Source: a virus
Lineage: Duplodnaviria > Heunggongvirae > Uroviricota > Caudoviricetes
Virus record (IMG/VR): IMGVR_UViG_3300024246_000004
Span: 27,446-91,445 of that record
Length of the DNA stretch: 64,000 nt
Strand: one strand, 5' to 3'
Shown here one piece after another: positions 1 to 64,000 of this stretch (position 1 is the first letter of the stretch; each line of letters opens with the position of its first letter). The notes beneath the pieces were generated by a model, which made no database searches, was not told the origin of the DNA, and worked only from the letters and a program-made list of their open reading frames with translations. A program made the translations under genes and the position numbers.

Positions 1-1
1 A

Positions 2-298
2 GAGCAGAACCTGCCGGGTGTGCCGAGCTCCGGCATCCCGACGCTGGTGGACGGAACATCGGTCTCCAACACCTTGTGGCGTCCCGCGACGGTGTACCTC
101 AGCGGCGGCACGAACGTCACGACGGTGGCCGTCTCCCGGCTCGCTGGAGGCGTCAACACGGTCGCCGTGTCCACCGTGGTCAGCCAGGCCGCTGGCGCCC
201 TCCCCGCGAACACCCCGATCCGGCTCGGGCCGGGCCAATGGATCAAGGTCACGACGAGTACCGGGACCTTGCCGACCGCCGTGTGGGTCCTCGACTAA
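2..298 (+). CDS. C-terminal fragment of an ORF entering from upstream of the window, hypothetical (Thr/Val/Ala-rich, possibly structural)
   Basis: Open frame from nt 2 with no upstream stop; ends TAA 296-298; followed 10 nt later by the next gene. Confidence 0.45.
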   Translation, partial: EQNLPGVPSSGIPTLVDGTSVSNTLWRPATVYLSGGTNVTTVAVSRLAGGVNTVAVSTVVSQAAGALPANTPIRLGPGQWIKVTTSTGTLPTAVWVLD

Positions 299-307
299 GG
301 AGAGCGC

Positions 308-847
308 GTGGAATCGCTGCTGGGCCAGATCGAGCGTGTCGCGATCTCCTCGCTCCAGCTCTACCCCGGCAACCCGAACCAGGGCGACGTGGTGGGCATC
401 GCGGAGTCGCTACACGAGAACAAGCAGTTCCTCCCGGTGGTGGTGGACCGAGCGACGCGCAAGATCCTGTCCGGCAACCACACGGTGATCGCTGCCGCAG
501 GCCTGGGCTGGACGGAAATCGACGCGGTTCTGGTGGACGTGGACGAGGACGCCGGACGCCGGATCCTGCTGGCCGCCAACCGGTTGCGGGACCGGGCGAC
601 GACGGACACGGACGCGCTGGCCGAGTTCCTGTCCTACCTGGACGGCGACTACAGCGGCACCGGATATACAGAATATGACGTCAATGTCCTGCTGGACGTC
701 TCGGTGCTGGACCCCAAGGGTATCGTGACGATCGGCGACGACCTGGTGGACTTCGCGAATGCGCAGCCCGCGACGCAGCAGCGCGGGCACCTGTGTCCAA
801 AATGTGGGTACGACACCCGCAACGACCCCGAGGGTTTCCGGGTGTAG
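308..847 (+). CDS. ParB-like nuclease domain protein with C-terminal CxxC Zn-ribbon
   Basis: ParB N-terminal-domain-like segment (...PGNPNQGDV...LSGNHTVIAAAGLGW...LLAANRL...) plus CPKCGY motif. Confidence 0.6.
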   Translation: MESLLGQIERVAISSLQLYPGNPNQGDVVGIAESLHENKQFLPVVVDRATRKILSGNHTVIAAAGLGWTEIDAVLVDVDEDAGRRILLAANRLRDRATTDTDALAEFLSYLDGDYSGTGYTEYDVNVLLDVSVLDPKGIVTIGDDLVDFANAQPATQQRGHLCPKCGYDTRNDPEGFRV

Positions 848-1092
848 ACTGTTCCCGGCAGCCAACATCGTACCGTTCTCCAAAGTGTGGTCGCTGCCAG
901 CGTGTGGTGTGTCCTTCCGGCGGCCAGCCGTGCGGCGAACCCCATTGTATCTGCACCGTCGGTTGCGATACGTTAGTCTCGCTCGGGTAGCCGGTTCCCA
1001 CACGGCTCCGGCTACCTGGGCAGACCAACTCGCCAAAGGGAACTCGAAACCCTGGAGTTCAACGCGAGGATCTGGTAAAGTACCAAATACGA

Positions 1093-1166
1093 CGCGGGGT
1101 AGAGCAGCTCGGTAGCTCGTTGGGCTCATAACCCAAAAGTCGCAGGTTCAAATCCTGCCCCCGCTA
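1093..1166 (+). tRNA. tRNA-Met(CAT), initiator-like
   Basis: Cloverleaf with anticodon loop CTCATAA; GGG/CCC pairs closing the anticodon stem; unpaired 1:72 (C.U); T-arm GCAGG-TTCAAAT-CCTGC. Confidence 0.7.
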
Positions 1167-1215
1167 CTAACCGTCAGGTTCATAATCTGTCGGTGCGATC
1201 GAATACCTTGACCGC

Positions 1216-1566
1216 ATGCCGTACAAAGATCCAGAGGCCCGTAACGCCTATGCGCGAGCCTGGTACGCGAAGAATCAAGAAACGCATGCAGAGCTCGTGC
1301 GCCGTAACCGGGCGCGAGTAAAGGCTGAGGTGACGGAGTACCTCGGGAAGGTTAAGTCACATCCCTGCACAGATTGTGGCGGAACGTTCGACGCAGAGGT
1401 CATGGATTTCGATCATGTTTCGGGCGTGAAGTCGTTCAACATCAGCTCCGCGAAACAAGTTGGATACAGCCTGAGTCGCGTAAAAAAAGAAGTGGCGAAG
1501 TGCGAGCTAGTGTGCTCGAATTGTCATCGTCTACGCACGAAAGCCCGTAGAACGGCTACCGAATAG
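1216..1566 (+). CDS. HNH homing endonuclease
   Basis: HNH motif ...DFDHVSGVK...CELVCSNCH...; sits between tRNA genes. Confidence 0.75.
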   Translation: MPYKDPEARNAYARAWYAKNQETHAELVRRNRARVKAEVTEYLGKVKSHPCTDCGGTFDAEVMDFDHVSGVKSFNISSAKQVGYSLSRVKKEVAKCELVCSNCHRLRTKARRTATE

Positions 1567-1572
1567 CCTAAT

Positions 1573-1645
1573 TCCCCGTTGGAGTAACTGGCAACGTCAC
1601 CGCGCTCTGGACGCGGAGTTCGAGGTTCGAATCCTCGGCGGGGAG
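1573..1645 (+). tRNA. tRNA-Gln(CTG) (D-arm weak)
   Basis: Acceptor TCCCCGT/GCGGGGA, anticodon arm CCGCG-CTCTGGA-CGCGG, T-arm CGAGG-TTCGAAT-CCTCG. Confidence 0.5.
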
Positions 1646-1746
1646 CGAGTGCAGGGGCAAACGCCTGCCAGCGTGCGTCTCGGGTTCGGAGTAAGGATGG
1701 CAGTCCCCTCCGGATCAGGTGGGCGCCTCAATCAAAGCCCACCACA

Positions 1747-1821
1747 TGGCCCGGTATCCCAACGGAAGTAGGAGCTCGGCTCAGACCCGAGTAATGTGTG
1801 GGTTCGAATCCCACTCGGGCT
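1747..1821 (+). tRNA. Atypical tRNA with anticodon CAG (Leu-type anticodon, short variable arm, A73)
   Basis: Acceptor GGCCCGG/TCGGGCT, conserved D-region TATCCCAACGGAAGTAGGA, anticodon loop CTCAGAC, T-arm GTGGG-TTCGAAT-CCCAC. Confidence 0.5.
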
Positions 1822-1822
1822 A

Positions 1823-1907
1823 CGCGGTTGTGCTGGAATGGGAGACAGGCTGGCTTGAGGTGCCAGTGTCCCGCAAGGGGCGTGGGGGTTCGACTCCCCT
1901 CAACCGC
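1823..1907 (+). tRNA. tRNA-Leu(GAG), long variable arm
   Basis: Acceptor GCGGTTG/CAACCGC, anticodon loop TTGAGGT, variable-arm hairpin GTCCC-GCAA-GGGGC, T-loop TTCGACT. Confidence 0.75.
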
Positions 1908-1982
1908 ACTCCACGGCTAGATTCAGAACGAAACCCAGACACCACGCGCCGTGGCCACTGTCCGCCAACGAAAGGGGAGGTA

Positions 1983-2156
1983 ATGGCTAGGGAACATAAG
2001 GCCGACCTGACCGCCATCAAGGGCGCGCTTCAGGCGAACATCAACATCAAGCTCGCTGAAGCGGAGCTGGACGAGCGCAACGACAACCCCGTCGAGGCCA
2101 GGAACACTCGGCGTATCGCCGCCGAGTGGCAGAAGGTCCACGACGGCACCACCTGA
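1983..2156 (+). CDS. Small hypothetical protein (57 aa)
   Basis: Strong SD AAAGGGGAGG 6 nt before the ATG; the upstream part of the 145-aa track ORF overlaps tRNA genes and is discounted. Confidence 0.5.
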   Translation: MAREHKADLTAIKGALQANINIKLAEAELDERNDNPVEARNTRRIAAEWQKVHDGTT

Positions 2157-2209
2157 TCGGCTCGGCGGCCACATACAGCACGAAACCCAGATACGTGCGC
2201 CGCTGTCCG

Positions 2210-2282
2210 CCCGCATAGTCCAACCGGCAGAGGCACCCGATTTAAGTCCGGGGAGTTGTGCGTTCGAATCGCACTGCGGGCA
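2210..2282 (+). tRNA. Atypical tRNA with anticodon TAA (Leu-type, short variable arm, A73)
   Basis: Acceptor GCCCGCA/TGCGGGC perfect; D-region TAGTCCAACCGGCAGAGG; anticodon loop TTTAAGT closed by an A.C mismatch; T-arm GTGCG-TTCGAAT-CGCAC. Confidence 0.45.
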
Positions 2283-2283
2283 C

Positions 2284-2356
2284 GCCCAGGTATCCCAAGG
2301 GAAGAGGAAGCGGCTTCAAGTACCGCTAGTTGTGGGTTCGAATCCCACTCTGGGCA
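2284..2356 (+). tRNA. Atypical tRNA with anticodon CAA (Leu-type, short variable arm, A73)
   Basis: Acceptor GCCCAGG/TCTGGGC; D-region TATCCCAAGGGAAGAGGA; anticodon loop TTCAAGT closed by a C.A mismatch; T-arm identical to the 1747 element. Confidence 0.5.
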
Positions 2357-2357
2357 C

Positions 2358-2430
2358 GGCCGTGTAGCTCAGCTGGTAGAGCATCCCGCTCATAACGGGA
2401 AGGTCGCAGGATCAAGACCTGCCACGGCTA
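2358..2430 (+). tRNA. tRNA-Met(CAT) elongator-type (or Ile-lysidine)
   Basis: GGCCGTG-TA-GCTC-AGCTGGTAG-AGC; anticodon loop CTCATAA; unusual T-loop ATCAAGA. Confidence 0.65.
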
Positions 2431-2436
2431 CGGTGC

Positions 2437-2480
2437 GACAGCTAGGCTTCCCCCGGGCCCCACGCCCGCCTAGCTGTCGT
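2437..2480 (+). other. Stable hairpin (11-bp stem CGACAGCTAGG / CCTAGCTGTCG)
   Basis: Perfect inverted repeat seen directly in the sequence. Confidence 0.5.
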
Positions 2481-2550
2481 GCTACGCTAACACGGCACCG
2501 CCTGGCGGCCGAGAGTAGCTCGAAACCCGTATAAGTCCCGCCGCCAGTAC

Positions 2551-2575
2551 CGGCTTGTAGCTCAATGGCTCAACG
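2551..2575 (+). pseudogene. tRNA 5-prime-half fragment (acceptor plus D-arm, GGCTTGTAGCTCAATGG...)
   Basis: Matches the 5-prime half of tRNA-Thr-like genes in this array; no anticodon arm, T-arm or acceptor 3-prime strand follows; the HNH gene starts 19 nt downstream. Confidence 0.45.
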
Positions 2576-2593
2576 TTGTGGTAGGGTTGAGCT

Positions 2594-3178
2594 GTGAAGC
2601 AGAGCTGGAATGACGATGATCTGCGCCATGCAGTAGCTCAAGCAACTTCATGGCGTCAGGTCTCTCGTATTCTCGGCCTACAAGGGACCAATCCAACTCG
2701 GCTGCGCACAAGAGCTCAAGTTGCTGGCGTAGATTTCTCGCACTTCAAGGGGAGCAGATCCTTTTCCGATGAAGAGCTTCGGGATGCGGTCGCTGAGTCA
2801 GCAACTCCTTTCGAGGTGCAAAAGCGCCTAGGGAGGGGTGCGTGGCATTCAATTCAGAGGCGCATAAGGGAGTTGGGGCTAGAGTTTGGCCTGCCAGCAC
2901 CTGACTCGCGTCGAAAAAGTCTCAACCTAGTACTGACCCCCAACTCGACCTACCAGTCTGACAGGACACGCAAACGCCTCGTCGAAGCCGGACTAAAGGA
3001 GGAGAGGTGCGAGGGATGCGGCCTGGCGGAATGGCTAAATGGCCCGATACCCCTTCATCTCGACCACATTAATGGCGTGCACAATGATAACCGCCTAGAG
3101 AACCTTCGTATCCTCTGCCCCAACTGCCACTCCCTCACTCCCACGTGGGGAAACCGCAAGCGACCTTTGGCCTCCTAG
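2594..3178 (+). CDS. HNH homing endonuclease (paralog of 5554..6066)
   Basis: C-terminal CEGCG...HLDHINGVHNDNRLENLRILCPNCHSLT; about 50% identical to the 5554 ORF over its length. Confidence 0.75.
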   Translation: MKQSWNDDDLRHAVAQATSWRQVSRILGLQGTNPTRLRTRAQVAGVDFSHFKGSRSFSDEELRDAVAESATPFEVQKRLGRGAWHSIQRRIRELGLEFGLPAPDSRRKSLNLVLTPNSTYQSDRTRKRLVEAGLKEERCEGCGLAEWLNGPIPLHLDHINGVHNDNRLENLRILCPNCHSLTPTWGNRKRPLAS

Positions 3179-3240
3179 CTCAGTGGTAGAGCGCTTCTTT
3201 CACACAGAAGAGGTCCCGAGTCCGATTCTCGGGGAGGCTA
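3169..3240 (+). tRNA. tRNA-Val(CAC)
   Basis: Acceptor GGCCTCC/GGAGGCT; anticodon arm CTTCT-TTCACAC-AGAAG; T-arm CCGAG-TCCGATT-CTCGG; its 5-prime end overlaps the HNH stop codon TAG. Confidence 0.7.
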
Positions 3241-3348
3241 CGCGTCCGCCAACCCTAGAGAACTGCTGCAATGTGGCAGGGCACGGGAGAAGCAGCTCCC
3301 ACGCCCAGGCGGATGCCCCTGGGGCACCTAGGAAGGCCGCTGGGGTTA

Positions 3349-3423
3349 CAGCCTATGGCGCAGCTTGGCAGCGCGCCTGGTCGGGGACCAGGAGGTCGCC
3401 AGTTCAAATCTGGCTAGGCTGAC
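3349..3423 (+). tRNA. tRNA-Pro(GGG)
   Basis: C1-G72 acceptor CAGCCTA/TAGGCTG with A73 (bacterial Pro signature); D-arm GCGC-AGCTTGGCA-GCGC; anticodon loop TCGGGGA; T-arm GCCAG-TTCAAAT-CTGGC. Confidence 0.65.
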
Positions 3424-3476
3424 GTTGTGGTGGTCACGTAGCGTACGAGACCTATACCAAGCACACCGCCACGCAC

Positions 3477-3548
3477 CGCCTCGTAGCTCAGCGGCAGAGC
3501 GCCCGCCCGACACGCGGGAGGCCGGACGATCAACACGTCCCGAGGCGA
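3477..3548 (+). tRNA. tRNA-Val(GAC)
   Basis: CGCCTCG-TA-GCTC-AGCGGCA-GAGC; anticodon arm CCCGC-CCGACAC-GCGGG; unusual T-loop ATCAACA. Confidence 0.6.
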
Positions 3549-3583
3549 CGATCATCGGCAGGATGCGACAGGAGACGGACACC

Positions 3584-3760
3584 ATGGATACGGCAGCAGC
3601 CGAAACGAAGACCGCGCTTTCCACGGGGATCCTGGATGCGCGCGCCGTGCCGCTCGGGCGCCTTGCCCAGGAGGGCAACGGCTCGGAGGGAATGTCCCGC
3701 GTGCTGCCCGGCTTCGACGCCAAGAGGGTCGCGGTCGCGTCGTTCCAGTCCTCGGTCTAG
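3584..3760 (+). CDS. FxsA-like small protein with FXSXX-COOH C-terminus (...ASFQSSV)
   Basis: SD AGGAGA 7 nt upstream; C-terminal F-Q-S-S-V; paralogous to the next ORF. Confidence 0.55.
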   Translation: MDTAAAETKTALSTGILDARAVPLGRLAQEGNGSEGMSRVLPGFDAKRVAVASFQSSV

Positions 3761-3792
3761 CGGTCGCGATCCTCGACAGGAAGCAGTGGGAG

Positions 3793-3960
3793 ATGGACAG
3801 CACGGACGTGCTAGTGTCTGAGGTTCCCGACCTCAGGATGATGAGCCTCGCCGATCTTGCGCGGCTGCATTCGGGGAGGGCTCTGCAGAAGGTCGTCGCG
3901 GAGGCCCTGGAGCCCTCCGCCCGGCAGGTCTCCGTGGCGGCGTTCAACTCGTCCATCTAG
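3793..3960 (+). CDS. FxsA-like small protein with FXSXX-COOH C-terminus (...AAFNSSI)
   Basis: 55 aa; leader-like segment LPDLRMMSLADLARL...ALQKVVAEALE followed by AAFNSSI-COOH, the hallmark of the actinobacterial FXSXX-COOH (FxsA) family. Confidence 0.6.
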   Translation: MDSTDVLVSEVPDLRMMSLADLARLHSGRALQKVVAEALEPSARQVSVAAFNSSI

Positions 3961-3966
3961 TTTCAC

Positions 3967-4040
3967 GCGCCCGTAGCTCAGCGGATAGAGCGCCGCCGTC
4001 CTAAGGCGGGCCGTCGCTGGTTCGAATCCAGCCGGGCGCA
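3967..4040 (+). tRNA. tRNA-Arg(CCT)
   Basis: GCGCCCG-TA-GCTC-AGCGGATAG-AGC; anticodon loop GTCCTAA; T-arm GCTGG-TTCGAAT-CCAGC. Confidence 0.8.
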
Positions 4041-4159
4041 CCGTCTCTGGCCATTGTGGATGCGAAAACCTTGCGGTACCCGCCGGGGGCGTGATACGTT
4101 AATCGAGTCGGCAGCCGAAAAGGGTGCGGAAACCCGGATCTCATCGCCGCCGACGCACG

Positions 4160-4345
4160 ACCGATCGGATCCGCTCCAAGGTTGGACGTCTTCCTGTCTC
4201 GGCCCTTGGCGACCGACCGGCGTACCACAAGCACCACCCGGCGATCGTGGCTCGAACTCGAAGTGAGTCCCGAGTCGCCGGTAGCACGGATCGGCGGCTT
4301 CAAGGTTGGGTTTCTGGACTTCTTAGCCCTTGGCCGTCGATCATA
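4160..4345 (+). repeat. Two ~60-nt direct repeats (about 4160-4215 and 4285-4345) sharing GATCGG...CAAGGTTGG...GCCCTTGGC
   Basis: Seen by eye; each copy contains the CCAAGG/CCTTGG inverted pair; no cloverleaf could be folded. Confidence 0.4.
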
Positions 4346-4417
4346 GGTGGGTAGCTCAACTGGTAGAGCGCAGGTCTCCAAAACCTGTCGTTGGGGGTTC
4401 AAGTCCCTCCCCACCTG
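4345..4417 (+). tRNA. tRNA-Trp(CCA)
   Basis: AGGTGGG-TA-GCTC-AACTGGTAG-AGC; anticodon loop CTCCAAA; T-loop TTCAAGT. Confidence 0.8.
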
Positions 4418-4419
4418 CG

Positions 4420-4491
4420 GTGAGTATGGCCGAGCGGCTTAGGCACCGGTTTGTGGAACCGGGCAGACGGGTTCGACCCCCGTTACTCACA
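4420..4491 (+). tRNA. tRNA-His(GTG)
   Basis: Perfect acceptor GTGAGTA/TACTCAC; anticodon arm CCGGT-TTGTGGA-ACCGG; T-arm ACGGG-TTCGACC-CCCGT; a G at position -1. Confidence 0.65.
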
Positions 4492-4631
4492 CGTTCCGTA
4501 GCGTCAGCCTGGTGAGCGGCTACGGAGTTCGGCGAGCGGCACTGACCAACGTCCCAGTACCCAGAAATGGGGATAGAAACAGTCGCCGAATACACGAACG
4601 ACCTGCCCCGACGCGCACGCGGGCAGGCGGT

Positions 4632-4661
4632 CCGCCGAGCCCGATCACTCGGCGGACCGGG
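4632..4661 (+). other. Strong hairpin (11-bp stem GGTCCGCCGAG / CTCGGCGGACC)
   Basis: Perfect inverted repeat in a non-coding spacer of the tRNA array. Confidence 0.45.
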
Positions 4662-4735
4662 AAGTCTGGCGACGGAGTTGGGCCAGACCGGGCGGGCTGA
4701 CGTGGGTTAGGCCTTCCACAAAGTAAACTGAATAC

Positions 4736-4808
4736 GCGCCTGTAGCTCAGCGGAGAGAGCGCCTCACTACGGATGAGGAGGCCGGGGGTTCGAATCCCTC
4801 CAGGCGCA
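4736..4808 (+). tRNA. tRNA-Arg(ACG)
   Basis: GCGCCTG-TA-GCTC-AGCGGAGAG-AGC; anticodon arm CCTCA-CTACGGA-TGAGG; T-loop TTCGAAT. Confidence 0.85.
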
Positions 4809-4809
4809 C

Positions 4810-5545
4810 GAGCGATCGCCGTAGCTCAAAGGCCCGAGAGGACGCCTTATCGGGAGAGCCCCGCTGTACCCCATTAAGGGTGAACGACGGGAGATCCGGC
4901 CGAACCGGCGACGATCCTCCGGGTGTGCTGTACGCCCGGCCAAAAGAGGGACCATGGCCCTCGGCAGCGGCAAGGAGCGAAGGAAGCCTCATCGGGAGGT
5001 GTCTTGACGGCTGGTGATGTGAATGACGAGCCGTCACGTGGGCGAGGGAGCAGATCACACTGTAGCCCGAGCCCTGGAGGTTCGACCCCTCCCCTTTGCA
5101 CGGCAGGTGGCCGCCAGAACCCTTACCTGGCGGACGGAGAGGCCAACCCGGGACAGTGGTACGCGTAGCGGAATGCTCCCCGAGTAAGATCTCCGTACTC
5201 GTAGTAGCGGGCCCTGCGCTTTGACGGGTGGTCGGTTGAGGCAACCACACCGGAGCGTTTGGGGTCGCTCCCCCTCCGGAGATACTGGTTCGAATCCAGT
5301 CCCGTCAGCGCTCCGGCGATTGCAAGCGCCGGTGATGGACACGCGGGTGCGCACTCGTGTGGAATGGTGTACGTGGAGACGGTACGGATAGGGCCCCCTG
5401 AAGGGCCTGATTCCGGGACGGGCGGGTTCGAGTCCCGCAACACCGCGAACGACAGCCAAACAGGGCCCGGTATCCAACATGGGTGCGCTGTCGGTCATGG
5501 CGCCTTAGCTCAGTTGGAAGAGTCTGTCGGACCTGAGCTATATTG
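4810..5545 (+). ncRNA. Zone of tRNA-like elements and fragments that do not fold into standard cloverleaves
   Basis: Three canonical T-arm motifs (GGAGG-TTCGACC-CCTCC near 5085; ACTGG-TTCGAAT-CCAGT near 5295 with a perfect 7-bp acceptor TGACGGG/CCCGTCA spanning 5223-5313; GGCGGG-TTCGAGT-CCCGC near 5445), plus 5-prime fragments GGCCCGGTATCCAAC (5466) and GGCGCCTTAGCTCAGTTGGAAGAG (5499-5535). Confidence 0.35.
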
Positions 5546-5553
5546 TTTCCCGT

Positions 5554-6066
5554 ATGGCTCGATACAGCAAGAATCGGTGCAGATGGACGGATGAACAACT
5601 CAGGGAAGCGGTCGCCAGCAGTCAATCGATCCGCCAGGTCATCGGGATACTCGGCCTGTCGGTGACGGCGGCCGGGAACTGGGGTACGGTCAAAAAGCAT
5701 GTGAGTCGGCTCGGGCTGGACACCTCCCACTGGACGGGGCAATCCTGGGTGGGAACCCGCGAAAACCACCCGGCACGACTCCCTCTTGAACAGATATTGG
5801 TACCAGGTTCAACGTACAGAACTTCTGCGCTTCGAGACCGCCTCATCGGAGCTGGACTCAAAGAATGGCGATGCGAAAGGTGCTTGCGGATCGACTGGGA
5901 GGGGGATCGCATTCCCCTTGAGGTGGATCATGCGAATGGAGTGCCGGACGACCATAGGATCGAGAATCTGCGCTTGCTCTGCCCCAATTGCCATGCGTTA
6001 ACGCCGACATGGCGCGGGCGCAAGAACGCTAGATCATACCACGGCAACGTAGCTGAGAAGGATTAG
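5554..6066 (+). CDS. HNH homing endonuclease (paralog of 2594..3178)
   Basis: C-terminal CERCL...EVDHANGVPDDHRIENLRLLCPNCHALT; preceded directly by a tRNA 5-prime fragment. Confidence 0.75.
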   Translation: MARYSKNRCRWTDEQLREAVASSQSIRQVIGILGLSVTAAGNWGTVKKHVSRLGLDTSHWTGQSWVGTRENHPARLPLEQILVPGSTYRTSALRDRLIGAGLKEWRCERCLRIDWEGDRIPLEVDHANGVPDDHRIENLRLLCPNCHALTPTWRGRKNARSYHGNVAEKD

Positions 6067-6248
6067 CGAGGCTCTGAAAAAGCCTAGAGGCTGGATCGTT
6101 ACCAGTCGTTGCCACGCGGTACAAGCCTGCAAGAAGGCGAGTGCGCAGCTTCGTGTCATAGGCTGCCGAAGACCGATGGCCCTATCGGATGCCATGCTGG
6201 TCGGCTAAGCGAAGCCGCGTCCCCGGCTCGTACCCGGGGGCCGTACCT

Positions 6249-6339
6249 GGAGAGGTCGCCTAGTCCGGTCTATGGCGCCGACCTGCTAAGTCGGTGGGTT
6301 CCGCAAGGGGCCTCATGGGTTCGAATCCCATCCTCTCCG
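6249..6339 (+). tRNA. tRNA-Ser(GCT), long variable arm
   Basis: GGAGAGG/CCTCTCC; anticodon arm CCGAC-CTGCTAA-GTCGG; T-arm ATGGG-TTCGAAT-CCCAT. Confidence 0.8.
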
Positions 6340-6419
6340 CGCAAAACAGTTGGACAGCCCAGCGTGGATGAGATACGTTAGTTCTCGCAGGGGTTCGAGC
6401 CAGGGATAAGCTAGGCGGG

Positions 6420-6466
6420 CCTGTAAAGCCCTACCTTGGAGGTTCGAATCCTCCCGGGCCCACCAA
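6420..6466 (+). pseudogene. tRNA-like minihelix (acceptor GGGCCTG/CGGGCCC plus T-arm GGAGG-TTCGAAT-CCTCC) lacking D and anticodon arms
   Basis: Only 13 nt lie between the acceptor 5-prime strand and the T-arm. Confidence 0.35.
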
Positions 6467-6488
6467 ACCGAGCGAAAGGAGAGTACTG

Positions 6489-6671
6489 ATGGCCAGCAGA
6501 GAGACCAAGGAGCTCCTCGCGGCACTGGACCGGCACCGGGAGTACACGGCGGAGCAGGAACGGATCGCGCACGACAACCTGTTCCGCGTCACGGACCCCG
6601 TCGAGGGAGCCGTCTCGGTGAAGGACACCGGCAAGATCAAGAGGATCCTCAAGCGAACGCGGAACGGCTAG
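6489..6671 (+). CDS. Small hypothetical protein (60 aa)
   Basis: SD GAAAGGAGAG 7 nt upstream of the ATG. Confidence 0.55.
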   Translation: MASRETKELLAALDRHREYTAEQERIAHDNLFRVTDPVEGAVSVKDTGKIKRILKRTRNG

Positions 6672-6717
6672 CACTACCCGTAGTACGCTAATTGACAACT
6701 CCAGAGTGACGCGAAAT

Positions 6718-6788
6718 GCGGATGTAGCTCAATGGTAGAGCGCTACCTTGCCATGGTAGATACGCGAGTTCGATTCTCGTCATCCGCT
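6718..6788 (+). tRNA. tRNA-Gly(GCC)
   Basis: GCGGATG-TA-GCTC-AATGGTAG-AGC; anticodon loop TTGCCAT; U73. Confidence 0.85.
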
Positions 6789-6888
6789 CAACCCGGCGGC
6801 CAGTCTCAGCTCGAAACCCAGAGACCCAACGTCGCCGGACGAGGTGCCCAAGTACCCTCCGAGACTCAAACTCCTCGCGGCACCGCAT

Positions 6889-6963
6889 GTCCCCGTCGTC
6901 TAGCGGTTCCAGGACATCACCCTCTCAAGGTGAAAATCGCCGGTTCGAATCCGGTCGGGGATA
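6889..6963 (+). tRNA. tRNA-Glu(CTC)
   Basis: Glu-type D-arm GTCTAGCGGTTCCAGGAC; anticodon arm TCACC-CTCTCAA-GGTGA. Confidence 0.8.
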
Positions 6964-7017
6964 CTCTCCGGCAGCCAGAATGAGCAGGAAACCCAAGTAC
7001 AGTTCGCTGCCGGACAT

Positions 7018-7091
7018 GGCCCGTTCGTCTAGCGGCCGAGGATCCCACCCCTTCAAGGTGCGAGGCACGGGTTCGAATCCCGTACGGGCTA
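7018..7091 (+). tRNA. tRNA-Glu(TTC)
   Basis: Glu-type D-arm GTCTAGCGGCCGAGGAT; anticodon loop CCTTCAA; T-arm ACGGG-TTCGAAT-CCCGT. Confidence 0.75.
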
Positions 7092-7154
7092 CGGCGTCGC
7101 GGCCACGGCGACAATCGCGGTAGTGGGCGAGCAAGATGCCCGCACAGTGGCAGT

Positions 7155-7228
7155 GCTGTAGTGGCTCAATATGGCGGAGCGTCGCGCTTCCAACGCGAAG
7201 GTCGCAGGTTCGAACCCTGTCTACAGCG
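7155..7228 (+). tRNA. tRNA-Gly(TCC)
   Basis: GCTGTAG/CTACAGC; anticodon arm TCGCG-CTTCCAA-CGCGA. Confidence 0.8.
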
Positions 7229-7229
7229 C

Positions 7230-7301
7230 CGGAATGTGGGGTAATGGTCGCCCGCCTGCCTTGGGAGCAGGTCCACGCAGGTTCGATTCCTGTCATTCCG
7301 A
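7230..7301 (+). tRNA. tRNA-Pro(TGG)
   Basis: C1-G72 acceptor CGGAATG/CATTCCG with A73; anticodon arm CCTGC-CTTGGGA-GCAGG. Confidence 0.75.
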
Positions 7302-7416
7302 CGATCCAAGGGCAAGGATGAGAAGCGGGAACCCAAGGGTAGCGGACATGGTGAATGTATCTAGCCGAGCCGCTGAACTTTCCGTCGGCCAGATACGCCG
7401 GGGGAGCCGCAATCAA

Positions 7417-7490
<74 letters not shown>

Positions 7491-7500
7491 CGTACACTAT

Positions 7501-7573
7501 GCACCTGTGGCCGAGAGGCGAGGCGCTTCCCTGCAAAGGAAGAATGACCCCGGTTCAAATCCGGGCAGGTGCT
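7501..7573 (+). tRNA. tRNA-Cys(GCA)
   Basis: Perfect acceptor GCACCTG/CAGGTGC with U73; anticodon arm CTTCC-CTGCAAA-GGAAG. Confidence 0.8.
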
Positions 7574-7628
7574 CGATTCGGTGGCCATATACGGTACGAG
7601 ATCCACGCCAAGGCTCGCCACCGGACAC

Positions 7629-7699
7629 GCCCTTGTAGCTCAATGGCAGAGCACTCGTTTCGTAATCGAGGGACCGGCGTCCGATTCGTCGCAGGGGCT
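7629..7699 (+). tRNA. tRNA-Thr(CGT)
   Basis: GCCCTTG-TA-GCTC-AATGGCA-GAGC; anticodon loop TTCGTAA; T-loop TCCGATT. Confidence 0.65.
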
Positions 7700-7753
7700 C
7701 AGATCGGCAGCAATGTAGCTTTCGAAGACCATAACCGGCTCGCTGTCGGTCAT

Positions 7754-7826
7754 GGGGGTGTAGCTCAGGGGTTAGAGCGCTTCCCTGATAAGGAAGAGGT
7801 CGGAGGTTCAAATCCTCCCATCCCCA
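7754..7826 (+). tRNA. tRNA-Ile(GAT)
   Basis: GGGGGTG-TA-GCTC-AGGGGTTAG-AGC; anticodon arm CTTCC-CTGATAA-GGAAG. Confidence 0.85.
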
Positions 7827-7830
7827 CTTA

Positions 7831-7905
7831 GGGCCCGTAGCTCAGTCAGGTTAGAGCAGCTTCCTTTTAAGTAGCGGGTCGCAGGTTCGAATCCTGTCGG
7901 GCCCA
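7831..7905 (+). tRNA. tRNA-Lys(TTT)
   Basis: GGGCCCG/CGGGCCC; anticodon loop CTTTTAA; T-arm GCAGG-TTCGAAT-CCTGT. Confidence 0.75.
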
Positions 7906-7922
7906 CCCGCTAGACTCTTGCT

Positions 7923-8363
7923 GTGATCACCGGTAAGAGCTGTGGCAAGTGCGGTGAAGTGAAGAACCTTGAAGAATTCTCAAGGAACTCGCGTAGAAAA
8001 GATGGCCGCCAAACATGGTGCAAGAAATGTGCCCATGCACGCAGAAATGAATGGGCCAAAGAGAATCGCGATAAATGTCGGACTTACCGCCTCTACGACG
8101 CCCATGGAATCCGTATCGCCGACAAGCAGCGCATGTATGAAGAGCAAGGCGGCCTCTGTGCGGCCTGCCAGAAGAAGGAAGCTGTCGTAGTCGATCACGA
8201 CCATTCCTGCTGCCCCAACAACCGGGGCGGCTGTGGGAAGTGCGTGCGAGCGCTCCTTTGTAACCGCTGCAACCTCCTCGCGGGGTTCTTTGAGACCGAC
8301 CCGGAGGCTTGCGAGAGCGTCCAGGCGTATCTTTTGCGGTACAGTAAGACCAACCCTCCGTAA
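7923..8363 (+). CDS. Endonuclease VII-like (T4 gp49-type) nuclease
   Basis: N-terminal CGKCG Zn motif, central VVDHDHSCCP, then CNRCNLLAG: the signature of the Endonuclease_7 family. Confidence 0.7.
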   Translation: MITGKSCGKCGEVKNLEEFSRNSRRKDGRQTWCKKCAHARRNEWAKENRDKCRTYRLYDAHGIRIADKQRMYEEQGGLCAACQKKEAVVVDHDHSCCPNNRGGCGKCVRALLCNRCNLLAGFFETDPEACESVQAYLLRYSKTNPP

Positions 8364-8426
8364 CTCAGCGGCCAGAGTTGCGCCCTCTTAAGGCGAAGGT
8401 CGCCGGTTCGAATCCGGCCGGGGGGA
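8354..8426 (+). tRNA. tRNA-Lys(CTT)
   Basis: Acceptor CCCTCCG/CGGGGGG; D-arm ACTC-AGCGGCCA-GAGT; anticodon loop CTCTTAA; T-arm GCCGG-TTCGAAT-CCGGC; its 5-prime end overlaps the last codons of the endonuclease VII gene. Confidence 0.6.
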
Positions 8427-8529
8427 CGAGGCGTGCGGCACGCCGCGCGGAGATTAGGGCTAGCCCCCCAGGGGAGCCCCTCCAAAAAGCCAACTCCCTA
8501 TACTAGTTCGGGACGAGGCAGCCGCATAA

Positions 8530-8602
8530 GGGCCCGTAGCTCAGCTGGTAGAGCACTCGCCTCGCACGCGAGAGGTCCGGGGTTCGACTCCCCGCCGGTC
8601 CA
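8530..8602 (+). tRNA. tRNA-Ala(CGC)
   Basis: G3.U70 wobble in the acceptor (Ala identity element); anticodon arm CTCGC-CTCGCAC-GCGAG; T-loop TTCGACT. Confidence 0.75.
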
Positions 8603-8669
8603 CGATGCGTAGCGGCGCGCAACGGGCTAAGTAACCCGGAAGCCATGCTAGCCACTGGCAGCCGCGTAA

Positions 8670-8740
8670 GGGGTTGTAGCTCAACGGTGAGCACCTCGTT
8701 TGCATCGAGGCGGACGCGGGTTCGAATCCCGTCAACTCCA
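8670..8740 (+). tRNA. tRNA-Ala(TGC)
   Basis: G3.U70; anticodon arm CCTCG-TTTGCAT-CGAGG. Confidence 0.8.
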
Positions 8741-8876
8741 CTGGGCGGCATGCGGCATGCCGTGGGGAGCGCAGCTAGGAACTGCGCCGTCTGAATGAAG
8801 ACCACTCCCCGGAAGACGAAGGTAGGCAACCGCAAGGGTCCTAGCCTGAAGTGGGGAATCTGGAGTCAGCCGCATT

Positions 8877-8952
8877 GGGCCTATAGCTCAGCCCGGCAGA
8901 GCGCCCGCTCGGCAGGCGGGAGGTTTCGTCGGTTCGAATCCGACTAGGTCCA
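8877..8952 (+). tRNA. tRNA-Ala(GGC)
   Basis: G3.U70; anticodon arm CCCGC-TCGGCAG-GCGGG; T-arm GTCGG-TTCGAAT-CCGAC. Confidence 0.65.
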
Positions 8953-9160
8953 CTACCGCCGCGTGGTCGGCGGGGAGCGACGCATGTCGGAGATTGCGCG
9001 CTCGCAGGACAAGGCTTACCCGTGTTGGATTCCGACTAGGCACGGGAGGTAGCGTGTCCATCCGCACCGCCCCGCAACGGGCTGCCGGACCGGGTTGTGC
9101 CGGTTAGGCTGCAATACCGAGTGAGTCGCCCGGCACTCGTTAATCCCTACCGGCGAACCT

Positions 9161-9248
9161 GGAGAGGTCGGCCCCGCTGGCGGAGGCACTGTCCTGGAAT
9201 GGCAGCGGCCGTTGATTCGGTTCGTGGGTTCGATTCCCACTCTCTCCG
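9161..9248 (+). tRNA. tRNA-Ser(GGA), long variable arm
   Basis: GGAGAGG/TCTCTCC; anticodon arm CTGTC-CTGGAAT-GGCAG; T-loop TTCGATT. Confidence 0.7.
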
Positions 9249-9547
9249 CGAACTCGGCGACCAGTCTTGGAACGCAGCTCACTCTGCCTTCGTTGCCGAG
9301 TCTCACTGTCCGACAGCCAAGCGGTTCCGCGCACCATGTGCCGGGCGCTGTCGGGCTCCATGCGGGCCCTGGGGAGGTAACCTGACGGTCCACGGTGCAC
9401 CAGCGACCGTCAGCAGCTCCGTCCACTCGGAGCGCCCGCTCGATCGACAGCCATAGTGGCCTCGCACCCCGCGCTCCCTACGCTGTCGAGCTCAACCCGG
9501 TGGCCATAGCGAGAACCCTCCCACAGGACACTCCCGCCGCCGGTCGT

Positions 9548-9621
9548 GGTCCTGTAGAGCAGCTGGAGTGCTCGCCACCCTGTCAAGGTGGAGGTCGCGG
9601 GTTCAAGTCCCGTCAGGACCG
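9548..9621 (+). tRNA. tRNA-Asp(GTC)
   Basis: GGTCCTG/CAGGACC with G73; anticodon arm CCACC-CTGTCAA-GGTGG; T-loop TTCAAGT. Confidence 0.85.
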
Positions 9622-9625
9622 CTAA

Positions 9626-9698
9626 GGCGACGTAGCTCAGCGGATAGAGCGCTTCCCTCCGAAGGAAGAGGCCGTGGGTTCAAATCCCACCGTCGCCA
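9626..9698 (+). tRNA. tRNA-Arg(CCG)
   Basis: GGCGACG/CGTCGCC; anticodon arm CTTCC-CTCCGAA-GGAAG. Confidence 0.8.
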
Positions 9699-9699
9699 C

Positions 9700-9782
9700 G
9701 GAAGGTCCGACACTGGTGCGTCAAGCGTCTTCGAAAGGCGTGGCGGTGAAAGCCGTTAGCGGTTCGAGTCCGCTACCTTCCG
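9700..9782 (+). tRNA. tRNA-Ser(CGA), long variable arm
   Basis: GGAAGGT/ACCTTCC; anticodon loop TTCGAAA; T-arm AGCGG-TTCGAGT-CCGCT. Confidence 0.65.
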
Positions 9783-9834
9783 CTACCAGCAGCCGAGGTC
9801 AACGCGTATCCCAAAATCGTTCTGCTGCTGGTTT

Positions 9835-9918
9835 GGAGAGTTGCCGGAACGGTAACGGCGCCGCCTTGAAAGCGGACGGCAGGGAAACCTGGAGCAGGTT
9901 CGACCCCTGCACTCTCCG
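9835..9918 (+). tRNA. tRNA-Ser(TGA), long variable arm
   Basis: GGAGAGT/ACTCTCC; anticodon loop CTTGAAA; variable-arm hairpin CAGG-GAAA-CCTG; T-loop TTCGACC. Confidence 0.7.
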
Positions 9919-9923
9919 CGCGG

Positions 9924-9994
9924 TCCCCGCTAGTTCAATGGCAGAACGCTCGACTGTTAATCGAGAAGTACCTGGATCGATACCAGGGCGGGGA
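9924..9994 (+). tRNA. tRNA-Asn(GTT)
   Basis: TCCCCGC/GCGGGGA; anticodon arm CTCGA-CTGTTAA-TCGAG; unusual T-loop ATCGATA. Confidence 0.65.
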
Positions 9995-10012
9995 GCATGA
10001 AAGGGGGCGGTT

Positions 10013-10450
10013 GTGGCCCCCTCACATCTCAAGAAGATCGAGGAACTCGGCGCGGCGTGCCACCTGTGCGGCAAGACCGAGAAGCTCGTGCTCCAGGGCC
10101 GCGCTCCCGACGGCGCCCATGTGCATTGGAGTAAGCCGGGGAGCAAGTCTGCGGACGTCGCGTGGCGCGTGATCTGTTTGTTCTGCAAGAACGCTAGGCC
10201 GTCGGGGCCCGAGAAGCACAACTGGGCCGCTTACGTGCACGGTTGCCGGTGTGGTGTGTGCACGAAGGCGATGGCCGACTACGGCTACACACGGCAGCGG
10301 CACCTGAACGGTCCGCCTAAGCGGTACAGGCCGCGCCGGTTGTACGACGATACGGTTCCCCCACCTGAGGAGCGCCCGTTCTGGGGTGTTCCTTCGGACG
10401 TTATCCCGGTTCCGGCAACGGGATGGTGGACGGACCTCGGCAGGGAATGA
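10013..10450 (+). CDS. Cys/His-rich Zn-finger protein, possibly HNH-like
   Basis: GTG start preceded by AAAGGGGGCGG; CHLCGK...CLFCKNARP...HGCRCGVC motifs. Confidence 0.45.
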   Translation: MAPSHLKKIEELGAACHLCGKTEKLVLQGRAPDGAHVHWSKPGSKSADVAWRVICLFCKNARPSGPEKHNWAAYVHGCRCGVCTKAMADYGYTRQRHLNGPPKRYRPRRLYDDTVPPPEERPFWGVPSDVIPVPATGWWTDLGRE

Positions 10451-10519
10451 TACGTTAAGCTTTCGGTGCCCAGAGGACTAACGTCACCCGCTGAACACGC
10501 GGCACCGCGAGGAGCTTCC

Positions 10520-10849
10520 GTGCACGTCGTTATGGTAATGGGCGAGGGCGAGGTAGCCCTCCAGGTCTACGGGCCGTACACCACTGCGGGCGAGGCCGAG
10601 GGGGCACGCTCCACCATCGAGCAGCTGCTCGCCCCCTTCCATACTGGAGCCTCAGTGGAGGTCGTGCCGCTGCGCACGATCAACGTCTCGCCGGTGCAGG
10701 TGCCGCACATCTGCCCACCCGTGGTGGTGTTCCCGCAGTGGCAGTACCCGGCATCCCCATGGGTTTCCAACCCTTACGCCCCCTACCGCGTCACTCTGAG
10801 TGCAGGCCCAGGCAGCAGCCCAGGCCTCTACCTGGGAGACGCCGAATGA
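10520..10849 (+). CDS. Hypothetical protein
   Basis: GTG start with GAGGAG SD 8 nt upstream; stop overlaps the next start (ATGA). Confidence 0.45.
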   Translation: MHVVMVMGEGEVALQVYGPYTTAGEAEGARSTIEQLLAPFHTGASVEVVPLRTINVSPVQVPHICPPVVVFPQWQYPASPWVSNPYAPYRVTLSAGPGSSPGLYLGDAE

Positions 10850-11325
10850 TGCCGCAGGACGAGCAGGAGCGCCGCAAACTGGAGCTGGGCAACGCCGCCC
10901 TCCAGGCCCTCGCCGCCCTTCAACCGGTGCGCGACGGCTCGGCCCACTGGCTCGTCGCGGTGCGCTGCCTGAGCGAACTGGGGGACGCGGCGGCGCGCTT
11001 CATGGCCGACTACTACGACGCCATGACCGCCGAGGAGATGGACGTGGAGCTCACCGAGAGCGGGTCGGTACAGATCGAGGCGCCGCGCGGCGAGCCGAAG
11101 ATCGGTTTCTGGTGCGGCTTCACGCGGGCGGAGATGAGAGAGATCAAGGAGTGGGACAACAAGGCCTATACCGGCGACGTCGTGCATGACGCGGCGCTGC
11201 GATGGATCCGCGAGGCTGAGGGTATGCGAATTGCGCTGGCCAAACTCAAAGGTTCCGCGCCGACGCGCGCGGAGATCCTCACGGGCTTGATGCTGGACGA
11301 GACCCCTCCAGGTGCGGTGGAGTAA
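10846..11325 (+). CDS. Hypothetical protein (160 aa)
   Basis: ATGATG start coupled to the upstream stop; codon usage matches its neighbours. Confidence 0.5.
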   Translation: MMPQDEQERRKLELGNAALQALAALQPVRDGSAHWLVAVRCLSELGDAAARFMADYYDAMTAEEMDVELTESGSVQIEAPRGEPKIGFWCGFTRAEMREIKEWDNKAYTGDVVHDAALRWIREAEGMRIALAKLKGSAPTRAEILTGLMLDETPPGAVE

Positions 11326-11843
11326 TGCCGTCTTGGGCCCGCTACCGCGTATTCGCGTGGGATGAATTCCTGCGCCTGTGGTGCGAGGACTGCTACACCG
11401 AGGGCAACGAGCTGGGCTTTTGGTCGGAAGTCGAGCCGGTTCCCGTCAGCGAGATGATCGGCTTGATCGTCCAGCACGAGCTCGCCGTCCACCGGGACCC
11501 TCCTTCGTCGCCGACCAAACTGGTGCGAGACGGCGTGCCTGACGCGATCAGGGCCAACGGCCAGATTCCGATCACCCGTACCGCCGACACCGAGGAGTAC
11601 GTCAAGCTCCTGCGTGAGAAGCTGCTGGAGGAAGTCGGGGAGTTTCTGGACGCCGGGCCGGAGGGCGAGGCGGAGGAGCTGGCTGACGTACTTGAGGTGG
11701 TCTTCGCGCTTGCGCGGCTCACAGGCTTGGGTGCCGTCCTGGCGGCGCGCACTGAGAAGCGCAAGCGCCTTGGTACGTTCATGGACCGCGTGGTCTGGGA
11801 GGGCAACTTCGAAACCGCACGGAAGGAGGGTTCTGATGCTTGA
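11325..11843 (+). CDS. MazG-like nucleotide pyrophosphohydrolase domain protein
   Basis: C-terminal ...EEVGEFLDA...EELADVLEVVFALARLTGL...KRKRLG; start couples to the upstream stop (TAATG). Confidence 0.6.
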   Translation: MPSWARYRVFAWDEFLRLWCEDCYTEGNELGFWSEVEPVPVSEMIGLIVQHELAVHRDPPSSPTKLVRDGVPDAIRANGQIPITRTADTEEYVKLLREKLLEEVGEFLDAGPEGEAEELADVLEVVFALARLTGLGAVLAARTEKRKRLGTFMDRVVWEGNFETARKEGSDA

Positions 11844-11934
11844 GGGTTTGCAGGCGCTGTTCGACATGCTTGTGGAACTGTGCGCGAGCTGCCACGGATT
11901 CTGACGGTCACCCTCCTTCCCGGGCAGCTCCTTA

Positions 11935-12100
11935 AAGCTCGTCGGCCTAAGTCGTTCAAGGCTCCTTCGCGCGCGTTCGCCCATTTCATTCGAGGCTCCT
12001 TCAGTAATTCCTTGATTCAATTCAGTCGGGGCTCCTTCAGGCTCCTTCAGAATGTGTGCGTATCATTTGATTGAGGCTCCTTCTGGGCTCCTTCATGCAA
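11935..12100. repeat. Cluster of about 8 copies of GGCTCCTTC (minus-strand GAAGGAGCC) with irregular spacing
   Basis: Copies near 11957, 11991, 12032, 12041, 12075 and 12086, plus degenerate copies at 11915 and 11935; sits at the convergent junction of the rightward and leftward gene blocks. Confidence 0.6.
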
Positions 12101-12574
12101 TGTGCCCATATTATTCGCTCCGGCCCCCGTCCCTCCCGGCCGCCCCTCCATGATCGTCACGGGCTGTCGGCCGGTGCCGTCCCACGCCCATCCATGTCCG
12201 ATCATCAACCCGTTGACACGTAGGATGCTCGACGCCGCAGCAGCATGGCTGTGCGTCAACGGCAGTACATCCAGGCGGCGCGGTTCAGTGTCGTACATCC
12301 ACGCGCTCGGCCGGTAGCCCACCTGCGCCACGCGGTCTATGTAACCGAGTGGATGCGCGGTGCGTGATTCGAGCATGAGGAACCAGCGGGCCTGCCCGCC
12401 GCGACGCGTCTTGCGTACCGTGAGCCGTGGACCGTGCTCGGCGCACAAGTGCGCCACGGCAGCGTCATAGGCGCCGGAGAGCGAGCGGGAGCGTCCCCCG
12501 TGGGGGCGCGGAGCGGAGCATTTCCAGAACCACAGGACCCCGAACGGGTAGACGCGTGCGCGTTCGCGCGGCAT
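12047..12574 (-). CDS. Hypothetical protein; the C-terminus runs into the repeat cluster, so extent is uncertain
   Basis: Long open frame in the same orientation as the downstream block; no motif recognised. Confidence 0.3.
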   Translation of the reverse strand: MPRERARVYPFGVLWFWKCSAPRPHGGRSRSLSGAYDAAVAHLCAEHGPRLTVRKTRRGGQARWFLMLESRTAHPLGYIDRVAQVGYRPSAWMYDTEPRRLDVLPLTHSHAAAASSILRVNGLMIGHGWAWDGTGRQPVTIMEGRPGGTGAGANNMGTLHEGAQKEPQSNDTHTF

Positions 12575-12690
12575 GAGTTCGATCGGCGTGGGACTCCCCT
12601 TCCGTTGGACGGTTGGTTGACGGCTCGCACAGCGCCACAGAGCGCTGTTGACGGCCGGTTGGGCATCACCTTACCGGGGGACGCCCGGTA

Positions 12691-12716
12691 GCGCCGTAGG
12701 GACGTCCCTACGGCGC
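12691..12716. promoter_or_regulatory. 26-bp perfect palindrome GCGCCGTAGGGACGTCCCTACGGCGC next to a TTGACTAACGTAGCG promoter-like element
   Basis: Self-complementarity checked by hand. Confidence 0.55.
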
Positions 12717-12720
12717 TACG

Positions 12721-12954
12721 TTAGTCAAGCCTCCGGGCGAGCAGGCGCACGAACGCACGCAACTCGCCTGCTTCACGGCACCAAGTGGCATGCCGGAACA
12801 ACCCGGCCTTGCACCATGGTCCTGTATCGAACACGCATATAGCGCACATCTCGGTGTGCTCGACATAGTGTCTGCGAGACTCGGCGAGATGCGCCTTGAG
12901 AGCGGCGAGTTGCTCTAATGCTTGCTGACGCGTCATGCGCGGGGGTACGGCCAT
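12721..12954 (-). CDS. Hypothetical small protein (77 aa)
   Basis: ORF in operon orientation. Confidence 0.45.
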   Translation of the reverse strand: MAVPPRMTRQQALEQLAALKAHLAESRRHYVEHTEMCAICVFDTGPWCKAGLFRHATWCREAGELRAFVRLLARRLD

Positions 12955-13035
12955 ACACTCCCCTTCCGTTCGGTTCGGGTCCGGCGGACATGCCGCAACG
13001 CGCTCCGTGGAGCGCGCCGCAGCAAACCCGCCGGA

Positions 13036-13728
13036 CTACTGGCGGAACGCGACCCACGCGGCCCGGAAGCGCGCCGCGAGCCGCTTGTGCCACGCGGGCA
13101 CGGGGAGCGGCTCCGGCTCCGGCGGAGTCCACCCGTAGTCCATCACGCGGTACGTGCCCGGGTGCATCTCCGTGAGCGGCATGTGGGCCCACCCCATGCC
13201 GGGATAGGGCGTGTGCATGATCAGGTACGGGTCGCCTCCGTCCTCCGGCTCGATCTGCCGCACGGTGAACGCGAACGCGCCGCGCGGGTCGCCCACGCTG
13301 ATTGAAACGGTGACCGCGTCCGACTCCGCGTCGAGGTGGATACCGGCGCTGTTGACCCACGATAGGGGCGTGGACTCTGGGACGTGCACGGGCTTGACGG
13401 GCACGATGCCGTGGCACTGCAAGCTGTCGCACTCGTTCGCGGCGTTCGGGCAGTCATCGGCGCACAGGTGGACCCCGTCGCACTCTTCGCCGTCCGGGTC
13501 GCTGCCGTCCGCGTAGTCGTCCAGCGGACGGCCGCACTCGCCGCACCGGCTGTCGCACACCTCGGAGCCGTCCTCAGCCGTGCCGTCTTCGTCCACGTTC
13601 TCACGGCAGTGCACGCACTGGGACCGGTAGGTGTCGTCCGTGTCGAATTCCACGGTGACGTACTCCGGCGCTTCCGGGGAGTCGTCGTGCTCGACGCTGG
13701 TACCGTCTACGTTCACGCTTGCGTACAT
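13036..13728 (-). CDS. Cys-rich acidic hypothetical protein
   Basis: Start MYASVNVDG with SD GAGGAGAAACGATC-ATG; several CxxC motifs. Confidence 0.55.
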   Translation of the reverse strand: MYASVNVDGTSVEHDDSPEAPEYVTVEFDTDDTYRSQCVHCRENVDEDGTAEDGSEVCDSRCGECGRPLDDYADGSDPDGEECDGVHLCADDCPNAANECDSLQCHGIVPVKPVHVPESTPLSWVNSAGIHLDAESDAVTVSISVGDPRGAFAFTVRQIEPEDGGDPYLIMHTPYPGMGWAHMPLTEMHPGTYRVMDYGWTPPEPEPLPVPAWHKRLAARFRAAWVAFRQ

Positions 13729-13816
13729 GATCGTTTCTCCTCTGTTCGCCGTTCGGCTTGCCCGACCGGAGAGCGCGACCCACGGCCGTAACCGCGCGTC
13801 ACGCGAACCGTTCGGT

Positions 13817-14272
13817 TTACTTGACATCCCTGGTCTGTACGTAGTGCTGACGCTCGGCCGCGCGGCTCTTGACGCTGGCAATGAGCTTGCGGTCGGTAAA
13901 CGTCCGGCATCGTACGACGCCAACGACCCCACCTCTGTTGCCGACGTTGAACCCTGGCTCGTTACTGAATTCCCAGAGCTCGACCGTCGATTGAGCGACG
14001 CGGTATCTGCACTCGGTGCGGCTCAGAAAGCCGTACGTCTCGCTGTAAGACGTGTTCGCCCTTTCCAGGGCCACACCGTAGGTACGCTCTATCGCGCGCT
14101 TCAACGCGGATACTTCGGCTGCGCGGACGCGGCGGTTTTCGGTGCTGTCGCTACGCAGCACGACGAAATGCATGTCGCCAGCGAATGCCATATCCAGGCA
14201 ATCGGATACGGCCATGCTGCTTAGATGCGGCATGTAGGCGCAGTAATCGGTCTCGTTCAGTTCCGCCGTCAT
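13817..14272 (-). CDS. Hypothetical protein
   Basis: GAGGAG SD followed by tandem ATGs; exact start uncertain (14272-14299). Confidence 0.45.
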   Translation of the reverse strand: MTAELNETDYCAYMPHLSSMAVSDCLDMAFAGDMHFVVLRSDSTENRRVRAAEVSALKRAIERTYGVALERANTSYSETYGFLSRTECRYRVAQSTVELWEFSNEPGFNVGNRGGVVGVVRCRTFTDRKLIASVKSRAAERQHYVQTRDVK

Positions 14273-14352
14273 CGTCATCATCTCCTCGGCTTGTCTCATT
14301 CAGCGCCGTGCGCGCCACGCACGGTCAGACCGGCCGGAGCCGGTTTCGACGT

Positions 14353-15498
14353 TCAGGAGAGCTTGCAGCGGGTCAGGACGGTGGCCTTGACGCCGTTGTA
14401 CTCGTCAAGCTTCTTCACGGTGCCCGTGATCGTCACCATGACGCCCGTCTCTTCGCCGAGCGCGGGACGCGACGCAAACCACTTCACGATGTTGCCGGTC
14501 TCCGCGTTGCGCAGCATGTAGAGCGCCGTGCTGCCAAAGTCGGTGGAGATCCACCGGAGCGACTCAATCACGCCCGTGAAGGTGATCTTGTCCTTTTCCG
14601 CGCCGATCCACTCGGATGGCCGCGACCGCTCGGCGCGGCGAACCAAGTCACGCTCTTGGCTGCGGGCCCACGCCTGGGGCGCGGACGCCAGGATGCCGAT
14701 ATAGCGGGGGTTGACGGCTTGCGCACCGGCAAGCGACTTCAGGTTGAGCACGTAATCCGAATCGCCGCCAAACGCGTCAGAGAGCAGGAACGCCTGCAAT
14801 TCCCGTGCGCGCTCCGTGGCCTCCGCAGCAAGCGGCCGGATCATCGCGGCAAACTCGCGGGTCCACTTGTCGCGGCCCGGGTAGAGCGCCGTACGCACGT
14901 TCTGCGCCGTCGAATCGATCATGCGGCTAGGCCGGAAACCGTACGCCTTGACGACGGCCCACGCGACCGCGAGCACGGTTTCGGCGCTGTACTCGAAAAC
15001 GCCACCGGCTCCGCACCAATCGCCCAGTTCGGACTCTTCCGGGGCGTCCAGCCACGCGATGGAAGCCGACCAGCCCAGGAAGTCCTTAAGGCACGTGCCG
15101 CCCACCTGCAACTGACGGCCGGTGACATCGCTGCGTACCAGGTACGTGTTGTTGCGCACGCGCGCCGTCTTGCAGTGGTCGCACCATCCCTCACGCAGGG
15201 TGCTGCGGTCCACGCGGTCGATACCGGGCGCCGAGTTGACGATCAGTCCGGCGCTGGCGTCCCAGTCGAGCCGCGCGAGGAACGTCCACTCGCCGTACTT
15301 GGGCGCGTCGCCCGTGATCAGGCAGTCGAAAGCGTCGTACTCCACGGTGAAGCCGAGCGCGTTGGTCTCGACCACATGCACCGGCTCCGCCGTCAGGACG
15401 AGCCGACCGGCCAGACCGCGCTTTTCGGCCCGCGCGTTGATCTTGGCGAACTTCTCGCGTGTGGCCTCGACTTGCTCGGCGTTGAGTCGGACGGTCAT
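14353..15498 (-). CDS. Hypothetical protein (381 aa)
   Basis: SD AAAGGAACGATC-ATG; long clean frame; a leftward promoter sits just upstream. Confidence 0.55.
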   Translation of the reverse strand: MTVRLNAEQVEATREKFAKINARAEKRGLAGRLVLTAEPVHVVETNALGFTVEYDAFDCLITGDAPKYGEWTFLARLDWDASAGLIVNSAPGIDRVDRSTLREGWCDHCKTARVRNNTYLVRSDVTGRQLQVGGTCLKDFLGWSASIAWLDAPEESELGDWCGAGGVFEYSAETVLAVAWAVVKAYGFRPSRMIDSTAQNVRTALYPGRDKWTREFAAMIRPLAAEATERARELQAFLLSDAFGGDSDYVLNLKSLAGAQAVNPRYIGILASAPQAWARSQERDLVRRAERSRPSEWIGAEKDKITFTGVIESLRWISTDFGSTALYMLRNAETGNIVKWFASRPALGEETGVMVTITGTVKKLDEYNGVKATVLTRCKLS

Positions 15499-15526
15499 GA
15501 TCGTTCCTTTCGGGTAGCGGACTGAC

Positions 15527-15562
15527 ACGGGCTACGTTAGTCGCCTGCGCGTTATGCGTCAA
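15527..15562 (-). promoter_or_regulatory. Sigma70-like promoter TTGACGCATAAC-N-ACTAACGTAGC (-35 TTGACG, 17-nt spacer, -10 TAACGT)
   Basis: Member of a family of 6 near-identical elements upstream of leftward genes. Confidence 0.6.
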
Positions 15563-15936
15563 CTCCGCTTGCGCAGGCGCAGCCTGACCAGATCACCGTT
15601 GTCCGCTTGATACCGGCCGTACCAGCGCCGTCCGTCCGGAGTGACCGCGTAGACGCTGGTGAGGTGAAGCGGCAGGCCGTACGTGCTGTAACGCTTCCGG
15701 CTGGTCGCGGTGTCCGTCACGGTGGCCAGAGGTCCGCCGGTCCACGTCGTGATCCGGCCGTGCTGAACGTAACCGCCGAACACGGTGGTTTCGGGGCTGA
15801 GCACGTGCGCGAGTTCCCGCGCGTCGCAACAGGCGTAGCAGAGCCGCTCGCCCGTGGCCTCCCACGTGCCGTAGCCGGTGCCGATTCCCGCGTTGAGAGT
15901 CGGAGCGTGCCCGCAGTCCAGAATGATCTCAGTCAT
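15559..15936 (-). CDS. Hypothetical protein
   Basis: ORF; stop overlaps the downstream start. Confidence 0.45.
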   Translation of the reverse strand: MTEIILDCGHAPTLNAGIGTGYGTWEATGERLCYACCDARELAHVLSPETTVFGGYVQHGRITTWTGGPLATVTDTATSRKRYSTYGLPLHLTSVYAVTPDGRRWYGRYQADNGDLVRLRLRKRS

Positions 15937-16390
15937 TGTCGTTGCCTTCCATGCGTAGGTTGATCATGTAGTCTGTCGGGTACAGCGCTTCCCGGATGCG
16001 CTGCGGATTCGGCGTATACGGGCCATTGCAGAGTCCTGAGATCTCATCGCGGATCAGGCTGAGCGTCGCTTCCGCGCGCAGCGCGCGGGCCCGGTAGTCC
16101 TCCATGAGGCTGGTCGCTATGGACAGGTTGTCCTGCGCGCTGGCCAGCATGAGCGTGGTCGCAAGTGGCTGCACGTTCGCCGGAAGGTCCCAGATATCAA
16201 CGTCGGCCGTCCCGTCCCCGCTTTCGTTGTACGACTCCGCGCACAGTTCGCAGACGTACCCGCCGGGTACTCGGTACTTACGAGTGTTGGGAAGGTTCTG
16301 CATGCGGCACTCGGCGCACGTGAAGTGAGAAGTCGGCTCCGGCTCTGGCGCGCCATCCGGCCACGGCGGACCCACGTATTCGCTGGTCAC
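15929..16390 (-). CDS. Hypothetical Cys-containing protein
   Basis: ORF; coupled ATGACTGA junction. Confidence 0.45.
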   Translation of the reverse strand: MTSEYVGPPWPDGAPEPEPTSHFTCAECRMQNLPNTRKYRVPGGYVCELCAESYNESGDGTADVDIWDLPANVQPLATTLMLASAQDNLSIATSLMEDYRARALRAEATLSLIRDEISGLCNGPYTPNPQRIREALYPTDYMINLRMEGNDND

Positions 16391-16392
16391 GG

Positions 16393-16713
16393 TCAGTAGT
16401 CCTTTCCGTTGGCGCGGAGCCTGTCCGCGTACCGGTCAAGCACGGTGCCGAACGCCGCGAGATCTTCCACGGTGACCGTGCCGTCATCCAGCATGTCCTG
16501 AATGTCGCTGTCCGGGTAGTCAGCGCTGTTCCCGTCACATCCCGCGCCGTGGCGGAACTGCCACGCGTCCGGGACCATGTCCGGGTCGGCGTGCCAGAGC
16601 ACGTCCGCCACGCCGAACTGCCATCCCATGACGGACCCCCACGTGTCGGCGGGGTCGAACGCCATGTCGAAGTCTGCGCGCAGCGCTTGGTATCCCTCGG
16701 TGTGCATGTCCAT
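16393..16713 (-). CDS. Hypothetical acidic protein
   Basis: SD AGGAG then ATGATCATG. Confidence 0.45.
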   Translation of the reverse strand: MDMHTEGYQALRADFDMAFDPADTWGSVMGWQFGVADVLWHADPDMVPDAWQFRHGAGCDGNSADYPDSDIQDMLDDGTVTVEDLAAFGTVLDRYADRLRANGKDY

Positions 16714-16787
16714 GATCATCTCCTGTGTCAGAGCCCTGAGCGGGCACGGCCGGAGCCGGGTACGGGGCCCGGCTCCGCCGAATCGGC

Positions 16788-18041
16788 TCAGAACTCGTCG
16801 AGCGCGGACCGGTACGGCAGGCAGATACGGCACTGCTGCACGTGCTCTCCGATTTCGTCCCGGTCGGGGGTCGCGTTCACGTGCCGCGCTGTGTCGAAGA
16901 TCAAGAAGATCTCTTCGCAGTCACTCGTGGGGAGTGCATCCTCCAAACCCGCGAGGCAGAACCGCTCATATCGCGCGGTGAGAGCGTCCCACGCGAATTG
17001 CGCCGCCGCTTCGGTCCCGTACTGGTCCACGGTCACGAAACCCAGGCTGTCCGTGGCCAGAACGGCGCACTCGGCACGGAACAGCGAGTAGTGCCCGAAA
17101 CCGTCCGTGTCGCCCATGGTGTCATCCGGGAAATCGGAGTCGTGCAGCCGCTCGGCCAGGCCGTTGCTGAACTTCTCGGAGGTCGCAGGCCACTGCATCG
17201 CGTCCGCCAGCTTCCGCCACTCGTTATCTGTGACGATGATGCCCGTTCCGCCGTTCGCGCACGTCTCGGGACGGTATCCAGCCGCGTAGAGCGACAGACC
17301 GTCTTCCCATTCGACGAAATCGACTTGCGTACCGTCCGACGCGCGGTAGACAGCGCAACCGGCCGTCACTCCGTTGGAGACCTTGACCACGCGGGTATCG
17401 ACGTCGCCCCAGTAGGGATTGGGCGTGAAATCGTCCGTGACGGCCGGAGCCGGTGCGGGGGCGGCGTTGCCCGCCGGTACCTCGGAATGGGCCGCAGCGT
17501 CGCTCTGCGGCTCGCCCTGGGGCATGTGCGGGTCGGCCGGGCCGAACGGGTCACCCATCATCGCCCGGTACGCCTCGGACGCCGCCTGATCGGGCGACAG
17601 GTGACGCTGCGCATAGTGCTCGCGGGCCATGGCGTAAGCGTCGCGCGCCACGGCCGCAGCACCGATCAGCGCGCCGTTGAAGAAAGCGGCGCAACCTCCA
17701 CCGTTCACGGACTCGATCGAGTAGCGGCCGTCACCCTCGCGGGCAGACTCCCCCGTACCGACCACCGGCCGGATATCGATCCCGGTGCGGCCGTTGACGG
17801 TGACCCGGTCGGCCCGAGCGAGCAAGTACGGGCCGTCCAAGATCTTGAAATAGGCGATGCGGTTACGAACCCACCCGCCATGCTCGACGTAGCCGGACCT
17901 GATACCGGCCGTGGCGCCCATGCTCCACGTGATGACGCCGTAATCGTCCGAGATGGCGAAGCGGACGCTGTAACCGCCGCCCAGCATGCTGTAGTCATGC
18001 AGTTGCTCGCCGCGCGCGTTGAACGCGTGCAATTGGTACAT
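16788..18041 (-). CDS. Hypothetical protein (417 aa)
   Basis: SD AGGGAG 10 nt upstream of the ATG; long frame. Confidence 0.55.
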   Translation of the reverse strand: MYQLHAFNARGEQLHDYSMLGGGYSVRFAISDDYGVITWSMGATAGIRSGYVEHGGWVRNRIAYFKILDGPYLLARADRVTVNGRTGIDIRPVVGTGESAREGDGRYSIESVNGGGCAAFFNGALIGAAAVARDAYAMAREHYAQRHLSPDQAASEAYRAMMGDPFGPADPHMPQGEPQSDAAAHSEVPAGNAAPAPAPAVTDDFTPNPYWGDVDTRVVKVSNGVTAGCAVYRASDGTQVDFVEWEDGLSLYAAGYRPETCANGGTGIIVTDNEWRKLADAMQWPATSEKFSNGLAERLHDSDFPDDTMGDTDGFGHYSLFRAECAVLATDSLGFVTVDQYGTEAAAQFAWDALTARYERFCLAGLEDALPTSDCEEIFLIFDTARHVNATPDRDEIGEHVQQCRICLPYRSALDEF

Positions 18042-18122
18042 GGTGTCAACTCCCTGAGTTGTCTCGTTCAGCGCCGTGGGAATCACCCACGGACGGACGG
18101 GGGATCACTCCCCCGTTTCGAC

Positions 18123-18374
18123 CTAGCGGGAGAGATGCGCGGGGGCGGTCAGCGCGCGGTACTTGTCGAGCGCCGTCTCATACCAGCGCTCGGTGCGCTG
18201 GGTGATACCCGCGCCGTCCGCCAGTTGCGCCGCCACCTGCGCGCTGGTCTCCCACGCGCTCCCGGCCACGGCGGACACGGTGTCCTGCCACGCCTGCCGG
18301 AAGGTGCGGGTCGGGGCGCTGCTGCGGCGCGGCGCGTTGCCGCCGGTGAGGGCGTTGCCATTCCTGCGAACCAT
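18123..18374 (-). CDS. Hypothetical protein
   Basis: SD GAGGTAACGATC-ATG. Confidence 0.5.
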   Translation of the reverse strand: MVRRNGNALTGGNAPRRSSAPTRTFRQAWQDTVSAVAGSAWETSAQVAAQLADGAGITQRTERWYETALDKYRALTAPAHLSR

Positions 18375-18403
18375 GATCGTTACCTCTTTCGTGTCGGTGT
18401 GCT

Positions 18404-18441
18404 GTACGTACGCTAGTACCGGATGTGCGATGCGTCAACTA
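18404..18441 (-). promoter_or_regulatory. Sigma70-like promoter TTGACGCATCGCACATCCGGTACTAGCGTAC
   Basis: Same family; -35 TTGACG, 17-nt spacer, -10 TAGCGT. Confidence 0.6.
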
Positions 18442-18695
18442 CACCGGTCGAGCCAGTAGTTCAGCCCGAACGGCGTGGCCGTGGCGTCCGCCAGGTACTT
18501 GTGAGCCAGCTCTGACGTGTTGAACGGGCCCACGGCACCCAACCTGTCCACGGCGCCGTACCGGATTTCGATGATCTTGCGTACGGTTTCCTCGGTGTGC
18601 GGAGCGCGGTCGCCATCGGTCACGGTGACCGTTCCGGAACCCTCGGTTCCCCGGAGGAACAGAACGGCCCAGTAAGCCAACGTGTTGTCAGCCAT
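18435..18695 (-). CDS. Hypothetical protein
   Basis: ORF. Confidence 0.4.
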   Translation of the reverse strand: MADNTLAYWAVLFLRGTEGSGTVTVTDGDRAPHTEETVRKIIEIRYGAVDRLGAVGPFNTSELAHKYLADATATPFGLNYWLDRCS

Positions 18696-18912
18696 TGCGG
18701 AGCATCCTCTCCGTGTCGCCGGTGATCGCGTCCGTCCGTTCGGCTATCTCGCATACAATGCCTTCCGCGTAGAACGACGGCCCGAACCCTTCCCCGTCCC
18801 ACGCGCCGATAGCGTCAGAGGCCTGAGACTGCCAGTCCCGTAGCGCCCGTTCGATCTCGCATACGCCGTTCGCCAGACGTACCCGCGCGCGATCTTGCGG
18901 AGTGTCGCTCAC
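18688..18912 (-). CDS. Hypothetical protein
   Basis: ORF with an overlapping start/stop. Confidence 0.4.
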   Translation of the reverse strand: MSDTPQDRARVRLANGVCEIERALRDWQSQASDAIGAWDGEGFGPSFYAEGIVCEIAERTDAITGDTERMLRNG

Positions 18913-19133
18913 GACCCACCCCCGTAGGTTTCGACACGGGCCGCGTACTCATTGAGCGAGTCCGCGAGAGAGCGCGCCTGCGCGGGGGTGAACTGCGCGT
19001 GAATCCGCCGCCCCGCATTCGGCTCCGGTTGCCCGGTCACGGTGAGATCCAGATTCACGTAGTACGTACGGTCCCGCGAATCCCACCCCATGCCGCTCGC
19101 CGCGAGCACGGCCGTCCAGATCTTCCGGTACAT
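18909..19133 (-). CDS. Hypothetical protein (75 aa)
   Basis: Internal ATG chosen; upstream frame extension is Gly/Arg-rich. Confidence 0.35.
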   Translation of the reverse strand: MYRKIWTAVLAASGMGWDSRDRTYYVNLDLTVTGQPEPNAGRRIHAQFTPAQARSLADSLNEYAARVETYGGGS

Positions 19134-19135
19134 GC

Positions 19136-19567
19136 TCAGCCCTCCCGCCGGACATAGAGGGTGGTGAACTCTTCCACGGTGCGTGCGCCACGGTCGCAGG
19201 AACCGAATTCGTTGAACGTCACGCTGTAGGCCACACACGGGATGCCCGTACCGTCCAGATAGAGCGCGTCCACCCGCACACGCGTCGTATGTCCCGCGCG
19301 CTTCCATGATTCGCCCGGCAGGGGCGTACGGACCGGCTCCGGCCATTCGGGCGACGCGATCGCGAGGTACGGCGCGAACGGCGCGGTTCCCACCCGCAGA
19401 CTAGACAGGACCACCGTGTCCCGCTCGGCACTCGCAGCGCTTTGCAGTACGGGCACGCCGTCGCACGACTCGCGACGCCACACGGCGCCGTCATAGGCGC
19501 ACACGTGCGTCCCCTCGGGCAGGGCGAGCAACTCGCCGTAAGTCCACAGTTCACGCGGCTTGCTCAC
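19136..19567 (-). CDS. Hypothetical protein
   Basis: GTG start 2 nt after the upstream stop; the N-terminal part of the 244-aa track ORF is low-complexity. Confidence 0.35.
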   Translation of the reverse strand: MSKPRELWTYGELLALPEGTHVCAYDGAVWRRESCDGVPVLQSAASAERDTVVLSSLRVGTAPFAPYLAIASPEWPEPVRTPLPGESWKRAGHTTRVRVDALYLDGTGIPCVAYSVTFNEFGSCDRGARTVEEFTTLYVRREG

Positions 19568-19569
19568 GG

Positions 19570-19812
19570 TCAGGCTCCGAGCGCGGAGCGACCGGCGATC
19601 GTCAGCACGACGCGCCGACCGGCGCGGCCGTTGGACAGCCGGGTACGGGACGCGCCGTTGACCCGCACGACGCCGCGCGCCAGCAGGGACCGGAAGGTCT
19701 GCGCGGTGACCTGCGCGCCGTACACGCGTCCCGCGTTGTCCACGTAGACCTTGACGGTCCGGACGGCCGCGAGCGCGGAGGCCTGGACGGGGGACAGTTT
19801 GGTCGAGCTCAT
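19570..19812 (-). CDS. Hypothetical protein (80 aa)
   Basis: SD GGAG followed by ATGATGATCATG. Confidence 0.5.
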   Translation of the reverse strand: MSSTKLSPVQASALAAVRTVKVYVDNAGRVYGAQVTAQTFRSLLARGVVRVNGASRTRLSNGRAGRRVVLTIAGRSALGA

Positions 19813-19898
19813 GATCATCATCTCCAGGATTTAAGGGTGTTGTCCGGCTGAGTACCGGCGGGTAGAGCACGGGCTAGCCGCACTCCCCCGTCTGGCGA

Positions 19899-20600
19899 TC
19901 AGTAGGTCAGCAGGTTGCGCAAGCCGTCCAAACCGTCGTCTGCGTCGAAGGTGACGGGGTTCGCCGTGCCGTGTGCGGCCACCGTGGCGTCCGTGAGGGC
20001 ACCGGCGGCAACGTCCGCGTCCTGCGCCGCCATCTCGGCCTGGTGAGCCTCGTACGCGTCCGCGACCGCGTCGGCCGCAGTCTCATCGATCCACAGGCCG
20101 TCACGCATGATCCGGGTGACGGGGAAGGTACGCGAGCGGCGGGAAACCCACTCCTCAGCGTCCGCACGGCGGGCGAAATGCATGTCGTTGCGACCCTCGC
20201 TGCGGAACGTGCGCCACTCGCCTCCGGCCGTCCGGTACTGCGCGGTGAACGGCTTGAACGCGTTCTCGAAGGCCTCCGCCGTGTCGTACGCGTCGCCCAT
20301 GGCGTTGAACAACCGGTCGCAGGTGGCGCAGTCGTTGCCGGAGTCGAACCCCTTGCACCGCGACTGGTGGAGGTAGCGCTTGTCATCCGCCGCGCCGTGC
20401 TCGGCCCATAGCGCGGCGGACGCCTCGGCCCGGTCCACCCACACCCGGCCGGTGGTCAGGCTGCGATCGATCAGGCCACGGTCCAGCAGCGCCGTGAAGG
20501 TGGCGAACCGGATGTCGGCGGCCTTGACCCATTCGTCTGCGGCCTCGGCGCGCGCGAGCGTCATCAGGACTTTGAGCTGGGGTGCGGTGATCTTCGCCAT
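19899..20600 (-). CDS. Hypothetical protein (233 aa)
   Basis: SD GAGGAGACGGCC-ATG; a leftward promoter sits upstream. Confidence 0.55.
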   Translation of the reverse strand: MAKITAPQLKVLMTLARAEAADEWVKAADIRFATFTALLDRGLIDRSLTTGRVWVDRAEASAALWAEHGAADDKRYLHQSRCKGFDSGNDCATCDRLFNAMGDAYDTAEAFENAFKPFTAQYRTAGGEWRTFRSEGRNDMHFARRADAEEWVSRRSRTFPVTRIMRDGLWIDETAADAVADAYEAHQAEMAAQDADVAAGALTDATVAAHGTANPVTFDADDGLDGLRNLLTY

Positions 20601-20627
20601 GGCCGTCTCCTCGGTGGGTCGGTGCGT

Positions 20628-20668
20628 GGGGGATACGTTAGTCCCCGGGATGTGATGCGTCAACCCTG
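20628..20668 (-). promoter_or_regulatory. Sigma70-like promoter TTGACGCATCACATCCCGGGGACTAACGTATCC
   Basis: Same family. Confidence 0.6.
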
Positions 20669-20857
20669 GGAGTCGTGCTCTCCCATGGCCCAGCCGAGCG
20701 CGACCACGGCGAGCACGGTGAGCGCCGCGACCAGGACGCCCGCGCCGACGCAGAGCAGATAGAGCCAGTCCGCGCCGGTGAGCGGCGCGTGCGGGCACGG
20801 CGCGTGGCAGTAACCGCCGCCGCCCCCTTTGATCACAGGTCCGCGCGGGTTGGGCAT
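20660..20857 (-). CDS. Small membrane protein
   Basis: Hydrophobic C-terminal half; start uncertain. Confidence 0.35.
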   Translation of the reverse strand: MPNPRGPVIKGGGGGYCHAPCPHAPLTGADWLYLLCVGAGVLVAALTVLAVVALGWAMGEHDSQG

Positions 20858-21099
20858 CAGGACACCCGCCCGGTCTCGCGGTACGTCTCCCACGCGTCCG
20901 ACAGGGTCGGGCGGGTACGCAGGTCGCCTGCGTAGTACGCCGTGACCGCGTCCACGTAGGACTGCGCGAACTCGGTGGGCACCGGCGCGTCCATACGCGT
21001 CAGCTCCGGCATCGCGTCGCGCCGTCCGGACGCGTAGCCCAGCGCGAGCATGCGGGAACGGAATTCGTCGGGGGTGTCGGCAGGGTAGGCCTGGGCCAT
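20857..21099 (-). CDS. Hypothetical protein
   Basis: SD GAAAGGCCGTGACC-ATG. Confidence 0.45.
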   Translation of the reverse strand: MAQAYPADTPDEFRSRMLALGYASGRRDAMPELTRMDAPVPTEFAQSYVDAVTAYYAGDLRTRPTLSDAWETYRETGRVS

Positions 21100-21101
21100 G
21101 G

Positions 21102-21338
21102 TCACGGCCTTTCGATCAGCGATGCGGGAGCGTCCGCGCGCCATGCCCGGCAGGCCAGGCACGCACACGTCTCGGGGGTGTGGTCGCGTTCCACCGTGTC
21201 AATCAGGGTGTCCCACGCGGTTTGCTCGGCGCGGTCGAACCGGGCCCATTGCGCGGTGTCGCTCATGCGCTGTTGCGTGCGGTAGGCCACGGCCCACGCG
21301 TCGAACAGCGCGCGGCCTTCGGCGATCTTGCTCGGCAT
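21102..21338 (-). CDS. Hypothetical protein
   Basis: SD AAGGACACAGCC-ATG. Confidence 0.5.
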   Translation of the reverse strand: MPSKIAEGRALFDAWAVAYRTQQRMSDTAQWARFDRAEQTAWDTLIDTVERDHTPETCACLACRAWRADAPASLIERP

Positions 21339-21348
21339 GGCTGTGTCC

Positions 21349-21744
21349 TTAGATGTAGCGGGCGTGGGACGGGCGGCGGGCGGGCATCCGCAGGCGCGGC
21401 ATGCTCGGGCGGCTCGCCACCGGCAGGCGGCGGTACCAGCGCACGCCCAGGAACAGGTACACGGGCACGGAGAAGTAGAACGCGGGGAGGATCAGGAACA
21501 GCAGCGAGACTTTCAGCCGCTTCGCTGCGACCGCGTGGCGCTGATTGAACGTCGGGCGCGGCGGGGCCACGGCGAACAGTCCGCGCCCGCCGACCGCGTT
21601 CACCTGGTACCCGGCGGAGGCGAGCAGCATGTGCGCCTGCCCGCTGACCACCGTGTTGGGGAACGCGAGCACGTATCCGCCGTTGGGGGACAGGCTCGCC
21701 TGGTGTGCGATGCCGAGTTCCGCGAGGATCCTCATCTGGGCCAT
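21349..21744 (-). CDS. Membrane protein
   Basis: SD GGAAGGCAACGATC-ATG; hydrophobic segments. Confidence 0.5.
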   Translation of the reverse strand: MAQMRILAELGIAHQASLSPNGGYVLAFPNTVVSGQAHMLLASAGYQVNAVGGRGLFAVAPPRPTFNQRHAVAAKRLKVSLLFLILPAFYFSVPVYLFLGVRWYRRLPVASRPSMPRLRMPARRPSHARYI

Positions 21745-21774
21745 GATCGTTGCCTTCCGTGTGAGCGGTGCGTG

Positions 21775-21815
21775 AGCGCTACGTTAGTACCAGGTGTGTG
21801 ATGCGTCAAGCGTCA
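21775..21815 (-). promoter_or_regulatory. Sigma70-like promoter TTGACGCATCACACACCTGGTACTAACGTAGCG
   Basis: Same family. Confidence 0.6.
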
Positions 21816-22115
21816 GTTGGAGCCGGTGAACCATCCGGGGGTGCCGTACACCTCGTAGCCGAACGTCCAGTTCTCCGGCGTGAGCGGGGTGTGCCAGAAG
21901 TAGCCGCCGTTCAAGGCGGAGCCGTAGCCGTAGCGGTGCACCGACAGGGCGACCACGGCCAGAGCGACCGCCAGCGCGGCCCACAGCGCCACCGTGACGG
22001 CCTTGCGGTAGTCGCGCGCCGCACGGTGCCTGGGCTCGGCGGACGGGCGCCACACGGCGCTGTGCGCGGTCGCCGTGGTCGCGGCGTCGTTCAGGATCAT
22101 CTCGTCGCTCGGCAT
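21813..22115 (-). CDS. Membrane protein
   Basis: ORF with a hydrophobic core. Confidence 0.4.
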   Translation of the reverse strand: MPSDEMILNDAATTATAHSAVWRPSAEPRHRAARDYRKAVTVALWAALAVALAVVALSVHRYGYGSALNGGYFWHTPLTPENWTFGYEVYGTPGWFTGSN

Positions 22116-22210
22116 GGGGAAACCTCCAGGATCGGTAGGGACCGGCTGAGTACCGGACGCTGCGGCCCGTGCGAGACGGACCGCGCGCTCTGGCGATCAG
22201 AGATGGACGC

Positions 22211-22408
22211 CTACACCCGTGAGCGCGAGCCTTGAACGATGGCGACCAGGGACGCGGCGAACGCGAACAGCGCCATACCGAAGATCACACCGGCCCACAC
22301 GTCGGCCTGAGCGAGCACGGCCATTGCGGCGACCAGCGCCACGCCGGTGCACAGGAACAGCACGGCGACCAACATCATTTCAACCATCTGGACGACTGCG
22401 GCGACCAT
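22211..22408 (-). CDS. Small membrane protein (65 aa)
   Basis: SD GGAAGGTTTGGATC-ATG; two hydrophobic helices. Confidence 0.5.
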   Translation of the reverse strand: MVAAVVQMVEMMLVAVLFLCTGVALVAAMAVLAQADVWAGVIFGMALFAFAASLVAIVQGSRSRV

Positions 22409-22482
22409 GATCCAAACCTTCCGGTAGAGGGGTGTTGCCGAGTAGCCGCGCGCCGATCCGCGAGCGCACGCGCGGCCGGGTG

Positions 22483-22725
22483 CTACCGGACGGGAACGGT
22501 GAGCGCGATGCGGGGCAGGCGCGCCGCCACGTCCGCGTCGATCTCGGACTGCGGGCGCACGCGGTGCACGTCGAAACGCGCCATCCCGAGGCTCGCGGCC
22601 AGACGCCGCACCTCGCGCAGCGCTTCGGCGTCATCGGCCGCTTCGAACGGGATGTGCCGCACGGGGGCGTTGGACGGCATCAGGATGGCGACATAGTCCA
22701 CGGTGGGCCCGTATGCGTCGTTCAT
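22483..22725 (-). CDS. Hypothetical protein
   Basis: SD GAGAGGACCGACC-ATG. Confidence 0.5.
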   Translation of the reverse strand: MNDAYGPTVDYVAILMPSNAPVRHIPFEAADDAEALREVRRLAASLGMARFDVHRVRPQSEIDADVAARLPRIALTVPVR

Positions 22726-22754
22726 GGTCGGTCCTCTCGGTCGGGGGTGCGGGG

Positions 22755-22795
22755 GATACGCTAGCGCGGTACGTGTGATGCGTCAAGCTCACCAG
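22755..22795 (-). promoter_or_regulatory. Sigma70-like promoter TTGACGCATCACACGTACCGCGCTAGCGTATCC
   Basis: Same family. Confidence 0.6.
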
Positions 22796-23427
22796 CCCTG
22801 CCGAATCTCCTCATCCGTGGCGTAGTGCGCGGGGCCCATGCACAGCGCAAGCGACATGCCGTGCTCGCACTGCGGATACAGCCGCTTGACCAGCCGCCCG
22901 CAGGCGTCCGGAACCGGCTCCGATTCCACCTCGGCGAAGTAGCGCCCCGGGTGGGCATCCATGTACGCGAGCACCTGGTCTTGCGTGGCGAACCGGACAC
23001 GGTAGGACATCCACGGGCCGGAGCCGGAACCCCGAACGTCAAGGACGATCGGCGTAGCGGCATCCGAGGCGTCCAGCGCAGCGCGCTCGGCGGCGAGCCG
23101 GACGTCAAGCAAGCGGAAGTACTCGGCCCACAGGTGAGCGGCCGTGTCTTCCAAGATCTCGTCGTGCGGGAAAGCGTTCGCCGCGTCCTGCGCGTCCTGC
23201 GCTGCCACGTAAGCCGCGTGAGACGCATCGTAAGCCGCGACGTGCGCCGTGCGCAGTTCGGCCAGCACGGCGGCTTTGCCGGGCGTGTAAAGCCGGGAGA
23301 GAGCGTCGGTGCCGTTGCGCTCGGCCGTGCGGCGGCAGTTCAAGCACACGGGCACGTTGTAGTCGTACGCAGGCTGTCCGCAGTGCTTGCACGGGCCGCC
23401 GTAGCGGTGCGCGATGTCGCTTGCCAT
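22789..23427 (-). CDS. Cys-rich hypothetical protein (212 aa)
   Basis: SD GAAAGGCTGATC-ATG; CKHCGQ...CLNCRR motifs. Confidence 0.55.
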   Translation of the reverse strand: MASDIAHRYGGPCKHCGQPAYDYNVPVCLNCRRTAERNGTDALSRLYTPGKAAVLAELRTAHVAAYDASHAAYVAAQDAQDAANAFPHDEILEDTAAHLWAEYFRLLDVRLAAERAALDASDAATPIVLDVRGSGSGPWMSYRVRFATQDQVLAYMDAHPGRYFAEVESEPVPDACGRLVKRLYPQCEHGMSLALCMGPAHYATDEEIRQGW

Positions 23428-23451
23428 GATCAGCCTTTCGGTCGGAAGCGG

Positions 23452-23492
23452 AACAAGGGCGAGACTAGTACTCGGCGCGTGATGCGTCAACC
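23452..23492 (-). promoter_or_regulatory. Sigma70-like promoter TTGACGCATCACGCGCCGAGTACTAGTC
   Basis: Same family; first promoter of the leftward block, divergent from the terminase operon. Confidence 0.55.
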
Positions 23493-23512
23493 GTGCAGGT
23501 GGAAGGGAAGAA

Positions 23513-24031
23513 ATGGCAGCACTACCCGCCGACGCCAAAGCCATGACACAGGTCGAGCGGCGCCACAAAGCCATCGAGATGCGCCGCGTCGGCATCCCCT
23601 GGGAGAAAATCGCCGAAGAATGCGGCTACTCCACCCCCGCCGTCGCAGCGGCCGACATCTACAAAGTACTCAGCGACCGCGTCCGGGAAATGGGCGACGC
23701 CGTCTCCGCGCTGCGCTCTTTGGAAGCCGACAAACTCGACGCCATGGAACGCGTCATCATCAACGTGATGCGCAAACCCCATATCCTTGCGCAGCAAGGC
23801 CGCATCATCATCGACCCCGCCACCGGGAAACCGGCAGAGGATCCGGGCCCCGTCTTCCAATGCGTAGACCGGCTCCTGCGCATCGCCGAACGCAGAGCGA
23901 AACTCCTCGGAATCGACAACCCCGTCAAAACGCAAGTCGAAATCAAGGCGGTGGGCGTTGACGCCGAAATTGCCGGAATCCTGGCAGGAATGGTCACCGG
24001 AAGAGAAGAAGAAACTCCTCGCGACGCTTAA
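23513..24031 (+). CDS. Terminase small subunit (putative)
   Basis: Position directly upstream of the large terminase; HTH-like N-terminus, oligomerisation-like C-terminus. Confidence 0.55.
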   Translation: MAALPADAKAMTQVERRHKAIEMRRVGIPWEKIAEECGYSTPAVAAADIYKVLSDRVREMGDAVSALRSLEADKLDAMERVIINVMRKPHILAQQGRIIIDPATGKPAEDPGPVFQCVDRLLRIAERRAKLLGIDNPVKTQVEIKAVGVDAEIAGILAGMVTGREEETPRDA

Positions 24032-25379
24032 ATTCGCCCAATGGCGTCAAGCCGCCCGCACCGACCAGCTACCCCCGCGCGGCCCGTGGGTCACCCTCTA
24101 CCTGCGCGGCGGACGCGGAAGCGGCAAAACATGGTCCGGAGGCCATATCCTCCTGGAGCGCGTCCTAGCCGACCCCGAACCGGGAGAATGGGCGGTCGTC
24201 GCACCGACGTACGAAGATGCGTGGGCCACCTGCTGCGAAGGCCCCAGCGGCATCCTCGCGGCACTGGGAACCAACGCCGTGCAGGTCAAACAGCACGACT
24301 CGCCCCTCGTACGGTACTGGAACCGCACCATGGGCGAACTACGCATGCGCAACGGACACCTCATCCGGTTCGCCTCCGCCGACGACGGAGCGCTGAGGAT
24401 CCAGGGCAAGAACCTCAAAGGCGTATGGGCCGACGAAATCGGCCTCTGGGACAAATGGCAGACCGCCTGGGACGAATCCATCCAATACGCGGTACGCATG
24501 GGCGACGCGATCCGCATCGTCACCGGCACACCCAAATCGAGCCGCAAAGCCCGCGAACTGATCAAACGGCTCATGCTCGACCCCGCCGTACACGTGCAAG
24601 TCCTGCGCACCGTAGACAACGCCGCCAACCTGAGCCCCGCGTTCATGGCCTCCGTCGTCGCCGCCGCGAAAGGCACCCGGCTAGAGCGGCAAGAACTCGA
24701 AGGAGAACTCCTCGAAGATGTAGACGGCGCACTGTGGACCCTGGAGATGATCGAACGCGGACGCGTAGACGAACACCCCGAACTGAGCCGCATCGTCGTC
24801 GCCGTAGACCCCGCCGTCACCGGCAGCGAAACCAGCGACGAATCGGGAATCGTCGTCGTCGGAGAACACCAAGGCCACGGCTACGTACTCGCCGACTACT
24901 CCATGGTCGGCTCACCCCAAGAAGTCATGGAGAAAGTCGTCTGGGCCTACCACGAACACCAAGCGGATAGGGTGCTCGCCGAAGTCAACAACGGCGGCGA
25001 CTACATCGGCACCCTGCTGCGCGTCGTCGATTCCTCCGTGCCCTACCAGGCCGTGAGGGCGACCAGAGGCAAACTGCTGCGCGCCGAACCGGTAGCGGCG
25101 CTCTACGAACAAGGCCGCATGCACCACGTCGGACGGTACCTCGATCTTGAAGAACAGATGATCGTCTGGCACCCCGACAGCTCGAAAAGCCCCGACCGCC
25201 TAGACGCATTGGCATGGGCCGTAGCAGGACTACGCACCCTCACCGCAGGATCATGGGCACAAGCCCACGGCATCGTCTACTGCGACGAATGCCAACAGCC
25301 ATTCATGATCAAACTACACCCGCTGAACTGCCCCAACTGCCGCACAACACACGGAAAAGGCACCGAAATAGGGAGCTGA
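23958..25379 (+). CDS. Terminase large subunit
   Basis: Walker A-like GGRGSGKT near the N-terminus and a nuclease-type C-terminal half; TTG start overlaps terS by 74 nt. Confidence 0.7.
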   Translation: MTPKLPESWQEWSPEEKKKLLATLKFAQWRQAARTDQLPPRGPWVTLYLRGGRGSGKTWSGGHILLERVLADPEPGEWAVVAPTYEDAWATCCEGPSGILAALGTNAVQVKQHDSPLVRYWNRTMGELRMRNGHLIRFASADDGALRIQGKNLKGVWADEIGLWDKWQTAWDESIQYAVRMGDAIRIVTGTPKSSRKARELIKRLMLDPAVHVQVLRTVDNAANLSPAFMASVVAAAKGTRLERQELEGELLEDVDGALWTLEMIERGRVDEHPELSRIVVAVDPAVTGSETSDESGIVVVGEHQGHGYVLADYSMVGSPQEVMEKVVWAYHEHQADRVLAEVNNGGDYIGTLLRVVDSSVPYQAVRATRGKLLRAEPVAALYEQGRMHHVGRYLDLEEQMIVWHPDSSKSPDRLDALAWAVAGLRTLTAGSWAQAHGIVYCDECQQPFMIKLHPLNCPNCRTTHGKGTEIGS

Positions 25380-25640
25380 ATGGCCACCCTCACCTACAAC
25401 GGCGGACCCGCCCACGGCACCCAACACACCGTGCCCGGGAAACCACCCAACACCCGGTACTACGCACCCCCAGGCGACCGAGCACAAGCCGGGCAATGGT
25501 TACAACTAGGGCGTTATAGCCTGAAATGGAAACAAGCAGACGGAACGTATACGTATACGTTCAGCGGATATTCGGACGTCCTAGGACCCAAACCGGCCGT
25601 CGGAGCGAACGGGGGAGAGCCGATCGAGGGGTGGTCATAG
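25380..25640 (+). CDS. Hypothetical protein
   Basis: ATG abuts the terL stop (TGAATG). Confidence 0.45.
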   Translation: MATLTYNGGPAHGTQHTVPGKPPNTRYYAPPGDRAQAGQWLQLGRYSLKWKQADGTYTYTFSGYSDVLGPKPAVGANGGEPIEGWS

Positions 25641-26640
25641 TCGCACGTTTATGCAGGTGGCACTACATAAAGGCCTGTTTGGCAGTGTGTTGACTCACTG
25701 GGAAGTACGTCTATTCCGGGCATTGCGGGCGCGAATCAGGGTTCAACTACATGCGCCGACGGGGGGCGCGACGTCACGACCTGCGCAAAGTCACCTTCGC
25801 TCACCGGCGGGTAAGCAACGGAGGCGTGAGCGACTGGAGTAGGCCGGTGGCGGGCATCCCCTCAGTACCGCGTACGCGTGCCTGCGTTCCGCGCGTACGA
25901 ACGCAGGCACGCGAGACTGGGGTACTCCAGTAGGCGCCCCCCAAGGGCCCTCCCTGCGCTTGTGCTGCATAAGAGTGATTATGCATGAGATGGAATGCCC
26001 ACATAGGGCGCAATACGGGCATCACGTTCCATGATTCGCTCACATGTGCGACTGGCGCACTCCAGTGGAAGCCCCCTACGGGCCGCTGTGCCACTGGCAC
26101 ACCCCAGTAGGCGCTGTGTACCGAGGCACGGGTGTACGGCGCTCCACGGTGCCCTACAGGGCCAGGAATCGCACTCCACTGGGCTACTCCACTGGCACAC
26201 TCCAGTGGAAACACCCCCCACCCCACTGGAGTATTCCAGTATTGAGGTACTCCACTTGGGCACATACATGCAGGTGGGGCCACTGGTGTACCCCAGTAGG
26301 GGGCCTACATATAGGCATGCATACACACTGGGGTACCACAGTAGGGCCACCTGTGTACGTACGGGTGTGTGCACTGTGGGTGTACACACATAGGCCCCCA
26401 TGGGACAGGCACACGGGGGTCCTACGTACATCCATGCATGGGCATGCCGCCTAGGTGCGTGCACGTTCACGTGTGGGCATGCGGGGGTGGCACCGGCTCT
26501 CACCTGCATGTGCCCGTGCGTGTGTCAACCTGTGAGTTCGCGCACGTCAAGGGGATGATAACTCAACCTCAAGGGGCTGATGTGGGCACCGCGCGGCGTC
26601 CCCCCGTTCTACGTGGTTCCCCCATCCGCCCTTCAGCTTA
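25641..26640. repeat. About 1 kb non-coding, lower-GC, repeat-dense region (CCACTGG/CCAGTGG, CCCAGTAGG, TTATGCA motifs; 14-bp-stem hairpin at 25871-25908)
   Basis: More than 12 copies of (A/C)CTCCAGTGG / CCACTGG within 26040-26350; no credible ORF. Confidence 0.55.
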
Positions 26641-26664
26641 ACGTATCCGTGTTACACTTCCCCC

Positions 26665-26919
26665 GTGCCCGACTCCCAGATCCGCAGCGAGCTCATCACC
26701 CGCCTCGCGTACGCCATCCGCAACCGGATGCCCGACGCCCCGGATCCGGAGCTGCTGGCACGGGTGTCCCTGGATGCGTTGCCGGACGGCACGCAGTGGC
26801 TGATGCGCATGGCGGAGCACTACCAGGCGCGGGCGGATGCGGCGGAGGCGCTGCTGGTGGCGAGGGTTGAGCCTGTGAGGCACAATCCGCTGTGTCGGCT
26901 GTTGTTGCGGCGCCGCTAG
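26665..26919 (+). CDS. Hypothetical protein
   Basis: GTG start 17 nt downstream of a TTAACGTATCC motif. Confidence 0.4.
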   Translation: MPDSQIRSELITRLAYAIRNRMPDAPDPELLARVSLDALPDGTQWLMRMAEHYQARADAAEALLVARVEPVRHNPLCRLLLRRR

Positions 26920-26922
26920 GGC

Positions 26923-27123
26923 TTACCACCCTTGGGGCGTGCTGTGCCTGCGTGCACGCCTGCACACCGTGCATTCTACGGGCGCCAGCCCTCCGTAGGC
27001 CGCTGGCCGGTTCTCGTGCCCCCCGGTGCACTTCCACGCGGCTTTGGGGCAGTCGGGCAGGTGGTCGGCTTCCCCTTCGGCGAACCATTCCTCGCAGATG
27101 CAGTCGTTCCCCCAGATTCTCAC
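26923..27123 (-). CDS. Cys-rich small protein
   Basis: GTG directly after a GATACGTTAAGC motif (leaderless-like); CICEEW...CPKAAWKC...CTVC. Confidence 0.35.
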   Translation of the reverse strand: MRIWGNDCICEEWFAEGEADHLPDCPKAAWKCTGGHENRPAAYGGLAPVECTVCRRARRHSTPQGW

Positions 27124-27137
27124 GCTTAACGTATCCC

Positions 27138-27455
27138 CTACCCCAGTCTGCGGATCCCGGTGACGATGTCCACGGCGACGAGGTAGGTGATGCTGCCGTC
27201 TTCGCGTTCGCAGGTGTAGTACTCGGTGTCGCCTTCTTGGGCGGTCGTCACGTCGAGTTGGAAGCTTTTCGGGGAGTCCTCGGTGGCGTGTGCGTGCACG
27301 GTGACGCCCCTGGTCCAGGTGTGTCCGTGGACGCGCTGGGTGGAGGCGAGCAGTTCCCCTGTGGCGGCGTGTGTGGTGTGCAGGTAGACGTCGTACGCGG
27401 TGAGTTCCTGGTCGTCGTCGCGCCGGGGGTACCACAGGGATTGTACGGTGGGCAT
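27138..27455 (-). CDS. Hypothetical protein
   Basis: SD TAAGGAC-ATG preceded by GATACGTTAAAC. Confidence 0.5.
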   Translation of the reverse strand: MPTVQSLWYPRRDDDQELTAYDVYLHTTHAATGELLASTQRVHGHTWTRGVTVHAHATEDSPKSFQLDVTTAQEGDTEYYTCEREDGSITYLVAVDIVTGIRRLG

Positions 27456-27464
27456 GTCCTTAGT

Positions 27465-27632
27465 TTAACGTATCCGGTCTTCCGGCAGCACTGTCCAGCT
27501 CATCCCGTCGGGCACTTCGAGGACGTCCCGGTAGTCGCACCGGTGGCACCACCAGCTCCATACGGTGAACGCGAAACGCTTGTGGTTCGCGGTGAAGTGG
27601 GAGCGGTGCCCTGTGACTTTGACTTTGCTCAC
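27465..27632 (-). CDS. Hypothetical small protein
   Basis: SD GGAGAGGG then GTG; coupled GTGA with the upstream gene. Confidence 0.4.
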   Translation of the reverse strand: MSKVKVTGHRSHFTANHKRFAFTVWSWWCHRCDYRDVLEVPDGMSWTVLPEDRIR

Positions 27633-27823
27633 GCGTCCCTCTCCGGTTCCTCGCTGCGCGTCGAGGGCCCCAAGCACCAGGTGGTCTCCACCTTCGCCCA
27701 CAGCTGCCGCGTGTTCTCGCCTTCGGCGTCGGGCCAGCCGCAGGTGCAGGCTAGTTCGCCGCCGTCGCGGTACATGATCCCGACGGTGCCGTCCAGGTGC
27801 AGGGCGAGGGCTTCAAGGTCCAC
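27629..27823 (-). CDS. Hypothetical small protein
   Basis: ORF. Confidence 0.4.
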   Translation of the reverse strand: MDLEALALHLDGTVGIMYRDGGELACTCGWPDAEGENTRQLWAKVETTWCLGPSTRSEEPERDA

Positions 27824-28016
27824 GGCCGATCCATTCGTCCAGGATGATCATGACGAGCGAGTAGTCGTCGCAGGGCTGCGCCATGCAGTGCCACTGCCAG
27901 TTGCGTTCCCAGTCGATGCCCCCGGCGGGGTCGTCGCGGAACGCCAGCCGCCCGCCGATCTTGTGGACGCAGGCGTCCCAGCCGTGGCAGGGGCAGGTGG
28001 GCCGCTCGTTTTCCAT
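27813..28016 (-). CDS. Cys/His-rich small protein
   Basis: ORF; first gene of the leftward unit that starts at the 28.05-28.30 kb control region. Confidence 0.4.
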   Translation of the reverse strand: MENERPTCPCHGWDACVHKIGGRLAFRDDPAGGIDWERNWQWHCMAQPCDDYSLVMIILDEWIGRGP

Positions 28017-28089
28017 GGCTCCAGGGTAGCGCTCCGCGCCCGCTTAACGTAGCCGCCTGAAAGGCCCTTCGGGTTCGGCTCGGACAGGG

Positions 28090-28300
28090 GCCCTCTTTAT
28101 ATATAAGGAATTTGCCCGGAACGTGCCGTTGACCTGGGAACTTACGGTACCGTAAGTTACGACGTGGCGTAACAAATACTGCAACGGATCGTATATGCGG
28201 GCCTCGGTGGTTTAGGCCAGTATACACGGTGCCGCCCTCGCGCAGACATGCTCTAGACTGTATGCCAGTTTACGAATCCTCGTAAGTTGACGGCGGCGCG
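28090..28300. promoter_or_regulatory. Divergent AT-richer control region: 20-bp perfect palindrome AACTTACGGTACCGTAAGTT (28139-28158), a further CGTAAGTT copy at 28281, TTGACC at 28128, and CTTTATATATAAGG
   Basis: Palindrome checked by hand; leftward genes start at 28016 and the winged-helix gene at 28306. Confidence 0.6.
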
Positions 28301-28305
28301 GAGCG

Positions 28306-28779
28306 GTGATGGCGGAAGTCAACGAGAAGGACTACTATGTCGTCCTCAACCCACGCACCGGCGAACTGGCGAAGCCCAAGAAGAAGAAGCCGGGAAGGTA
28401 TGGTTATCGCATGGGCCAGTACGTCACGGTCGGCCAGTTGGACGCGGAGGCGCTGGCGGACCTGAACCTCACCGCGATGGAGTGGCGCACTTTCTGGCTG
28501 ATCGTCGCGAAGTGCGAGGTGCACGGCTGGACCCCCTTCGTGGCCACGAAGCTAGCCGAACGGCTGGGGACCACGCAGCCCTACATGTCCCGCGTCCTGA
28601 AGAGGCTTGTGGATGTCGGGCTGCTGCTGCGCGCGGAGTACGGGGACGGCCATTCGCACCGCTACCGCCTCAACCCCGCGCACGTCTTCAAGGGCGACAC
28701 CCAGCAGCACCAAGATGCCCTGCGCGAGACCGACGCACGCCCCGTCTCCGCACCGCGCCCGGCGGCCCCACCGGCTTAA
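28306..28779 (+). CDS. Winged-helix / HTH DNA-binding protein (candidate early regulator or replication-control protein)
   Basis: ...TKLAERLGTTQPYMSRVLKRLVDVGLLLR... has an HTH-like pattern; first gene after the palindromic control region. Confidence 0.5.
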   Translation: MMAEVNEKDYYVVLNPRTGELAKPKKKKPGRYGYRMGQYVTVGQLDAEALADLNLTAMEWRTFWLIVAKCEVHGWTPFVATKLAERLGTTQPYMSRVLKRLVDVGLLLRAEYGDGHSHRYRLNPAHVFKGDTQQHQDALRETDARPVSAPRPAAPPA

Positions 28780-28800
28780 CGTATCTGCTACACTCTCCCC

Positions 28801-28908
28801 ATGAAAACTCCCCGCACTCCCCTCGGCGCGTGGATGGCGTCCATCGCGGTCGCCGTCGTCGCCGCAGCGGTCGGCGCCGCCCTCCAGCTGACGGTCCTGA
28901 GCCGGTGA
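28801..28908 (+). CDS. Small membrane peptide (35 aa)
   Basis: TTAACGTATC motif 16 nt upstream; hydrophobic helix; stop overlaps the next GTG. Confidence 0.4.
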   Translation: MKTPRTPLGAWMASIAVAVVAAAVGAALQLTVLSR

Positions 28909-29768
28909 GCCGCCTCACCCGCTCCCAGATCGCGCAGATCGAGCAGCACCTTCAGGCCGCGATCAACGACTACCCCGTGGCCGCCGAGCACTACGCCTAC
29001 GTCTCCACCCTGCTGGCGCACATCCAGGCCGACTTCTCCCAGCTACTCGCGGAGTTCCCCTTCGACGCTCCGGCCGAGGCACAGATCCATTCCAGTTACT
29101 CCTTGATCGTCGCCGCCGTCCTGCGCACGCAGAACCCGTTCGAGCAGACCCCGGAGGAGCGCGCCGCGCAGATCGTCGAGGCTTTGCCCCGTGCCGAGGC
29201 GCAGGAGATCGCGCGCCTGAAGGCGGAGCTGAAGAAGGCCGGGAAGGCGTACGGCAGGGCCTCTGCCGCGATCGGGAGCCTGCGCCGCGATCTGGCGATG
29301 GCGCGCCTCTACAGCGTCTACTGGAGGCAGTGCCAGGAGTCCGAGTGCGTGCGCTGCCGCACCGTCTTCGCCGAGACCCCCTTCTACGAACGCCTGCCCA
29401 GCGCCGAGGAGATCGCCAACGCCCCCCGCCGGAAGATCAAGCTCCCGGACGCTCCGGTGGTCGGCAAGGGCCAGTTCGAGGACCCCGGCAGCCTGGAGGC
29501 CCTCCAGCGTGAACGCTCCCGCACGCGTCCATGGAGCACCTTCGCCGCCGCGATCGAGGATGACGCCGAGGCGGACGCGGTGATGGCGCAGGAGCTGGCC
29601 GACGACGGGGTGCGCATCTGCGCCGCCGCGTACACCGACTCCGGCCGCGACACCGGCCACGCCCTGTGCGGCTCTGCCGAGGGCCCGCTCGCGGTGGACA
29701 ACAACACGGTCAGCTGCCTGGACTGCGTGCGCCTGCTGGAGGACGGCTGGGCCGTGGAGGAGGACTGA
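28905..29768 (+). CDS. Hypothetical protein with C-terminal Cys cluster
   Basis: GTG coupled to the upstream stop; CVRCR...C...C...CLDC. Confidence 0.45.
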   Translation: MSRLTRSQIAQIEQHLQAAINDYPVAAEHYAYVSTLLAHIQADFSQLLAEFPFDAPAEAQIHSSYSLIVAAVLRTQNPFEQTPEERAAQIVEALPRAEAQEIARLKAELKKAGKAYGRASAAIGSLRRDLAMARLYSVYWRQCQESECVRCRTVFAETPFYERLPSAEEIANAPRRKIKLPDAPVVGKGQFEDPGSLEALQRERSRTRPWSTFAAAIEDDAEADAVMAQELADDGVRICAAAYTDSGRDTGHALCGSAEGPLAVDNNTVSCLDCVRLLEDGWAVEED

Positions 29769-29962
29769 TGCGCAACTGGCGTACGGGTACTTTGGGCTAC
29801 TGGGACAGGATGCCGAACGGCAACCATGTCTTTGAGCCGAACCTGAACGGCGCCGTGCAGATGGTCGAGGTGATGGATGACACGGGCAACGAGGCGACGG
29901 TCGTGCAGGAAGTAGACGAAGAGGGCTTCACGGTCCTCGTGTGGCGCGTCCAGATCGACTAG
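29768..29962 (+). CDS. Hypothetical small protein
   Basis: ATG overlaps the upstream stop (TGATG). Confidence 0.45.
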   Translation: MRNWRTGTLGYWDRMPNGNHVFEPNLNGAVQMVEVMDDTGNEATVVQEVDEEGFTVLVWRVQID

Positions 29963-30245
29963 CGTACCCCAAACCAGCCGTCCGCCATGGTGTCCGGGGA
30001 GAACCCGGAACGGGGTTCCTGGTGTACTGCCCCTCATGAAACAGCGGGCGGCGTTCTCATCTCCACGATGCGACAGCAACGGTTGCATGTACGCGCCTCG
30101 ACGACCCGCGCCCAGTTGAGGCTTCGCCAGTCGCCGGGGTCATGCCTGCGCGGGCACGGGTCAAGGCAGAGCCTGATCGCATGCATCCGCATCCGGTGCC
30201 AGCGGTTGTGCACCTGCTTGCGGCTGCCGCCCGTGAAGTACCTGA

Positions 30246-30755
30246 TCACCACTGCGCCAGCTCCTGGAGTGCCGTGTGGTCGTCGATCGCGTACTGCGGT
30301 TCGACCTCGCAGAGGTCTCCGTGGAAGCTCCAGCCGACCTCGAACAGCTCGATGCACTGCGCGCCAGGCCACTCGTCCGCCCGGAACCAGGGCATGATCA
30401 CGCGCGGGAGCCTGCCGCCGACCACCTTCCACGGGTTCTTCTCCTGCGGCGGCATGTTCGCCGGATCCTGGACGACGCTGACCTCGGTGACCTCCATGCG
30501 CCCACCCCGCTCGACGCCCCCCATGCTCAGTGACGGACAGACCATGAGCGTGAGCAGGCCGTTCCGGCTCACGACGATCTCCGTCGCGACCCCCAGCGCG
30601 CCGCCCGGCTCGTGGACCAGGGTGACGACCTTCCCGATGGGATACAGGCGTGGGCTGTGGTTGACGCGCAGCGTCGTGTCCGGCCAGAACATGGTCGAGA
30701 ATTCGCGCCCCCCGGGCGGTCGCACGCTCCCGAAGATGGTCAGCTCCCCGAACAT
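30246..30755 (-). CDS. Hypothetical protein (169 aa)
   Basis: SD GGGGGGTGG then ATG; protein-like composition. Confidence 0.45.
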   Translation of the reverse strand: MFGELTIFGSVRPPGGREFSTMFWPDTTLRVNHSPRLYPIGKVVTLVHEPGGALGVATEIVVSRNGLLTLMVCPSLSMGGVERGGRMEVTEVSVVQDPANMPPQEKNPWKVVGGRLPRVIMPWFRADEWPGAQCIELFEVGWSFHGDLCEVEPQYAIDDHTALQELAQW

Positions 30756-31068
30756 CAGCCCACCACCCCCCGGTGGATGCGTCGCCACGCGTACTGCCCG
30801 CACGCGAAACACGTCGAGCCGAGGATTCCCGGGCTTACCGGGGGGACCGTCCCGTGTCTCCACAGGTGCCGGTCCGACACGACGCTGTGCCGTCTGCGCC
30901 GCACGCAGTTGCCGTCGGTGCAGTGTTCGCGCACCGCGCGGCCGATCTCCTCCAGGATGACGTCCGCGCAGCAGTCGAACTCGTCGCGCGGCAACCCCTG
31001 CGGGTCAATGTGTGTAGGCGGCTGGTGCTCACGCAGCACTCTCGCCAGCCGCACTCTCAGATCCTGCA

Positions 31069-31464
31069 TCAGTCCTCTTCCACCCATTGCCCGTTACGGC
31101 GTATCTCGACCTTGATGTCTGTGGCCTGTGCGGGCTTGTCGTTGCGCACCCACCGGCCGCCCTCAAACTTCCAGGCGTATCCCCGGTTCGCGCCCTCGCC
31201 GCCCTCATGCAGTTGGCGGTTCAACCACAGCTTGAACTTCGGGTGCGCCGCCATCCGCTTGAACGCGGCCCTCCGGTTTTGCAGCTGGCTGCGTTCCTCC
31301 CGACTTTCGCCGACCGCACCAGAGGGCTCATGCACGATCCTGATGCCGGTGTTGCGCTTGTTCTGGTTCTGGCCGCCGGGACCGCCGGAGCGGAACTCGT
31401 CCACCCGGCAGTCGCTGATCTTGACACTGAGTACCAGTTTACGTTCGTTCACGCCGCCCATCAT
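31069..31464 (-). CDS. ArfB-like peptidyl-tRNA hydrolase (RF-1 domain, GGQ motif)
   Basis: FRSGGPGGQNQNKRNTGIRIVHEPSG matches the class-I release-factor / ArfB catalytic GGQ region; about 130 aa with a basic C-terminal tail, as in ArfB. Confidence 0.7.
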   Translation of the reverse strand: MMGGVNERKLVLSVKISDCRVDEFRSGGPGGQNQNKRNTGIRIVHEPSGAVGESREERSQLQNRRAAFKRMAAHPKFKLWLNRQLHEGGEGANRGYAWKFEGGRWVRNDKPAQATDIKVEIRRNGQWVEED

Positions 31465-31888
31465 CGCACGGGTGGTGGCCGTAGGCGAAGAACCACTTGT
31501 TGGCCTTGCGGAACTTCCCGTTCAGCCAGAAACCCCAGGAGCGCCTCGGGCGGCCGGTGACCAGGACCGTCCACGCCCCGCCCGCGTCCGGCACGACCGT
31601 GTGGCGGTGCAGTGCCGGGCGATACCGCACTGAGCCCGCCCGCAGGTGCTCGTCGCCGTCAGGGTTCTTATCTACGTACCCCCCGCGCAGCACTAGCGTA
31701 ACAAACCACCACGGGTGATCATGGAAGGCCCGGTCGTCGTCGGGACCCAGCCAGTGGTGGACGCGCAGCGAGCCGAGCGGCGTTTCCAGGCGCCAGCGGA
31801 TGACGTACGGGCATTCCGGCAGGCCGAGCTTCTCGGCCCACCTCACCAGTCCCAGGGGATGATTTCGAGTCACCGACCTCTGCTTCAT
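31439..31888 (-). CDS. Hypothetical protein
   Basis: ORF (HDHPWWF...); overlaps the ArfB start. Confidence 0.4.
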   Translation of the reverse strand: MKQRSVTRNHPLGLVRWAEKLGLPECPYVIRWRLETPLGSLRVHHWLGPDDDRAFHDHPWWFVTLVLRGGYVDKNPDGDEHLRAGSVRYRPALHRHTVVPDAGGAWTVLVTGRPRRSWGFWLNGKFRKANKWFFAYGHHPCDDGRRERT

Positions 31889-31956
31889 CTGAGCAGCGCT
31901 CTGCCTCTGAGCTACCCTGAGTCGCCGCACACCTCCGTGGCGCGTCGGCTCCCACC

Positions 31957-32319
31957 CTAGCACGGCTTGGCTGCCGCACGCCGCGAAGCCCAGTGCGCCA
32001 GGCAGTTCGGCCGTGCGCACACCACCGCGAGCAGCAGGTTGCCGTGGCTGGACGGCACCCATTGCACGATCGCGACGCTCGGGATGTCCGTGCCCAGCAC
32101 CTCGGACCCACAGGTCGCGCACTTCGTGTCGTCCACGGGCGCGGGCCAGCGCGTCCCCTCGTGCCGTGAGAGCCGGTGGGCGCGGCGTTCCTTCATTCGC
32201 TCCAGCCGCTGCTCGTCGGTGGGCTCGACGTACTGGTGCCAGCCGAGCCCCTGACTCCACAGGCCGGGATGGCTGCGCTTGAGCACCCCGCAGTGCCTGC
32301 ACCCGTTCGGCTCAGTCAC
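31957..32319 (-). CDS. Zn-finger-like hypothetical protein
   Basis: CRHCG...CATCG...CARPNC. Confidence 0.4.
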   Translation of the reverse strand: MTEPNGCRHCGVLKRSHPGLWSQGLGWHQYVEPTDEQRLERMKERRAHRLSRHEGTRWPAPVDDTKCATCGSEVLGTDIPSVAIVQWVPSSHGNLLLAVVCARPNCLAHWASRRAAAKPC

Positions 32320-32578
32320 CGTCCACCACCGCCCACCGCTTCATCCCCGCGAACCACTCGACTCCGGTGACGTGCCAGCGGTTGCCGCGCAGCCATGTCA
32401 GTTCGTAGCCGCCCTCGGGATCCACCTCGCTGGGGGTGATCTGGACGCCCAGCTCGTACGCCCTGTTCAGTAGGGCTGCGAAGTCGCGGGCGATCCCTTC
32501 TGCGGCCCTATCCACGAAGGCCTGGAACCGTGCTTCGAGTTCGAGTGCGGACGGCGCTGGTTTCACTGGCTTCTGCAT
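32312..32578 (-). CDS. Hypothetical protein
   Basis: GATCTACGTTAGG motif 13 nt upstream of the ATG on the coding strand. Confidence 0.45.
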   Translation of the reverse strand: MQKPVKPAPSALELEARFQAFVDRAAEGIARDFAALLNRAYELGVQITPSEVDPEGGYELTWLRGNRWHVTGVEWFAGMKRWAVVDGD

Positions 32579-32668
32579 GCGCCCAGCCTAACGTAGATCG
32601 TGCTACGCTGCCACAGCGCCCACGATGACACCGAAACCCATAATGCGTACGGCGCCCAAGGAGAACCT

Positions 32669-32983
32669 GTGGACCTCTTCGCGGACATCGCCGCAATCAA
32701 CGCCTGGCTGGACCGCAGCAACCCGCACGACGAGCACGAGGACTCGATGCGCGTCATGAAACTCGCGGAGGAATGCGGCGAGGCTATCGGCGCCTACATC
32801 GGCATGGTCGGCCAGAACCCCCGCAAGGGCAAGACACACACCATGGAGGACCTGCTGGGCGAGCTGGCGGACGTTGCGGTGACCGCGCTGTGCGCCATCC
32901 AGCACTTCACTCTCGACGCGGAGCTCGCCGAGCGCCTCGTGACGCACAAGGCGACCATGATCAAGGCGCGCGCAGGCCTCTAG
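32669..32983 (+). CDS. MazG-like nucleotide pyrophosphohydrolase (second copy)
   Basis: SD AAGGAGAACC then GTG; ...KLAEECGEA...DLLGELADVAVTAL... Confidence 0.55.
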   Translation: MDLFADIAAINAWLDRSNPHDEHEDSMRVMKLAEECGEAIGAYIGMVGQNPRKGKTHTMEDLLGELADVAVTALCAIQHFTLDAELAERLVTHKATMIKARAGL

Positions 32984-33230
32984 GCCTCCTCGCCGATCTG
33001 GCGCAGGTATTCCCGCGCCGTCGGCACGGTGCTGCGATGGTTCATGATGTCGCCCAGCACCGTGCCGCAGCGGTGCTCGCACGGGGCCTGTGGGTCGGCG
33101 CCCACGAACGCGTGGTACTGGCCGCGCGGGCACCGCACCGGGTCCAGTTCGTTCAGCCGCCGCATCCTGGTCGCCTGCCAGCAGTCGTACGGCTGCGTGT
33201 GCGCACCTGCGCACCATTCCTCGTGCCCCG

Positions 33231-33620
33231 TCACAGCAGCTCCTTGACTACCCGGAACGTCCCGCACGGCCACTCCACGGTCCCTTCGCCATAGTAGTCG
33301 CAGGCACAGCACTCGTTGCAGGTGATGGCGGTGCCGTTGTCCAGCACCGGCGCATGCAGGCCGAGGACGGCGAACGCCACGGTCTCCAGCTGCCGCTCGG
33401 CCTTGGCTCGCTGCTCGCGCCAGTCGGATTCGGCCGTCTCCAGGGCGTCCAGCATCGCCCGCTCGCGCCTTTCCCGCTCCAGCTGCCGGTCAGTGCGCGC
33501 CATGCGCTGGGCGTGCGTCTCCGGCGTTCCCGGCAGCGGCGCCGCGAAGGGCTGAAGGGCCGGGTACACCAGCTGTGCGGGCACTTCGAGGTCGAAAGGT
33601 GCAAAACCCTTGTCATCCAT
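33231..33620 (-). CDS. Hypothetical protein
   Basis: ORF. Confidence 0.45.
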   Translation of the reverse strand: MDDKGFAPFDLEVPAQLVYPALQPFAAPLPGTPETHAQRMARTDRQLERERRERAMLDALETAESDWREQRAKAERQLETVAFAVLGLHAPVLDNGTAITCNECCACDYYGEGTVEWPCGTFRVVKELL

Positions 33621-33885
33621 CGCACACCAACTCGTAGGTCTCGGCGAACACGCCCTCGTCGCAGGGGTAGAACTCGCCCCGCACGCCCTTGAGCACCCAG
33701 TCCCCGAGCTTCACCCTGATCCAGGTTCCGTGCAGCTCGTCGTAGATCCCTGCGACGCATCGGGGGTACTCAAGGAAGTGCTCCGGATAGAAGCACTTGT
33801 CAGCAAACCGCCAGACGTCCTCGGCGTTGTCGCCGGTCCACTGCACGGCTTCCACGTCCACGGGCTTCTTGCGGTAGAGGGCCAT
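33613..33885 (-). CDS. Hypothetical protein
   Basis: ORF; motif plus about 45-nt leader upstream. Confidence 0.45.
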   Translation of the reverse strand: MALYRKKPVDVEAVQWTGDNAEDVWRFADKCFYPEHFLEYPRCVAGIYDELHGTWIRVKLGDWVLKGVRGEFYPCDEGVFAETYELVCDG

Positions 33886-34002
33886 TCCCGGATTCTAGCG
33901 CGCCGCTGGACATCCCCACGAGACTAACGTATATTGTCCCCGGAGCCCATCGCACTCGCGGAACCCATGCGCGACCCGGCTCCCTCATCCGAAGGAGGCT
34001 TC

Positions 34003-34089
34003 ATGCGCAGTCGAGTTCTGTTGTGGATCGCCCGTACTTGCGAGGCGGGCGCCGGTGTGATTCTCGCCAACTGGCTGGTGCACCGATGA
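34003..34089 (+). CDS. Leader micro-ORF (28 aa, hydrophobic), translationally coupled to the next gene
   Basis: Strong SD GAAGGAGG 5 nt upstream; stop TGA overlaps the next ATG (ATGA). Confidence 0.45.
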   Translation: MRSRVLLWIARTCEAGAGVILANWLVHR

Positions 34090-34463
34090 CCGAGTGGTCC
34101 AAGTACGGTGCCCGGTCGGGCAACCATGCGCCCGACGTCATCCTGGTGGCCCGCGCCGACAGCGGCGCCATCACCTCCGCCGACCACGACGACCTGAAGA
34201 TGCGCTTGAACGCCGACGTCCCCGCCACGCTGGAGGTCGCGTCCCGGTTCGCCGGAATCGACGGGGACCACCACAAGCAGTGGGTCATCGACCAGATGGT
34301 CCGGCGCCTGACCGGCTGCCCCACCATCCTGGGCACCGCGATCCACGTCAACGGCCAGCCGTACACCTTCACCCGCCTCGGCGAATCCCCCGAGTACCTC
34401 GCCTGGATCGCCGAGTACAACCAGCCTGGCTACGACGACTGGGACGAAGGGATCGCTCCGTAG
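34086..34463 (+). CDS. Hypothetical protein
   Basis: ORF coupled to the leader peptide. Confidence 0.5.
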   Translation: MTEWSKYGARSGNHAPDVILVARADSGAITSADHDDLKMRLNADVPATLEVASRFAGIDGDHHKQWVIDQMVRRLTGCPTILGTAIHVNGQPYTFTRLGESPEYLAWIAEYNQPGYDDWDEGIAP

Positions 34464-34465
34464 TT

Positions 34466-34897
34466 TCACGGTGGCGGCGGAATTTCCTGTCGGGTGGTGA
34501 TCACCGGTGGCCGCACCGTCCAGCGTGGGTAGGCACCTCGGCCCTCCCACATCGCCTTGGACCGCTCGTTCTCGCGGTGCATCGGTGTGTCCTGCGGCAC
34601 CTTCGTGAGCGTGTACGCCAAACGCCACGTTGGCGGCCGTTCGGTACGCGAACGCCTCCAGCCGACGCCGTCCACCTCGTCCCAGAGGATCAGAACCCTG
34701 TTCCGGTGGGGGAGCTGCGCGGGCTCCACCTCTAGAACGGTCGCCAAGTCCCACGCCGCCTTCACCCGGTCGCCCGGCTGGAAGCTGTAGCGCTCCTGGC
34801 TCTGCCGCATACCGTCGGCCATCGCCTGTGGCATCCCCTCGGCGGCTTTGAGCAGCCTCTTCGATGGCGAACGCCACGGTAGCCAGTTCATCAGCAC
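34466..34897 (-). CDS. Hypothetical protein
   Basis: ORF. Confidence 0.45.
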   Translation of the reverse strand: MLMNWLPWRSPSKRLLKAAEGMPQAMADGMRQSQERYSFQPGDRVKAAWDLATVLEVEPAQLPHRNRVLILWDEVDGVGWRRSRTERPPTWRLAYTLTKVPQDTPMHRENERSKAMWEGRGAYPRWTVRPPVITTRQEIPPPP

Positions 34898-35370
34898 ACC
34901 GGGTACTTGAATGCGCGCGGTGAGCGCCGGAAGAACGGATGGCCTTCGTTCGGCATCTGCACGTCCACGGGTTTGATGTCGGCGAGCTCCCCGAAGAGGC
35001 TCGGGTTGACGTGCCGGTCGGTGAAGTCGCGCCGGTCCTCGTGCAGCCTCTTAGTCACGGCCCGCAGCCTCTCCCGGGCCAGCGCCGCCTCGGCACGCGC
35101 CTGCCCGATCTTCGCGGACATCTCGCCGTACATCTTGTTGTGCCGCTTGCCCGCGCCCTTCCAATACTCCAGCTCTTTGCGCAGCGTGGCGATACCGACC
35201 TCGTGCCACGCCAGAGCGTTCGCGGCGCCGGTGAGCTCCGCAGCGAGCCACGCCAGGTCGTCTTGTGCCTGCACCATCTCCTCGGCGCTCCACGGCCCGT
35301 CGTGCGCCGCCGCGACGCGTGCTTTGACCGCGTCGAAGCGCTCTTTGCGCATGGCTTCCGGGGTCGTCAT
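34891..35370 (-). CDS. Hypothetical protein
   Basis: GGTATACGTTAAGC motif 14 nt upstream. Confidence 0.5.
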   Translation of the reverse strand: MTTPEAMRKERFDAVKARVAAAHDGPWSAEEMVQAQDDLAWLAAELTGAANALAWHEVGIATLRKELEYWKGAGKRHNKMYGEMSAKIGQARAEAALARERLRAVTKRLHEDRRDFTDRHVNPSLFGELADIKPVDVQMPNEGHPFFRRSPRAFKYPVC

Positions 35371-35399
35371 GCCCCAAGCTTAACGTATACCCTCTGTGC

Positions 35400-35846
35400 A
35401 TGGATATCTTCGGCCGCGAGAACCTCGGCCTGAACTACACGGTTCAGACCAACCCCCACGGCTACCCGATGAGCTACTCGACGGCCACCGGTGAGTTCAC
35501 GATCCACGACGGCAAGACTCCGCTGGAGCCACGACCCGACTTCGGATTCTTCTACCTGCTGCCCTGGCTCGCCGGGTACGCGGGTCAGGGCTGGGAGAAG
35601 GTCATCCTGGTCGCCACCGACCACATCTACAGCAACCTGATCGAGCGGTTCGGCTTCTACGGCGACCTCACCGTGATCGCGATGCCCGTGATCGATGCGA
35701 CGTTCCTGTTCTACGCAATCCCCTTCCCTCGCGAGGAGCCGAAGCCCGAGCGGAAGCCTCGGCCCGCCCCCGGCTTCGTGGGCATCGCAAGGGAGAGCAC
35801 GTTCAGCACCCCGGTCGTGCCGACGACCTTCCTGCCGATGGACTAG
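35400..35846 (+). CDS. Hypothetical protein
   Basis: Divergent from 35370; shares the single motif at 35377-35390 (TAACGT is 16 nt upstream of the ATG). Confidence 0.5.
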   Translation: MDIFGRENLGLNYTVQTNPHGYPMSYSTATGEFTIHDGKTPLEPRPDFGFFYLLPWLAGYAGQGWEKVILVATDHIYSNLIERFGFYGDLTVIAMPVIDATFLFYAIPFPREEPKPERKPRPAPGFVGIARESTFSTPVVPTTFLPMD

Positions 35847-36040
35847 CCGCCGCAGTCGATCAGCATGCCGTCGCCGGTACCACATACGAAGCACCACCGG
35901 ATCTTGGTGCACAGCAGGTGGTTGTTCTCGGTATCGTGCCGGAGGGTGACGTTGAGCGGTTCGTCGCGTCCATGCCGCGCACACTCGGCGCACTTGTCGT
36001 CGTCGGGCGCTGCCAGGGCCGTCTTTTTCTTCACCGCCAT
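35843..36040 (-). CDS. Zn-ribbon small protein
   Basis: CAEC...C..C pattern; start uncertain. Confidence 0.35.
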   Translation of the reverse strand: MAVKKKTALAAPDDDKCAECARHGRDEPLNVTLRHDTENNHLLCTKIRWCFVCGTGDGMLIDCGG

Positions 36041-36076
36041 CGTACTAACATAACGTAGCTGTAGTATCATGTCCAC

Positions 36077-36160
36077 ATGACAGATACTCATAAGATCGCC
36101 GTCTTCTGCGCCGCCGTGGTGGCCTGCGCGACCGCCTTCGCGGAACTGATGGGCCGCTGA
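36077..36160 (+). CDS. Leader micro-ORF (27 aa, hydrophobic), coupled to the next gene
   Basis: Stop TGA overlaps the ATG of 36160 (TGATG). Confidence 0.35.
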   Translation: MTDTHKIAVFCAAVVACATAFAELMGR

Positions 36161-36630
36161 TGGATCTCACTGTGACCCTCGACGACGGCACCACCCTCCC
36201 CCTGGCCGAATGCGACTGGGCGTTGCTGCGGCCCTGCGGATGCGCCGAAGCGATCAGCCTGGCAGTGGTGGACGACGACGAGGTGCTCGCCACCGCGCAG
36301 ATGGCCTTCGCCGGGTTCGAGCCGACCGCCCGCAAGCGCGAGAGCATGATCGGGAACGGCTACACGGTCAAGCTCATGCGCCGCCACGAGGCATCAGACC
36401 TCTTCCTGGCGAAGTGCGTACACGAAAGCATCTTCCGCTCCGTCGTCACCTGCACGGGGCCCGACGGCAGCAGCTGGACGAACGTCTACGGCCCCTATCG
36501 TACCCGCAACACGGCCCGGGGCGTGGCGACGCTGAAAAACCGATCGCGCAATCGCTGGGGGATTGAGGACCCGGTGAAGCGCGAGACTGTGATCCAGCGT
36601 GCCACGGTCTCCTGGGAAGACCTTCCGTGA
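36160..36630 (+). CDS. Hypothetical protein
   Basis: ORF; followed by three translationally coupled genes. Confidence 0.5.
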   Translation: MDLTVTLDDGTTLPLAECDWALLRPCGCAEAISLAVVDDDEVLATAQMAFAGFEPTARKRESMIGNGYTVKLMRRHEASDLFLAKCVHESIFRSVVTCTGPDGSSWTNVYGPYRTRNTARGVATLKNRSRNRWGIEDPVKRETVIQRATVSWEDLP

Positions 36631-36833
36631 CGGAGATCAAAGCGCGGTTCGCAGTCGGCGACCGTGTGGCGCTTACCGAGTGCCCCTCGGTCGGCACGAT
36701 CGTGGACGCCGAGCTGGAGGACCGCCCGGTGCGCCCCGGCGTCCGTGCGCAGCGATGGTTCTACCTGATCGACTGGCCCGAGTTCACCAACGACCACGGC
36801 TGGCATCCCGAAGACGAGCTGGTGACGCCGTGA
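36627..36833 (+). CDS. Hypothetical protein
   Basis: GTG overlaps the upstream stop (GTGA). Confidence 0.45.
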   Translation: MTEIKARFAVGDRVALTECPSVGTIVDAELEDRPVRPGVRAQRWFYLIDWPEFTNDHGWHPEDELVTP

Positions 36834-37171
36834 CCGACGAGGACTTCGAGGAGCGCGTCCAGCGCAACATCGAGCGCGTGCGTCCAGCTTTGGAGCGCAT
36901 GGCACGCGGCCCGTATCCGCTGGAGCAGCAGTGCCCGCACTGGCTGACGCGCCAGCCGAGGAAAGGGCTGGTGACGCGGTACCTGTGCCGCCGTTGCGAG
37001 GGCTACCACGATCAGTGGTGGGATCCAGCCTTCAAGACCATGGAGGGTATGGACGTGCACGTGGAGGCCGTCACCGGCGGCGAGGTGCTGTCCATGCGGG
37101 TACGGCCCCTGGGGGAGGGTGAGATCGACCCGACGTGGGATCAGGGGCCCGGAAAAGAACCCTTGGCATAA
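36830..37171 (+). CDS. Hypothetical Cys-containing protein
   Basis: GTG overlaps the upstream stop. Confidence 0.45.
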   Translation: MTDEDFEERVQRNIERVRPALERMARGPYPLEQQCPHWLTRQPRKGLVTRYLCRRCEGYHDQWWDPAFKTMEGMDVHVEAVTGGEVLSMRVRPLGEGEIDPTWDQGPGKEPLA

Positions 37172-37222
37172 CGTATCCTGCACGCTATGCTGACCCCACG
37201 AACCTAGCGAAAGGGGTCAGCC

Positions 37223-37372
37223 ATGCAGATCTTCATCTCCGGCGTAGTGATCGTCGTGTCCTACCTGGGCGCCGACGCCCTGCACGACCGCTTCCCGCGC
37301 CCCGCACCCTACGACTGGCCGGTGTGGGTCTACCGCCTGCGGCTCGCGGTGCGCTCCCGGCTCTCGCGCTAA
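37223..37372 (+). CDS. Small membrane peptide (49 aa)
   Basis: SD GAAAGGGG 7 nt upstream of the ATG. Confidence 0.4.
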   Translation: MQIFISGVVIVVSYLGADALHDRFPRPAPYDWPVWVYRLRLAVRSRLSR

Positions 37373-37659
37373 CCCTCGCTCTTGTCGTCGTGCCCGCACG
37401 GCTGGTTGAAGAACCACACGAACCCGCCGACCAGCGGCACGACCACCAGCTTCGAAGCGCGCTCGCCGTCGCAGGCGTCCATCCAGGCGAACTTCCAGGG
37501 ACTGCTACACGCCCACGGCGGCCAGTACTGCCAGCGCTCCATGTAGACCGTCATCCAGCCACCCCAGCTGTACGGCCTACACCACTCGTAGTTCTCGTAG
37601 TCATGGTTCGGCCGCTTCCACATCACCGCGCGCCGGAACGGCTCCTCGTCCCCGATCAT
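37369..37659 (-). CDS. Trp-rich hypothetical protein
   Basis: SD GGAGGGAAGA then ATG. Confidence 0.4.
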   Translation of the reverse strand: MIGDEEPFRRAVMWKRPNHDYENYEWCRPYSWGGWMTVYMERWQYWPPWACSSPWKFAWMDACDGERASKLVVVPLVGGFVWFFNQPCGHDDKSEG

Positions 37660-38102
37660 TCTTCCCTCCATTTGATCCGGCAGCGTTTGCGGCCCTTCGC
37701 GTGCGCGAGCCACAGGTGCCGGGGGAAGACCGCCCACGTGGCCGAAACTGTTTCGTGGTACTTGCCATGCACCGCAGTGCACCCCTCTACGTCGTGCAGG
37801 CACACCACGCAGTACGCCGTGCGTGGAGGGCGGTAGAGCCCGCGAGCCTCCCAGGATCCCTGGACGGATGTCCAGATCCTCGGATTCTCGTCGTCCAGGA
37901 GCCACTTGGCCGAACGCTCATAGTCGTGGAAGTCGGTCATGCCCCGAGTGTTGCCGCCTTGGGCGAAACTGGAGAACGGCCGCACCATCAGGCCCCAGGT
38001 CGGGGTGTGGAGGGTGATCTGGATCGGGCAGCCGTACATGTGGTGGTCCACGTCCCACCAGGGGATCCAGAAGATGTGCGCTTGAACGAAGGGGATCTTC
38101 AC
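37656..38102 (-). CDS. Hypothetical protein
   Basis: GTG coupled to the upstream stop. Confidence 0.4.
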   Translation of the reverse strand: MKIPFVQAHIFWIPWWDVDHHMYGCPIQITLHTPTWGLMVRPFSSFAQGGNTRGMTDFHDYERSAKWLLDDENPRIWTSVQGSWEARGLYRPPRTAYCVVCLHDVEGCTAVHGKYHETVSATWAVFPRHLWLAHAKGRKRCRIKWREE

Positions 38103-38509
38103 TCGTCGTGGTTCTCCGGGTGGCAGCAGTTCGCGCCGTCGCAGGTGCATGTCTCCATGTGGTTGCCGAACACGCAGCACTGGCAGGTGGCTGCGTCGAG
38201 TTCTCCGCTCAGCCGCTGGACCTCCTCCAGCTCCTCGGTAGCGCCCTCGTGGTCGTCGATCCATTGCTCCAGGCCGGTGGACTCGATGAGACGCTCGTAG
38301 GCCACGATCAGGCGCATCTGGAGCTCGCCGAGCGCCCGCTCGTGCCGGTGCAGAGCCCGAACACCCTCCACTACCTCCGTCCACGTCCCCCCGTAGACCG
38401 TGAGAACCTCTGCGAGCGCGGTCATCACCGAGCCGGTCGCCGAGTGCTCTTTCCCGGCGGCGCGGTCGATGATCTCTTTGATCTCCGCCGGGATCATCTC
38501 GGGCTTCAC
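38099..38509 (-). CDS. Hypothetical acidic, Cys-containing protein
   Basis: ORF. Confidence 0.4.
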   Translation of the reverse strand: MKPEMIPAEIKEIIDRAAGKEHSATGSVMTALAEVLTVYGGTWTEVVEGVRALHRHERALGELQMRLIVAYERLIESTGLEQWIDDHEGATEELEEVQRLSGELDAATCQCCVFGNHMETCTCDGANCCHPENHDE

Positions 38510-38871
38510 AGGTCGAGAGCCTTCCGTGCCCGCTCCACACGCTTCCCGGCCTCCTGGTAGCGATGAGCCCATTCGACGTCACCACTCGGGATCATCCCGG
38601 TGGCGTATGCCAGCTGCGCCCACGCCTCGTCGAGTTCCTCGATCAAGCTGCTGGGATAGCACTTCTCGCCGTTGATCCAGACTTCGCCGTCGCTGATCAC
38701 AGTGCCGGAGTTGCTGCTGATCGAAATACTGCGCGCCGCCTGGATGTTGGTGCCGCCGCCACTGGCACGCTGGCTGGTCCCCACCCCGCCGAGCGCCACC
38801 CGCACGGAGTCCAGTGCCCGCAGCCCCGCCGCCAGCGCCGCGCTGGCGTCGCCACCGTGCTTCTCTTTCAC
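38506..38871 (-). CDS. Hypothetical protein
   Basis: SD GGAGGA then GTG. Confidence 0.4.
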   Translation of the reverse strand: MKEKHGGDASAALAAGLRALDSVRVALGGVGTSQRASGGGTNIQAARSISISSNSGTVISDGEVWINGEKCYPSSLIEELDEAWAQLAYATGMIPSGDVEWAHRYQEAGKRVERARKALDL

Positions 38872-39191
38872 TCGCCGTCCTCCGGCTCGTAGGGCGCCCA
38901 TACCTGGTAGTCCGTGGGCACGCGCAGCGCCCGCCGAGGATGCGCGTGGGCGATGACGGCCGCCTGGGCCTTCGCGCGCATGCAGCGGTCGCAGACGTTA
39001 ATCATCAGGTATTGACCGCTCATCTCGTCGAATACCGTGGAGCCGTACTGTCCGTGGGACGTGAAAGCCGTGGCACCGTAAGGCTGCCAGTTCATGTCGT
39101 CTTCGGGAAAGCCGGTGGGGAAGACCAGCTCCGGCTTGTGGCCGCAGACGATGCAGGGCAGCGGGAACTCCGGCTCTGCGGGTTCACTCAC
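38868..39191 (-). CDS. Zn-finger-like hypothetical protein
   Basis: CIVCGH...CDRC. Confidence 0.45.
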   Translation of the reverse strand: MSEPAEPEFPLPCIVCGHKPELVFPTGFPEDDMNWQPYGATAFTSHGQYGSTVFDEMSGQYLMINVCDRCMRAKAQAAVIAHAHPRRALRVPTDYQVWAPYEPEDGE

Positions 39192-39420
39192 AGTCGAGTT
39201 CCCCTTCCCCGTCCAGCCACCGGTCCAGGTTGTCCACGGACTTCTTGGCAGTGTCGAAGTCCAGGACCCACACCCACGGCCCGTTCTCGTGGAACTTGTC
39301 GGGTTTGGCCTTCGTGACGCGGTAGATGTCGTCCAGGGGGCCGTCCAGGCGCGGGTCCCAGGCGACGACTTCGCGCTCGGGGTCGCGCTTCAGGATCTCG
39401 ATCAGTTCAGACGCTTTCAC
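39184..39420 (-). CDS. Hypothetical protein
   Basis: SD GGAGGCACC then GTG. Confidence 0.45.
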   Translation of the reverse strand: MKASELIEILKRDPEREVVAWDPRLDGPLDDIYRVTKAKPDKFHENGPWVWVLDFDTAKKSVDNLDRWLDGEGELDCE

Positions 39421-39442
39421 GGTGCCTCCGGCTTGGCGTTGG

Positions 39443-39892
39443 TTAGCGCTTACTGTACTGCGGGGCCTTGCGCGCCTTCTTGAGACCGGCCTTCTTGCGC
39501 TCGATGACGCGCGAGTCGCGGGTCAGCAGCCCCGCCGCCTTGAGCGCGGGCCGGTTCGCGTCACGGTCCGCCGCGTTCAGCGCGCGGGCGATGCCGAGGC
39601 GCAGGGCGTCCGCCTGGCCGGAGATGCCGCCGCCGTCGATCCGGGCGACGACGTGGCATGTGCCGTCCAGCCCGAGCAGGCGCAGCGCGGTGCGGGCGCT
39701 CTGCTGGTGCACCTTGTTCGGGAAGTACTCCTCCAGGGAGCGCCCGTTGATCTTCCAGGTGCCGTAGCCGGGCATCACCCAGACGCGGGCCACGGCCTCC
39801 TTGCGGCGGCCCGTGCCGTACGACGCGGTGAGCAGCGAGCCGGTCGGCGTCGCGGCGTCCTCGACGGGGGTTTCAGTGACGTAAGTTTCCAT
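39443..39892 (-). CDS. rpsI: Ribosomal protein uS9 homolog
   Basis: ...[18 protein letters not shown]...C-terminal ...[18 protein letters not shown] is the canonical S9 pattern; SD AGTAAGGATGATC-ATG. Confidence 0.8.
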
Positions 39893-39900
39893 GATCATCC

Positions 39901-40320
39901 TTACTGCGCGACCTGGGACAGCTGGTACGGCTCGGGGCGCTGTGCGGCGTGCGGGTGCTCCGGGCCGCCGTAGACCTTGAGCTTCTTCAGCACCTGGCGG
40001 CCGAGGGTGTTCTTGGGGAGCATGCCGCGCACGGCCTTCTCGACGGCCTTGCGGGAGTCCTTGTCGATCAGCTCGCCGTACTTGACCGAGCGCAGACCGC
40101 CCGGGTAGCCGGAGTGCCGGTAGGCCAGCTTGTCCTCGCGCTTGTTGCCGGACAGGTAGACCTTGTCGGCGTTGATGATGACCACGAAGTCGCCGGTGTC
40201 CACGTGCGGGGCGAACTGCGGCTTGTGCTTTCCGCGCAGCAGGATGGCAGTCTGGCTGGCCAAGCGGCCGAGCGGGATGTCGGCGGCGTCGATGACGCGC
40301 CAGGTCTGTTCGGCAGACAT
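39901..40320 (-). CDS. rplM: Ribosomal protein uL13 homolog
   Basis: [54 protein letters not shown]... is the canonical L13 pattern; SD GGAAGGAAGATC-ATG; stop abuts the rpsI start, as in the bacterial rplM-rpsI operon. Confidence 0.8.
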
Positions 40321-40354
40321 GATCTTCCTTCCGGATTGTCGGACTAACGTATCA

Positions 40355-40525
40355 CTAGTCGTGGAAGATCGCAGCCAGCAGGACCATGGCGAAGATCCAG
40401 GTGACGAAGAGTCCGACGGCCAGGCCACCGAGGACCGCGAGCGCCATCGCGGGCGCCGACAGGTGGAACAGCACCAGCGGCAGCATCGTGCACACCCCGA
40501 TGAACACCCCGGCCAATACGATCAT
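40355..40525 (-). CDS. Small membrane protein (56 aa)
   Basis: SD AAAGGAG; two hydrophobic helices. Confidence 0.5.
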
Positions 40526-40586
40526 GGGCCTACTCCTTTCGAGTCCCGACTTGCCAAGCGGCTGACGTCTATGTCTACATGGTTAT

Positions 40587-41099
40587 ATGAACGAGACACG
40601 GGAGACCGCACTGAACGCCGCGATCGGCGTCTGGGCGATCGAGCGCGGCCCGGCCGACGCTTCGCGTGCCGACGTCCGGCGCATCCTGCGTATCGCGGAC
40701 CGGTTCGCCGCATGGCTGGACTGGCCCAACCCCGCAGTGGCTCTCGCCTTCGCCGTCGGCGAGGTTCGGCCCATCACTGAAAGGCACTCCAGCATGGCAC
40801 TCCAGGTTCCCGTCGGCTACGAGTTCGACATCGTGGTCTCGCCGACCGACATCGAGGGCAACGCGGTCCCGGACGCCCTCACGTGGACGATCTCCGACAC
40901 GACCAACACGACCCTCGCGGTGGACGACGCCACCACGCTGAAGGTCACCATCCAGGTTCTCGCGCCGTCCACCGGCGTCGTGGTCACCGCCACCGACGCG
41001 ACCGGCCTGACGGGCACGCTCGACTTCGACGCAGTGCCGGACGTCGTCACGGCGCTGGCGCTCGCCCCCTCCACGCCGGTCAAGATCCCGGCCGCCTGA
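40587..41099 (+). CDS. Hypothetical protein with Ig-like (Thr/Val-rich beta) C-terminal half
   Basis: ORF; the opposite-strand frame is Gly/Arg-rich junk. Confidence 0.45.
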   Translation: MNETRETALNAAIGVWAIERGPADASRADVRRILRIADRFAAWLDWPNPAVALAFAVGEVRPITERHSSMALQVPVGYEFDIVVSPTDIEGNAVPDALTWTISDTTNTTLAVDDATTLKVTIQVLAPSTGVVVTATDATGLTGTLDFDAVPDVVTALALAPSTPVKIPAA

Positions 41100-41143
41100 T
41101 GCGCAGCCGCCCCGGAGGCCGGGCAACCTCCGGGGCGGCCCGC

Positions 41144-41392
41144 TCATTCGCCGTTCCAGTCCAGCCCGGGGGACCCCACGCCCGCGCACTCATAGGGCTT
41201 GCCACTTCCGTCGGCCTTCACGGTCTCGTGCCAGAGGACGACGCGTTCCGCAGTCGCGCAGCGCGGCGTGCCGCAGGTTTCGCACAGCAGCGTAAGCGGG
41301 GCGTGACGGGCGATGGGCGGCGCGAGGGGTGTGGTTTCCCAGACGCGCCGGGTGCGCCGTGCGGAACCCTCGATGTTGGATAGTGCTGCCAC
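41144..41392 (-). CDS. Cys-containing hypothetical protein
   Basis: SD AAAGGAGGAG then GTG, preceded by GATACGTTAATC. Confidence 0.5.
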   Translation of the reverse strand: MAALSNIEGSARRTRRVWETTPLAPPIARHAPLTLLCETCGTPRCATAERVVLWHETVKADGSGKPYECAGVGSPGLDWNGE

Positions 41393-41420
41393 CGCTCCTC
41401 CTTTTGTTGCGATTAACGTA

Positions 41421-41831
41421 TCATATCTTGGTGCAGTTCTGGAGCGCCAGAGTCCCCAGGACCTCCCTCAAGTCGGCGCGGTCGTACCACGTGCCCACCA
41501 GGACGTACTTCTGGCCACGGAAGCCGCGCACCCGCCACACGTCGCTCACGTACACCGCGTCGTGGTAACGGTTCAAGCCGAGCTCGGCGCAATACTGCTC
41601 GTATTGGCGGTACGTGCCCGCCACCACCAGGAGCTTGAACCTCGGCTCCTGGTACTTCGGGATGCGTTCGGTGACCTGTTCGTCGGGGAGTCTCCTGCGT
41701 GGCCGCCAGCCGAAGATCATACGCCAGCTGCCCCATAAGGCCGTGACGCCACCCAGGCCCCCGAAGATCAGCGCGCCCAACTGCTCCGTGTTCGCATTCA
41801 CCGGCGCTCCAGCCCGCAGTAGCCCCAGCAC
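41421..41831 (-). CDS. Hypothetical protein
   Basis: ORF. Confidence 0.45.
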   Translation of the reverse strand: MLGLLRAGAPVNANTEQLGALIFGGLGGVTALWGSWRMIFGWRPRRRLPDEQVTERIPKYQEPRFKLLVVAGTYRQYEQYCAELGLNRYHDAVYVSDVWRVRGFRGQKYVLVGTWYDRADLREVLGTLALQNCTKI

Positions 41832-41986
41832 ATGCGGTTATGCTTCTGGCAGTAGCCGTCGTAGGCCATGCCGCGCAAGCAGCTGCGCCGGTGCGTCCAG
41901 TGTCCACGGTGGCGGCAGCGCCGCCAGTACCCGCGCCGCAGGAGCATGTCGATGAGGTTCACGGCGACCTCGTGGGTACCGTGCAT
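41798..41986 (-). CDS. Cys/His-rich small protein
   Basis: ORF. Confidence 0.35.
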   Translation of the reverse strand: MHGTHEVAVNLIDMLLRRGYWRRCRHRGHWTHRRSCLRGMAYDGYCQKHNRMCWGYCGLERR

Positions 41987-42153
41987 ACGTTCGCCTTACG
42001 GGCTGCGCTATAGGACCAGGTACCCCCCTTGGCGTTGCAGGCGTGCTTCTGCGAGTTCTCCTCGCTACCTAGCCAAATGAGGAACGCGGCGAATCCGGCG
42101 GCAAACGCCACCAGCACGGCAGCGGCTCCAAAATCGAGCAGCTTTTCCCTCAC
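41959..42153 (-). CDS. Small membrane protein
   Basis: ORF with a hydrophobic helix. Confidence 0.4.
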   Translation of the reverse strand: MREKLLDFGAAAVLVAFAAGFAAFLIWLGSEENSQKHACNAKGGTWSYSAARKANVCTVPTRSP

Positions 42154-42572
42154 ACCGCCCTGCCGATCCCCGCCAGCGCCGCAGGGGGCGCTTCTCCGCG
42201 TGTCGCGGCCACCGGGTACCAGCCCTGCTGGCGGGCATCAAGCCCCACCTGGCCCAGGAACGCGTACTTCCTCGGCGGCAGGTACACGACCAGCGACCGT
42301 GCGTAGCGCAGGCTCTCCAACCATACGCAGCTAGGATCCCCGACGTAATCGCCCGGCGATTTCGCGGTGCACAGCAATGGCGTATTGGCGCGGATCCAGA
42401 GCAATCCCCAGGGGTCGGCCGCGAGGTTGTAGTCGGCGACTCCGTGCCCGTCGGACCAGAACCAGCCCCAGCTGTCCTCGAAGGAGACACCGCCCAGGCC
42501 GTACTGGAGCTGCGCCACCGTAGGGGCTTTCTTCCACTCCGGAAGATTCCACATGTATGCTTGATCGCTCAT
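42150..42572 (-). CDS. Trp-rich hypothetical protein
   Basis: ORF. Confidence 0.45.
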   Translation of the reverse strand: MSDQAYMWNLPEWKKAPTVAQLQYGLGGVSFEDSWGWFWSDGHGVADYNLAADPWGLLWIRANTPLLCTAKSPGDYVGDPSCVWLESLRYARSLVVYLPPRKYAFLGQVGLDARQQGWYPVAATRGEAPPAALAGIGRAV

Positions 42573-42575
42573 CGT

Positions 42576-42788
42576 TCAACCTCCGTAGCTGTTGGCGACC
42601 CCCCAATACATGCGGTGGAGGAGCGCGACGATCGTCTTTTCGGGTATTCCGGATTGCACTAACAAAAGGGCGGTTTGTTCGAATACCGCATGGCCGTCTT
42701 GTGTGAGCCAGCCGTTTTCGCCGGGGATTTCTTCGATTTTCCACTGCAACCCCGGGCTGATGCGCTGAGGGGCGCTTCCCTGTTCCAT
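42576..42788 (-). CDS. Hypothetical protein
   Basis: ORF. Confidence 0.4.
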   Translation of the reverse strand: MEQGSAPQRISPGLQWKIEEIPGENGWLTQDGHAVFEQTALLLVQSGIPEKTIVALLHRMYWGVANSYGG

Positions 42789-42822
42789 GACTCTCCCTAC
42801 GAACCGAAGGGGGTCTAAAGTA

Positions 42823-43158
42823 TCACGGAACGCGGGGTTTCCGGTCCCTGCCTACGGGGTTGCGCCGATTCTTGACCACCGATTCGGGGTCGTATCCGAG
42901 AGCCGCGATCTCTCCCAGATAAATCTGCTCGTACTCCTCGTAATGGCGCCGCCGCAGGATACCCAGCGCCCGGTCGCGCGCCTGGCACAGCGCTTGCGTC
43001 CGCGCCATGCGGGCTTGGACGACTGCGGCGCCTGGGCCCTTGCGTTCCTTGAGGCGGCACTCGTAGCAGAGGGTCTGGTCCCCCTGGTACTCGCGCAGCG
43101 GCCGGTCGGCGAAGCACCTGCTGCACGACTGGGTCTGCGGCTCCCCGCGCCCCTGCAT
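42823..43158 (-). CDS. Zn-finger-like hypothetical protein
   Basis: CSRCF...CYEC; start uncertain. Confidence 0.35.
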   Translation of the reverse strand: MQGRGEPQTQSCSRCFADRPLREYQGDQTLCYECRLKERKGPGAAVVQARMARTQALCQARDRALGILRRRHYEEYEQIYLGEIAALGYDPESVVKNRRNPVGRDRKPRVP

Positions 43159-43838
43159 CACGCCGCCCCCCAGTAGTGCCTGCGCACCCGCAGCAGCCAC
43201 GCCTGAGCCGCCAGCGCGTCCGGCTCAGGCGGCAGCGCCGGTGTAGCGCTGTCGAACAGCATGCTGTAGGCCTCGACCATCTTGCGCGCCTTCTCGATGT
43301 CGCCCCCCGCCACGGCATCGCCGAACGCGTGATAGTCCTGCGGGTTCTCCAGCCTGATCGGCAGGCTGCCGGTCGTGTACAGGTGGAGGCCCTGGTGGCA
43401 CAGCCGCATCAGGTGCCGGGCGTGCTTCGCGACCCGGCGCTCCGGGATGTCCGCGTCGAGAGACGTGCCGCCGCGCTGCTCCAGCCGGTGGAACTGCGCT
43501 CTGGCGTACCCGAGGTACCGGTAGCGCACCTGCCCGGCGCTCAGGAACGCCTCCCGAATGTCCACCAGATCGGCGCCCAGCGGGTTGATGATCTCGTACT
43601 CCCCGAGGAACATCAGCTCCAGGACGGTGGGGTTGCACTCCAGGGCGAGCCGCACGTACTTCGCGGCCTCGTGGAACGCGACGTCCGGGTTATGGCCGTC
43701 CAGCGTCTCCTTGGGCCTGCCCAGACCGAGGATCAGCTGGGTGGGGTAGGCGAACACCCCGAGCCGGTCCACATCCGAACCCGGTCCGGCCAGGCCGTAT
43801 GCGGTCGAGCCCACGACCCCCGAGAGCAGGACCTTCAT
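43158..43838 (-). CDS. Pol-beta-superfamily nucleotidyltransferase
   Basis: N-terminal GSTAYGLAGPGSDVDRLGVF fits the hG[GS]...[DE]h[DE] minimal NTase motif; the upstream 120 codons of the track ORF are low-complexity and excluded. Confidence 0.5.
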   Translation of the reverse strand: MKVLLSGVVGSTAYGLAGPGSDVDRLGVFAYPTQLILGLGRPKETLDGHNPDVAFHEAAKYVRLALECNPTVLELMFLGEYEIINPLGADLVDIREAFLSAGQVRYRYLGYARAQFHRLEQRGGTSLDADIPERRVAKHARHLMRLCHQGLHLYTTGSLPIRLENPQDYHAFGDAVAGGDIEKARKMVEAYSMLFDSATPALPPEPDALAAQAWLLRVRRHYWGAA

Positions 43839-43840
43839 GT

Positions 43841-44383
43841 CTAGTTCGTTGGACACCCGGTCACCCCCACCTCGGTCCCGATCACGGGGTAGTCGATGCT
43901 GCGGCCGTCGGACGTGAGGCCGGTGATCAGGTAGTCCAGTTCGTACGTTCCGTTCGTGCAGGTCGGGGCGTTCACGATGTACTGCCACGCGGCGCCCGGA
44001 CCCACGCCCGGCGGGTACTCGACCGTGGAACTGGCGATTTCCGTCAGCTTCTTGCCCTCGATCTTGGCCAGGGTCAGTTCGGTCGTCTGCTGGCCCGGGA
44101 TCTGGGCCGGGGTGTCGCAGTAGATGTCCACGCGCCCTTGGATCTGCGGGTACACGTCCGTGGTGACGGAGATCCCCGAAGGGAACGGAACGGGTTTGTC
44201 GTGGCACTCGTAGTGCGGGTCCGGTCCGGGCGCGGCGTCTGCTTTGGTCACCGGCGCGGGAGCGGCCCCGCCGACGGTGGCGTGCGCACTGGCGCTAGCC
44301 CCGGAGTGGTTGACGAGTTGGCTGGTGCAGCCGGTCAGCGCCAGAGCCAACGCGACCGCCATGATCTTGGTCCTGATCTTCAT
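43841..44383 (-). CDS. Lipoprotein (signal peptide plus lipobox LTGC)
   Basis: SD AAGGAGGACC then ATG; MKIRTKIMAVALALALTGCTS... Confidence 0.6.
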   Translation of the reverse strand: MKIRTKIMAVALALALTGCTSQLVNHSGASASAHATVGGAAPAPVTKADAAPGPDPHYECHDKPVPFPSGISVTTDVYPQIQGRVDIYCDTPAQIPGQQTTELTLAKIEGKKLTEIASSTVEYPPGVGPGAAWQYIVNAPTCTNGTYELDYLITGLTSDGRSIDYPVIGTEVGVTGCPTN

Positions 44384-44391
44384 GGTCCTCC

Positions 44392-44772
44392 TTAGTCCCA
44401 CCAGCGTGGGAAGTGTTCGGCGAAGCGCATCATCGCGTCCTTCGCCTCCTCGCGGACCCGCAACTGGGTCTCCACGTCGCGCTTGAACTTGTCCTGGGCG
44501 TATTCCATGAGCGGCCGGGCGATGCCGATGAAGTATTCCCGGGTGCCCTCCTCGCCCATCTCCTCGAAGTAGCCGGAGCCCTCGTGGGCGAACTTGAGAG
44601 CCGCCCGCGCGACGACCTCGGCGATGTACTGGTCGAAGGCCCACCAGTCGAAGACGGAGAACCCGTCCTCGGCCCGCTGGGTGCGATGTTTCGCCACGTC
44701 GGCCGCAGTCCAGTCTTCGGGCTGCTCGCGGTCGCCGTGGAAGTCGGGCACGCCGTACAGGGTGTCGGTCAC
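44392..44772 (-). CDS. Hypothetical protein
   Basis: SD AAGGAGAACGAGAGGCC then GTG. Confidence 0.45.
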   Translation of the reverse strand: MTDTLYGVPDFHGDREQPEDWTAADVAKHRTQRAEDGFSVFDWWAFDQYIAEVVARAALKFAHEGSGYFEEMGEEGTREYFIGIARPLMEYAQDKFKRDVETQLRVREEAKDAMMRFAEHFPRWWD

Positions 44773-45209
44773 GGCCTCTCGTTCTCCTTGGCCATCTCGC
44801 CCAGCTGCTTCTCCAGGTCCGCGACGTACGCGGCGTCGGCAGCGGCTTTCTTCTTGCGGGCTGCTTCGACCTCGGCCGGAGCTAGCGGCGGATCGTCGGT
44901 GACGAACACGTAGATGCCGTAGCCGACCAGCGCGACCGGCCAGAAGAACCCGTGGAAGATGGCGATCCTCGTCAGGGCGTCGTTGCTGTAAACGCGGCCC
45001 GATTCGACGCCGTCCTTCTCCTCCCACCACAGGACGTTGTAGCGGCACTTCGTGCAGTTGCCGTTGTGGTTGCGCATGGTCTGGCGCTTCGGGCAGGCCG
45101 ACTTCTTGGCTTCGTGGAGTCGGTAGCGGCGGTAGAGCAGCCGGGACGCGTAGGCCCAGAGCACCAGGTCGAGCAGCGGGATTGCGACCCCCAGTACGGC
45201 TGCGACCAT
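44769..45209 (-). CDS. Membrane protein with Cys cluster
   Basis: ORF; hydrophobic segments. Confidence 0.45.
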   Translation of the reverse strand: MVAAVLGVAIPLLDLVLWAYASRLLYRRYRLHEAKKSACPKRQTMRNHNGNCTKCRYNVLWWEEKDGVESGRVYSNDALTRIAIFHGFFWPVALVGYGIYVFVTDDPPLAPAEVEAARKKKAAADAAYVADLEKQLGEMAKENERP

Positions 45210-45424
45210 TATCGCACCCCCTTTTCTTCCAGTTCGCGGATATTGCGCCTGATCGATGAGAGCGTGTTCAAGCTGCTGCGCACGTCGGAGGGTGACGTGG
45301 ATATAGGCCCCACGTAGACCCCCTTGAAGGTTACGCGCAGGTGCTTGCCGCGTTTGTGGTGCGTGATCTCGCAGCCCATCTCTCTGATGGTTGCAACGAG
45401 GTCGCGATCGATGTGACGGGACAT
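45209..45424 (-). CDS. Small basic protein, possibly HicA-like
   Basis: ...GCEITHHKRGKHLRVTFKG... loosely resembles HicA/YcfA mRNA-interferase folds. Confidence 0.3.
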   Translation of the reverse strand: MSRHIDRDLVATIREMGCEITHHKRGKHLRVTFKGVYVGPISTSPSDVRSSLNTLSSIRRNIRELEEKGVR

Positions 45425-45436
45425 GGGCCTGCCCTT

Positions 45437-45478
45437 CTCGGGTGGGGTGTACGGGACTAACGTATCACGTACACCCCA
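45437..45478 (-). terminator. 13-bp-stem hairpin GGTGGGGTGTACG / CGTACACCCCACC enclosing the ACTAACGTATCAC motif in its loop
   Basis: Seen directly; lies between the pnkp stop and the next leftward gene. Confidence 0.5.
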
Positions 45479-45490
45479 CCAGCGCCAGGC

Positions 45491-46390
45491 CTAGAAGGCT
45501 CCGAAAGCCACCTGCGGACAGAAGATGCCCATGCCGCGCCACAGCCTGACCAGTCGGTTGCGGTCGTCCAGCATCGCCTGGAAGTTGTAGCGGTGCCGCA
45601 CGAACTTGTCAAACATCTCCAACTTCACCACGTCGTCAGGTCGGTCGTCGCCCGGCTCGCGTGTGTGGAACTCGCGGTAGAACAGGCCGTTTTTCGCCAA
45701 CCAGCGTTCGCGCTGCTCCTTGAACTCGCCCTTGCCGCCCGACAGGAGCAATACGTCGAAACCCGCGTCGCGGTACAGCCCCAGCAGGTGCGCCACCGGC
45801 ACGTTGACCGCGTCCGTCTCGATCTTGTCGAACTCGAAAGGCCCGCGCGCCACATGTAGCGCCAGCGTCCCGTCGAGGTCGCAGCCGACCGCCTTGGGCA
45901 GCGACTCGTCGGGCACGTACGGCAGCGCCACCGGCCGGTCGTTCATCCACTCGGTGGTCAGCCGCCAGCCGCCCTTGCGAGCGCCTTCCATATCCTTGGC
46001 GAGCTTATGGATCACATCCCTGCCGACGGTGCCGGTCCGACGCATCATGTCGCGTCGGACGCACTCCTCGACCGGCACATCCGTCAAGTCGTGCACCTCG
46101 AAGCGCGCCTCGGGCAGCAGGATGAAGTTGTCCTTGTAGAGCCGGGGCAGCTTGCGGTTCAGGTGCGTATTGTCGAGCACGATGTCGCTTCCCGCGCGGG
46201 CGACCGCCAGCGCGCCCTCCAGCATCGCTGTGACGGCCAGGCGCTCCCGGTCCCTCGACCAGTTTTCGCCGGTGAAACCGAGCATCGCCCTGTACTCGTC
46301 CAGGTTGAAACGCGGCACGCCCAGCGACCGCGCTAGAGTGGTCTTCCCGGACGCCGGGAGCCCTGTCGTCACATGCAGAGTTTGTGCCAT
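45491..46390 (-). CDS. Polynucleotide kinase-phosphatase (Pnkp: P-loop 5-prime kinase plus HAD 3-prime phosphatase)
   Basis: N-terminal Walker A GLPASGKTT; C-terminal HAD motif I DLDGTLA; SD GAAGGAGAGTG-ATG. Confidence 0.75.
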   Translation of the reverse strand: MAQTLHVTTGLPASGKTTLARSLGVPRFNLDEYRAMLGFTGENWSRDRERLAVTAMLEGALAVARAGSDIVLDNTHLNRKLPRLYKDNFILLPEARFEVHDLTDVPVEECVRRDMMRRTGTVGRDVIHKLAKDMEGARKGGWRLTTEWMNDRPVALPYVPDESLPKAVGCDLDGTLALHVARGPFEFDKIETDAVNVPVAHLLGLYRDAGFDVLLLSGGKGEFKEQRERWLAKNGLFYREFHTREPGDDRPDDVVKLEMFDKFVRHRYNFQAMLDDRNRLVRLWRGMGIFCPQVAFGAF

Positions 46391-47517
46391 CACTCTCCTT
46401 CGGTGGACGAGAACGTCGCGGTGCCGCTCGGCTTGACCATCTTCCACGCCATCTCCTCGATACTCTTGCCGTCGTACAGCCGGAACAGCATGGAGCTCAG
46501 GCCGGTCGGAATCGCCTCCTGCGCGAACTCCTTGCGCAGCGCCTTGTTCGTGATCGCCGCGTAGGCCACGTTCGCGGCCAGCACCTTCTCGGCGTGCGCC
46601 TGCCGCAGCCGGTCCGCGACGTCCTGCACCCAGCGCATGAACTCGTCCGGCACGTTGGCGAGCAGGTCGTCCAGCGAACCGCCGTTGGCGAGCACCTCCC
46701 AGATGGTGCGCTCGTTCATGCCGGTCAAGATCGCATGCATGCGGATGTACTCCGTGAGTTTGATCTTCACTCGCCGACCCGAGCGGTATCGCAGGACGTA
46801 GCCCTCCATGTCCGTGCCGGTGCGTACCATGCCGTGGATGTCGGCGCTGCGACCCGCGAGCTCGACCAGGACATCCAGCGGCATCTGCGGCCAGCTGCGC
46901 ACCACGGAGCCGATCGACATCCAGTCCACCATCAGGGCGTCCAGCGGGAGCTCGTCGCCCAGCCTGCCGTACACGCCGAGCAGGACCAGGTCGCGCCTGT
47001 TGCCGTGGTTGACGACGATCCGGTTTTCCGGGTAGACAATCTCGGCGAGGTAGGTGCTGCCCACACACAGGCGACTGGAGACCGGACGCCCGAACTCGTC
47101 GGCCCGGTCGATCCACGCCTGCGCCCACTGGGCCTGCTCGGAGGCGAACGAGCCGCGCGAAGCGGCGCGCCAGCGCTCCTGGCGGCGGTCCCAGAAGACG
47201 ATGCCCAGCGACCCGTCCACCTTGTCGTAGACCGTGAACGGCTCGTCCGGCAGGTCCGGCGCCCACGGGTTGCCGTGGCCGTGCTCCGAATGGTTGAAGA
47301 ACTTCGGGAACGGCCACGCGAGGATCTCGCCAGTCACGTCGTCCGCGATCAGGCCCCGGCAGCGCAGCGTCACCTCGTTCCAGTGGTGGCCGTACTGGCA
47401 GGTCTCCGTGTAGTTGAAGATCGACAGGCCGTCGCCGGAGCGTCCGCGCCGGACGCGGCCCGCGTCGATCTCCTCCTGGAGCCGTCCAGGGCCGAACAGC
47501 TCGTCGAGCGTGGTCAT
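46390..47517 (-). CDS. RNA ligase (Rnl1-like, KxDG nucleotidyltransferase)
   Basis: Motif I YDKVDGSLG; SD GAAGGGGGCAGTC-ATG; stop overlaps the pnkp start (TGATG). Confidence 0.6.
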   Translation of the reverse strand: MTTLDELFGPGRLQEEIDAGRVRRGRSGDGLSIFNYTETCQYGHHWNEVTLRCRGLIADDVTGEILAWPFPKFFNHSEHGHGNPWAPDLPDEPFTVYDKVDGSLGIVFWDRRQERWRAASRGSFASEQAQWAQAWIDRADEFGRPVSSRLCVGSTYLAEIVYPENRIVVNHGNRRDLVLLGVYGRLGDELPLDALMVDWMSIGSVVRSWPQMPLDVLVELAGRSADIHGMVRTGTDMEGYVLRYRSGRRVKIKLTEYIRMHAILTGMNERTIWEVLANGGSLDDLLANVPDEFMRWVQDVADRLRQAHAEKVLAANVAYAAITNKALRKEFAQEAIPTGLSSMLFRLYDGKSIEEMAWKMVKPSGTATFSSTEGE

Positions 47518-47597
47518 GACTGCCCCCTTCATGGATTGCGGCGTGAGGATCATGGGTTTCGAGAGTACTGTGGCCGCAATGGGGACTAACGTATACC

Positions 47598-47632
47598 AGA
47601 AAGGAGCTGGACGCTACACGATATCGTCCAGC
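47598..47632 (-). terminator. 11-bp-stem hairpin GGAGCTGGACG / CGTCCAGCTCC, followed on the coding strand by GGTATACGTTAGTCC
   Basis: Seen directly; a terminator-then-promoter arrangement between the HTH gene and the rnl-pnkp operon. Confidence 0.5.
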
Positions 47633-47814
47633 TCCTCGCCCCGCGCCATGCCCTTCACGAGAAGACCCATGATCATTGAGCGGGCGAAGCGGTACTGGCC
47701 GCCTGGAGTCAAACACGTCGGCTCAAGCTGGCCGCGCTTCACCCACGCGCACACGGTCTTCGTGCTCACGCCGAACAGCTCCGCCACCTCGCCGGAGCGC
47801 ATGAGCTTATCCAC
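47614..47814 (-). CDS. MerR/Xis-family HTH DNA-binding protein
   Basis: GEVAELFGVSTKTVCAWVKRGQL helix-turn-helix. Confidence 0.6.
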   Translation of the reverse strand: MDKLMRSGEVAELFGVSTKTVCAWVKRGQLEPTCLTPGGQYRFARSMIMGLLVKGMARGEELDDIV

Positions 47815-47820
47815 CGTCGC

Positions 47821-48129
47821 CTACTCTCCAGGGTGGATGGCCGCAGCAGCATCCCTCAGCTTGCGCGCCAGACCGCTGCGCACCGCCGTCAGGTCGCTCG
47901 CCAGCTGCTCCTTGACCAGGCGCCCCTGCTCGCGCAGGTCGTCCATGGCGGACGGCGCGGCGTCCTGGGGCTGGATCTCCGCCAACCGCCTCTCCAGCTC
48001 CTCGACCTCGGGGATCAAGGTCTTGAGGGACACGGCGATGGCCCTGAGGGTGCTGGCGGGCGCGGTGCTCGGTCCATCGGCCAGTTCCAGGACGATCTCA
48101 AGCTTCGCGCTTGTCGTAACGAGTCCCAC
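47821..48129 (-). CDS. Hypothetical protein
   Basis: ORF. Confidence 0.45.
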   Translation of the reverse strand: MGLVTTSAKLEIVLELADGPSTAPASTLRAIAVSLKTLIPEVEELERRLAEIQPQDAAPSAMDDLREQGRLVKEQLASDLTAVRSGLARKLRDAAAAIHPGE

Positions 48130-48147
48130 GACAACTCCTTTCGATAG

Positions 48148-48199
48148 GGCCCGGCGGCGGGGCGAGGTAGGTCGTCGAGTCCTCCTTGGCCGCCGGGCC
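48148..48199 (-). terminator. 11-bp GC-rich hairpin GGCCCGGCGGC / GCCGCCGGGCC adjacent to a CTTCTAACGTACTAC motif
   Basis: Seen directly. Confidence 0.45.
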
Positions 48200-48211
48200 G
48201 CTTCTAACGTA

Positions 48212-48523
48212 CTACGAGACGTTCAAGTGGGCCGCTTCCACGGCCGCGTCCGACTTCGCCTGGAGGAGGTCTTCCTCCCAGGCGAATGTCGGTCTGTGCG
48301 CCGTGGAGACGAACCGGAAGTTCTGGCGGCCGACACGGCTGCCCTGCACATCACGGTACAGGTACACCATGACGCCGCCCTCCACCGGCTCGCTGGCCGC
48401 CTTCCATAGCGCGCGGTCGGTTTCCTTGCGCATCCTGTCTTGGCGTGAACCCCGGATGACCAGCATCATGGCGAACACCACGATGCCGATCACCGGGACC
48501 GCCACGATGACGGCGTCGCCCAT
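48212..48523 (-). CDS. Membrane protein
   Basis: N-terminal hydrophobic helix. Confidence 0.45.
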   Translation of the reverse strand: MGDAVIVAVPVIGIVVFAMMLVIRGSRQDRMRKETDRALWKAASEPVEGGVMVYLYRDVQGSRVGRQNFRFVSTAHRPTFAWEEDLLQAKSDAAVEAAHLNVS

Positions 48524-48526
48524 GGC

Positions 48527-49570
48527 TTACTGAGTCGCCAGATTCAGGCCGCTGCCGCTACCGAGAGATAGCAGCCCCTTCGGGAGCGCGCCCAGTTCGT
48601 CGATCGTCTGGCACGCCGGGCAGTTCTTGTAGCCCGCCTCCTTGGCCGCGTTCGCCTCGGCCTGGAGCTGCGCCTGCTTGACCAGGGCCTGCTGCTTCGA
48701 GACCTCCGCGTACGCCGCCTGTGCGTCGTTGACCGCGCCCTGCACGTTGCTCGGCAGCGAGACGCGCACGATCGTGAACCGCACGCCGGTCAGGAACTGG
48801 AACGGCTTGCCGCCGTGCTTGGCGAGGTCCGAAGCGTCCACCGCCGTGTTCAGCTGAGTGTCCAAGTCCTGCTGCAACGTGGCGTTGATCTTGTCCTGCA
48901 CGGCCGCGATGTTGCCGTTGTTGTTCACGCCGCCGGTGACCACGGCCGCCTGCTGCGTCGAGTTCTGCACCAGCGCACACGCGCTGTCCAGCTCGGCGCA
49001 GGACGTCTGCGCCACGAGCTCGCGCAGGTCGTTGTTCAGGATCGGCCGTACCGCCACGTCGATGAACGCGCCCCACCCCTGGTCACCGTCGTAGGCGTGG
49101 AACGCGTTGCCGTTGTCGGTGTAGGTGCGGGTGCCGTACAGATTGTCGAACACGCCGAGGGTCTGGTGGTCGAGGTTCAGGCTGTAGTACAGAGTGCCCT
49201 CGATGCCCATCTCCACGCCGTCGGAGCTCGGCGTCTGCACGACGTCCACGCCCACCTTGTCGCCCTGGTTCGGGTCGGCCGAGATCGTGTACGTACGCTG
49301 CTGCGCCGGGTACGTGTGGATCGTGGAGTAGATGCCCGTGTTGGTCATGCTGCTCTGCGGATCCAGGAAGCCGCGCTCGTTGGAGTTCGAGAACCAGCCT
49401 CCGTTGCGCTCCACGCCGATGTGTCCCGCGTCCATGCTCTGGAACGCACCGATCCACGGGAACAGGAAGATCATCCCGACGGTGACGCCGACGACGCCCA
49501 GCAGGCCGCAGCCGACGAGCTTCGCCGAAACCTCCGGCACGCCGGACGTGTTGCGCGAGTAACCGCTCAT
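48527..49570 (-). CDS. Membrane-anchored protein, possibly SPFH/band-7-like, with C-terminal coiled coil
   Basis: N-terminal TM helix, beta-rich middle, Ala/Gln-rich C-terminus; SD GGAGGGGTGT-ATG. Confidence 0.4.
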   Translation of the reverse strand: MSGYSRNTSGVPEVSAKLVGCGLLGVVGVTVGMIFLFPWIGAFQSMDAGHIGVERNGGWFSNSNERGFLDPQSSMTNTGIYSTIHTYPAQQRTYTISADPNQGDKVGVDVVQTPSSDGVEMGIEGTLYYSLNLDHQTLGVFDNLYGTRTYTDNGNAFHAYDGDQGWGAFIDVAVRPILNNDLRELVAQTSCAELDSACALVQNSTQQAAVVTGGVNNNGNIAAVQDKINATLQQDLDTQLNTAVDASDLAKHGGKPFQFLTGVRFTIVRVSLPSNVQGAVNDAQAAYAEVSKQQALVKQAQLQAEANAAKEAGYKNCPACQTIDELGALPKGLLSLGSGSGLNLATQ

Positions 49571-49598
49571 ACACCCCTCCATTCATTCGATGCTTCTC

Positions 49599-50498
49599 TT
49601 ATCCCCCGGGCGCGTTCACCGTGACTTTCGCGCTGAATAAGGCCCGGAAGTTCAATCGCGGCGGCTGGATGATGGGTTCCGGTTCACCTTTGGCCGCGAA
49701 GCCTGTGTGCCAGCCGTGGAACTCGCTGGGGCGCGGCTCCTGCACGGCTGGGGCCTCCTCGAACGAGGGCAGCGGCGGAATGTGCCTCGCCAGCCACGCA
49801 TCCGGAGCGGCGGTCATCGAGGGAGCGTCCTGCATGAGCCACCGGACATCGACGCTGCCGAGTTCCTGGCGTACACAGACCCGGCCGTAGCGGAACGCCT
49901 TCGGCTCGTCGATCCAGTAGACGCCCTTCTCCTGCTCCAGTTTGTCCTCCAGTTCGACCCCGCCGAGGCCCTGGATCTCGCCGTGGGGGAAGTGTGCCCG
50001 TGCCAACATGATCTTGGAGTTGCGCTCCGTGTCGCGCTGCCGCCACGCGAAGTAGTTTGCGACTTCGACGGCGTTCGGAAGCGGGAAGACCCGTGCGTCG
50101 AACATGCCGGGGCGGCGCAGGATGACGCCGGGTTCGCGCGAGTAGCCGAGGAACGCCAGGGTGGCGATGGCGGAGCTGATGGACGCGATCTTCTGGACGC
50201 GTCCGCCGAACCACGGCTGGGTGCGGTAGTCCTCGTACCCACATACCAGGACACTGACTTCGTCGGACTGCTGGTAGGCGAATACCGCGCCGCCGATCTC
50301 GGCGCACAGCGCCTGGGCGACGTATCCCATGTACCGGGCCACGACCGTGTCGAACGGCTTGTCGGCACCGCGCAGCAGGGTGTGGAACGCCCGGCCGTCC
50401 ACGCGGATGATCGCAGGCAGGTAGCGGGGCAGGATGCTGCCGGTTGCGGCCTCGTAGGCCTTCATCCGGTCACCGAGACCAGTTCCGTCGCTCGCCAT
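49599..50498 (-). CDS. Thg1-like protein (tRNA-His guanylyltransferase family; 3-prime-5-prime polymerase for tRNA 5-prime end repair)
   Basis: MKAYEAATGSILPRYLPAIIRVDGRAFHTLLRG...FAYQQSDEVSVLV matches the Thg1/TLP N-terminal catalytic core; SD GAATGGAGGCGCT-ATG. Confidence 0.65.
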   Translation of the reverse strand: MASDGTGLGDRMKAYEAATGSILPRYLPAIIRVDGRAFHTLLRGADKPFDTVVARYMGYVAQALCAEIGGAVFAYQQSDEVSVLVCGYEDYRTQPWFGGRVQKIASISSAIATLAFLGYSREPGVILRRPGMFDARVFPLPNAVEVANYFAWRQRDTERNSKIMLARAHFPHGEIQGLGGVELEDKLEQEKGVYWIDEPKAFRYGRVCVRQELGSVDVRWLMQDAPSMTAAPDAWLARHIPPLPSFEEAPAVQEPRPSEFHGWHTGFAAKGEPEPIIQPPRLNFRALFSAKVTVNAPGG

Positions 50499-50569
50499 AG
50501 CGCCTCCATTCGTGAGCCGGGGACCGACGGCGGTCCGATCATGGGAATCGCAGTTCCTTGGGCCGTCGG

Positions 50570-50725
50570 TGTGCATAACGTATCACGTTCACTTCAGTTC
50601 TCGCAACCGCCCCCGGACGCACAGTGCACTGGGCTTCGGGTCGTCGATGGTCCGGGAGCGGCCGGTCGCGGAGGAGGGCTGGGTCTCGCTTGACCTCTGG
50701 TGACCGGCATAACGTATCACGCCTG
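50570..50725 (+). promoter_or_regulatory. Two direct copies of GGCATAACGTATCACG (50575 and 50708) in the divergent region between the Thg1-like gene and a rightward 4-gene unit
   Basis: Seen directly; 133 bp apart. Confidence 0.5.
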
Positions 50726-50834
50726 TACGCCCAAAGGAATGAACCTCCTACTATCCACACACGAAAGAGCGTATGTTGGTCGCGTAACGACGACAGGAGG
50801 CACGGTGGAGCGGGAAGAACCCGAACAGGAAGAC

Positions 50835-50972
50835 ATGATCACTCCGGCGATGCAGACCGCCATCTCGACCCACGAGATGTTCACGGCGCTGCGCCAGGCC
50901 GGGTTCTCGCGCAGCGAGGCGCTCACCATCGTCATCGGCATGCTCTCCGCGAACAGCGGATCAGGCGATTGA
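50835..50972 (+). CDS. Small hypothetical protein (45 aa)
   Basis: SD GAACAGGAAGAC-ATG. Confidence 0.4.
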   Translation: MITPAMQTAISTHEMFTALRQAGFSRSEALTIVIGMLSANSGSGD

Positions 50973-50973
50973 C

Positions 50974-51210
50974 ATGTGGCCCAACGACCTCGCCGAGGCG
51001 CAGAACCCGATCACCCGCAGCCTGGTGCGCTTCCATCCGTCAGTGCACATCGAGAACGCCGCGCAGTTCGACTACTTCTACGCCGCCTTCAAGGAATACT
51101 GCGAGGTCGCCTACCGCCTCGCGCACCTCGATCCCGGTCATATCGACGCACCTTACGGCTGGGTGCTGCCTCGTGAACCCCACATGCTTCCGGAGGAAAC
51201 CCGTGGATGA
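50974..51210 (+). CDS. Hypothetical protein
   Basis: ATG overlaps the upstream stop. Confidence 0.45.
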   Translation: MWPNDLAEAQNPITRSLVRFHPSVHIENAAQFDYFYAAFKEYCEVAYRLAHLDPGHIDAPYGWVLPREPHMLPEETRG

Positions 51211-51391
51211 GCCGATCTCCGCTTTCGGACGCCCCTATCACGCCGACGACACCCGCGTGCTGTTCTGCGGTGCCGCCGGTCCCTGGTGCGGCTGGCTGCG
51301 CACGAGCAACAACGAAGCGCAGCACACGCGGTTCGTCGCCGAGCGCGAGGAGCACCAGGACGGCTGCAAGAGCGGCCTGGTACGCCTGTGA
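51203..51391 (+). CDS. Cys-containing small protein
   Basis: SD GGAGGAAACCC then GTG. Confidence 0.45.
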   Translation: MDEPISAFGRPYHADDTRVLFCGAAGPWCGWLRTSNNEAQHTRFVAEREEHQDGCKSGLVRL

Positions 51392-51855
51392 CGACTTGGA
51401 GCAATCTGGCGCGGGTCGTCGAGGCCCGCGCTACACTCCCCAGTCCGGCCGAGCGCAGGCGGTTGCGCATCGACGCGGGCATCACGGTCAAGTCGCTGGC
51501 CCAGGTCCTCGGCATTTCCGTGAGCGCCATGAACTCGCTGGAGCGCGCGGAGAACCCCGGCGAGAAGTACCTGGTGGACTATGTTAACGCGCTCAATACG
51601 ATGCGCCGCCCCGCGCCGGAACCCGCACTCACCACGCAAGAGGCCGCTGAACTGCGCGAGCAGTGGGAGAAGTCCCCCTGCGGGGCCTGCGGAGGCCTAC
51701 ACGTCACGGCCCTGAAAACTCCCGGGGCGTGCCCGCGCATCAAGCGGATCGCCTACGACGCCCAGGGCCGTATGCTCGAAGTCGAATACTGGCCGGACGG
51801 CAAATGGCCGAAAGACGGCATCATCTGGCCGGACGGGATCATGGCGGAAGAGTAG
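51388..51855 (+). CDS. XRE-family HTH transcriptional regulator
   Basis: LRIDAGITVKSLAQVLGISVSAMNSLERAEN HTH; GTG coupled to the upstream stop. Confidence 0.6.
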   Translation: MTTWSNLARVVEARATLPSPAERRRLRIDAGITVKSLAQVLGISVSAMNSLERAENPGEKYLVDYVNALNTMRRPAPEPALTTQEAAELREQWEKSPCGACGGLHVTALKTPGACPRIKRIAYDAQGRMLEVEYWPDGKWPKDGIIWPDGIMAEE

Positions 51856-51861
51856 CCCCGG

Positions 51862-51911
51862 CGCCGCGAGCGCCCTGGTTATCGTTTTTGTCTCGGGCGC
51901 CGGGACGACTA
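51862..51911 (+). terminator. Hairpin CCCGGCGCC...GGCGCCGGG with an internal CGTTTTTGTC
   Basis: Seen directly, after the XRE gene. Confidence 0.4.
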
Positions 51912-51977
51912 AAGTAGCAGGGTCACGTGACATTGACGAGTTCTGGCGCTACGATAACCACGATGGGAGCACTGGCG

Positions 51978-52166
51978 ATGGAAATCCCCCTGCGCCGCAA
52001 GTACAAGTCCGCGAGCGCCAAGAACACGCGTTCGACCAGTAGCACCTCCGGCTCCTCGAAGCAGAAGCGCAAGGGTCAGAGCGTGAAGAACGCGCCGACC
52101 CGTATCCGCGTGCTCGTCTTGGTGGATGGACGCCGCCGCTCCTGGACTTGGCGGGACGTAAACTGA
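51978..52166 (+). CDS. Small basic Lys/Ser/Arg-rich protein (62 aa)
   Basis: SD GGGAGCACTGGCG-ATG. Confidence 0.45.
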   Translation: MEIPLRRKYKSASAKNTRSTSSTSGSSKQKRKGQSVKNAPTRIRVLVLVDGRRRSWTWRDVN

Positions 52167-52168
52167 GC

Positions 52169-52212
52169 GAACCGGCCGCCGCGCTGACCCCCGGCGGCCG
52201 GTTCTATTCTGC
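52169..52212. terminator. Strong bidirectional rho-independent terminator (12-bp stem GAACCGGCCGCC / GGCGGCCGGTTC followed by TATTCT)
   Basis: Seen directly, between convergent genes. Confidence 0.7.
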
Positions 52213-52262
52213 GGCGGATCTTGATATGGGCTACGCGCCTGTTATGGCCGCCAGGCCGCTGC

Positions 52263-53390
52263 TCACTCGTACTCCGTGCCGCCCTTGCGCTCCAGGTAGG
52301 CGTCACTCACGAACTTCAGGATGGCCCGGCCGCCGAGGATGCCCGAACGCCGCTCCGCCATCGAACGGACCACGACCCCCTCGCGCAGGGTGTCCGGGTC
52401 GAGCATGCTCTGCTTGACCTCGGCGAACGCGGCGAGCAGCCCGTAGTCGTACGGCCCCTGATACACCAAGGGTGCGCGGGGAACGCCGGTGCGGTTGGCG
52501 AACGCCCCCAGGTATCCCTCGGAAAGCCAGAACGGCTCGCCCTCCACCGGCACGAGGTACGCGTCGAACAGGGCGTAACCGAGCGTCTCGTTCCGGCTGG
52601 CGTCCGCGCCGTAATGCAAGTCCTGCACGCCTTTGCCGTACACCTCCCCGAACAAGCCGACCGCGCGCACGCCGTAGAACTCTTTGGCCGCCAGCGCGGC
52701 CTCGCGCAGCCGGTACTGGCGCGCGGCGCGCCAGTAGAGGTTGGTCTCCGACTCCTTGAGCGCCAGGCTCTTGCCGCCGAAACCCTTCGAGGAGACGTAC
52801 TCGCGGCCATCCTCGGCCAGCGTGTACAGGCAGCACGTACCGTGGATCTTCTCCGTGGCGACCACCATCTCGCCGGGCGTGAAGACCTCCGGGTAGCGCT
52901 TGACGTTCTCGATCTCGATCCAGCGGATCAAATCCGGTGCCGACTCCACTTCACCAGCCATGCCGACGGGGATTGGCGGAATCCACTTGGTGATGCCGAG
53001 GGCTTCAGCGAAGTCGCTCTCGGGCGTCCAGGGCCCCTCCGATTCCGGCATGGCGTTGGCGGCCCACTCCCACACCTCCCGCATCGCACCCCACTCGAAG
53101 GGGACGCCTTTCGGGCGGCAGACGATGCCCTGGGATAGCTCGCCGCGCAGTCGCACCGCCTTGACGCGGTTCTTCGCCGGGCCCGCGAGCCTGCCGGTCA
53201 GGCCGAGCTCCTCGATGAGCGCATCCGGCAGAACCGCCTGCTCCGGGATGTACAACGCAAGCTCGCCGTCCTTATAGACGCCCTTCGGTACGACGGCGCG
53301 GAACAGGCCCACCTGGGCGAGTTCCAGCAGATCGGCGTTGGGGTGCGGGAAGATCCGCAGCTTCTCGACTTTGACCTCGAACCCTGACAT
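52263..53390 (-). CDS. Rnl2-family RNA ligase with an N-terminal extension
   Basis: Motif I ATEKIHGTCC (KIHGT, as in T4 Rnl2-type ligases); the N-terminal 160 aa are an additional domain. Confidence 0.5.
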   Translation of the reverse strand: MSGFEVKVEKLRIFPHPNADLLELAQVGLFRAVVPKGVYKDGELALYIPEQAVLPDALIEELGLTGRLAGPAKNRVKAVRLRGELSQGIVCRPKGVPFEWGAMREVWEWAANAMPESEGPWTPESDFAEALGITKWIPPIPVGMAGEVESAPDLIRWIEIENVKRYPEVFTPGEMVVATEKIHGTCCLYTLAEDGREYVSSKGFGGKSLALKESETNLYWRAARQYRLREAALAAKEFYGVRAVGLFGEVYGKGVQDLHYGADASRNETLGYALFDAYLVPVEGEPFWLSEGYLGAFANRTGVPRAPLVYQGPYDYGLLAAFAEVKQSMLDPDTLREGVVVRSMAERRSGILGGRAILKFVSDAYLERKGGTEYE

Positions 53391-53400
53391 AAACCCCTAC

Positions 53401-54231
53401 TTACTCGTCGGTGAACGGCAGGTCCACCACCGTCCACGAGCCTTCCTTCGTGTAGCCCGCCCACTGCGCGCCGCTCGGATCGCAGTCCAGGCCGAACACC
53501 CAAGCGTGCCCACCGTCATAGGTGGGAATGCGGTCGGTGTACGGGAAGTGCAGGTGCCCGTGATACAGGCGCTTGGCCTGGAGTTCCGCCAGCGCGTGCT
53601 GGATGCGGCGCTGATTCGGCAGGCAATCGGCCAGGGCCTTGCGGTTCCACGGCGGGTTGGACCCGAACGGTTTGTCGTGACTGAAGATCACGTCCACCGG
53701 CGACGAGTCGGCGTCCATGATCGCCATGAACTGCTCGTCGGTCATCTCCTCCTCGGGGAACCACAGGGTGCCTGAGAAGTCTTTCGGGACGCCCGCCCAC
53801 TGAGCGGCGCGCTTCTCCGACTTCAGCGTGTTGACGTACTCCTCGGTGACGCGCCAGTCCTTGTCCACCGAATACGCCCCGCCGAGGGCGATGAACCGGG
53901 TGTCGGCCCACGTCCACCGGTGCCCGCGCGGCGCATAGCGGACATGCTTGCGGCAGACGAGGAAGCCCTCGTCGTCGCGGTTGTCCCCGTACTTCTCCAG
54001 CACCAGCGATGTCTTGTCGTGGTTGCCGTCGAGAAAGTACAGGATGACGCCGCTGTGCGCGGCGTGCCGCTCCACGTCGTCGAAGAACTTCACGCCGTCG
54101 GCGGTGTGTTCCCAGGCCCCGAAGTCGCCGAGCTGGAAGATCCGGTCGGCGCCAGCTTTCTTGGCCCGGCCCAGCAGGGTGATCACGTGTGTGCAATTGC
54201 CATGAACATCGCCAGCTATCAACAACTTCAC
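53401..54231 (-). CDS. Calcineurin-like metallophosphoesterase
   Basis: GDVHGN, GNHD and GHLH metal-binding motifs; SD GAAAGGGTTGCT then GTG. Confidence 0.7.
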   Translation of the reverse strand: MKLLIAGDVHGNCTHVITLLGRAKKAGADRIFQLGDFGAWEHTADGVKFFDDVERHAAHSGVILYFLDGNHDKTSLVLEKYGDNRDDEGFLVCRKHVRYAPRGHRWTWADTRFIALGGAYSVDKDWRVTEEYVNTLKSEKRAAQWAGVPKDFSGTLWFPEEEMTDEQFMAIMDADSSPVDVIFSHDKPFGSNPPWNRKALADCLPNQRRIQHALAELQAKRLYHGHLHFPYTDRIPTYDGGHAWVFGLDCDPSGAQWAGYTKEGSWTVVDLPFTDE

Positions 54232-54335
54232 AGCAACCCTTTCGTGTCGATGCCCAATGACGTTTTCTGCGTGTGCCTTGCACGGATTGTGGTCATCGAG
54301 CCGGACTAACGTATCACACGAGAAGCGGGGTGTCC

Positions 54336-57300
54336 ATGTCGAACTCCGCGCGCCGCGTACTCCAGTCGGTCAAGGCCGTGAAGCCGTCACCGGCGGTTCC
54401 GGGCTCCGGCTACGGCGTGCCCGGCGGTTCGTACGGATCCGGCATGTCCCCGCTCGTGGCCTCCTACGCCATGCCCGGCATGCCCTACGGCGAGCGGACC
54501 TACGGCACCGCGCTGCCCCGCGACCCGATGGAATTCCTGTCGGGTATGTTCTCGCCGCTCTCCCCGATCCAGCCAGTCGCCATCGACCAGCCGAAGCCCG
54601 GGTTCGATCGGCCCGAGCCGCGCCAGTTCGAGTATCCCGTCAGCTGGAACATGCCGATAGGAGTTCCCGGCTCCGAAGGCCTCAAGCTCGCTAGTTTCGC
54701 CAACCTGCGCTCCATCGCGGACATCTACTCCGTGGCGCGCGCCTGCATCAAACTGCGCATCCAGGAAATCCTCGGCCTGGAGTGGGACATCATCCCCACG
54801 AAAGACGCCGAGAAGAACATGCGCGGCGACGACAAGAAGCACTCGAATTTCCAGAAGCGCCGCAACGAGGCCATGGAATTCTGGCGCAACCCGGACCCGA
54901 ACTACGGCTCGTTCGAGTCCTGGCTCAGCGCCGTCCTTGAGGACATCCTCGTCGTCGATGCGCTCTCGCTCTACGTCCACCCGACGCGGATGCGCGGCAA
55001 GGGCCTGCTCGGCTCCGACGTGGCGTCCCTCGAAGTGATCGCGGGCGAAACCATCAGGCCCCTGCTGGACGTGTCCGGCGGACGGCCCAAGCCACCCAAC
55101 CCCGCGTTCCAGCAGTATATGTACGGGGTTCCGCGCACCGACCTGATGACGGTCATCAACGAAGAGGACCTCGACGGCCTCTCGGACGCGATGGTGGCCG
55201 AATACCGGGGCGACCAGCTGCTTTACCTGCCATATTTCCGCCGTTCTTGGACGCCGTACGGCTTCTCCCCCGTGGAGCAGGCCCTTATTCCGGCCATGAT
55301 GGGAATCCAGCGGCAGAGCTGGCAGCTGGACACCTACTCCGAGGGCACCGTCCCTGCGGTATTCATTTCCGCCGGTGACACGAATTCCACGCCGAACCAG
55401 CTGCGCGAATTGCAGGATGCACTCAACGCCATGGCCGGGGACCCGGCCTGGAAGCACAAGATCATTGTCCTGCCGGGCGGCTCGAAGATCGACCCGATGA
55501 AGCCGCAGGCCCTGGCCGACGCCTTCGATGAGATCATGATGACCCAGATGTGCATGGCGTTCGACGTCATGCCGATGGAGCTGGGCATCGCGCCGAAAGT
55601 CTCGACGACGCAGAGCCCCGGCGCCGCCAACCAGATGGCTAAGGCGAGCGAGCAGGTCAACCAGCGCAAGGCCCTGCGTCCCATGCTCAAGTGGTTGAAG
55701 GCAAGCGTCTTCGACTTCCTCTTGCAGAAGGTATGCAAGCAGGACGACATGCAGTGGATGTGGGAGGGCCTGGAGGAGGGCGTTGACGAGGAGTCCCAGG
55801 TCGGCCTCCTGATCCAGGAGATCAGCTTCGGCCTGCGCTCGATCGACGAAGCGCGCATCTCTCGCGGCGAACAGCCGTGGGGCCTGCCGCTGACCTCCGA
55901 CCCGGTCTACGCCACCCCCAACGGCCTGATGCCCATCGGTTCCATCGATCCCGCCACCGGCATGCCCGCCGCCCTCCAGCCCGAAGTCGCCCCCGGCTCC
56001 GCGCTGCCCGGCGCGAACATGCCCAACGGCGCGTTGGCCGGTACGACGCCGAGCGGCAACCAGTCCTCGACGCGCACCGTCAAGCCGGGCAAGCCGGTGC
56101 GGCTGCCGACCGCCTCCGTGCCGGGCCCCAAGGCCAAGCCGAAGCCGACCAAGCCGTCCGCCGGACCGCGCGTCTCCCCGTCGCACACCGCCCGGGGGTC
56201 CGCGTCGAAAGGTATCGACGGGAAGGCGGCCCTCAAAGAGCTCGACCTGATCCGCAGGCAGCTCAAGAGGGACCGCTCGATCGAGGACTGGCAGCCCAAG
56301 GACGTGCCGCAGCAGGTCATGGACATGCTGCGCGCCGACCTGTGGCGGATGGACGCCGCTGAGGCGATCATGAAGGCCCGCGATGGCGTGTACAAGCTGC
56401 TCAAGGAGCGCGCCGGACAGGGCACCGCCGACCGCGAGAGCGCGATCATGCACGTGCAGTCCCGCGTCGCCACCGACCTGCGCACCCTCGCAGACCAGGT
56501 GGAGAACGGGAAACTGTCCACGGCCGACTTCCTCCAGCGGGCCACCGACACGATGCGAGCCGGAATCCGCGCCGGTCTCCAGGCCGGTGCATACGCCGCT
56601 ATAGATCAGGGCCGCACCGAGAAGCACACCCAGCTGCGCATCCAGGGCGAGACGTGGTCCAACATCGTCAAGGACGACGGCGACGAGGGCGACGGCTACG
56701 ACGAGGCGCTGCACGGCGACTCGCCCTACAACGCCTACCTCGACCAGCTGGCCAGCACGGAAGCCGACCGGCAGTCCGGCTACCTCAGCGGCCTGCTGCG
56801 CGACATCCTTGGCGCGCTGGGCATGAAGGACTGGCTGGACAAGCTCGGCTCGCGCCTGGACCTGTACGCCGCCCAGGTGCGCTCCGCGTACGAACAGGGC
56901 TACGGCTACACGTACGCGGCGATGAACCCGTCCGGCTCGGTGGTCTACACCTGGTTCACCACGTCCGCCAAGCCGTGCGCACTGTGCTCGGCGAAGGACG
57001 GCCAGCAGTTCAGCGAAGACCAGCTGCCCGGTTTCCCGGGTCAGGGCGGCTTCGGCGACCCCGGCGACATCGCGGGGGCCGAACTCGCCATCTGCATGGG
57101 CGGCGTGAACTGCAAATGCTACCTCAGTGCCACCACCATCCCCGACGGAACCGGGGGCGGTGGGTTCTTCAGCGCGGCCCGCAACGCCTGGAACGCCGCG
57201 CTCAGCAGCATCCTGGGCAAATCCGCCCAGGAGATCACCAGCCACGACCACATCAGCCATTCCCACGCGGATGAGACGCACGAGGTCTATGCATACCTCG

Positions 57301-57695
57301 CGCGCCACTACCCGGCGGGTTCGCTGGAGTGGGTCAAGGCAGCGCGTTGGCATGGACCGGTGGAGATCAAGCTGGACCGGATCAACATGGGCCGCCGCGC
57401 TGGCGGGGCGAGGGATCCGAACAAGGTCAGGATGATCTCCTTCGCGATCGAGGACGGCCACAAGATCGACCCGATCGTGGTCGTGCGGGTGCCCGGGAAG
57501 AACAAGTACCAGGTCGCCGACGGCTGGCACCGCACGCTCGCCGTCAAGGACAGCGGGCGCAAGTCGATCATGGCCTGGGTCGGCGACGTGGACAGCGACT
57601 CCACCTTCTCCCCCGAGGAGATGGGCTCCGAGAAGCTGAACACCGACAAGAAGTCTCCGGGCCTTGAGAACAACCGCAAGGACTCCGGTGGCTAA
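54336..57695 (+). CDS. Portal protein fused to a MuF-like head-morphogenesis region and a C-terminal ParB-like nuclease domain (1119 aa)
   Basis: About 500-aa portal-like N-terminus first in the structural unit; Pro/Ala-rich linker; Cys-containing MuF-like segment (CALCSAKDG); C-terminal ...IVVVRVPGKNKYQVADGWHRTLAV... is ParB-N-like. Confidence 0.6.
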   Translation: MSNSARRVLQSVKAVKPSPAVPGSGYGVPGGSYGSGMSPLVASYAMPGMPYGERTYGTALPRDPMEFLSGMFSPLSPIQPVAIDQPKPGFDRPEPRQFEYPVSWNMPIGVPGSEGLKLASFANLRSIADIYSVARACIKLRIQEILGLEWDIIPTKDAEKNMRGDDKKHSNFQKRRNEAMEFWRNPDPNYGSFESWLSAVLEDILVVDALSLYVHPTRMRGKGLLGSDVASLEVIAGETIRPLLDVSGGRPKPPNPAFQQYMYGVPRTDLMTVINEEDLDGLSDAMVAEYRGDQLLYLPYFRRSWTPYGFSPVEQALIPAMMGIQRQSWQLDTYSEGTVPAVFISAGDTNSTPNQLRELQDALNAMAGDPAWKHKIIVLPGGSKIDPMKPQALADAFDEIMMTQMCMAFDVMPMELGIAPKVSTTQSPGAANQMAKASEQVNQRKALRPMLKWLKASVFDFLLQKVCKQDDMQWMWEGLEEGVDEESQVGLLIQEISFGLRSIDEARISRGEQPWGLPLTSDPVYATPNGLMPIGSIDPATGMPAALQPEVAPGSALPGANMPNGALAGTTPSGNQSSTRTVKPGKPVRLPTASVPGPKAKPKPTKPSAGPRVSPSHTARGSASKGIDGKAALKELDLIRRQLKRDRSIEDWQPKDVPQQVMDMLRADLWRMDAAEAIMKARDGVYKLLKERAGQGTADRESAIMHVQSRVATDLRTLADQVENGKLSTADFLQRATDTMRAGIRAGLQAGAYAAIDQGRTEKHTQLRIQGETWSNIVKDDGDEGDGYDEALHGDSPYNAYLDQLASTEADRQSGYLSGLLRDILGALGMKDWLDKLGSRLDLYAAQVRSAYEQGYGYTYAAMNPSGSVVYTWFTTSAKPCALCSAKDGQQFSEDQLPGFPGQGGFGDPGDIAGAELAICMGGVNCKCYLSATTIPDGTGGGGFFSAARNAWNAALSSILGKSAQEITSHDHISHSHADETHEVYAYLARHYPAGSLEWVKAARWHGPVEIKLDRINMGRRAGGARDPNKVRMISFAIEDGHKIDPIVVVRVPGKNKYQVADGWHRTLAVKDSGRKSIMAWVGDVDSDSTFSPEEMGSEKLNTDKKSPGLENNRKDSGG

Positions 57696-57702
57696 GAAGT
57701 GG

Positions 57703-57927
57703 ATGCGCCCTGCCCCGTGGCAGGCGACAGCGGAGCTGATCGAGAGGATCGGCCGCTGCGCGAGCTGCGGGGCCACCGCCGTCTGGTGCCTGGTCTCGGA
57801 GGACACCGCGTTCGCGTTCTGCGGCCCGTGCTGCTGCCGCTGGTCGCACCCCTCCTCGCCGTCCATGGACGAGGACGACCCCTACCAGTCATGCCCCGAG
57901 TGCTCCAAAGCCGAGGTCACTGCATGA
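57703..57927 (+). CDS. Cys-rich Zn-ribbon small protein
   Basis: CASCG...CGPCCC...CPEC. Confidence 0.45.
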   Translation: MRPAPWQATAELIERIGRCASCGATAVWCLVSEDTAFAFCGPCCCRWSHPSSPSMDEDDPYQSCPECSKAEVTA

Positions 57928-58133
57928 ACGTATTCAAGGTCACCTATGTCGAGAAGGACGCCTCCACGACGTCCGACCAGCAGATGGCCGTCGATTCCAT
58001 CGCAGCCCTCGACTACGAGGTGGGCACGGACTTCGTGGCCTTCCTCGGCGACAACCACCAGGTCGTTGCGGCGTACGCGGTCCACCGCGTCGTCTCCATC
58101 CTCACTGAAACCTCCGGCGCGCAGGCGTCGTAA
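57924..58133 (+). CDS. Hypothetical small protein
   Basis: ATG overlaps the upstream stop. Confidence 0.45.
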   Translation: MNVFKVTYVEKDASTTSDQQMAVDSIAALDYEVGTDFVAFLGDNHQVVAAYAVHRVVSILTETSGAQAS

Positions 58134-58163
58134 CCCATTCCCGACAGCCACCGGAGGAGATGT

Positions 58164-60875
58164 GTGGCAGTAACCGACAAGATTTACGCCTCGTTCCCCA
58201 TTGTGAAGTCCGAGACCGACGCCGACGGCAACCTGGTCGTCTACGGCAAGGCCACCAGCGGACTGGTCGATTCCGACCGCCAGATCATCGACCCCGCGTG
58301 GTCGGCCAGTGCCCTCCAGAAGTGGATGTCCAGCGGCGCGAACCTGCGGGTTCAGCACCAGGCGCGGCGGGACCCTGCGGGTAAAGGCCTGGTGGTCGAG
58401 CCGGACCGCGACGGCGACGGCGGCCACTGGCTCAAGGCCCTCGTGGTCGAGCCGGTTGCCCAGAAGCTCGTCCAGCACGGTGTGCTGCGCGCGTTCAGCG
58501 TCGGCATCTCGAACCCGGTGATCAACCGGGACATGACCGGCAAGGCCGCTGGCGGCATCATCACCGGCAACGACGAGACCGAGATCTTCGAGGTCTCCCT
58601 CGTGGACCGGCCCGCCAACAAGGAGTGCGGCTTCACGCTGGCCAAGTCGGCGGGCGACGAAGGCGACTGGGGCGACGTCGGCGACTTCGACAAGCTCCTG
58701 TTCGACGCCCAGGCCGCCAAGCTGGCCAAGAGCGAGTCGGGCGCGGCGCCGGATTCCGAGGACGACTCCACGGGCACCGACACGGACGACGGCAGCATCG
58801 CGGACGACGAGAAGGACGACGAGGAGACTCAGAAGGCTTACCAGGCCGCTCACCGCACCTGGAAGTCCGTCGAGCCGTCGCTGGCGAAGGCCGCCGGGCC
58901 CACCGAGTACCTCCAGGCCCGCGCCGCGTACCAGCGGTGGCTAGCCGAGGGTGAAGGCGAAGGCCTGGTCGAGGGCACGTACGGCACCCAGGCCGGTCTC
59001 GCGCAGTTCGTGGCGAAGCGCAACTTCGACATGGGTGTGGGCGGCGGCGTGGACCGCGACAAGATCCCGGCCGAGGACTTCGGCGACCCGGCGAACCGCA
59101 AGTACCCGATCGTTACACCAGGCGACGTGAAGGACGCGGGTGGGCTGATCGGCCACGCCGCCGACCCGGACGCCGTCAAGGCCCGGATCATCGCCATCGC
59201 CAAGCGCAAGGGCGCCGCGTTCGTCGCCCAGCTCCCGAAGGCCTGGAACGTGAAGACCGAGGAGCACGAGGACGCGCTAGAGAAGGCCAAGGGCAAGGGC
59301 AAGAAGAAGCCAGCCTTCAACGGAGCCGCCAAGCCGTTCGACGGCCAGGACGACGACGGCGACGGCAAGGACGCCGACAAGCCTGCCGAGAAGTCCGTGG
59401 ATACCGCCGAGAAGGCGGGCGGCAAGACGTGCCCGAAGTGCGGCAAGGTCTTCCACATGGACACGAAGGTCAAGGCCTGTACTTCGTGTGGCACCAAGCT
59501 GCCCAAGGGCAAGGCGATCAAGGCCGCCGAGATCGCGAACCTGATCGTGGACCTTAAGGGGCAGTCGTTCATGTCCGAGGCCGAGATGACCGACCTGGTC
59601 AAGCAGATCGGCGAACAGCTCGGCAAGAAGAAGCGCCCGCTTCCCGCCGACACCAAGCCCGCTGGCACGCACCGCGAGCCCGACGGCACCCTCGTGGAAG
59701 GACTGGAGCACATGGCGGGCATGCCCACGACGCCGGACTCCACGGCCGACCACACCCCGGCCTCCGTCAAGGACGCCGAGCCGGTCTCGTACTCGGTCAA
59801 GCGCATGCACGACGTGTTCTGTGCCGCTTACCACGAGGACGACGTGCGCGCCGAGTACCCATCCCTCAAGGGCCTGGGCGATGCGGCGGACGAGGCGTAC
59901 TGGTCGCGCGAGCTGGCCAAGGCCAACGCCGCCGGGGACGCCGAAGCCACAGCTGAACTGTCCTACATGGTGCAGGCCGCGCAGCACCTCAAGGGCGCCG
60001 ACCCGTTGGCCGTGGCCGACGGCCGCGCGCTGCTGCACAAGGCGTTCGCGGACCTCTACCCGAACACCGCCAAGCCGACGCCGACCGACATGTCCCCGGG
60101 CAAGTTCCAGCGCCCGTACCTGTCCGCCGGACGTGCGCCGCTCACCGCGACGGGCGCTTCGCCCCGAGTTCCCCCGAGCACGCACACCCCGGAGCCGCAG
60201 GACTTCCAGCGCGGCCTGATCACCTCGGGCCACCAGGCGACTCCTCCGGCCGCCAAGGGCGGCAACAACCCGAACGGCTACAACGCCCGGGACTACTACG
60301 GCCCGGCAGCCCGCGAGGCCGCGAAGAACGCCATGCAGTCGCAGCACGACCGCCTGGTGGGCTCGCAGCCGGACCTGTGCCCGATGTCCCCCAGCCGTTC
60401 CGTCATGCCGCCGGACCTGTCCGCCGGTTCCGTCCCGACGCCCGTCACGCCTCCCGCGACCAACACCGCCCCCGGCGAGAAGTCGGTGGACGGCGGCGGC
60501 GAAGTCGTCACCTTGCTCAAGGCTCTGCTCACGCAGACCGAGAAGCAGAACAAGAAGATCACCAAGGCCCTCGACGCTCAGCTCGCCGAGGCCAACGAGA
60601 AGATCGTCGAACTGTCCAAGCAGATCGATCAGCTGGGAAGCCAGCCAGATCCAGCCCAGGCCCCAGTGCGGGGAGTGGTTCGGAAGTCGGCTGTCCACGG
60701 CGAGCCCGCTCCGGTGGAGCGTCGCAGCCTCGTGGACGAGGCACAGCAGCACGTCGAGCAGGAGCGCCAGGAGCGTCTGGCCTACCTCACGCGCCTGACC
60801 AAGTCGGGAGACCCGGCCATGCGCCAGAAGGCCGAAGACGCCATCGAGCGTCTCGTGCTCGAAAAGGCCGAATAA
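58164..60875 (+). CDS. Prohead protease (HK97/S78-like) fused to a scaffold-like coiled-coil region (903 aa)
   Basis: The N-terminal 170 aa resemble caudoviral prohead proteases; the middle is acidic and Lys-rich; the C-terminal coiled coil ...LLKALLTQTEKQNKKITKALDAQLAEANEKIVELSKQIDQL is scaffold-like. Confidence 0.55.
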   Translation: MAVTDKIYASFPIVKSETDADGNLVVYGKATSGLVDSDRQIIDPAWSASALQKWMSSGANLRVQHQARRDPAGKGLVVEPDRDGDGGHWLKALVVEPVAQKLVQHGVLRAFSVGISNPVINRDMTGKAAGGIITGNDETEIFEVSLVDRPANKECGFTLAKSAGDEGDWGDVGDFDKLLFDAQAAKLAKSESGAAPDSEDDSTGTDTDDGSIADDEKDDEETQKAYQAAHRTWKSVEPSLAKAAGPTEYLQARAAYQRWLAEGEGEGLVEGTYGTQAGLAQFVAKRNFDMGVGGGVDRDKIPAEDFGDPANRKYPIVTPGDVKDAGGLIGHAADPDAVKARIIAIAKRKGAAFVAQLPKAWNVKTEEHEDALEKAKGKGKKKPAFNGAAKPFDGQDDDGDGKDADKPAEKSVDTAEKAGGKTCPKCGKVFHMDTKVKACTSCGTKLPKGKAIKAAEIANLIVDLKGQSFMSEAEMTDLVKQIGEQLGKKKRPLPADTKPAGTHREPDGTLVEGLEHMAGMPTTPDSTADHTPASVKDAEPVSYSVKRMHDVFCAAYHEDDVRAEYPSLKGLGDAADEAYWSRELAKANAAGDAEATAELSYMVQAAQHLKGADPLAVADGRALLHKAFADLYPNTAKPTPTDMSPGKFQRPYLSAGRAPLTATGASPRVPPSTHTPEPQDFQRGLITSGHQATPPAAKGGNNPNGYNARDYYGPAAREAAKNAMQSQHDRLVGSQPDLCPMSPSRSVMPPDLSAGSVPTPVTPPATNTAPGEKSVDGGGEVVTLLKALLTQTEKQNKKITKALDAQLAEANEKIVELSKQIDQLGSQPDPAQAPVRGVVRKSAVHGEPAPVERRSLVDEAQQHVEQERQERLAYLTRLTKSGDPAMRQKAEDAIERLVLEKAE

Positions 60876-60902
60876 CGAATCCCTCGGGGCCGCCACCTGA
60901 CC

Positions 60903-62774
60903 GTGGCGGCCCCTCACCCCGTAAGGAGGGGTATGGCAGTCAACGAAGTCGTCAGGGCGCTCGGAGCAGCCCCCGACGAGCGCTGGGTCGCGTCGGACAC
61001 CGACGCCACGCGCTACAGCTACGCCGCCGAGATGCTCGGCGAGAAGATGCCCACCCTGGTCAAGGGCGCCGGTTACGCCCGTCCCGGCGGCAACAAGCCG
61101 CTGAGCGACGACGACCAGATCTTCAAGGCGTCGATGAAGGCTGAGACGGCCTTCATGAAGTCGATGAAGAACGGCATCGACAACCCCGAGGGCGTCATCA
61201 AGTCGTTCTCCCCCGAGTTCGCCGGACACTTCGGCGCGTTCATGGCGGCCTCGCCGCAGAACCAGCAGATGGCCCGCATGGTGGACTCCCTGTCCGCCCA
61301 GCTGTCCACCATCCTGGACAAGTCCGTCACGCTGACAAGCCCTCTGGGCTCGGGTTTCGTGCCGTTCAACCTGGTCAGCCCCTCCCGGCTGATCTACCCG
61401 GTCTACTCGCCGATCCGCAACAAGATGCCCCGCACCCAGGGCCAGGGCACCTCGTACCGCGCGAAGGTGATCACGGGTGTCAGCGGCTCGCAGACCGGCC
61501 CGTCCGGCGGCAAGTTCCTCGACCTCGCCATCCCGGAGCTCGTGCAGGGCGGCGGCTCGTTCTCCAACTGGCCCCTGAACCTGCCCGGTGCGGGCACTCA
61601 GGACGCTGTTGACCTCAACATCCCGTACAAGTTCTTCGGCCAGTCCGAGAACCTGTCCTGGCTGGCCCAGTTCTCGGGCCAGGGCTTCGAGGACATCAGC
61701 GCGCTGGCGAACCTCCTGCTGCTCCAGGAGTTCATGCTCAACGAGGAGGCGATGTTCCTCGAAGGAACGTCCGTCGCCTACGTCGCGCCGACCAACCCGA
61801 CGCTGACGGCCCGCGCCGCGAACGCCGGTGAGACCGCCCTGACCGGCGTGACCACCAACGTGTTCGTCAAGGTCACCGGCGTCAACTACTTCGGCGAGAC
61901 GGTCGCGCAGGCCTCCGGCGCTTCCGTCGCCTGGTCCGCTGGCCAGGTCGTGGACGTCAGCCTGGTGCCGGAGTCCGGCGTCGTGTCCTACAACATCTAT
62001 GTGACCACCGGTGCGTCTGCGGGCACGTACTTCATCATGGCCTCCGGCGTCGGCGGCCTGAACTTCACCCTCCAGGGCGCGCTGCCGACCTCCGGCGCGA
62101 ACCCGCCGTCCTCGGACACCACGTCCTCGACGACGTACCGCCTCGAAGGCATCATCCCGACGCTGACCGGCCACTCCGCCGGTTCGTCCAACCCGTACCC
62201 GAGCAACTGGCAGGGCGGCTACGTCAACCAGTCGGTCGGCGACACCCTCAAGACGTCGGTCATCAACAACGCCCTCCAGGCGATGTGGGACGGCACCGGC
62301 GCGGGCATCAGCACCTACGGTTCGTTCCGCGCGGACCCGGCCGAGCTGATCGCCGAGGGCGGCGACGTCATGCGCCTGTCCAACGACATCGTGCAGACCG
62401 GCGCCAACACGAACTACCGCCTGTTCATCGACCAGGGCGAGGTCCCGGGCACGCGCCTCGGCGCGGCGGTGAGCGAGTTCCAGAACCCGATCACCCGCTC
62501 CGTCGTGCGCATCGTCGTGCACCCGTGGCTCACGCAGGGCACCGCCCTGCTCATGAGCTACACCCTGCCGATGGCGTGGTCGAACGTCAGCAACTGCTGG
62601 GAGTTCAACACCGTTCAGGACTACCTGAGCATCTCCTGGCCCGTGATCGACGCGACCTTCCGGTACTCGCTGTTCACGTACGGCGCCATGATCGCCAACG
62701 CGCCGCAGTACTCCGGTCTGCTGTCCGGCATCCAGAAGACCGACCGTTCCGGCTCTACCGGAACCTGGTCGTAA
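60903..62774 (+). CDS. Major capsid protein (putative, 623 aa)
   Basis: Sits directly after the protease-scaffold gene; large Gly/Ser/Thr-rich beta protein. Confidence 0.5.
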   Translation: MAAPHPVRRGMAVNEVVRALGAAPDERWVASDTDATRYSYAAEMLGEKMPTLVKGAGYARPGGNKPLSDDDQIFKASMKAETAFMKSMKNGIDNPEGVIKSFSPEFAGHFGAFMAASPQNQQMARMVDSLSAQLSTILDKSVTLTSPLGSGFVPFNLVSPSRLIYPVYSPIRNKMPRTQGQGTSYRAKVITGVSGSQTGPSGGKFLDLAIPELVQGGGSFSNWPLNLPGAGTQDAVDLNIPYKFFGQSENLSWLAQFSGQGFEDISALANLLLLQEFMLNEEAMFLEGTSVAYVAPTNPTLTARAANAGETALTGVTTNVFVKVTGVNYFGETVAQASGASVAWSAGQVVDVSLVPESGVVSYNIYVTTGASAGTYFIMASGVGGLNFTLQGALPTSGANPPSSDTTSSTTYRLEGIIPTLTGHSAGSSNPYPSNWQGGYVNQSVGDTLKTSVINNALQAMWDGTGAGISTYGSFRADPAELIAEGGDVMRLSNDIVQTGANTNYRLFIDQGEVPGTRLGAAVSEFQNPITRSVVRIVVHPWLTQGTALLMSYTLPMAWSNVSNCWEFNTVQDYLSISWPVIDATFRYSLFTYGAMIANAPQYSGLLSGIQKTDRSGSTGTWS

Positions 62775-62862
62775 TAAGGGCACGGGGCCGCGTCGGCGCA
62801 AGTCGATCGACGCGGCCCTTCCCTGTTCACACCTCAAAGAAAGGTCCTGAAAGGGAACCCTT

Positions 62863-63396
62863 ATGCCTACCAACACGAACTTCAACCCGCAGGGCGCCAG
62901 CACGGTACCCGGCGGTTTCGCCCAGCCGTCCCCCGGCGTCACCGAGCAGATCGAGACTCCGGCCGACCCGTCCGGCAACGCCTACGCCACGGTGCTCGCG
63001 GCGAGCGGCACCGCGATCCTGGAGACCGCGAACTACCGCGACTCCGGTGTCACGGTCCAGGTCGCCACGGCGACCACCGGCCCAGCGGCGGCGGCGGTGC
63101 TCGCGACGGTCACCCCTGGCACGGCGGGTCTCTGGGAGGTCACCGGCGAGATCTCGATCACCGGCACCAGCGTGGTGGCCGTCGAGTCGAACAACGCCGC
63201 GCTGTATCAGACCAGCACCGCGAAGCTCAACCCGATCCCGATGCCCGCGACGACCGCCGGTGTCAACCCGCCGGTCGCCATCGGTCCGGTCGTGCTGAAC
63301 CTGTCCGCTGCGGACACCGTGAACATCAAGGCCCTGGCGAACGCGACCGGCACCGCGATCTACGCGGCGTCGATCATCGCCCGCCGGGTCGGCTGA
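62863..63396 (+). CDS. Structural protein (head decoration or auxiliary capsid, putative)
   Basis: SD AAAGGGAACCCTT-ATG; Ala/Thr/Gly-rich. Confidence 0.45.
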   Translation: MPTNTNFNPQGASTVPGGFAQPSPGVTEQIETPADPSGNAYATVLAASGTAILETANYRDSGVTVQVATATTGPAAAAVLATVTPGTAGLWEVTGEISITGTSVVAVESNNAALYQTSTAKLNPIPMPATTAGVNPPVAIGPVVLNLSAADTVNIKALANATGTAIYAASIIARRVG

Positions 63397-63400
63397 TCCC

Positions 63401-63676
63401 ATGGCCGTTGGCTCACAGCAGTACACCGTGGCCACCGGCCCCACGCTGATCGCCTCTGCCCCCGGGGACGCGCTTCCCGGGGGCACGCCGTCGCCGTCGG
63501 CGTGGGTGACCGTCAACAACACCGGCGCGACTGCTTACCTCGGCGGCTCGAACGTGTCGGCTTCCAACGGGATGCCGATGCTCACCGCCACCACGCAGTC
63601 TTTCGCCCTGTTCCCCGGCGACCAGCTGTACGCGTTCTGCGCGACCAGCTCAGTGGTCTCCGTCCTCCAGACGTAG
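63401..63676 (+). CDS. Hypothetical structural protein
   Basis: ORF in the structural unit. Confidence 0.45.
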   Translation: MAVGSQQYTVATGPTLIASAPGDALPGGTPSPSAWVTVNNTGATAYLGGSNVSASNGMPMLTATTQSFALFPGDQLYAFCATSSVVSVLQT

Positions 63677-63685
63677 GAGTCGCTT

Positions 63686-63982
63686 GTGACGCGAGTTCAG
63701 CTGCCGCCCGGTTGTTACGGCGTCGAAGGAGTCAACGGCCAGAAGTACTCGGCGAGGCCCGGCGGGACGCTCGACGTCCCGCAGCACGTCGCCGACCGCA
63801 TCAGCAAGTCAACCGCTGGCGCAACCGGTGTCCTTCGCGGCGGCGAGCTGCTCTCGCTGGGCACCAAGCGCGGGCGGCTGTGCCGCGACTGCCGCCGCAT
63901 GTGGCAGGCGTGGAGCACTACCTGTCCGCGCTGCGGTGAACCCACCGAGGCGGACCACGAATCCGAAGAGGTGGAAGTATGA
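63686..63982 (+). CDS. Hypothetical protein with C-terminal Zn-ribbon
   Basis: SD AGGAGTCGCTT then GTG; CRDCRR...CPRCG. Confidence 0.45.
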   Translation: MTRVQLPPGCYGVEGVNGQKYSARPGGTLDVPQHVADRISKSTAGATGVLRGGELLSLGTKRGRLCRDCRRMWQAWSTTCPRCGEPTEADHESEEVEV

Positions 63983-64000
63983 CTATTTACGCCCCCACGG
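63979..64000 (+). CDS. 5-prime end of an ORF running out of the window
   Basis: ATG overlaps the upstream stop (ATGA). Confidence 0.3.

What the first reader, a model, noticed from the sequence alone, without database searches (positions are those of the whole stretch)
1747..2356. Family of three atypical tRNAs with Leu anticodons (CAG, TAA, CAA) but short variable arms and a conserved non-canonical D-region
Elements at 1747-1821, 2210-2282 and 2284-2356 have good acceptor and T arms (two share an identical T-arm GTGGGTTCGAATCCCAC) and the A73 discriminator that is a LeuRS identity element. They lack the long variable arm universal in bacterial tRNA-Leu. They share a D-region motif TA(G)TCC(C)AA-NGG-NAG-NAGG with only a 3-bp stem, and two have an A.C or C.A mismatch closing the anticodon loop. 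A canonical type-II tRNA-Leu(GAG) sits among them. TTA (anticodon UAA) is the rare, regulatory codon in high-GC actinomycetes. These could be type-I-like Leu isoacceptors, tRNAs resistant to a host anticodon nuclease, or decoys.
Basis: partly seen in the sequence, partly recalled or inferred. Interest (0 to 1): 0.75.

Follow-up and report, generated by a model that had tools for sequence, protein, structure and literature searches.

The report
Short-armed leucine tRNAs in a phage
A high-GC phage carries three real leucine tRNA genes that lack the usual long extra arm, but this short form is already documented in Streptomyces, is the ordinary chromosomal form in many actinobacteria and is common in phages, so the finding is real but largely ordinary.

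Summary
Three tRNA genes at 1748-1822 (CAG), 2209-2282 (UAA) and 2284-2356 (CAA) have Leu anticodons, 5-6 nt variable loops, A73, a shared 3-bp D stem with C13.A22, and an A.C or C.A 31:39 mismatch in two. ARAGORN and Rfam agree on the anticodons (45.6-45.9 bits, cut-off 29).

The premise that a long variable arm is universal in bacterial tRNA-Leu is wrong for the likely host phylum. S. coelicolor tRNALeu(CAA) is type I and is leucylated by its LeuRS (Fan 2019).

Anticodon-free motif scans found the same D arm plus short loop only on Leu anticodons: 130 of 131 ARAGORN calls in viral contigs and 116 of 118 in genomes. The three exceptions look like shifted UAA loops. In genomes, 100 of 116 loci were Actinomycetota, mostly single chromosomal genes. 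All copies have A73 and nearly all have the A15:U48 pair.

A model built from chromosomal genes ranks the three as the window's best hits. Short tRNA-Leu genes are also annotated in T5-like, Pseudomonas, Mycobacterium and Streptomyces phages.

Best reading: ordinary type I leucine isoacceptors within a 36-tRNA phage array. Decoy and nuclease-evasion roles are untested. One mildly unusual point is that their position 37 does not match the chromosomal rule, which suggests anticodon switching.

The parts
1748..1822 (+). type I (short variable loop, 6 nt) tRNA-Leu, anticodon CAG; loop CUCAGAC (A37)
   Evidence: ARAGORN. Rfam 45.7 bits. Family model R1 60.8 bits. The ortholog in the relative phage L250 11450-11525 is 84% identical, with compensatory changes at 4:69, 28:42 and 29:41.
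1824..1908 (+). canonical type II tRNA-Leu, anticodon GAG, with a long variable arm
   Evidence: ARAGORN. Rfam 49.8 bits. RNAfold gives a five-armed fold. R1 scores it only 33.9 bits.
2209..2282 (+). type I tRNA-Leu, anticodon UAA; 5-nt variable loop, A31.C39 mismatch, loop UUUAAGU (G37, U38)
   Evidence: ARAGORN. Rfam 45.6 bits. R1 78.1 bits, the best hit in the window. About 80% identical to chromosomal Pseudarthrobacter, Paenarthrobacter and Kutzneria genes.
2284..2356 (+). type I tRNA-Leu, anticodon CAA; 5-nt variable loop, C31.A39 mismatch, loop UUCAAGU (G37, U38)
   Evidence: ARAGORN. Rfam 45.9 bits. R1 71.8 bits. 80.6-87.3% identical over 55-62 nt BLAST matches to the annotated 74-nt tRNA-Leu(caa) of Streptomyces phages Wakanda, pSt2308 and GiJojo. 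84-85% identical to chromosomal actinobacterial CAA genes.
1093..9996 (+). context: phage tRNA array of 36 ARAGORN-called tRNA genes, all on the + strand, with small ORFs and HNH endonuclease ORFs interspersed
   Evidence: ARAGORN. Rfam. HNH Pfam hits for 2594-3178 and 5554-6066. A syntenic 37-tRNA array is present in relative L250.

Best explanation
These are three functional type I (short-variable-loop) leucine tRNAs. They belong to a tRNALeu lineage that is the normal chromosomal form of the UAA, CAA and UAG isoacceptors in many Actinomycetota and that phages carry widely.

Inferred mechanism:
- They are transcribed as part of the 36-gene phage tRNA array and processed. CCA is added after transcription, because none is encoded.
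- The host LeuRS charges them with leucine. Bacterial LeuRS does not read the anticodon and does not need the long arm. It uses U8-A14, the A15:U48 tertiary pair, the placement of G18G19 in a large D loop on a 3-bp D stem, the 5-nt variable-loop length and, in some species, A73.
- They then decode CUG (CAG), UUA/UUG (UAA) and UUG (CAA). The type II GAG gene reads CUC/CUU.
- Together they give the phage a near-complete leucine-decoding set of its own, which keeps phage translation independent of the state of the host tRNA pool.

Shown here: tRNA structure, family membership, presence of the identity elements, and structural conservation in an ortholog. Inferred: charging by LeuRS (by analogy with the S. 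coelicolor experiment), expression, and the benefit to the phage.
For: - tRNA status: ARAGORN and Rfam agree, as does an independent RNAfold.
- Specificity of the scaffold: a motif that fixes only the D arm, the short spacing and the T loop returned 131 tRNAs in viral contigs, 130 called with Leu anticodons (taa 52, tag 34, caa 30, gag 7, aag 5, cag 2) and one left unassigned by ARAGORN. In genomes it returned 118 tRNAs, 116 with Leu anticodons and 2 that look like mis-called UAA loops. In the same loci, none of about 870 non-Leu tRNAs and none of 32 type II Leu tRNAs carry the D motif.
- Features the motif did not constrain: A73 in 237 of 237 copies, A15:U48 in 232 of 237, and G-C to U-A covariation at 10:25.
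- Covariation in 44 chromosomal genes: 98.9% of cells paired, 16 of 20 pairs with double changes, and 0 of 500 shuffles reaching the observed covariation score.
- Membership: model R1, built only from those chromosomal genes, gives the three window genes 78.1, 71.8 and 60.8 bits. These are the top three hits in the window; the next is tRNA-Trp at 54.9.
- The ortholog of the CAG gene in a relative phage (TerL 85% identical) keeps every helix through compensatory changes.
- Experiment in the literature: ScoLeuRS leucylates type I tRNALeu(CAA) with kcat/Km 6.25 versus 14.2 s-1 uM-1 for type II. U8-A14 and the 5-nt loop length matter (PMC6614811).
- M. tuberculosis is described as having long variable loops 'especially' in tRNALeu-2, 3 and 5 (PMC11541572). 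This suggests, but does not state, that its other tRNALeu genes are short.
- Cultured phages annotate 74-77 nt tRNA-Leu genes of this build.
Against: - No expression or charging data exist for these genes, and the host is unknown.
- E. coli LeuRS and S. purpurogeneiscleroticus LeuRS could not charge the S. coelicolor type I tRNA. Charging therefore depends on the host enzyme and cannot be assumed.
- I could not obtain the S. coelicolor tRNALeu(CAA) sequence, and none of the 120 genome loci was a Streptomyces. The mutant names in Fan et al. imply C48, where the window genes have U48. Direct homology to the one biochemically tested tRNA is therefore unproven.
- The CAG gene has a 6-nt variable loop and an extra D-loop base. 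Its R1 score (60.8) is only modestly above the best non-Leu tRNA (54.9).
- Position 37 departs from the chromosomal rule in all three genes, and the effect on decoding is unknown.
- The relative phage lacks the UAA gene and has a different CAA gene, so the trio is not conserved as a set.
Confidence: 0.8

Rival explanations
1. Defence-evading variants. The short arm and/or the altered anticodon loops (U32, G37 and U38 in UAA and CAA; A37 in CAG; A.C at 31:39) are kept because they make these tRNAs poor substrates for host tRNA-targeting toxins or nucleases. The phage would then retain leucine decoding when host tRNALeu is destroyed. This is compatible with the main explanation. It adds a selective reason rather than replacing the function.
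For: - The same window encodes an RNA-repair set: PNKP, an Rnl1-like ligase, a second RNA ligase, a Thg1-like enzyme and RlaP. This fits a phage that faces tRNA damage.
- In the chromosomal single-copy genes sampled, UAA and CAA always have A37 (74 of 74) and UAG always has G37 (13 of 13). Phage and array copies often break this rule.
- Type I CAG and GAG versions occur mostly in multi-tRNA arrays.
- Literature precedents: anticodon-loop changes in actinophage tRNAs are predicted to block VapC-type nucleases (PMC10264068). The M. tuberculosis toxin MenT3 needs the long variable loop of tRNASer (PMC11541572).
Against: - The short arm is itself a host-like trait in Actinomycetota, so it needs no defence explanation.
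- The A.C 31:39 mismatch is also chromosomal, in 9 of 21 CAA genes.
- No nuclease is known that targets these tRNALeu species in this unknown host.
- The position-37 pattern is equally explained by neutral anticodon switching.
Confidence: 0.2
2. A bldA bypass. If the host is a Streptomyces, the UAA gene supplies a UUA decoder whenever the phage infects. Phage genes containing TTA would then be independent of the developmentally limited host bldA tRNA.
For: - The phage has few TTA codons but not none: 8 in about 13,700 codons of rough gene calls, including one in the Thg1-like gene, plus one in the HNH ORF 5554-6066.
- The CAA gene is most similar to tRNAs of Streptomyces phages.
- The dependence of UUA decoding on bldA is established in the literature (PMC6614811 discussion).
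Against: - The host is unknown.
- The nearest relative phage has the same array without a UAA gene.
- Type I tRNALeu(UAA) is the commonest anticodon of this family in phages of all G+C contents, so carrying one needs no Streptomyces-specific reason.
Confidence: 0.12
3. Decaying or non-functional copies, that is, tRNA pseudogenes that lost the variable arm by deletion.
For: - They score lower than most tRNAs of the array with the general Rfam model (about 46 bits against 53-76).
- Two have a mismatch next to the anticodon loop.
- The array contains other degenerate tRNA-like pieces.
Against: - All helices are intact, and the ortholog shows compensatory changes.
- The same build is a conserved single-copy chromosomal gene in about 94 sampled actinobacterial loci, with strong covariation.
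- The lower Rfam score is a property of the family, not a sign of decay. The family-specific model scores them 61-78 bits.
Confidence: 0.04
4. Decoys, or tRNAs charged with a different amino acid. They would act as sponges for a nuclease or synthetase, or recode Leu codons.
For: Nothing beyond the unusual appearance. Deliberately mistranslating tRNAs are known in Streptomyces from my own knowledge of the literature; this was not checked here.
Against: - They carry the complete known LeuRS recognition set: U8-A14, A15:U48, G18G19 and A73.
- The scaffold is tied to Leu anticodons in 246 of 249 ARAGORN calls, and the other three look like mis-set UAA loops.
- A tested member of the class is leucylated.
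Confidence: 0.03

Closest known systems
Streptomyces coelicolor type I tRNALeu(CAA) (Fan, Huang, Ji and Wang, NAR 2019, PMC6614811)
   Same: A bacterial cytoplasmic tRNALeu with a 5-nt variable loop, U8-A14, G18G19 and A73. It coexists with type II tRNALeu and is served by a single LeuRS. It comes from a high-GC actinobacterium.
   Different: It is a chromosomal host gene and only the CAA isoacceptor is type I there. The phage has the build on CAG, UAA and CAA. Its variable loop is reported as A44 C45 A46 G47 C48, whereas the window genes end in U48.
Single-copy chromosomal type I tRNALeu(UAA/CAA/UAG) of Actinomycetota (Nocardia, Mycobacterium, Rhodococcus, Corynebacterium, Arthrobacter, Bifidobacterium, Nocardioides and others; found here)
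   Same: Same D arm (UA-GCC/UCC-C-AA-YN-GG-CAG-A-GGC/GGA), A15:U48, a 5-nt variable loop and A73. They are 80-85% identical to the window genes, and some CAA genes have A.C at 31:39.
   Different: Chromosomal copies keep A37 with UAA and CAA, and G37 with UAG. Type I CAG is almost absent as a single chromosomal gene. The window has G37-U38 on UAA and CAA, and A37 on CAG.
Short tRNA-Leu genes of cultured phages: Streptomyces phages Wakanda, GiJojo and pSt2308 (74 nt, caa), Mycobacterium phage Bromden (75 nt), Pseudomonas phage ZC08 (77 nt), T5-like coliphage GreteKellenberger (77 nt, 'codon recognized: TTA')
   Same: Same architecture, located in phage tRNA clusters and annotated simply as tRNA-Leu. 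The Streptomyces phage copies share the UUCAAGU loop and the 31:39 mismatch.
   Different: These are different phages; the window phage has no close relative in the cultured collection. Each tRNA cluster inspected (Wakanda, GiJojo, pSt2308) has one short Leu gene, against three here; Bromden, ZC08 and GreteKellenberger were viewed only within about 350 bp.
Short-variable-loop tRNALeu(TAG) in Mycobacterium tRNA gene clusters (Behra et al. 2019, PMC6582537)
   Same: A tRNA-array copy of tRNALeu with a short variable loop, in an array that also holds an HNH endonuclease gene and is linked to phages.
   Different: It lies in a bacterial genome island, has a different anticodon, and was noted there only in passing.
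Animal mitochondrial tRNALeu(UUR/CUN)
   Same: Type I tRNALeu with A73. Human mitochondrial LeuRS charges the S. coelicolor type I tRNA.
   Different: It is organellar and of unrelated sequence, with reduced D and T loops. ScoLeuRS does not charge it.

Membership tests
tRNA (Rfam RF00005) | Full-length match to the covariance model at or above the gathering score of 29 bits | tested here: met
   45.7, 45.6 and 45.9 bits, model positions 1-71 of 71. ARAGORN calls all three.
Type II (long-arm) bacterial tRNALeu | Variable arm of more than 10 nt that forms a stem-loop | tested here: not met
   Variable regions are 6, 5 and 5 nt. The neighbouring GAG gene at 1824-1908 does have the long arm.
Bacterial type I tRNALeu (S. 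coelicolor CAA type) | Leu anticodon on a cloverleaf with a short variable loop (5 nt reported as important) | tested here: met
   Anticodons CAG, UAA and CAA. Loops are 5 nt in UAA and CAA and 6 nt in CAG. The 5-nt requirement is from PMC6614811.
Bacterial type I tRNALeu (S. coelicolor CAA type) | U8-A14 tertiary pair and G18G19 in the D loop | tested here: met
   U8, A14 and the GG doublet are present in all three.
Bacterial type I tRNALeu (S. coelicolor CAA type) | Leucylation by the host LeuRS | not testable with these tools
   Shown only for the S. coelicolor tRNA. The host of this phage is unknown.
Bacterial type I tRNALeu (S. coelicolor CAA type) | Sequence homology to the S. coelicolor gene itself | not tested
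   The sequence is not in the paper's text and no supplement is held.
Actinomycetota/phage type I tRNALeu family (as delimited here) | D arm N10-N12 + C13 + A14A15 + 1-2 nt + GG + NAG + A22 + 3' stem, with 10:25 G-C or U-A | tested here: met
   UAA and CAA match the search motif exactly. CAG matches with one extra U before A22. In the sampled loci the motif is found only on Leu-anticodon tRNAs.
Actinomycetota/phage type I tRNALeu family (as delimited here) | A15:U48 pair and A73 | tested here: met
   U48 and A73 are present in all three. Across the family, U48 occurs in 232 of 237 copies and A73 in 237 of 237.
Actinomycetota/phage type I tRNALeu family (as delimited here) | Scores best with a covariance model built from chromosomal members only | tested here: met
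   R1 gives 78.1, 71.8 and 60.8 bits, the top three of the window. The next is Trp at 54.9, and type II GAG scores 33.9. The margin for CAG is modest.
Nuclease-evading phage tRNAs (van den Berg et al. 2023 type) | Anticodon-loop substitutions, relative to the host tRNA, at a known nuclease recognition or cleavage site | tested here: inconclusive
   The loops differ from chromosomal homologs at positions 32, 37 and 38. The host and any relevant nuclease are unknown.
Nuclease-evading phage tRNAs (van den Berg et al. 2023 type) | Demonstrated resistance to cleavage | not testable with these tools
   This needs biochemistry.

The most novel reading that the evidence does not exclude
Phages and other mobile tRNA arrays have taken the actinobacterial type I tRNALeu scaffold and moved it by single anticodon changes onto all six Leu anticodons. 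This produced isoacceptors with no chromosomal counterpart: CAG with A37, and UAA and CAA with G37-U38. The arrays have also spread the scaffold far beyond Actinomycetota, for example into T5-like coliphages and Pseudomonas phages. In this reading the short arm and the altered loops are selected because they escape host toxins or nucleases that recognise long-arm tRNAs or native anticodon loops, and the window's trio is one instance of that strategy.
Probability: 0.15. Interest if true: 0.6.

Novelty: new member of a known kind. Interest (0 to 1): 0.3.

Why it matters
For this window, the result removes an apparent anomaly. The three genes are normal leucine tRNAs of a documented but little-known class, and annotators need not treat short tRNA-Leu calls in actinophages as errors.

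The by-products may be more useful than the finding:
- The type I tRNALeu build appears to be the standard chromosomal form for the UAA, CAA and UAG isoacceptors across many Actinomycetota.
- It is common in phage tRNA clusters of very different hosts, including hosts whose LeuRS is reported not to charge the Streptomyces type I tRNA.
- Phage copies break the chromosomal position-37 rule.

If that pattern reflects selection rather than drift, it would tie tRNA architecture to the tRNA-centred arms race between phages and bacteria.

Tried and rejected
- Megablast of 1500-2600 against cultured phages found nothing. The blastn search gave only short tRNA-sized hits, so no close cultured relative exists.
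- The longest ORF, 54387-57866(-), matched nothing in Pfam or among phages. It is a spurious antisense frame. The real gene is the portal on the + strand.
- I tried to obtain the S. coelicolor tRNALeu(CAA) sequence from Fan et al. It is not in the text and no supplement is held.
The plasmid search gave one Arthrobacter replicon only.
- Alternative fold with a different anticodon: rejected. ARAGORN, Infernal and RNAfold agree.
- Derivation from another isotype by anticodon change: rejected. The D-arm motif occurs on no non-Leu tRNA among about 1,000 in the sampled loci, apart from two ARAGORN 'Phe(aaa)' calls that by eye are UAA tRNAs with a shifted loop.
- The bacterial Schlafen paper was checked as a possible long-arm-specific nuclease. 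No such specificity is reported for the bacterial enzyme.
- The paper on Streptomyces UUA and phages says nothing about phage tRNA structure.
- One literature query failed on a term that was too short.
Full report
**What is there.**
The window is a high-GC (about 62-68%) tailed-phage genome segment. It has a portal gene at 54273-57695(+), a large terminase at 23958-25379(+) and a capsid-like gene at 60903-62774(+). No close relative exists among 50,697 cultured phage records.

Positions 1093-9996 hold 36 tRNA genes on the + strand. Within this array ARAGORN calls tRNA-Leu(cag) at 1748-1823, tRNA-Leu(gag) at 1824-1909, tRNA-Leu(taa) at 2209-2283 and tRNA-Leu(caa) at 2284-2357. Rfam's tRNA model matches 1748-1822, 2209-2282 and 2284-2356 end to end at 45.7, 45.6 and 45.9 bits against a cut-off of 29. 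The long-arm GAG gene scores 49.8 bits.

RNAfold, with no tRNA knowledge, recovers the acceptor, anticodon and T helices and the same anticodon loops. Neither is met.

Every descriptive detail checks out:
- A73 in all three.
- An identical T arm in the CAG and CAA genes.
- Variable loops of 6, 5 and 5 nt.
- A 3-bp D stem followed by C13.A22.
- A31.C39 in the UAA gene and C31.A39 in the CAA gene.

**Is the build peculiar to these genes?**
No. The blastn search already hit 74-nt genes annotated tRNA-Leu(caa) in Streptomyces phages Wakanda, GiJojo and pSt2308. These have the same D arm, the same UUCAAGU loop and the same 31:39 mismatch.

I then scanned IMG/VR with a motif taken from the D arm, a spacing that only a short variable region allows, and the T loop. 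The anticodon, discriminator and all stems were left free (CCAAN{1,2}GGNAGAGGMN{26,28}GTTCRANTC).
- The scan stopped at its 120-locus limit and yielded 131 tRNAs. ARAGORN called 130 with a leucine anticodon (taa 52, tag 34, caa 30, gag 7, aag 5, cag 2) and left one unassigned.
- They come from contigs of 30-66% G+C.
- In the same loci, none of about 870 non-Leu tRNAs and none of 32 long-arm Leu tRNAs carries the D motif.

The long-arm Leu genes have UGGCGGAAYNGGCAGACGC where the short ones have UAGCCCAAYNGGCAGAGGC. The loop layout is the same, the 12:23 pair is flipped and position 13 changes from G to C. The 'non-canonical D region' is therefore the leucine-type D arm.

**Bacterial genomes.**
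- It gave 118 tRNAs: taa 61, caa 25, tag 17, cag 10, gag 3, plus two calls labelled Phe(aaa) that by eye are UAA tRNAs with a shifted loop.
- Of 116 loci with a called hit, 100 are Actinomycetota. They include Nocardia, Mycobacterium, Rhodococcus, Corynebacterium, Gordonia, Arthrobacter, Bifidobacterium, Nocardioides, Amycolatopsis, Actinomadura and Acidimicrobiia.
- In 94 of those 100 the gene sits with at most one other tRNA in 8 kb of a large chromosomal contig. It is thus an ordinary housekeeping gene.
- The CAG and GAG versions, and most non-actinobacterial hits, sit in arrays of 3-34 tRNAs.

Features the motif did not force are nearly invariant across 237 distinct viral and genomic copies:
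- A73 in 237 of 237.
- U48, which with A15 forms the A15:U48 tertiary pair, in 232 of 237.
- A 5-nt variable loop in about 90%.
- 10:25 alternating between G-C and U-A.

On 44 chromosomal genes, 98.9% of cells pair, 16 of 20 pairs show double changes, and no shuffle out of 500 reaches the observed covariation. Slid controls collapse to 34-51% paired.

A covariance model built from those 44 chromosomal genes alone scores the window's UAA, CAA and CAG genes at 78.1, 71.8 and 60.8 bits. These are the three best hits in the window. The next is tRNA-Trp at 54.9, and the type II GAG gene scores 33.9. The margin for the CAG gene is modest, and I report it as such.

**What is already known.**
Fan et al. 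(NAR 2019, PMC6614811) showed the following:
- S. coelicolor has one type I tRNALeu(CAA) beside four type II isoacceptors.
- Its single LeuRS charges both types (kcat/Km 6.25 versus 14.2 s-1 uM-1).
- U8-A14 and the 5-nt loop length matter, and A73 does not.
- E. coli LeuRS and one other Streptomyces LeuRS cannot charge this tRNA.

Behra et al. (PMC6582537) noted a short-loop tRNALeu(TAG) in a Mycobacterium tRNA cluster. A MenT3 study says long variable loops occur 'especially' in M. tuberculosis tRNALeu-2, 3 and 5. This suggests, but does not state, that its other tRNALeu genes are short.

Cultured phages also carry the build. A type I Leu(UAA) query matched 414 phage records. I checked a 77-nt tRNA-Leu ('codon recognized: TTA') in a T5-like coliphage, a 77-nt gene in Pseudomonas phage ZC08 and a 75-nt gene in Mycobacterium phage Bromden. 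All three have the same architecture.

The statement that the long arm is universal in bacterial tRNA-Leu is therefore incorrect, and the class is known. I found no paper describing its breadth in phages, though the library searched is incomplete.

**How it most likely works.**
The three genes carry the elements the literature assigns to bacterial LeuRS recognition, none of which involves the anticodon or the long arm:
- U8-A14.
- A15:U48.
- G18G19 positioned in a large D loop.
- A73.

I infer that the host LeuRS charges them with leucine and that they read CUG, UUA/UUG and UUG, while the type II GAG gene reads CUC/CUU. No CUA-specific UAG tRNA is present.

Rough gene calls give the following Leu codon shares: CTG 51%, CTC 32%, TTG 7.8%, CTT 4.5%, CTA 3.6% and TTA 0.7%. 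TTA occurs 8 times in about 13,700 codons. The CAG gene therefore serves the commonest codon and the UAA gene a very rare one.

Structural selection is visible in the nearest relative, IMG/VR contig 3300044706_000074 (TerL 85% identical, syntenic 37-tRNA array). Its CAG ortholog is 84% identical, and every stem difference is compensated: C4-G69 to G4-C69, U28-A42 to C28-G42, and C29-G41 to U29-A41.

The relative has a different type I CAA gene and no UAA gene. The set therefore turns over quickly, and the UAA gene is not essential to the lineage.

**What is slightly unusual.**
In single-copy chromosomal genes, position 37 follows the anticodon strictly: A37 with UAA or CAA (74 of 74) and G37 with UAG (13 of 13). 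Phage and array copies often break the rule:
- G37 with UAA or CAA in 12 of 80 viral copies.
- A37 with UAG in 14 of 34 viral copies.

The window breaks it three times. Its UAA and CAA loops (UUUAAGU, UUCAAGU) look like the chromosomal UAG loop or an array CAG loop (UUUAGGU, UUCAGGU) with G36 changed to A. Its CAG loop (CUCAGAC) looks like the chromosomal CAA loop (CUCAAAC) with A36 changed to G.

The simplest reading is anticodon switching on one scaffold. Identity tolerates this because LeuRS ignores the anticodon. Whether the resulting loops are neutral, affect modification (the A36-A37-A38 context is lost) or help evade host nucleases cannot be decided here.

The A.C 31:39 mismatch is not phage-specific. 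It occurs in 9 of 21 chromosomal CAA genes.

**Rivals.**
- Defence evasion is plausible as an added layer. The window encodes a T4-type polynucleotide kinase-phosphatase, an Rnl1-like ligase, a second RNA ligase, a Thg1-like enzyme and RlaP. Published work argues that actinophage tRNAs carry loop changes that block VapC-type nucleases. However, the short arm is a host trait, and no relevant nuclease is known for this phage's host.
- A bldA bypass would need a Streptomyces host, and the relative's lack of the gene weakens it.
- Pseudogenes, decoys and recoding tRNAs are disfavoured by the intact and compensated helices, by the complete Leu identity set, and by the link between the scaffold and Leu anticodons (246 of 249 ARAGORN calls, with three apparent mis-calls).

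**Limits.**
- The motif fixes C12, C13, A14, A15, G18G19, A22 and the T loop, so invariance at those positions is by construction.
- The host is unknown.
- The S. coelicolor sequence could not be aligned.
- Nothing here shows expression or charging.

**Verdict.**
They are a new member of a known kind, so overall interest is low to moderate.

Noticed in passing
window 43158-53390, minus strand: A cluster of RNA/tRNA-repair genes by Pfam: RlaP nucleotidyltransferase (43158-44207), T4-type polynucleotide kinase-phosphatase (45491-46390), Rnl1-like RNA ligase (46390-47553), Thg1-like 3'-5' polymerase (49599-50576) and a second RNA ligase with a PHA02142 OB fold (52263-53390). A Band 7/SPFH gene (48527-49582) lies among them. 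This suggests the phage faces host tRNA damage.
   Followed up: partly
window 6391-6462 (+CCA at 6463-6465), + strand: A short tRNA-Tyr(GUA)-like gene with a 4-5 nt variable region, a weak D arm and an encoded CCA. Rfam scores it 31.5 bits, just above the cut-off. ARAGORN finds it only at a relaxed threshold. Bacterial tRNATyr is normally long-armed, and the relative phage has an 83-nt type II Tyr at the syntenic place (L250 15005-15087). One similar short Tyr was seen in viral locus L084. This may be more unusual than the Leu genes.
   Followed up: partly
window 4810-5450, + strand: tRNA-like pieces that no standard call explains. An 88-nt element at 5222-5309 is read by relaxed ARAGORN as Gly(ccc) with a 13-nt insertion in the anticodon loop. 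An 82-nt element at 5365-5446 is read as Gln(ctg) with a long extra arm. A T-arm plus acceptor-like end lies near 5068-5100. Rfam found nothing here at E<=1.
   Followed up: partly
window 1216-1566, 2594-3178, 5554-6066, + strand: Lower-GC (54-58%) ORFs sit inside the tRNA array. Two have HNH endonuclease domains. Each HNH ORF is preceded by a sequence resembling the 5' half of a tRNA (about 2553-2590 and 5497-5535) and runs into the next tRNA gene. This looks like homing-endonuclease insertion next to tRNA genes.
   Followed up: no
window 21554-21655 (-) and 31849-31921 (-): ARAGORN calls a 102-nt 'tRNA-Gly(tcc)' and a 73-nt tRNA-Ile(gat) far from the array, on the opposite strand and inside ORF-dense DNA. 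The second also scores 31.6 bits with the Leu family model. They were not examined and may be false positives or stray tRNA genes.
   Followed up: no
L250 (IMGVR_UViG_3300044706_000074, 118.9 kb), array at 10781-19607: The closest relative found (TerL 85%, ParB-like ORF 76% identical) has a syntenic 37-tRNA array. It differs in content: no Leu(UAA), a different type I Leu(CAA), and extra Tyr, Thr(ggt) and Arg(gcg) genes. tRNA content therefore turns over quickly between related phages.
   Followed up: partly
family-wide (viral loci L005-L124, genome loci L125-L244): Type I tRNALeu with the same D arm occurs in phages of hosts that are not actinobacteria, including T5-like coliphages and Pseudomonas phage ZC08, and in tRNA arrays of Planctomycetota, Myxococcota, Nostoc and Elusimicrobia genomes. 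E. coli LeuRS is reported not to charge the S. coelicolor type I tRNA, so how the coliphage copies are charged is an open question.
   Followed up: partly
L004 (Gordonia phage Smoothie) 1095-1182 and 1446-1526: Two annotated 'tRNA-OTHER / undetermined' genes of 81-88 nt have normal acceptor, D and T arms but a disrupted anticodon region. They were hit through their T arm and the neighbouring tRNA-Trp.
   Followed up: no

What the first reader, a model, noticed from the sequence alone, without database searches (positions are those of the whole stretch)
3563..3960. Two tandem FXSXX-COOH (FxsA-like) precursor-type peptides inside the tRNA array
ORFs 3584-3760 (...RVAVASFQSSV) and 3793-3960 (...LPDLRMMSLADLARL...ALQKVVAEALEPSARQVSVAAFNSSI) are paralogous. 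Both end in F-x-S-x-x at the C-terminus, and the second closely resembles the leader plus core layout of the actinobacterial FXSXX-COOH family. In bacteria that family is linked to radical-SAM/SPASM maturases. No maturase is visible in this window. These could be orphan precursors modified by host enzymes, or small regulatory proteins.
Basis: partly seen in the sequence, partly recalled or inferred. Interest (0 to 1): 0.7.

Follow-up and report, generated by a model that had tools for sequence, protein, structure and literature searches.

The report
Orphan FxsA peptide genes in phage
Two small genes wedged between tRNA genes of an uncultured actinobacterial phage are genuine copies of a bacterial peptide precursor (FxsA) that in bacteria sits beside its radical-SAM modifying enzyme and immune-type TIR/TPR proteins. 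The phage carries neither on its 91-kb contig, so it probably relies on the host enzyme, possibly to make or mimic a host conflict-system peptide.

Summary
ORFs 3584-3760 (58 aa, ...VAVASFQSSV) and 3793-3960 (55 aa, ...VSVAAFNSSI) lie between tRNA-Val and tRNA-Arg in a 36-tRNA array. GC3 is 0.86 and 0.88.

An HMM built only from bacterial FxsA peptides scores them 37 and 33 bits (E 1.7e-10 and 4e-9). They are the only significant hits among 1,290 six-frame fragments of the window. A profile of the pair retrieves 44 short peptides that all end F-x-S-[SA]-[ILV]-COOH.

- **Bacterial context:** FxsA is followed directly by FxsB (radical SAM/SPASM) in 95 of 101 loci, and usually by TIR-like FxsC and a STAND/TPR protein.
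- **Phage context:** none of these genes is on the full 91.4-kb phage contig, but the contig is incomplete.
- **Recurrence:** I found FxsA-like genes without an adjacent maturase in 8 further phage contigs. One distant relative has three tandem copies, also inside a tRNA array.
- **Constraint:** the core V-A-A-F-x-S-S is kept through synonymous codon changes.
- **Other phages:** three further phage contigs carry their own FxsB-like maturase with a precursor.

Best reading, which is inference: host-matured precursor or ligand mimics that act on the host Fxs TIR/TPR system. This is a new variant of a known kind. The function is untested.

The parts
3584..3760 (+). pepA: FxsA-type (FXSXX-COOH, SjiA-like) precursor peptide, 58 aa. 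Leader motif is D-x-R-x-x-P-L-x-x-L-A ... RVLPG; core is VAVASFQSSV-COOH.
   Evidence: ORF and sequence. GC3 0.86. NF040585 21.6 bits and TIGR04268 15.8 bits. Bacterial-only HMM 37.1 bits, E 1.7e-10. 51-56% identity to family members.
3793..3960 (+). pepB: second, diverged FxsA-type precursor, 55 aa. Core is VSVAAFNSSI-COOH. Its stop codon ends 6 nt before tRNA-Arg.
   Evidence: GC3 0.88. TIGR04268 18.6 bits. Precomputed PF27839 FxSxx-COOH. Bacterial-only HMM 32.8 bits, E 4e-9. About 54% identical to P0007 on another phage-like contig.
3570..3574 (+). Shine-Dalgarno-like AGGAG, 9 nt upstream of the pepA ATG.
   Evidence: Read directly.
3778..3783 (+). Shine-Dalgarno-like AGGAAG, 9 nt upstream of the pepB ATG. 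A GGGAG at 3788-3792 abuts the ATG.
   Evidence: Read directly.
3477..3549 (+). tRNA-Val(gac), the upstream neighbour. It ends 34 nt before pepA.
   Evidence: ARAGORN; Rfam RF00005.
3967..4042 (+). tRNA-Arg(cct), the downstream neighbour. It starts 7 nt after the last base of the pepB stop codon.
   Evidence: ARAGORN; Rfam.
1093..9996 (+). Array of 36 same-strand tRNA genes, interspersed with HNH endonuclease ORFs, that hosts the two peptide genes. It is the likely common transcription unit. No sigma-70-like promoter was found in 900-10500. Six weak terminator-like matches are not more than expected from shuffles; one + strand match (3936-3953) lies at the 3' end of pepB.

Best explanation
**What it is (shown).** These are two diverged tandem copies of the FxsA / FXSXX-COOH precursor peptide of the actinobacterial Fxs system. 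NCBIfam names this family 'cyclophane-containing RiPP peptide'. An uncultured, high-GC tailed phage carries them as cargo without an adjacent maturase, inside its tRNA array.

**How it most likely works (inferred).**
1. The genes are transcribed with the tRNA array. Their mRNA is released by tRNA processing.
2. Both peptides keep the family's leader motif and the invariant V-x-V-A-A-F-x-S-S-x-COOH core. The contig has no FxsB. The host's own FxsB radical SAM/SPASM enzyme therefore probably recognises and modifies them.
3. The resulting peptide, with its free C-terminus, then acts on the host partners of FxsA: the TIR-like FxsC and the STAND/TPR 'FxSxx_TPR' protein. Kaur et al. predicted this module to be a conflict (immunity) system.
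4. The phage copy either keeps an inhibitory ligand supplied while host expression is shut off, or competes with an activating one. Either way this is counter-defence by precursor or ligand mimicry.

Identity as FxsA homologs: about 0.9. The counter-defence mechanism: about 0.4.
For: **Identity.**

**Canonical bacterial context.**
- FxsB lies directly downstream in 95 of 101 loci.
- TIR/STAND homologs are present in 38 of 46 loci that have at least 4.5 kb downstream.
- Locus L158 was verified with curated models: FxsB TIGR04269 at 537 bits plus aKG-HExxH TIGR04267, FxsC NF040588/TIGR04276, and FxSxx_TPR NF040586 at 987 bits.
- Bacterial FxsA stays next to TIR/TPR genes even where FxsB is not adjacent.

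**Phage context.**
- There is no FxsB, TIR, STAND or acetyltransferase homolog on the whole 91.4-kb contig. Positive controls for the FxsB HMM scored above 900 bits.
- FxsA-like genes without adjacent FxsB occur in 8 more phage contigs. Their flanks are phage genes: portal, protease, endolysin, DnaB and Thg1.
- A distant relative (35% identity in a shared 1104-aa protein) has three tandem copies, also inside a tRNA array.

**Selection.** Across 12 phage copies the core residues are invariant but are encoded by 3-4 synonymous codons each.

**Origin of the copies.** Phage copies track different bacterial subfamilies rather than forming one clade. For example, the L015 copy matches 29 of 38 residues of a Kitasatospora FxsA.

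**Phages want the product.** Three other phage contigs carry their own FxsB-like maturase plus a precursor. This argues that phages want the modified product.

**Literature.**
- Kaur et al., eLife 2020 (PMC7159879) predict the FxSxx peptide to be a toxin or signal coupled to a TIR-AP-ATPase-TPR effector.
- A radical-SAM-matured HxS effector is a proven anti-phage system (PMC13128918).

**From my own knowledge.** TPR domains commonly clamp free C-terminal peptides, for example PEX5 with -SKL and Hop with -EEVD. That fits a motif defined by its distance from the carboxylate.

**Genome theme.** The phage invests heavily in translation and tRNA-repair genes, which may have counter-defence roles. 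A Tad2-like gene lies upstream on the contig.
Against: - The Fxs system has never been shown experimentally to be anti-phage. PADLOC has no Fxs model, and only the N-terminal ATPase region of the TPR protein hits a candidate family.
- The host is unknown, so I could not show that it has an fxs locus.
- The contig has no terminal repeat and ends inside the head module. The genome is therefore incomplete, and a phage FxsB-like gene could lie in the missing part.
- Scores to the curated TIGR04268 and NF040585 models are below their cutoffs.
- No modification, expression or phenotype data exist.
- If the mature peptide activates the effector, a phage copy would harm the phage unless it is an antagonist.
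- None of 50,697 GenBank phage records carries a copy. The trait is therefore rare, or confined to uncultured lineages.
Confidence: 0.4

Rival explanations
1. Phage-beneficial cyclophane peptide with its own target. The two peptides are true RiPP precursors. Their modified product acts as a toxin, a signal or a superinfection-exclusion factor for the phage or lysogen, and not on the host Fxs TIR/TPR module. Maturation is done by host FxsB, or by a phage FxsB-like enzyme encoded in the unsequenced part of the genome.
For: - Three IMG/VR phage contigs (L170-L172) encode stand-alone FxsB-like rSAM/SPASM enzymes. They score 310-337 bits on TIGR04269 and are 48-50% identical to each other.
- Each of these enzymes is preceded by a small aromatic-rich ORF. 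One of them ends FNSDI-COOH.
- The window's contig is incomplete.
- Phage-borne biosynthetic clusters are known, mostly bacteriocins in temperate phages (bioRxiv 10.1101/2020.10.01.322628).
Against: - In all 9 phage contigs that carry canonical FxsA-like peptides, no FxsB-like gene lies next to the peptide or in the DNA fetched. That DNA is the whole 91-kb contig here, +/-10 kb for L161 and L189, and shorter stretches for the others.
- In L170-L172 the maturase and precursor are adjacent.
- The core is identical to that of the bacterial peptides, which are genomically tied to TIR/TPR partners.
- No transporter or immunity gene is visible near the peptides.
Confidence: 0.25
2. Enzyme decoy. The unmodified phage precursors are over-expressed to occupy the host FxsB rSAM and HExxH domains. 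This blocks maturation of the host's own FxsA, so the downstream TIR/TPR system never receives its peptide.
For: - The leader motif needed for recognition is retained.
- Tandem copies (two here, three in L189) and placement in the tRNA array, which is presumably strongly transcribed, suggest a dosage effect.
- No maturase is on the contig.
Against: - A decoy would not need an intact, invariant core and exact C-terminus. Yet V-A-A-F-x-S-S-x-stop is under clear purifying selection in phage copies.
- Other phages carry their own FxsB-like maturase, which makes no sense for pure enzyme titration.
Confidence: 0.12
3. Passenger DNA. These are host gene fragments captured into a recombination-prone tRNA/HNH region, with no function for the phage.
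For: - tRNA arrays with homing endonucleases are hot spots for small accessory ORFs.
- Phage copies resemble different bacterial subfamilies, which is consistent with repeated capture.
Against: - Only the intact peptide ORF is present, never flanking FxsB remnants.
- Two copies that share only 28-32% identity are both intact and have coding-type GC3.
- The core is conserved at the amino-acid level with synonymous variation across 12 phage copies.
- The same arrangement, tandem copies inside a tRNA array, occurs in a phage that shares only 35% identity in a large protein.
Confidence: 0.08
4. Unmodified small regulatory or structural protein that only shares ancestry with FxsA.
For: It is a small, probably helical leader-like peptide, and there is no enzyme on the contig.
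Against: The residues that are conserved are exactly the modification core and the leader motif of the RiPP family. Nothing else is conserved between the copies.
Confidence: 0.05

Closest known systems
FxsA / SjiA, the FXSXX-COOH cyclophane RiPP precursors of Actinomycetota (NCBIfam TIGR04268, NF040585; Pfam PF27839)
   Same: - Size of 46-89 aa.
- Leader motif D-x-R-x-x-P-L-x-x-L-A ... RVLPG.
- Invariant C-terminal V-x-V-A-A-F-[NQ]-S-S-[ILV]-COOH.
- Tandem duplicate precursors also occur in bacteria (L167).
   Different: - Encoded by a phage, inside a tRNA array.
- No adjacent FxsB, acetyltransferase, FxsC or FxSxx_TPR genes.
- Below the curated NCBIfam score cutoffs.
Peptide-processing module of the VMAP-ternary / TIR-AP-ATPase-TPR conflict systems (Kaur, Burroughs, Iyer, Aravind, eLife 2020, PMC7159879)
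   Same: It is the same peptide family. In the bacterial loci I examined, FxsA is followed by rSAM/SPASM, TIR-like and NB-ARC/TPR genes. This matches their description.
   Different: That work describes bacterial operons only and predicts the peptide to be a toxin or signal of the host system. A virus-borne copy without the rest of the system is not described there.
Phage-encoded mimics of labile host immunity components, e.g. the pseudo-ToxI RNA of phage PhiTE and T4 Dmd antitoxin substitutes (from my own knowledge, not checked here)
   Same: The proposed logic is the same. The phage supplies its own copy of the small component that keeps an abortive-infection effector silent.
   Different: - Those are RNA or protein antitoxins of toxin-antitoxin systems.
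- Here the candidate is a ribosomal peptide that would need post-translational modification by a host enzyme.
- No experiment supports the analogy yet.
HXS anti-phage system: His-Xaa-Ser repeat effector matured by radical SAM enzymes (Nat Commun 2026, PMC13128918)
   Same: It is a Haft-type 'short motif peptide plus rSAM/SPASM maturase' system with a demonstrated role in phage defence. It serves as a precedent for the class.
   Different: - A different peptide family and different enzymes.
- Gammaproteobacterial, with a periplasmic effector.
- No phage-borne copies are reported.
Triceptides and three-residue cyclophane-forming enzymes (XyeB, GrrM, YhhB, FxsB)
   Same: FxsB belongs to this enzyme group according to the NCBIfam names. 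The phage contigs L170-L172 carry FxsB/YhhB-like members with precursors.
   Different: The window itself carries only precursors. The chemistry on the phage peptides is not shown.

Membership tests
FXSXX-COOH / FxsA precursor family (TIGR04268, PF27839, NF040585) | Small peptide (about 45-90 aa) whose last five residues are F-x-S-x-x, followed directly by the stop codon. | tested here: met
   pepA ends FQSSV* and pepB ends FNSSI*. All 44 retrieved short homologs end F-x-S-[SA]-[ILV].
FXSXX-COOH / FxsA precursor family (TIGR04268, PF27839, NF040585) | Score at or above the curated cutoff of the family HMM. | tested here: not met
   TIGR04268 gives 15.8 and 18.6 bits against a cutoff of 28. NF040585 gives 21.6 bits against a cutoff of 75. 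The E-values are still suggestive: 0.013, 0.0016 and 0.00023. The local Pfam copy gave no hit. The collection's precomputed annotation lists PF27839 on pepB only.
FXSXX-COOH / FxsA precursor family (TIGR04268, PF27839, NF040585) | Significant full-length similarity, leader plus core, to bona fide bacterial members that sit next to FxsB. | tested here: met
   - An HMM built from 101 bacterial FxsA peptides gives 37.1 and 32.8 bits. These are the only hits in the window.
- pepA is 51-56% identical to several members.
- 36 of the 45 sequences in alignment A2 (the two window peptides plus 43 retrieved peptides) hit TIGR04268 at E<=0.01.
FXSXX-COOH / FxsA precursor family (TIGR04268, PF27839, NF040585) | Genomic linkage to the FxsB radical SAM/SPASM maturase. 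| tested here: not met
   There is no FxsB-like ORF in the window or on the whole 91,433-bp contig. The best HMM E-value is 2.5. FxsB is adjacent in 95 of 101 bacterial loci. The contig is incomplete.
FXSXX-COOH / FxsA precursor family (TIGR04268, PF27839, NF040585) | Post-translational cyclophane cross-link in the F-x-S motif. | not testable with these tools
   This needs mass spectrometry or NMR of the peptide from infected cells, or co-expression with FxsB.
Complete Fxs system (FxsA-FxsB-FxsC-FxSxx_TPR) | Presence of TIR-like FxsC (NF040588/TIGR04276) and the STAND/TPR protein (NF040586). | tested here: not met
   phmmer with the L158 FxsC, TPR protein and acetyltransferase finds nothing on the phage contig. 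The same queries hit 53-58 of 111 bacterial loci.
Anti-defence (counter-immunity) protein | Demonstrated or catalogued inhibition of a defence system. | not testable with these tools
   There is no match in PADLOC, and PADLOC holds defence genes, not anti-defence genes. Fxs itself is not a validated defence system.

The most novel reading that the evidence does not exclude
Actinophages carry maturase-less copies of a host RiPP precursor. The host's own radical-SAM enzyme converts them into a mimic of the peptide ligand of a TIR/STAND-TPR immune module, which silences that module. This would be the first viral 'orphan RiPP precursor' used as an immune-evasion factor. It would also be the first functional handle on the Fxs system.
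Probability: 0.3. Interest if true: 0.85.

Novelty: new variant of a known kind. Interest (0 to 1): 0.62.

Why it matters
- **An open question about the bacterial system.** The FXSXX-COOH system is a curated NCBIfam/TIGRFAM family, and NCBIfam names FxsB a cyclophane-forming maturase. In the papers I could search, its biological role is only a prediction: a peptide toxin or signal coupled to TIR/AP-ATPase/TPR effectors (PMC7159879).
- **What the phage copies imply.** Phages repeatedly keep just the precursor, under purifying selection, in two or three tandem copies inside tRNA arrays. This suggests the peptide is at the centre of a phage-host conflict.
- **It gives a direct experiment.** Express the phage peptides in an fxs+ actinomycete, or delete them from a phage, and measure FxsC/TPR-dependent outcomes.
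- **It widens two fields.** It extends the known repertoire of phage auxiliary genes to RiPP precursors that depend on host enzymes. It also shows that some phages carry FxsB-like cyclophane synthases of their own, a new source of peptide-modifying enzymes.

Tried and rejected
**Searches that found nothing**
- DNA similarity of 3400-4100 to GenBank phages matched only the tRNAs.
- tblastn of pepA, pepB, a Streptomyces-type FxsA and the L015 phage peptide against 50,697 phage records gave no credible hit.
- The word-indexed protein search with pepB found only itself.
- The IMG/VR search with pepB alone found nothing.
- The 45-sequence alignment was too variable for the locus finder. A back-translated DNA pattern plus my own HMM worked instead.
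- The JGI metagenome scan used to walk the contig found only a short unrelated-sample relative. I walked the contig with two protein searches instead.

**Maturase and partner genes**
- A CxxxCxxC motif scan of all six frames found no plausible radical-SAM ORF.
- Among the 32 IMG/VR pattern matches, 26 were chance matches.

**Alternative readings of the region**
- The promoter and terminator scan showed nothing above shuffled expectation.
- Rfam showed no RNA family in the ORFs.

**Leads that did not pan out**
- The minviopeptin paper on an ADP-ribosylated triceptide looked promising for a TIR link. It concerns an unrelated Mucilaginibacter cluster.
- The six bacterial FxsA loci without adjacent FxsB were examined as possible prophages. 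At least two are simply FxsA-TIR or FxsA-TPR variants.
- I rejected the idea that phage copies form one clade derived from a single capture. Each is about as close to bacterial copies as to other phage copies.
Full report
**1. The observation**

- pepA is 3584-3760: 58 aa, MDTAAAETKTALSTGILDARAVPLGRLAQEGNGSEGMSRVLPGFDAKRVAVASFQSSV.
- pepB is 3793-3960: 55 aa, MDSTDVLVSEVPDLRMMSLADLARLHSGRALQKVVAEALEPSARQVSVAAFNSSI.

They lie between tRNA-Val(gac) 3477-3549 and tRNA-Arg(cct) 3967-4042, inside an array of 36 same-strand tRNA genes at 1093-9996. The pepB stop codon ends 6 nt before the tRNA.

Several features mark them as coding:
- Third-position GC is 0.86 and 0.88 in a window of 65.8% GC.
- Each ORF has a Shine-Dalgarno-like AGGAG or AGGAAG 9 nt before the ATG.
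- Rfam sees only the flanking tRNAs.
- No sigma-70-like promoter was found across 900-10500. Six weak terminator-like matches are not more than expected from shuffles. One of them lies on the + strand at 3936-3953, at the 3' end of pepB.

Co-transcription with the tRNAs, with the mRNA released by tRNA processing, is the simplest reading. That is inference.

The two peptides are homologous. BLASTP gives E 3e-4 and 28% identity; MAFFT gives 32%.

**2. Family identity**

The curated models hit below their cutoffs:
- TIGR04268 gives 15.8 bits for pepA and 18.6 bits for pepB, against a cutoff of 28.
- The SjiA model NF040585 gives 21.6 bits end to end on pepA, against a cutoff of 75.

The local Pfam copy gave nothing. 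The protein collection's precomputed annotation lists PF27839 'FxSxx-COOH' on pepB.

I ran a profile of the two peptides against 1.84 billion representative proteins. It returned 48 hits at E<=1e-3. Forty-four are peptides of 46-89 aa whose match runs to the last residue, and all end F-x-S-[SA]-[ILV]. In the alignment of these peptides with the two window peptides:
- pepA is 51-56% identical to several of them.
- R and F are invariant; D, L, S and S are nearly invariant.
- 36 of the 45 sequences hit TIGR04268 at E<=0.01.

As an independent test I collected FxsA peptides from bacterial genomes with a back-translated C-terminal pattern. This gave 120 loci, mainly Kitasatospora, Micromonospora and Streptosporangiaceae. 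I built an HMM from 101 unique bacterial peptides only and searched all 1,290 six-frame fragments of the window. pepA scored 37.1 bits (E 1.7e-10) and pepB 32.8 bits (E 4e-9). The next fragment scored 12 bits.

The alignments cover the leader motif (vPL..La, RvLP) as well as the core. By sequence, both peptides are FxsA homologs.

**3. What FxsA normally sits next to**

- In 95 of 101 bacterial loci with enough downstream sequence, a roughly 800-aa FxsB gene follows directly on the same strand.
- Of 46 loci with at least 4.5 kb downstream, 38 also contain homologs of the TIR-like and STAND/TPR proteins.
- One metagenomic bacterial locus, L158, carries a peptide 53% identical to pepA. I checked it with curated models:
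  - FxsB: TIGR04269 at 537 bits, plus the aKG-HExxH domain TIGR04267.
  - An AAC(3)-like acetyltransferase.
  - FxsC: TIR-like, NF040588 and TIGR04276.
  - 'FxSxx-COOH system tetratricopeptide repeat protein': NF040586 at 987 bits, with an N-terminal KGGVGR ATPase.
- The same operon appears around P0015 and P0003. The P0003 locus has two tandem FxsA genes.
- Where FxsB is not adjacent, a TIR or TPR gene still is. This holds for the P0009 contig, L100 and L134.

This matches Kaur et al. (PMC7159879). They place FxSxx peptides in a peptide-processing module coupled to TIR-AP-ATPase-TPR effectors of predicted conflict systems. [quoted passage not shown] No experimental proof of an anti-phage role exists in the literature I could search. 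PADLOC has no Fxs model. A different rSAM-matured motif effector, HXS, is a proven anti-phage system (PMC13128918).

**4. The phage and the missing maturase**

The window is the reverse complement of positions 1-64000 of ENA contig ERZ27256701:k141_554652, which is 91,433 bp long. I recovered the remaining 27.4 kb and assembled the whole contig.

It is a tailed phage:
- Its terminase large subunit is at most 43% identical to any GenBank phage.
- It has portal and head genes.
- It has Rad52 and SSB.

On the whole contig:
- An FxsB HMM that scores bacterial FxsB above 900 bits, and phage FxsB-like enzymes above 300 bits, finds nothing. The best E-value is 2.5.
- No real ORF carries a radical-SAM CxxxCxxC motif.
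- There is no FxsC, TPR or acetyltransferase homolog.

The caveat is that the contig has no terminal repeat and stops inside the head module. The genome is incomplete.

**5. The same thing occurs in other phages**

A DNA-pattern scan of IMG/VR, followed by HMM filtering, found true FxsA-like ORFs in six viral contigs. An alignment-based scan added L169. The pepB-like representative P0007 sits on a 104-kb phage-like contig, L161.

The flanking genes are phage genes:
- portal and head protease in L018;
- endolysin and exonuclease in L029;
- DnaB and RNase H in L017;
- Thg1 in L015.

None of these loci has FxsB next to the peptide or in the DNA fetched.

Four of the nine phage contigs have the peptide gene within 1 kb of tRNA genes. 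In L189 (IMGVR_UViG_3300045003_000080, 119.8 kb) three tandem copies lie inside a tRNA array. The last copy ends about 10 nt before tRNA-Ala. That phage shares with ours only a 35%-identical 1104-aa protein.

Across the 12 phage copies the residues V, A, A, F, S and S of the core are invariant or nearly so. Each is encoded by 3-4 different synonymous codons, including TCN and AGC for serine. This shows purifying selection on the peptide.

Phage copies do not form a clade. Each is about as similar to bacterial copies as to other phage copies. The L015 copy matches 29 of 38 residues of a Kitasatospora FxsA. This fits repeated capture from hosts, or tracking of hosts.

No copy was found in 50,697 GenBank phage records with four queries.

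**6. Phages with their own maturase**

I scanned IMG/VR with an FxsB alignment. Three contigs of 101-132 kb (L170-L172) encode stand-alone rSAM/SPASM proteins of 373-407 aa:
- Their best NCBIfam match is FxsB TIGR04269 at 310-337 bits (cutoff 370). YhhB is next.
- They are 48-50% identical to each other.
- They are 36-39% identical to the rSAM half of FxsB.

Each is preceded by a small aromatic-rich ORF. In L171 this ORF is 57 aa, contains FNNAI and FQSKI, and ends FNSDI-COOH. These precursors do not hit the FxsA HMM.

Some phages therefore make cyclophane-type peptides on their own. This argues that phages want the modified product, not merely to block an enzyme.

**7. Mechanism**

What is shown:
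- pepA and pepB are FxsA homologs on a phage.
- They are tandem and lie inside a tRNA array.
- The 91-kb contig has no maturase and no TIR/TPR partner.
- The trait recurs in other phages and is under selection.

What is inferred:
- Host FxsB modifies them, because they keep the leader and the core.
- The product, whose defining feature is a fixed distance to the free carboxylate, engages the host FxSxx_TPR/FxsC module. From my own knowledge, TPR domains often clamp C-terminal peptides.
- The effect is to silence or misdirect that module.

I give this about 0.4. The rivals are:
- an autonomous phage-beneficial peptide, possibly with a maturase in the unsequenced part (0.25);
- a pure enzyme decoy (0.12);
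- passenger DNA (0.08);
- an unmodified small regulator (0.05).

**8. Novelty**

The peptide family, its maturase and its TIR/TPR neighbours are known. Virus-borne copies without an adjacent maturase, and their placement in tRNA arrays, are not described in the literature I could search. The same holds for phage FxsB-like enzymes. I rate this a new variant of a known kind, of moderate to high interest. It offers a concrete way to test what the Fxs system does.

Noticed in passing
window 39443-40428 (- strand): The phage encodes a ribosomal protein pair arranged like rplM-rpsI. L13 (39901-40428) hits Pfam PF00572 at E 1.8e-44. S9 (39443-39898) hits PF00380 at E 1.4e-43.
   Followed up: partly
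window 31069-31464 (-), 46390-47553 (-), 49599-50576 (-), 52263-53390 (-), 53401-54231 (-): A translation and tRNA-repair toolkit: an RF-1-domain (ArfB-like, GGQ) protein; a T4 Rnl1-like RNA ligase; a Thg1 tRNA-His guanylyltransferase; a second RNA ligase with a PHA02142 OB domain; and a metallophosphoesterase. Together with the 36 tRNAs, this suggests defence against tRNA-targeting host nucleases.
   Followed up: partly
window 21554-21655 (-) and 31849-31921 (-): Two isolated tRNA calls on the minus strand, far from the array. One is an unusually long (102 nt) tRNA-Gly(tcc). The other is a second tRNA-Ile(gat). They may contain an intron or be false positives.
   Followed up: no
window 1216-1566, 2594-3178, 5554-6066, 7923-8363 (+): Endonuclease-type ORFs are interspersed among the tRNA genes. 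The ORFs at 2594-3178 and 5554-6066 hit Pfam HNH. The ORF at 7923-8363 corresponds to the gene annotated Endonuclease_7 on the contig. The ORF at 1216-1566 gave no Pfam hit and only looks HNH-like by its Cys/His pattern. Homing endonucleases may explain how cargo enters the array.
   Followed up: partly
L004 4110-4394 (same contig, about 6 kb upstream of window start); also L161 18203-18475: A Tad2-like (PF11195) gene is present on the window's contig and on the P0007 phage contig. From my own knowledge, Tad2 proteins sequester TIR-made signals. The co-occurrence with FxsA-like genes may be a coincidence.
   Followed up: no
L171 5832-7104; L172 5658-7107; L170 946-2509: Three IMG/VR phage contigs carry stand-alone FxsB/YhhB-like cyclophane-type rSAM/SPASM enzymes. 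Each has an upstream aromatic-rich precursor ORF. The L171 precursor has FNNAI, FQSKI and a C-terminal FNSDI. They look like phage-encoded triceptide-like modules.
   Followed up: partly
L004 6677-9991 (just upstream of window start) and L189 15839-17572: A 1104-aa protein with no Pfam or PADLOC hit lies next to the tRNA region. It is the only sizeable protein shared (35% identity) between this phage and the L189 phage, which also has FxsA copies in its tRNA array.
   Followed up: no
L100 4038-5216; L134 6185-7064; the contig carrying P0009: These are bacterial FxsA genes without an adjacent FxsB but directly followed by a TIR or TPR gene. The peptide-TIR/TPR link can persist without local maturase linkage.
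   Followed up: partly
L161 12048-13247 and 15959-17341: Two IS605 OrfB/TnpB (Cas12f-like) genes lie on the phage-like contig that carries P0007.
   Followed up: no
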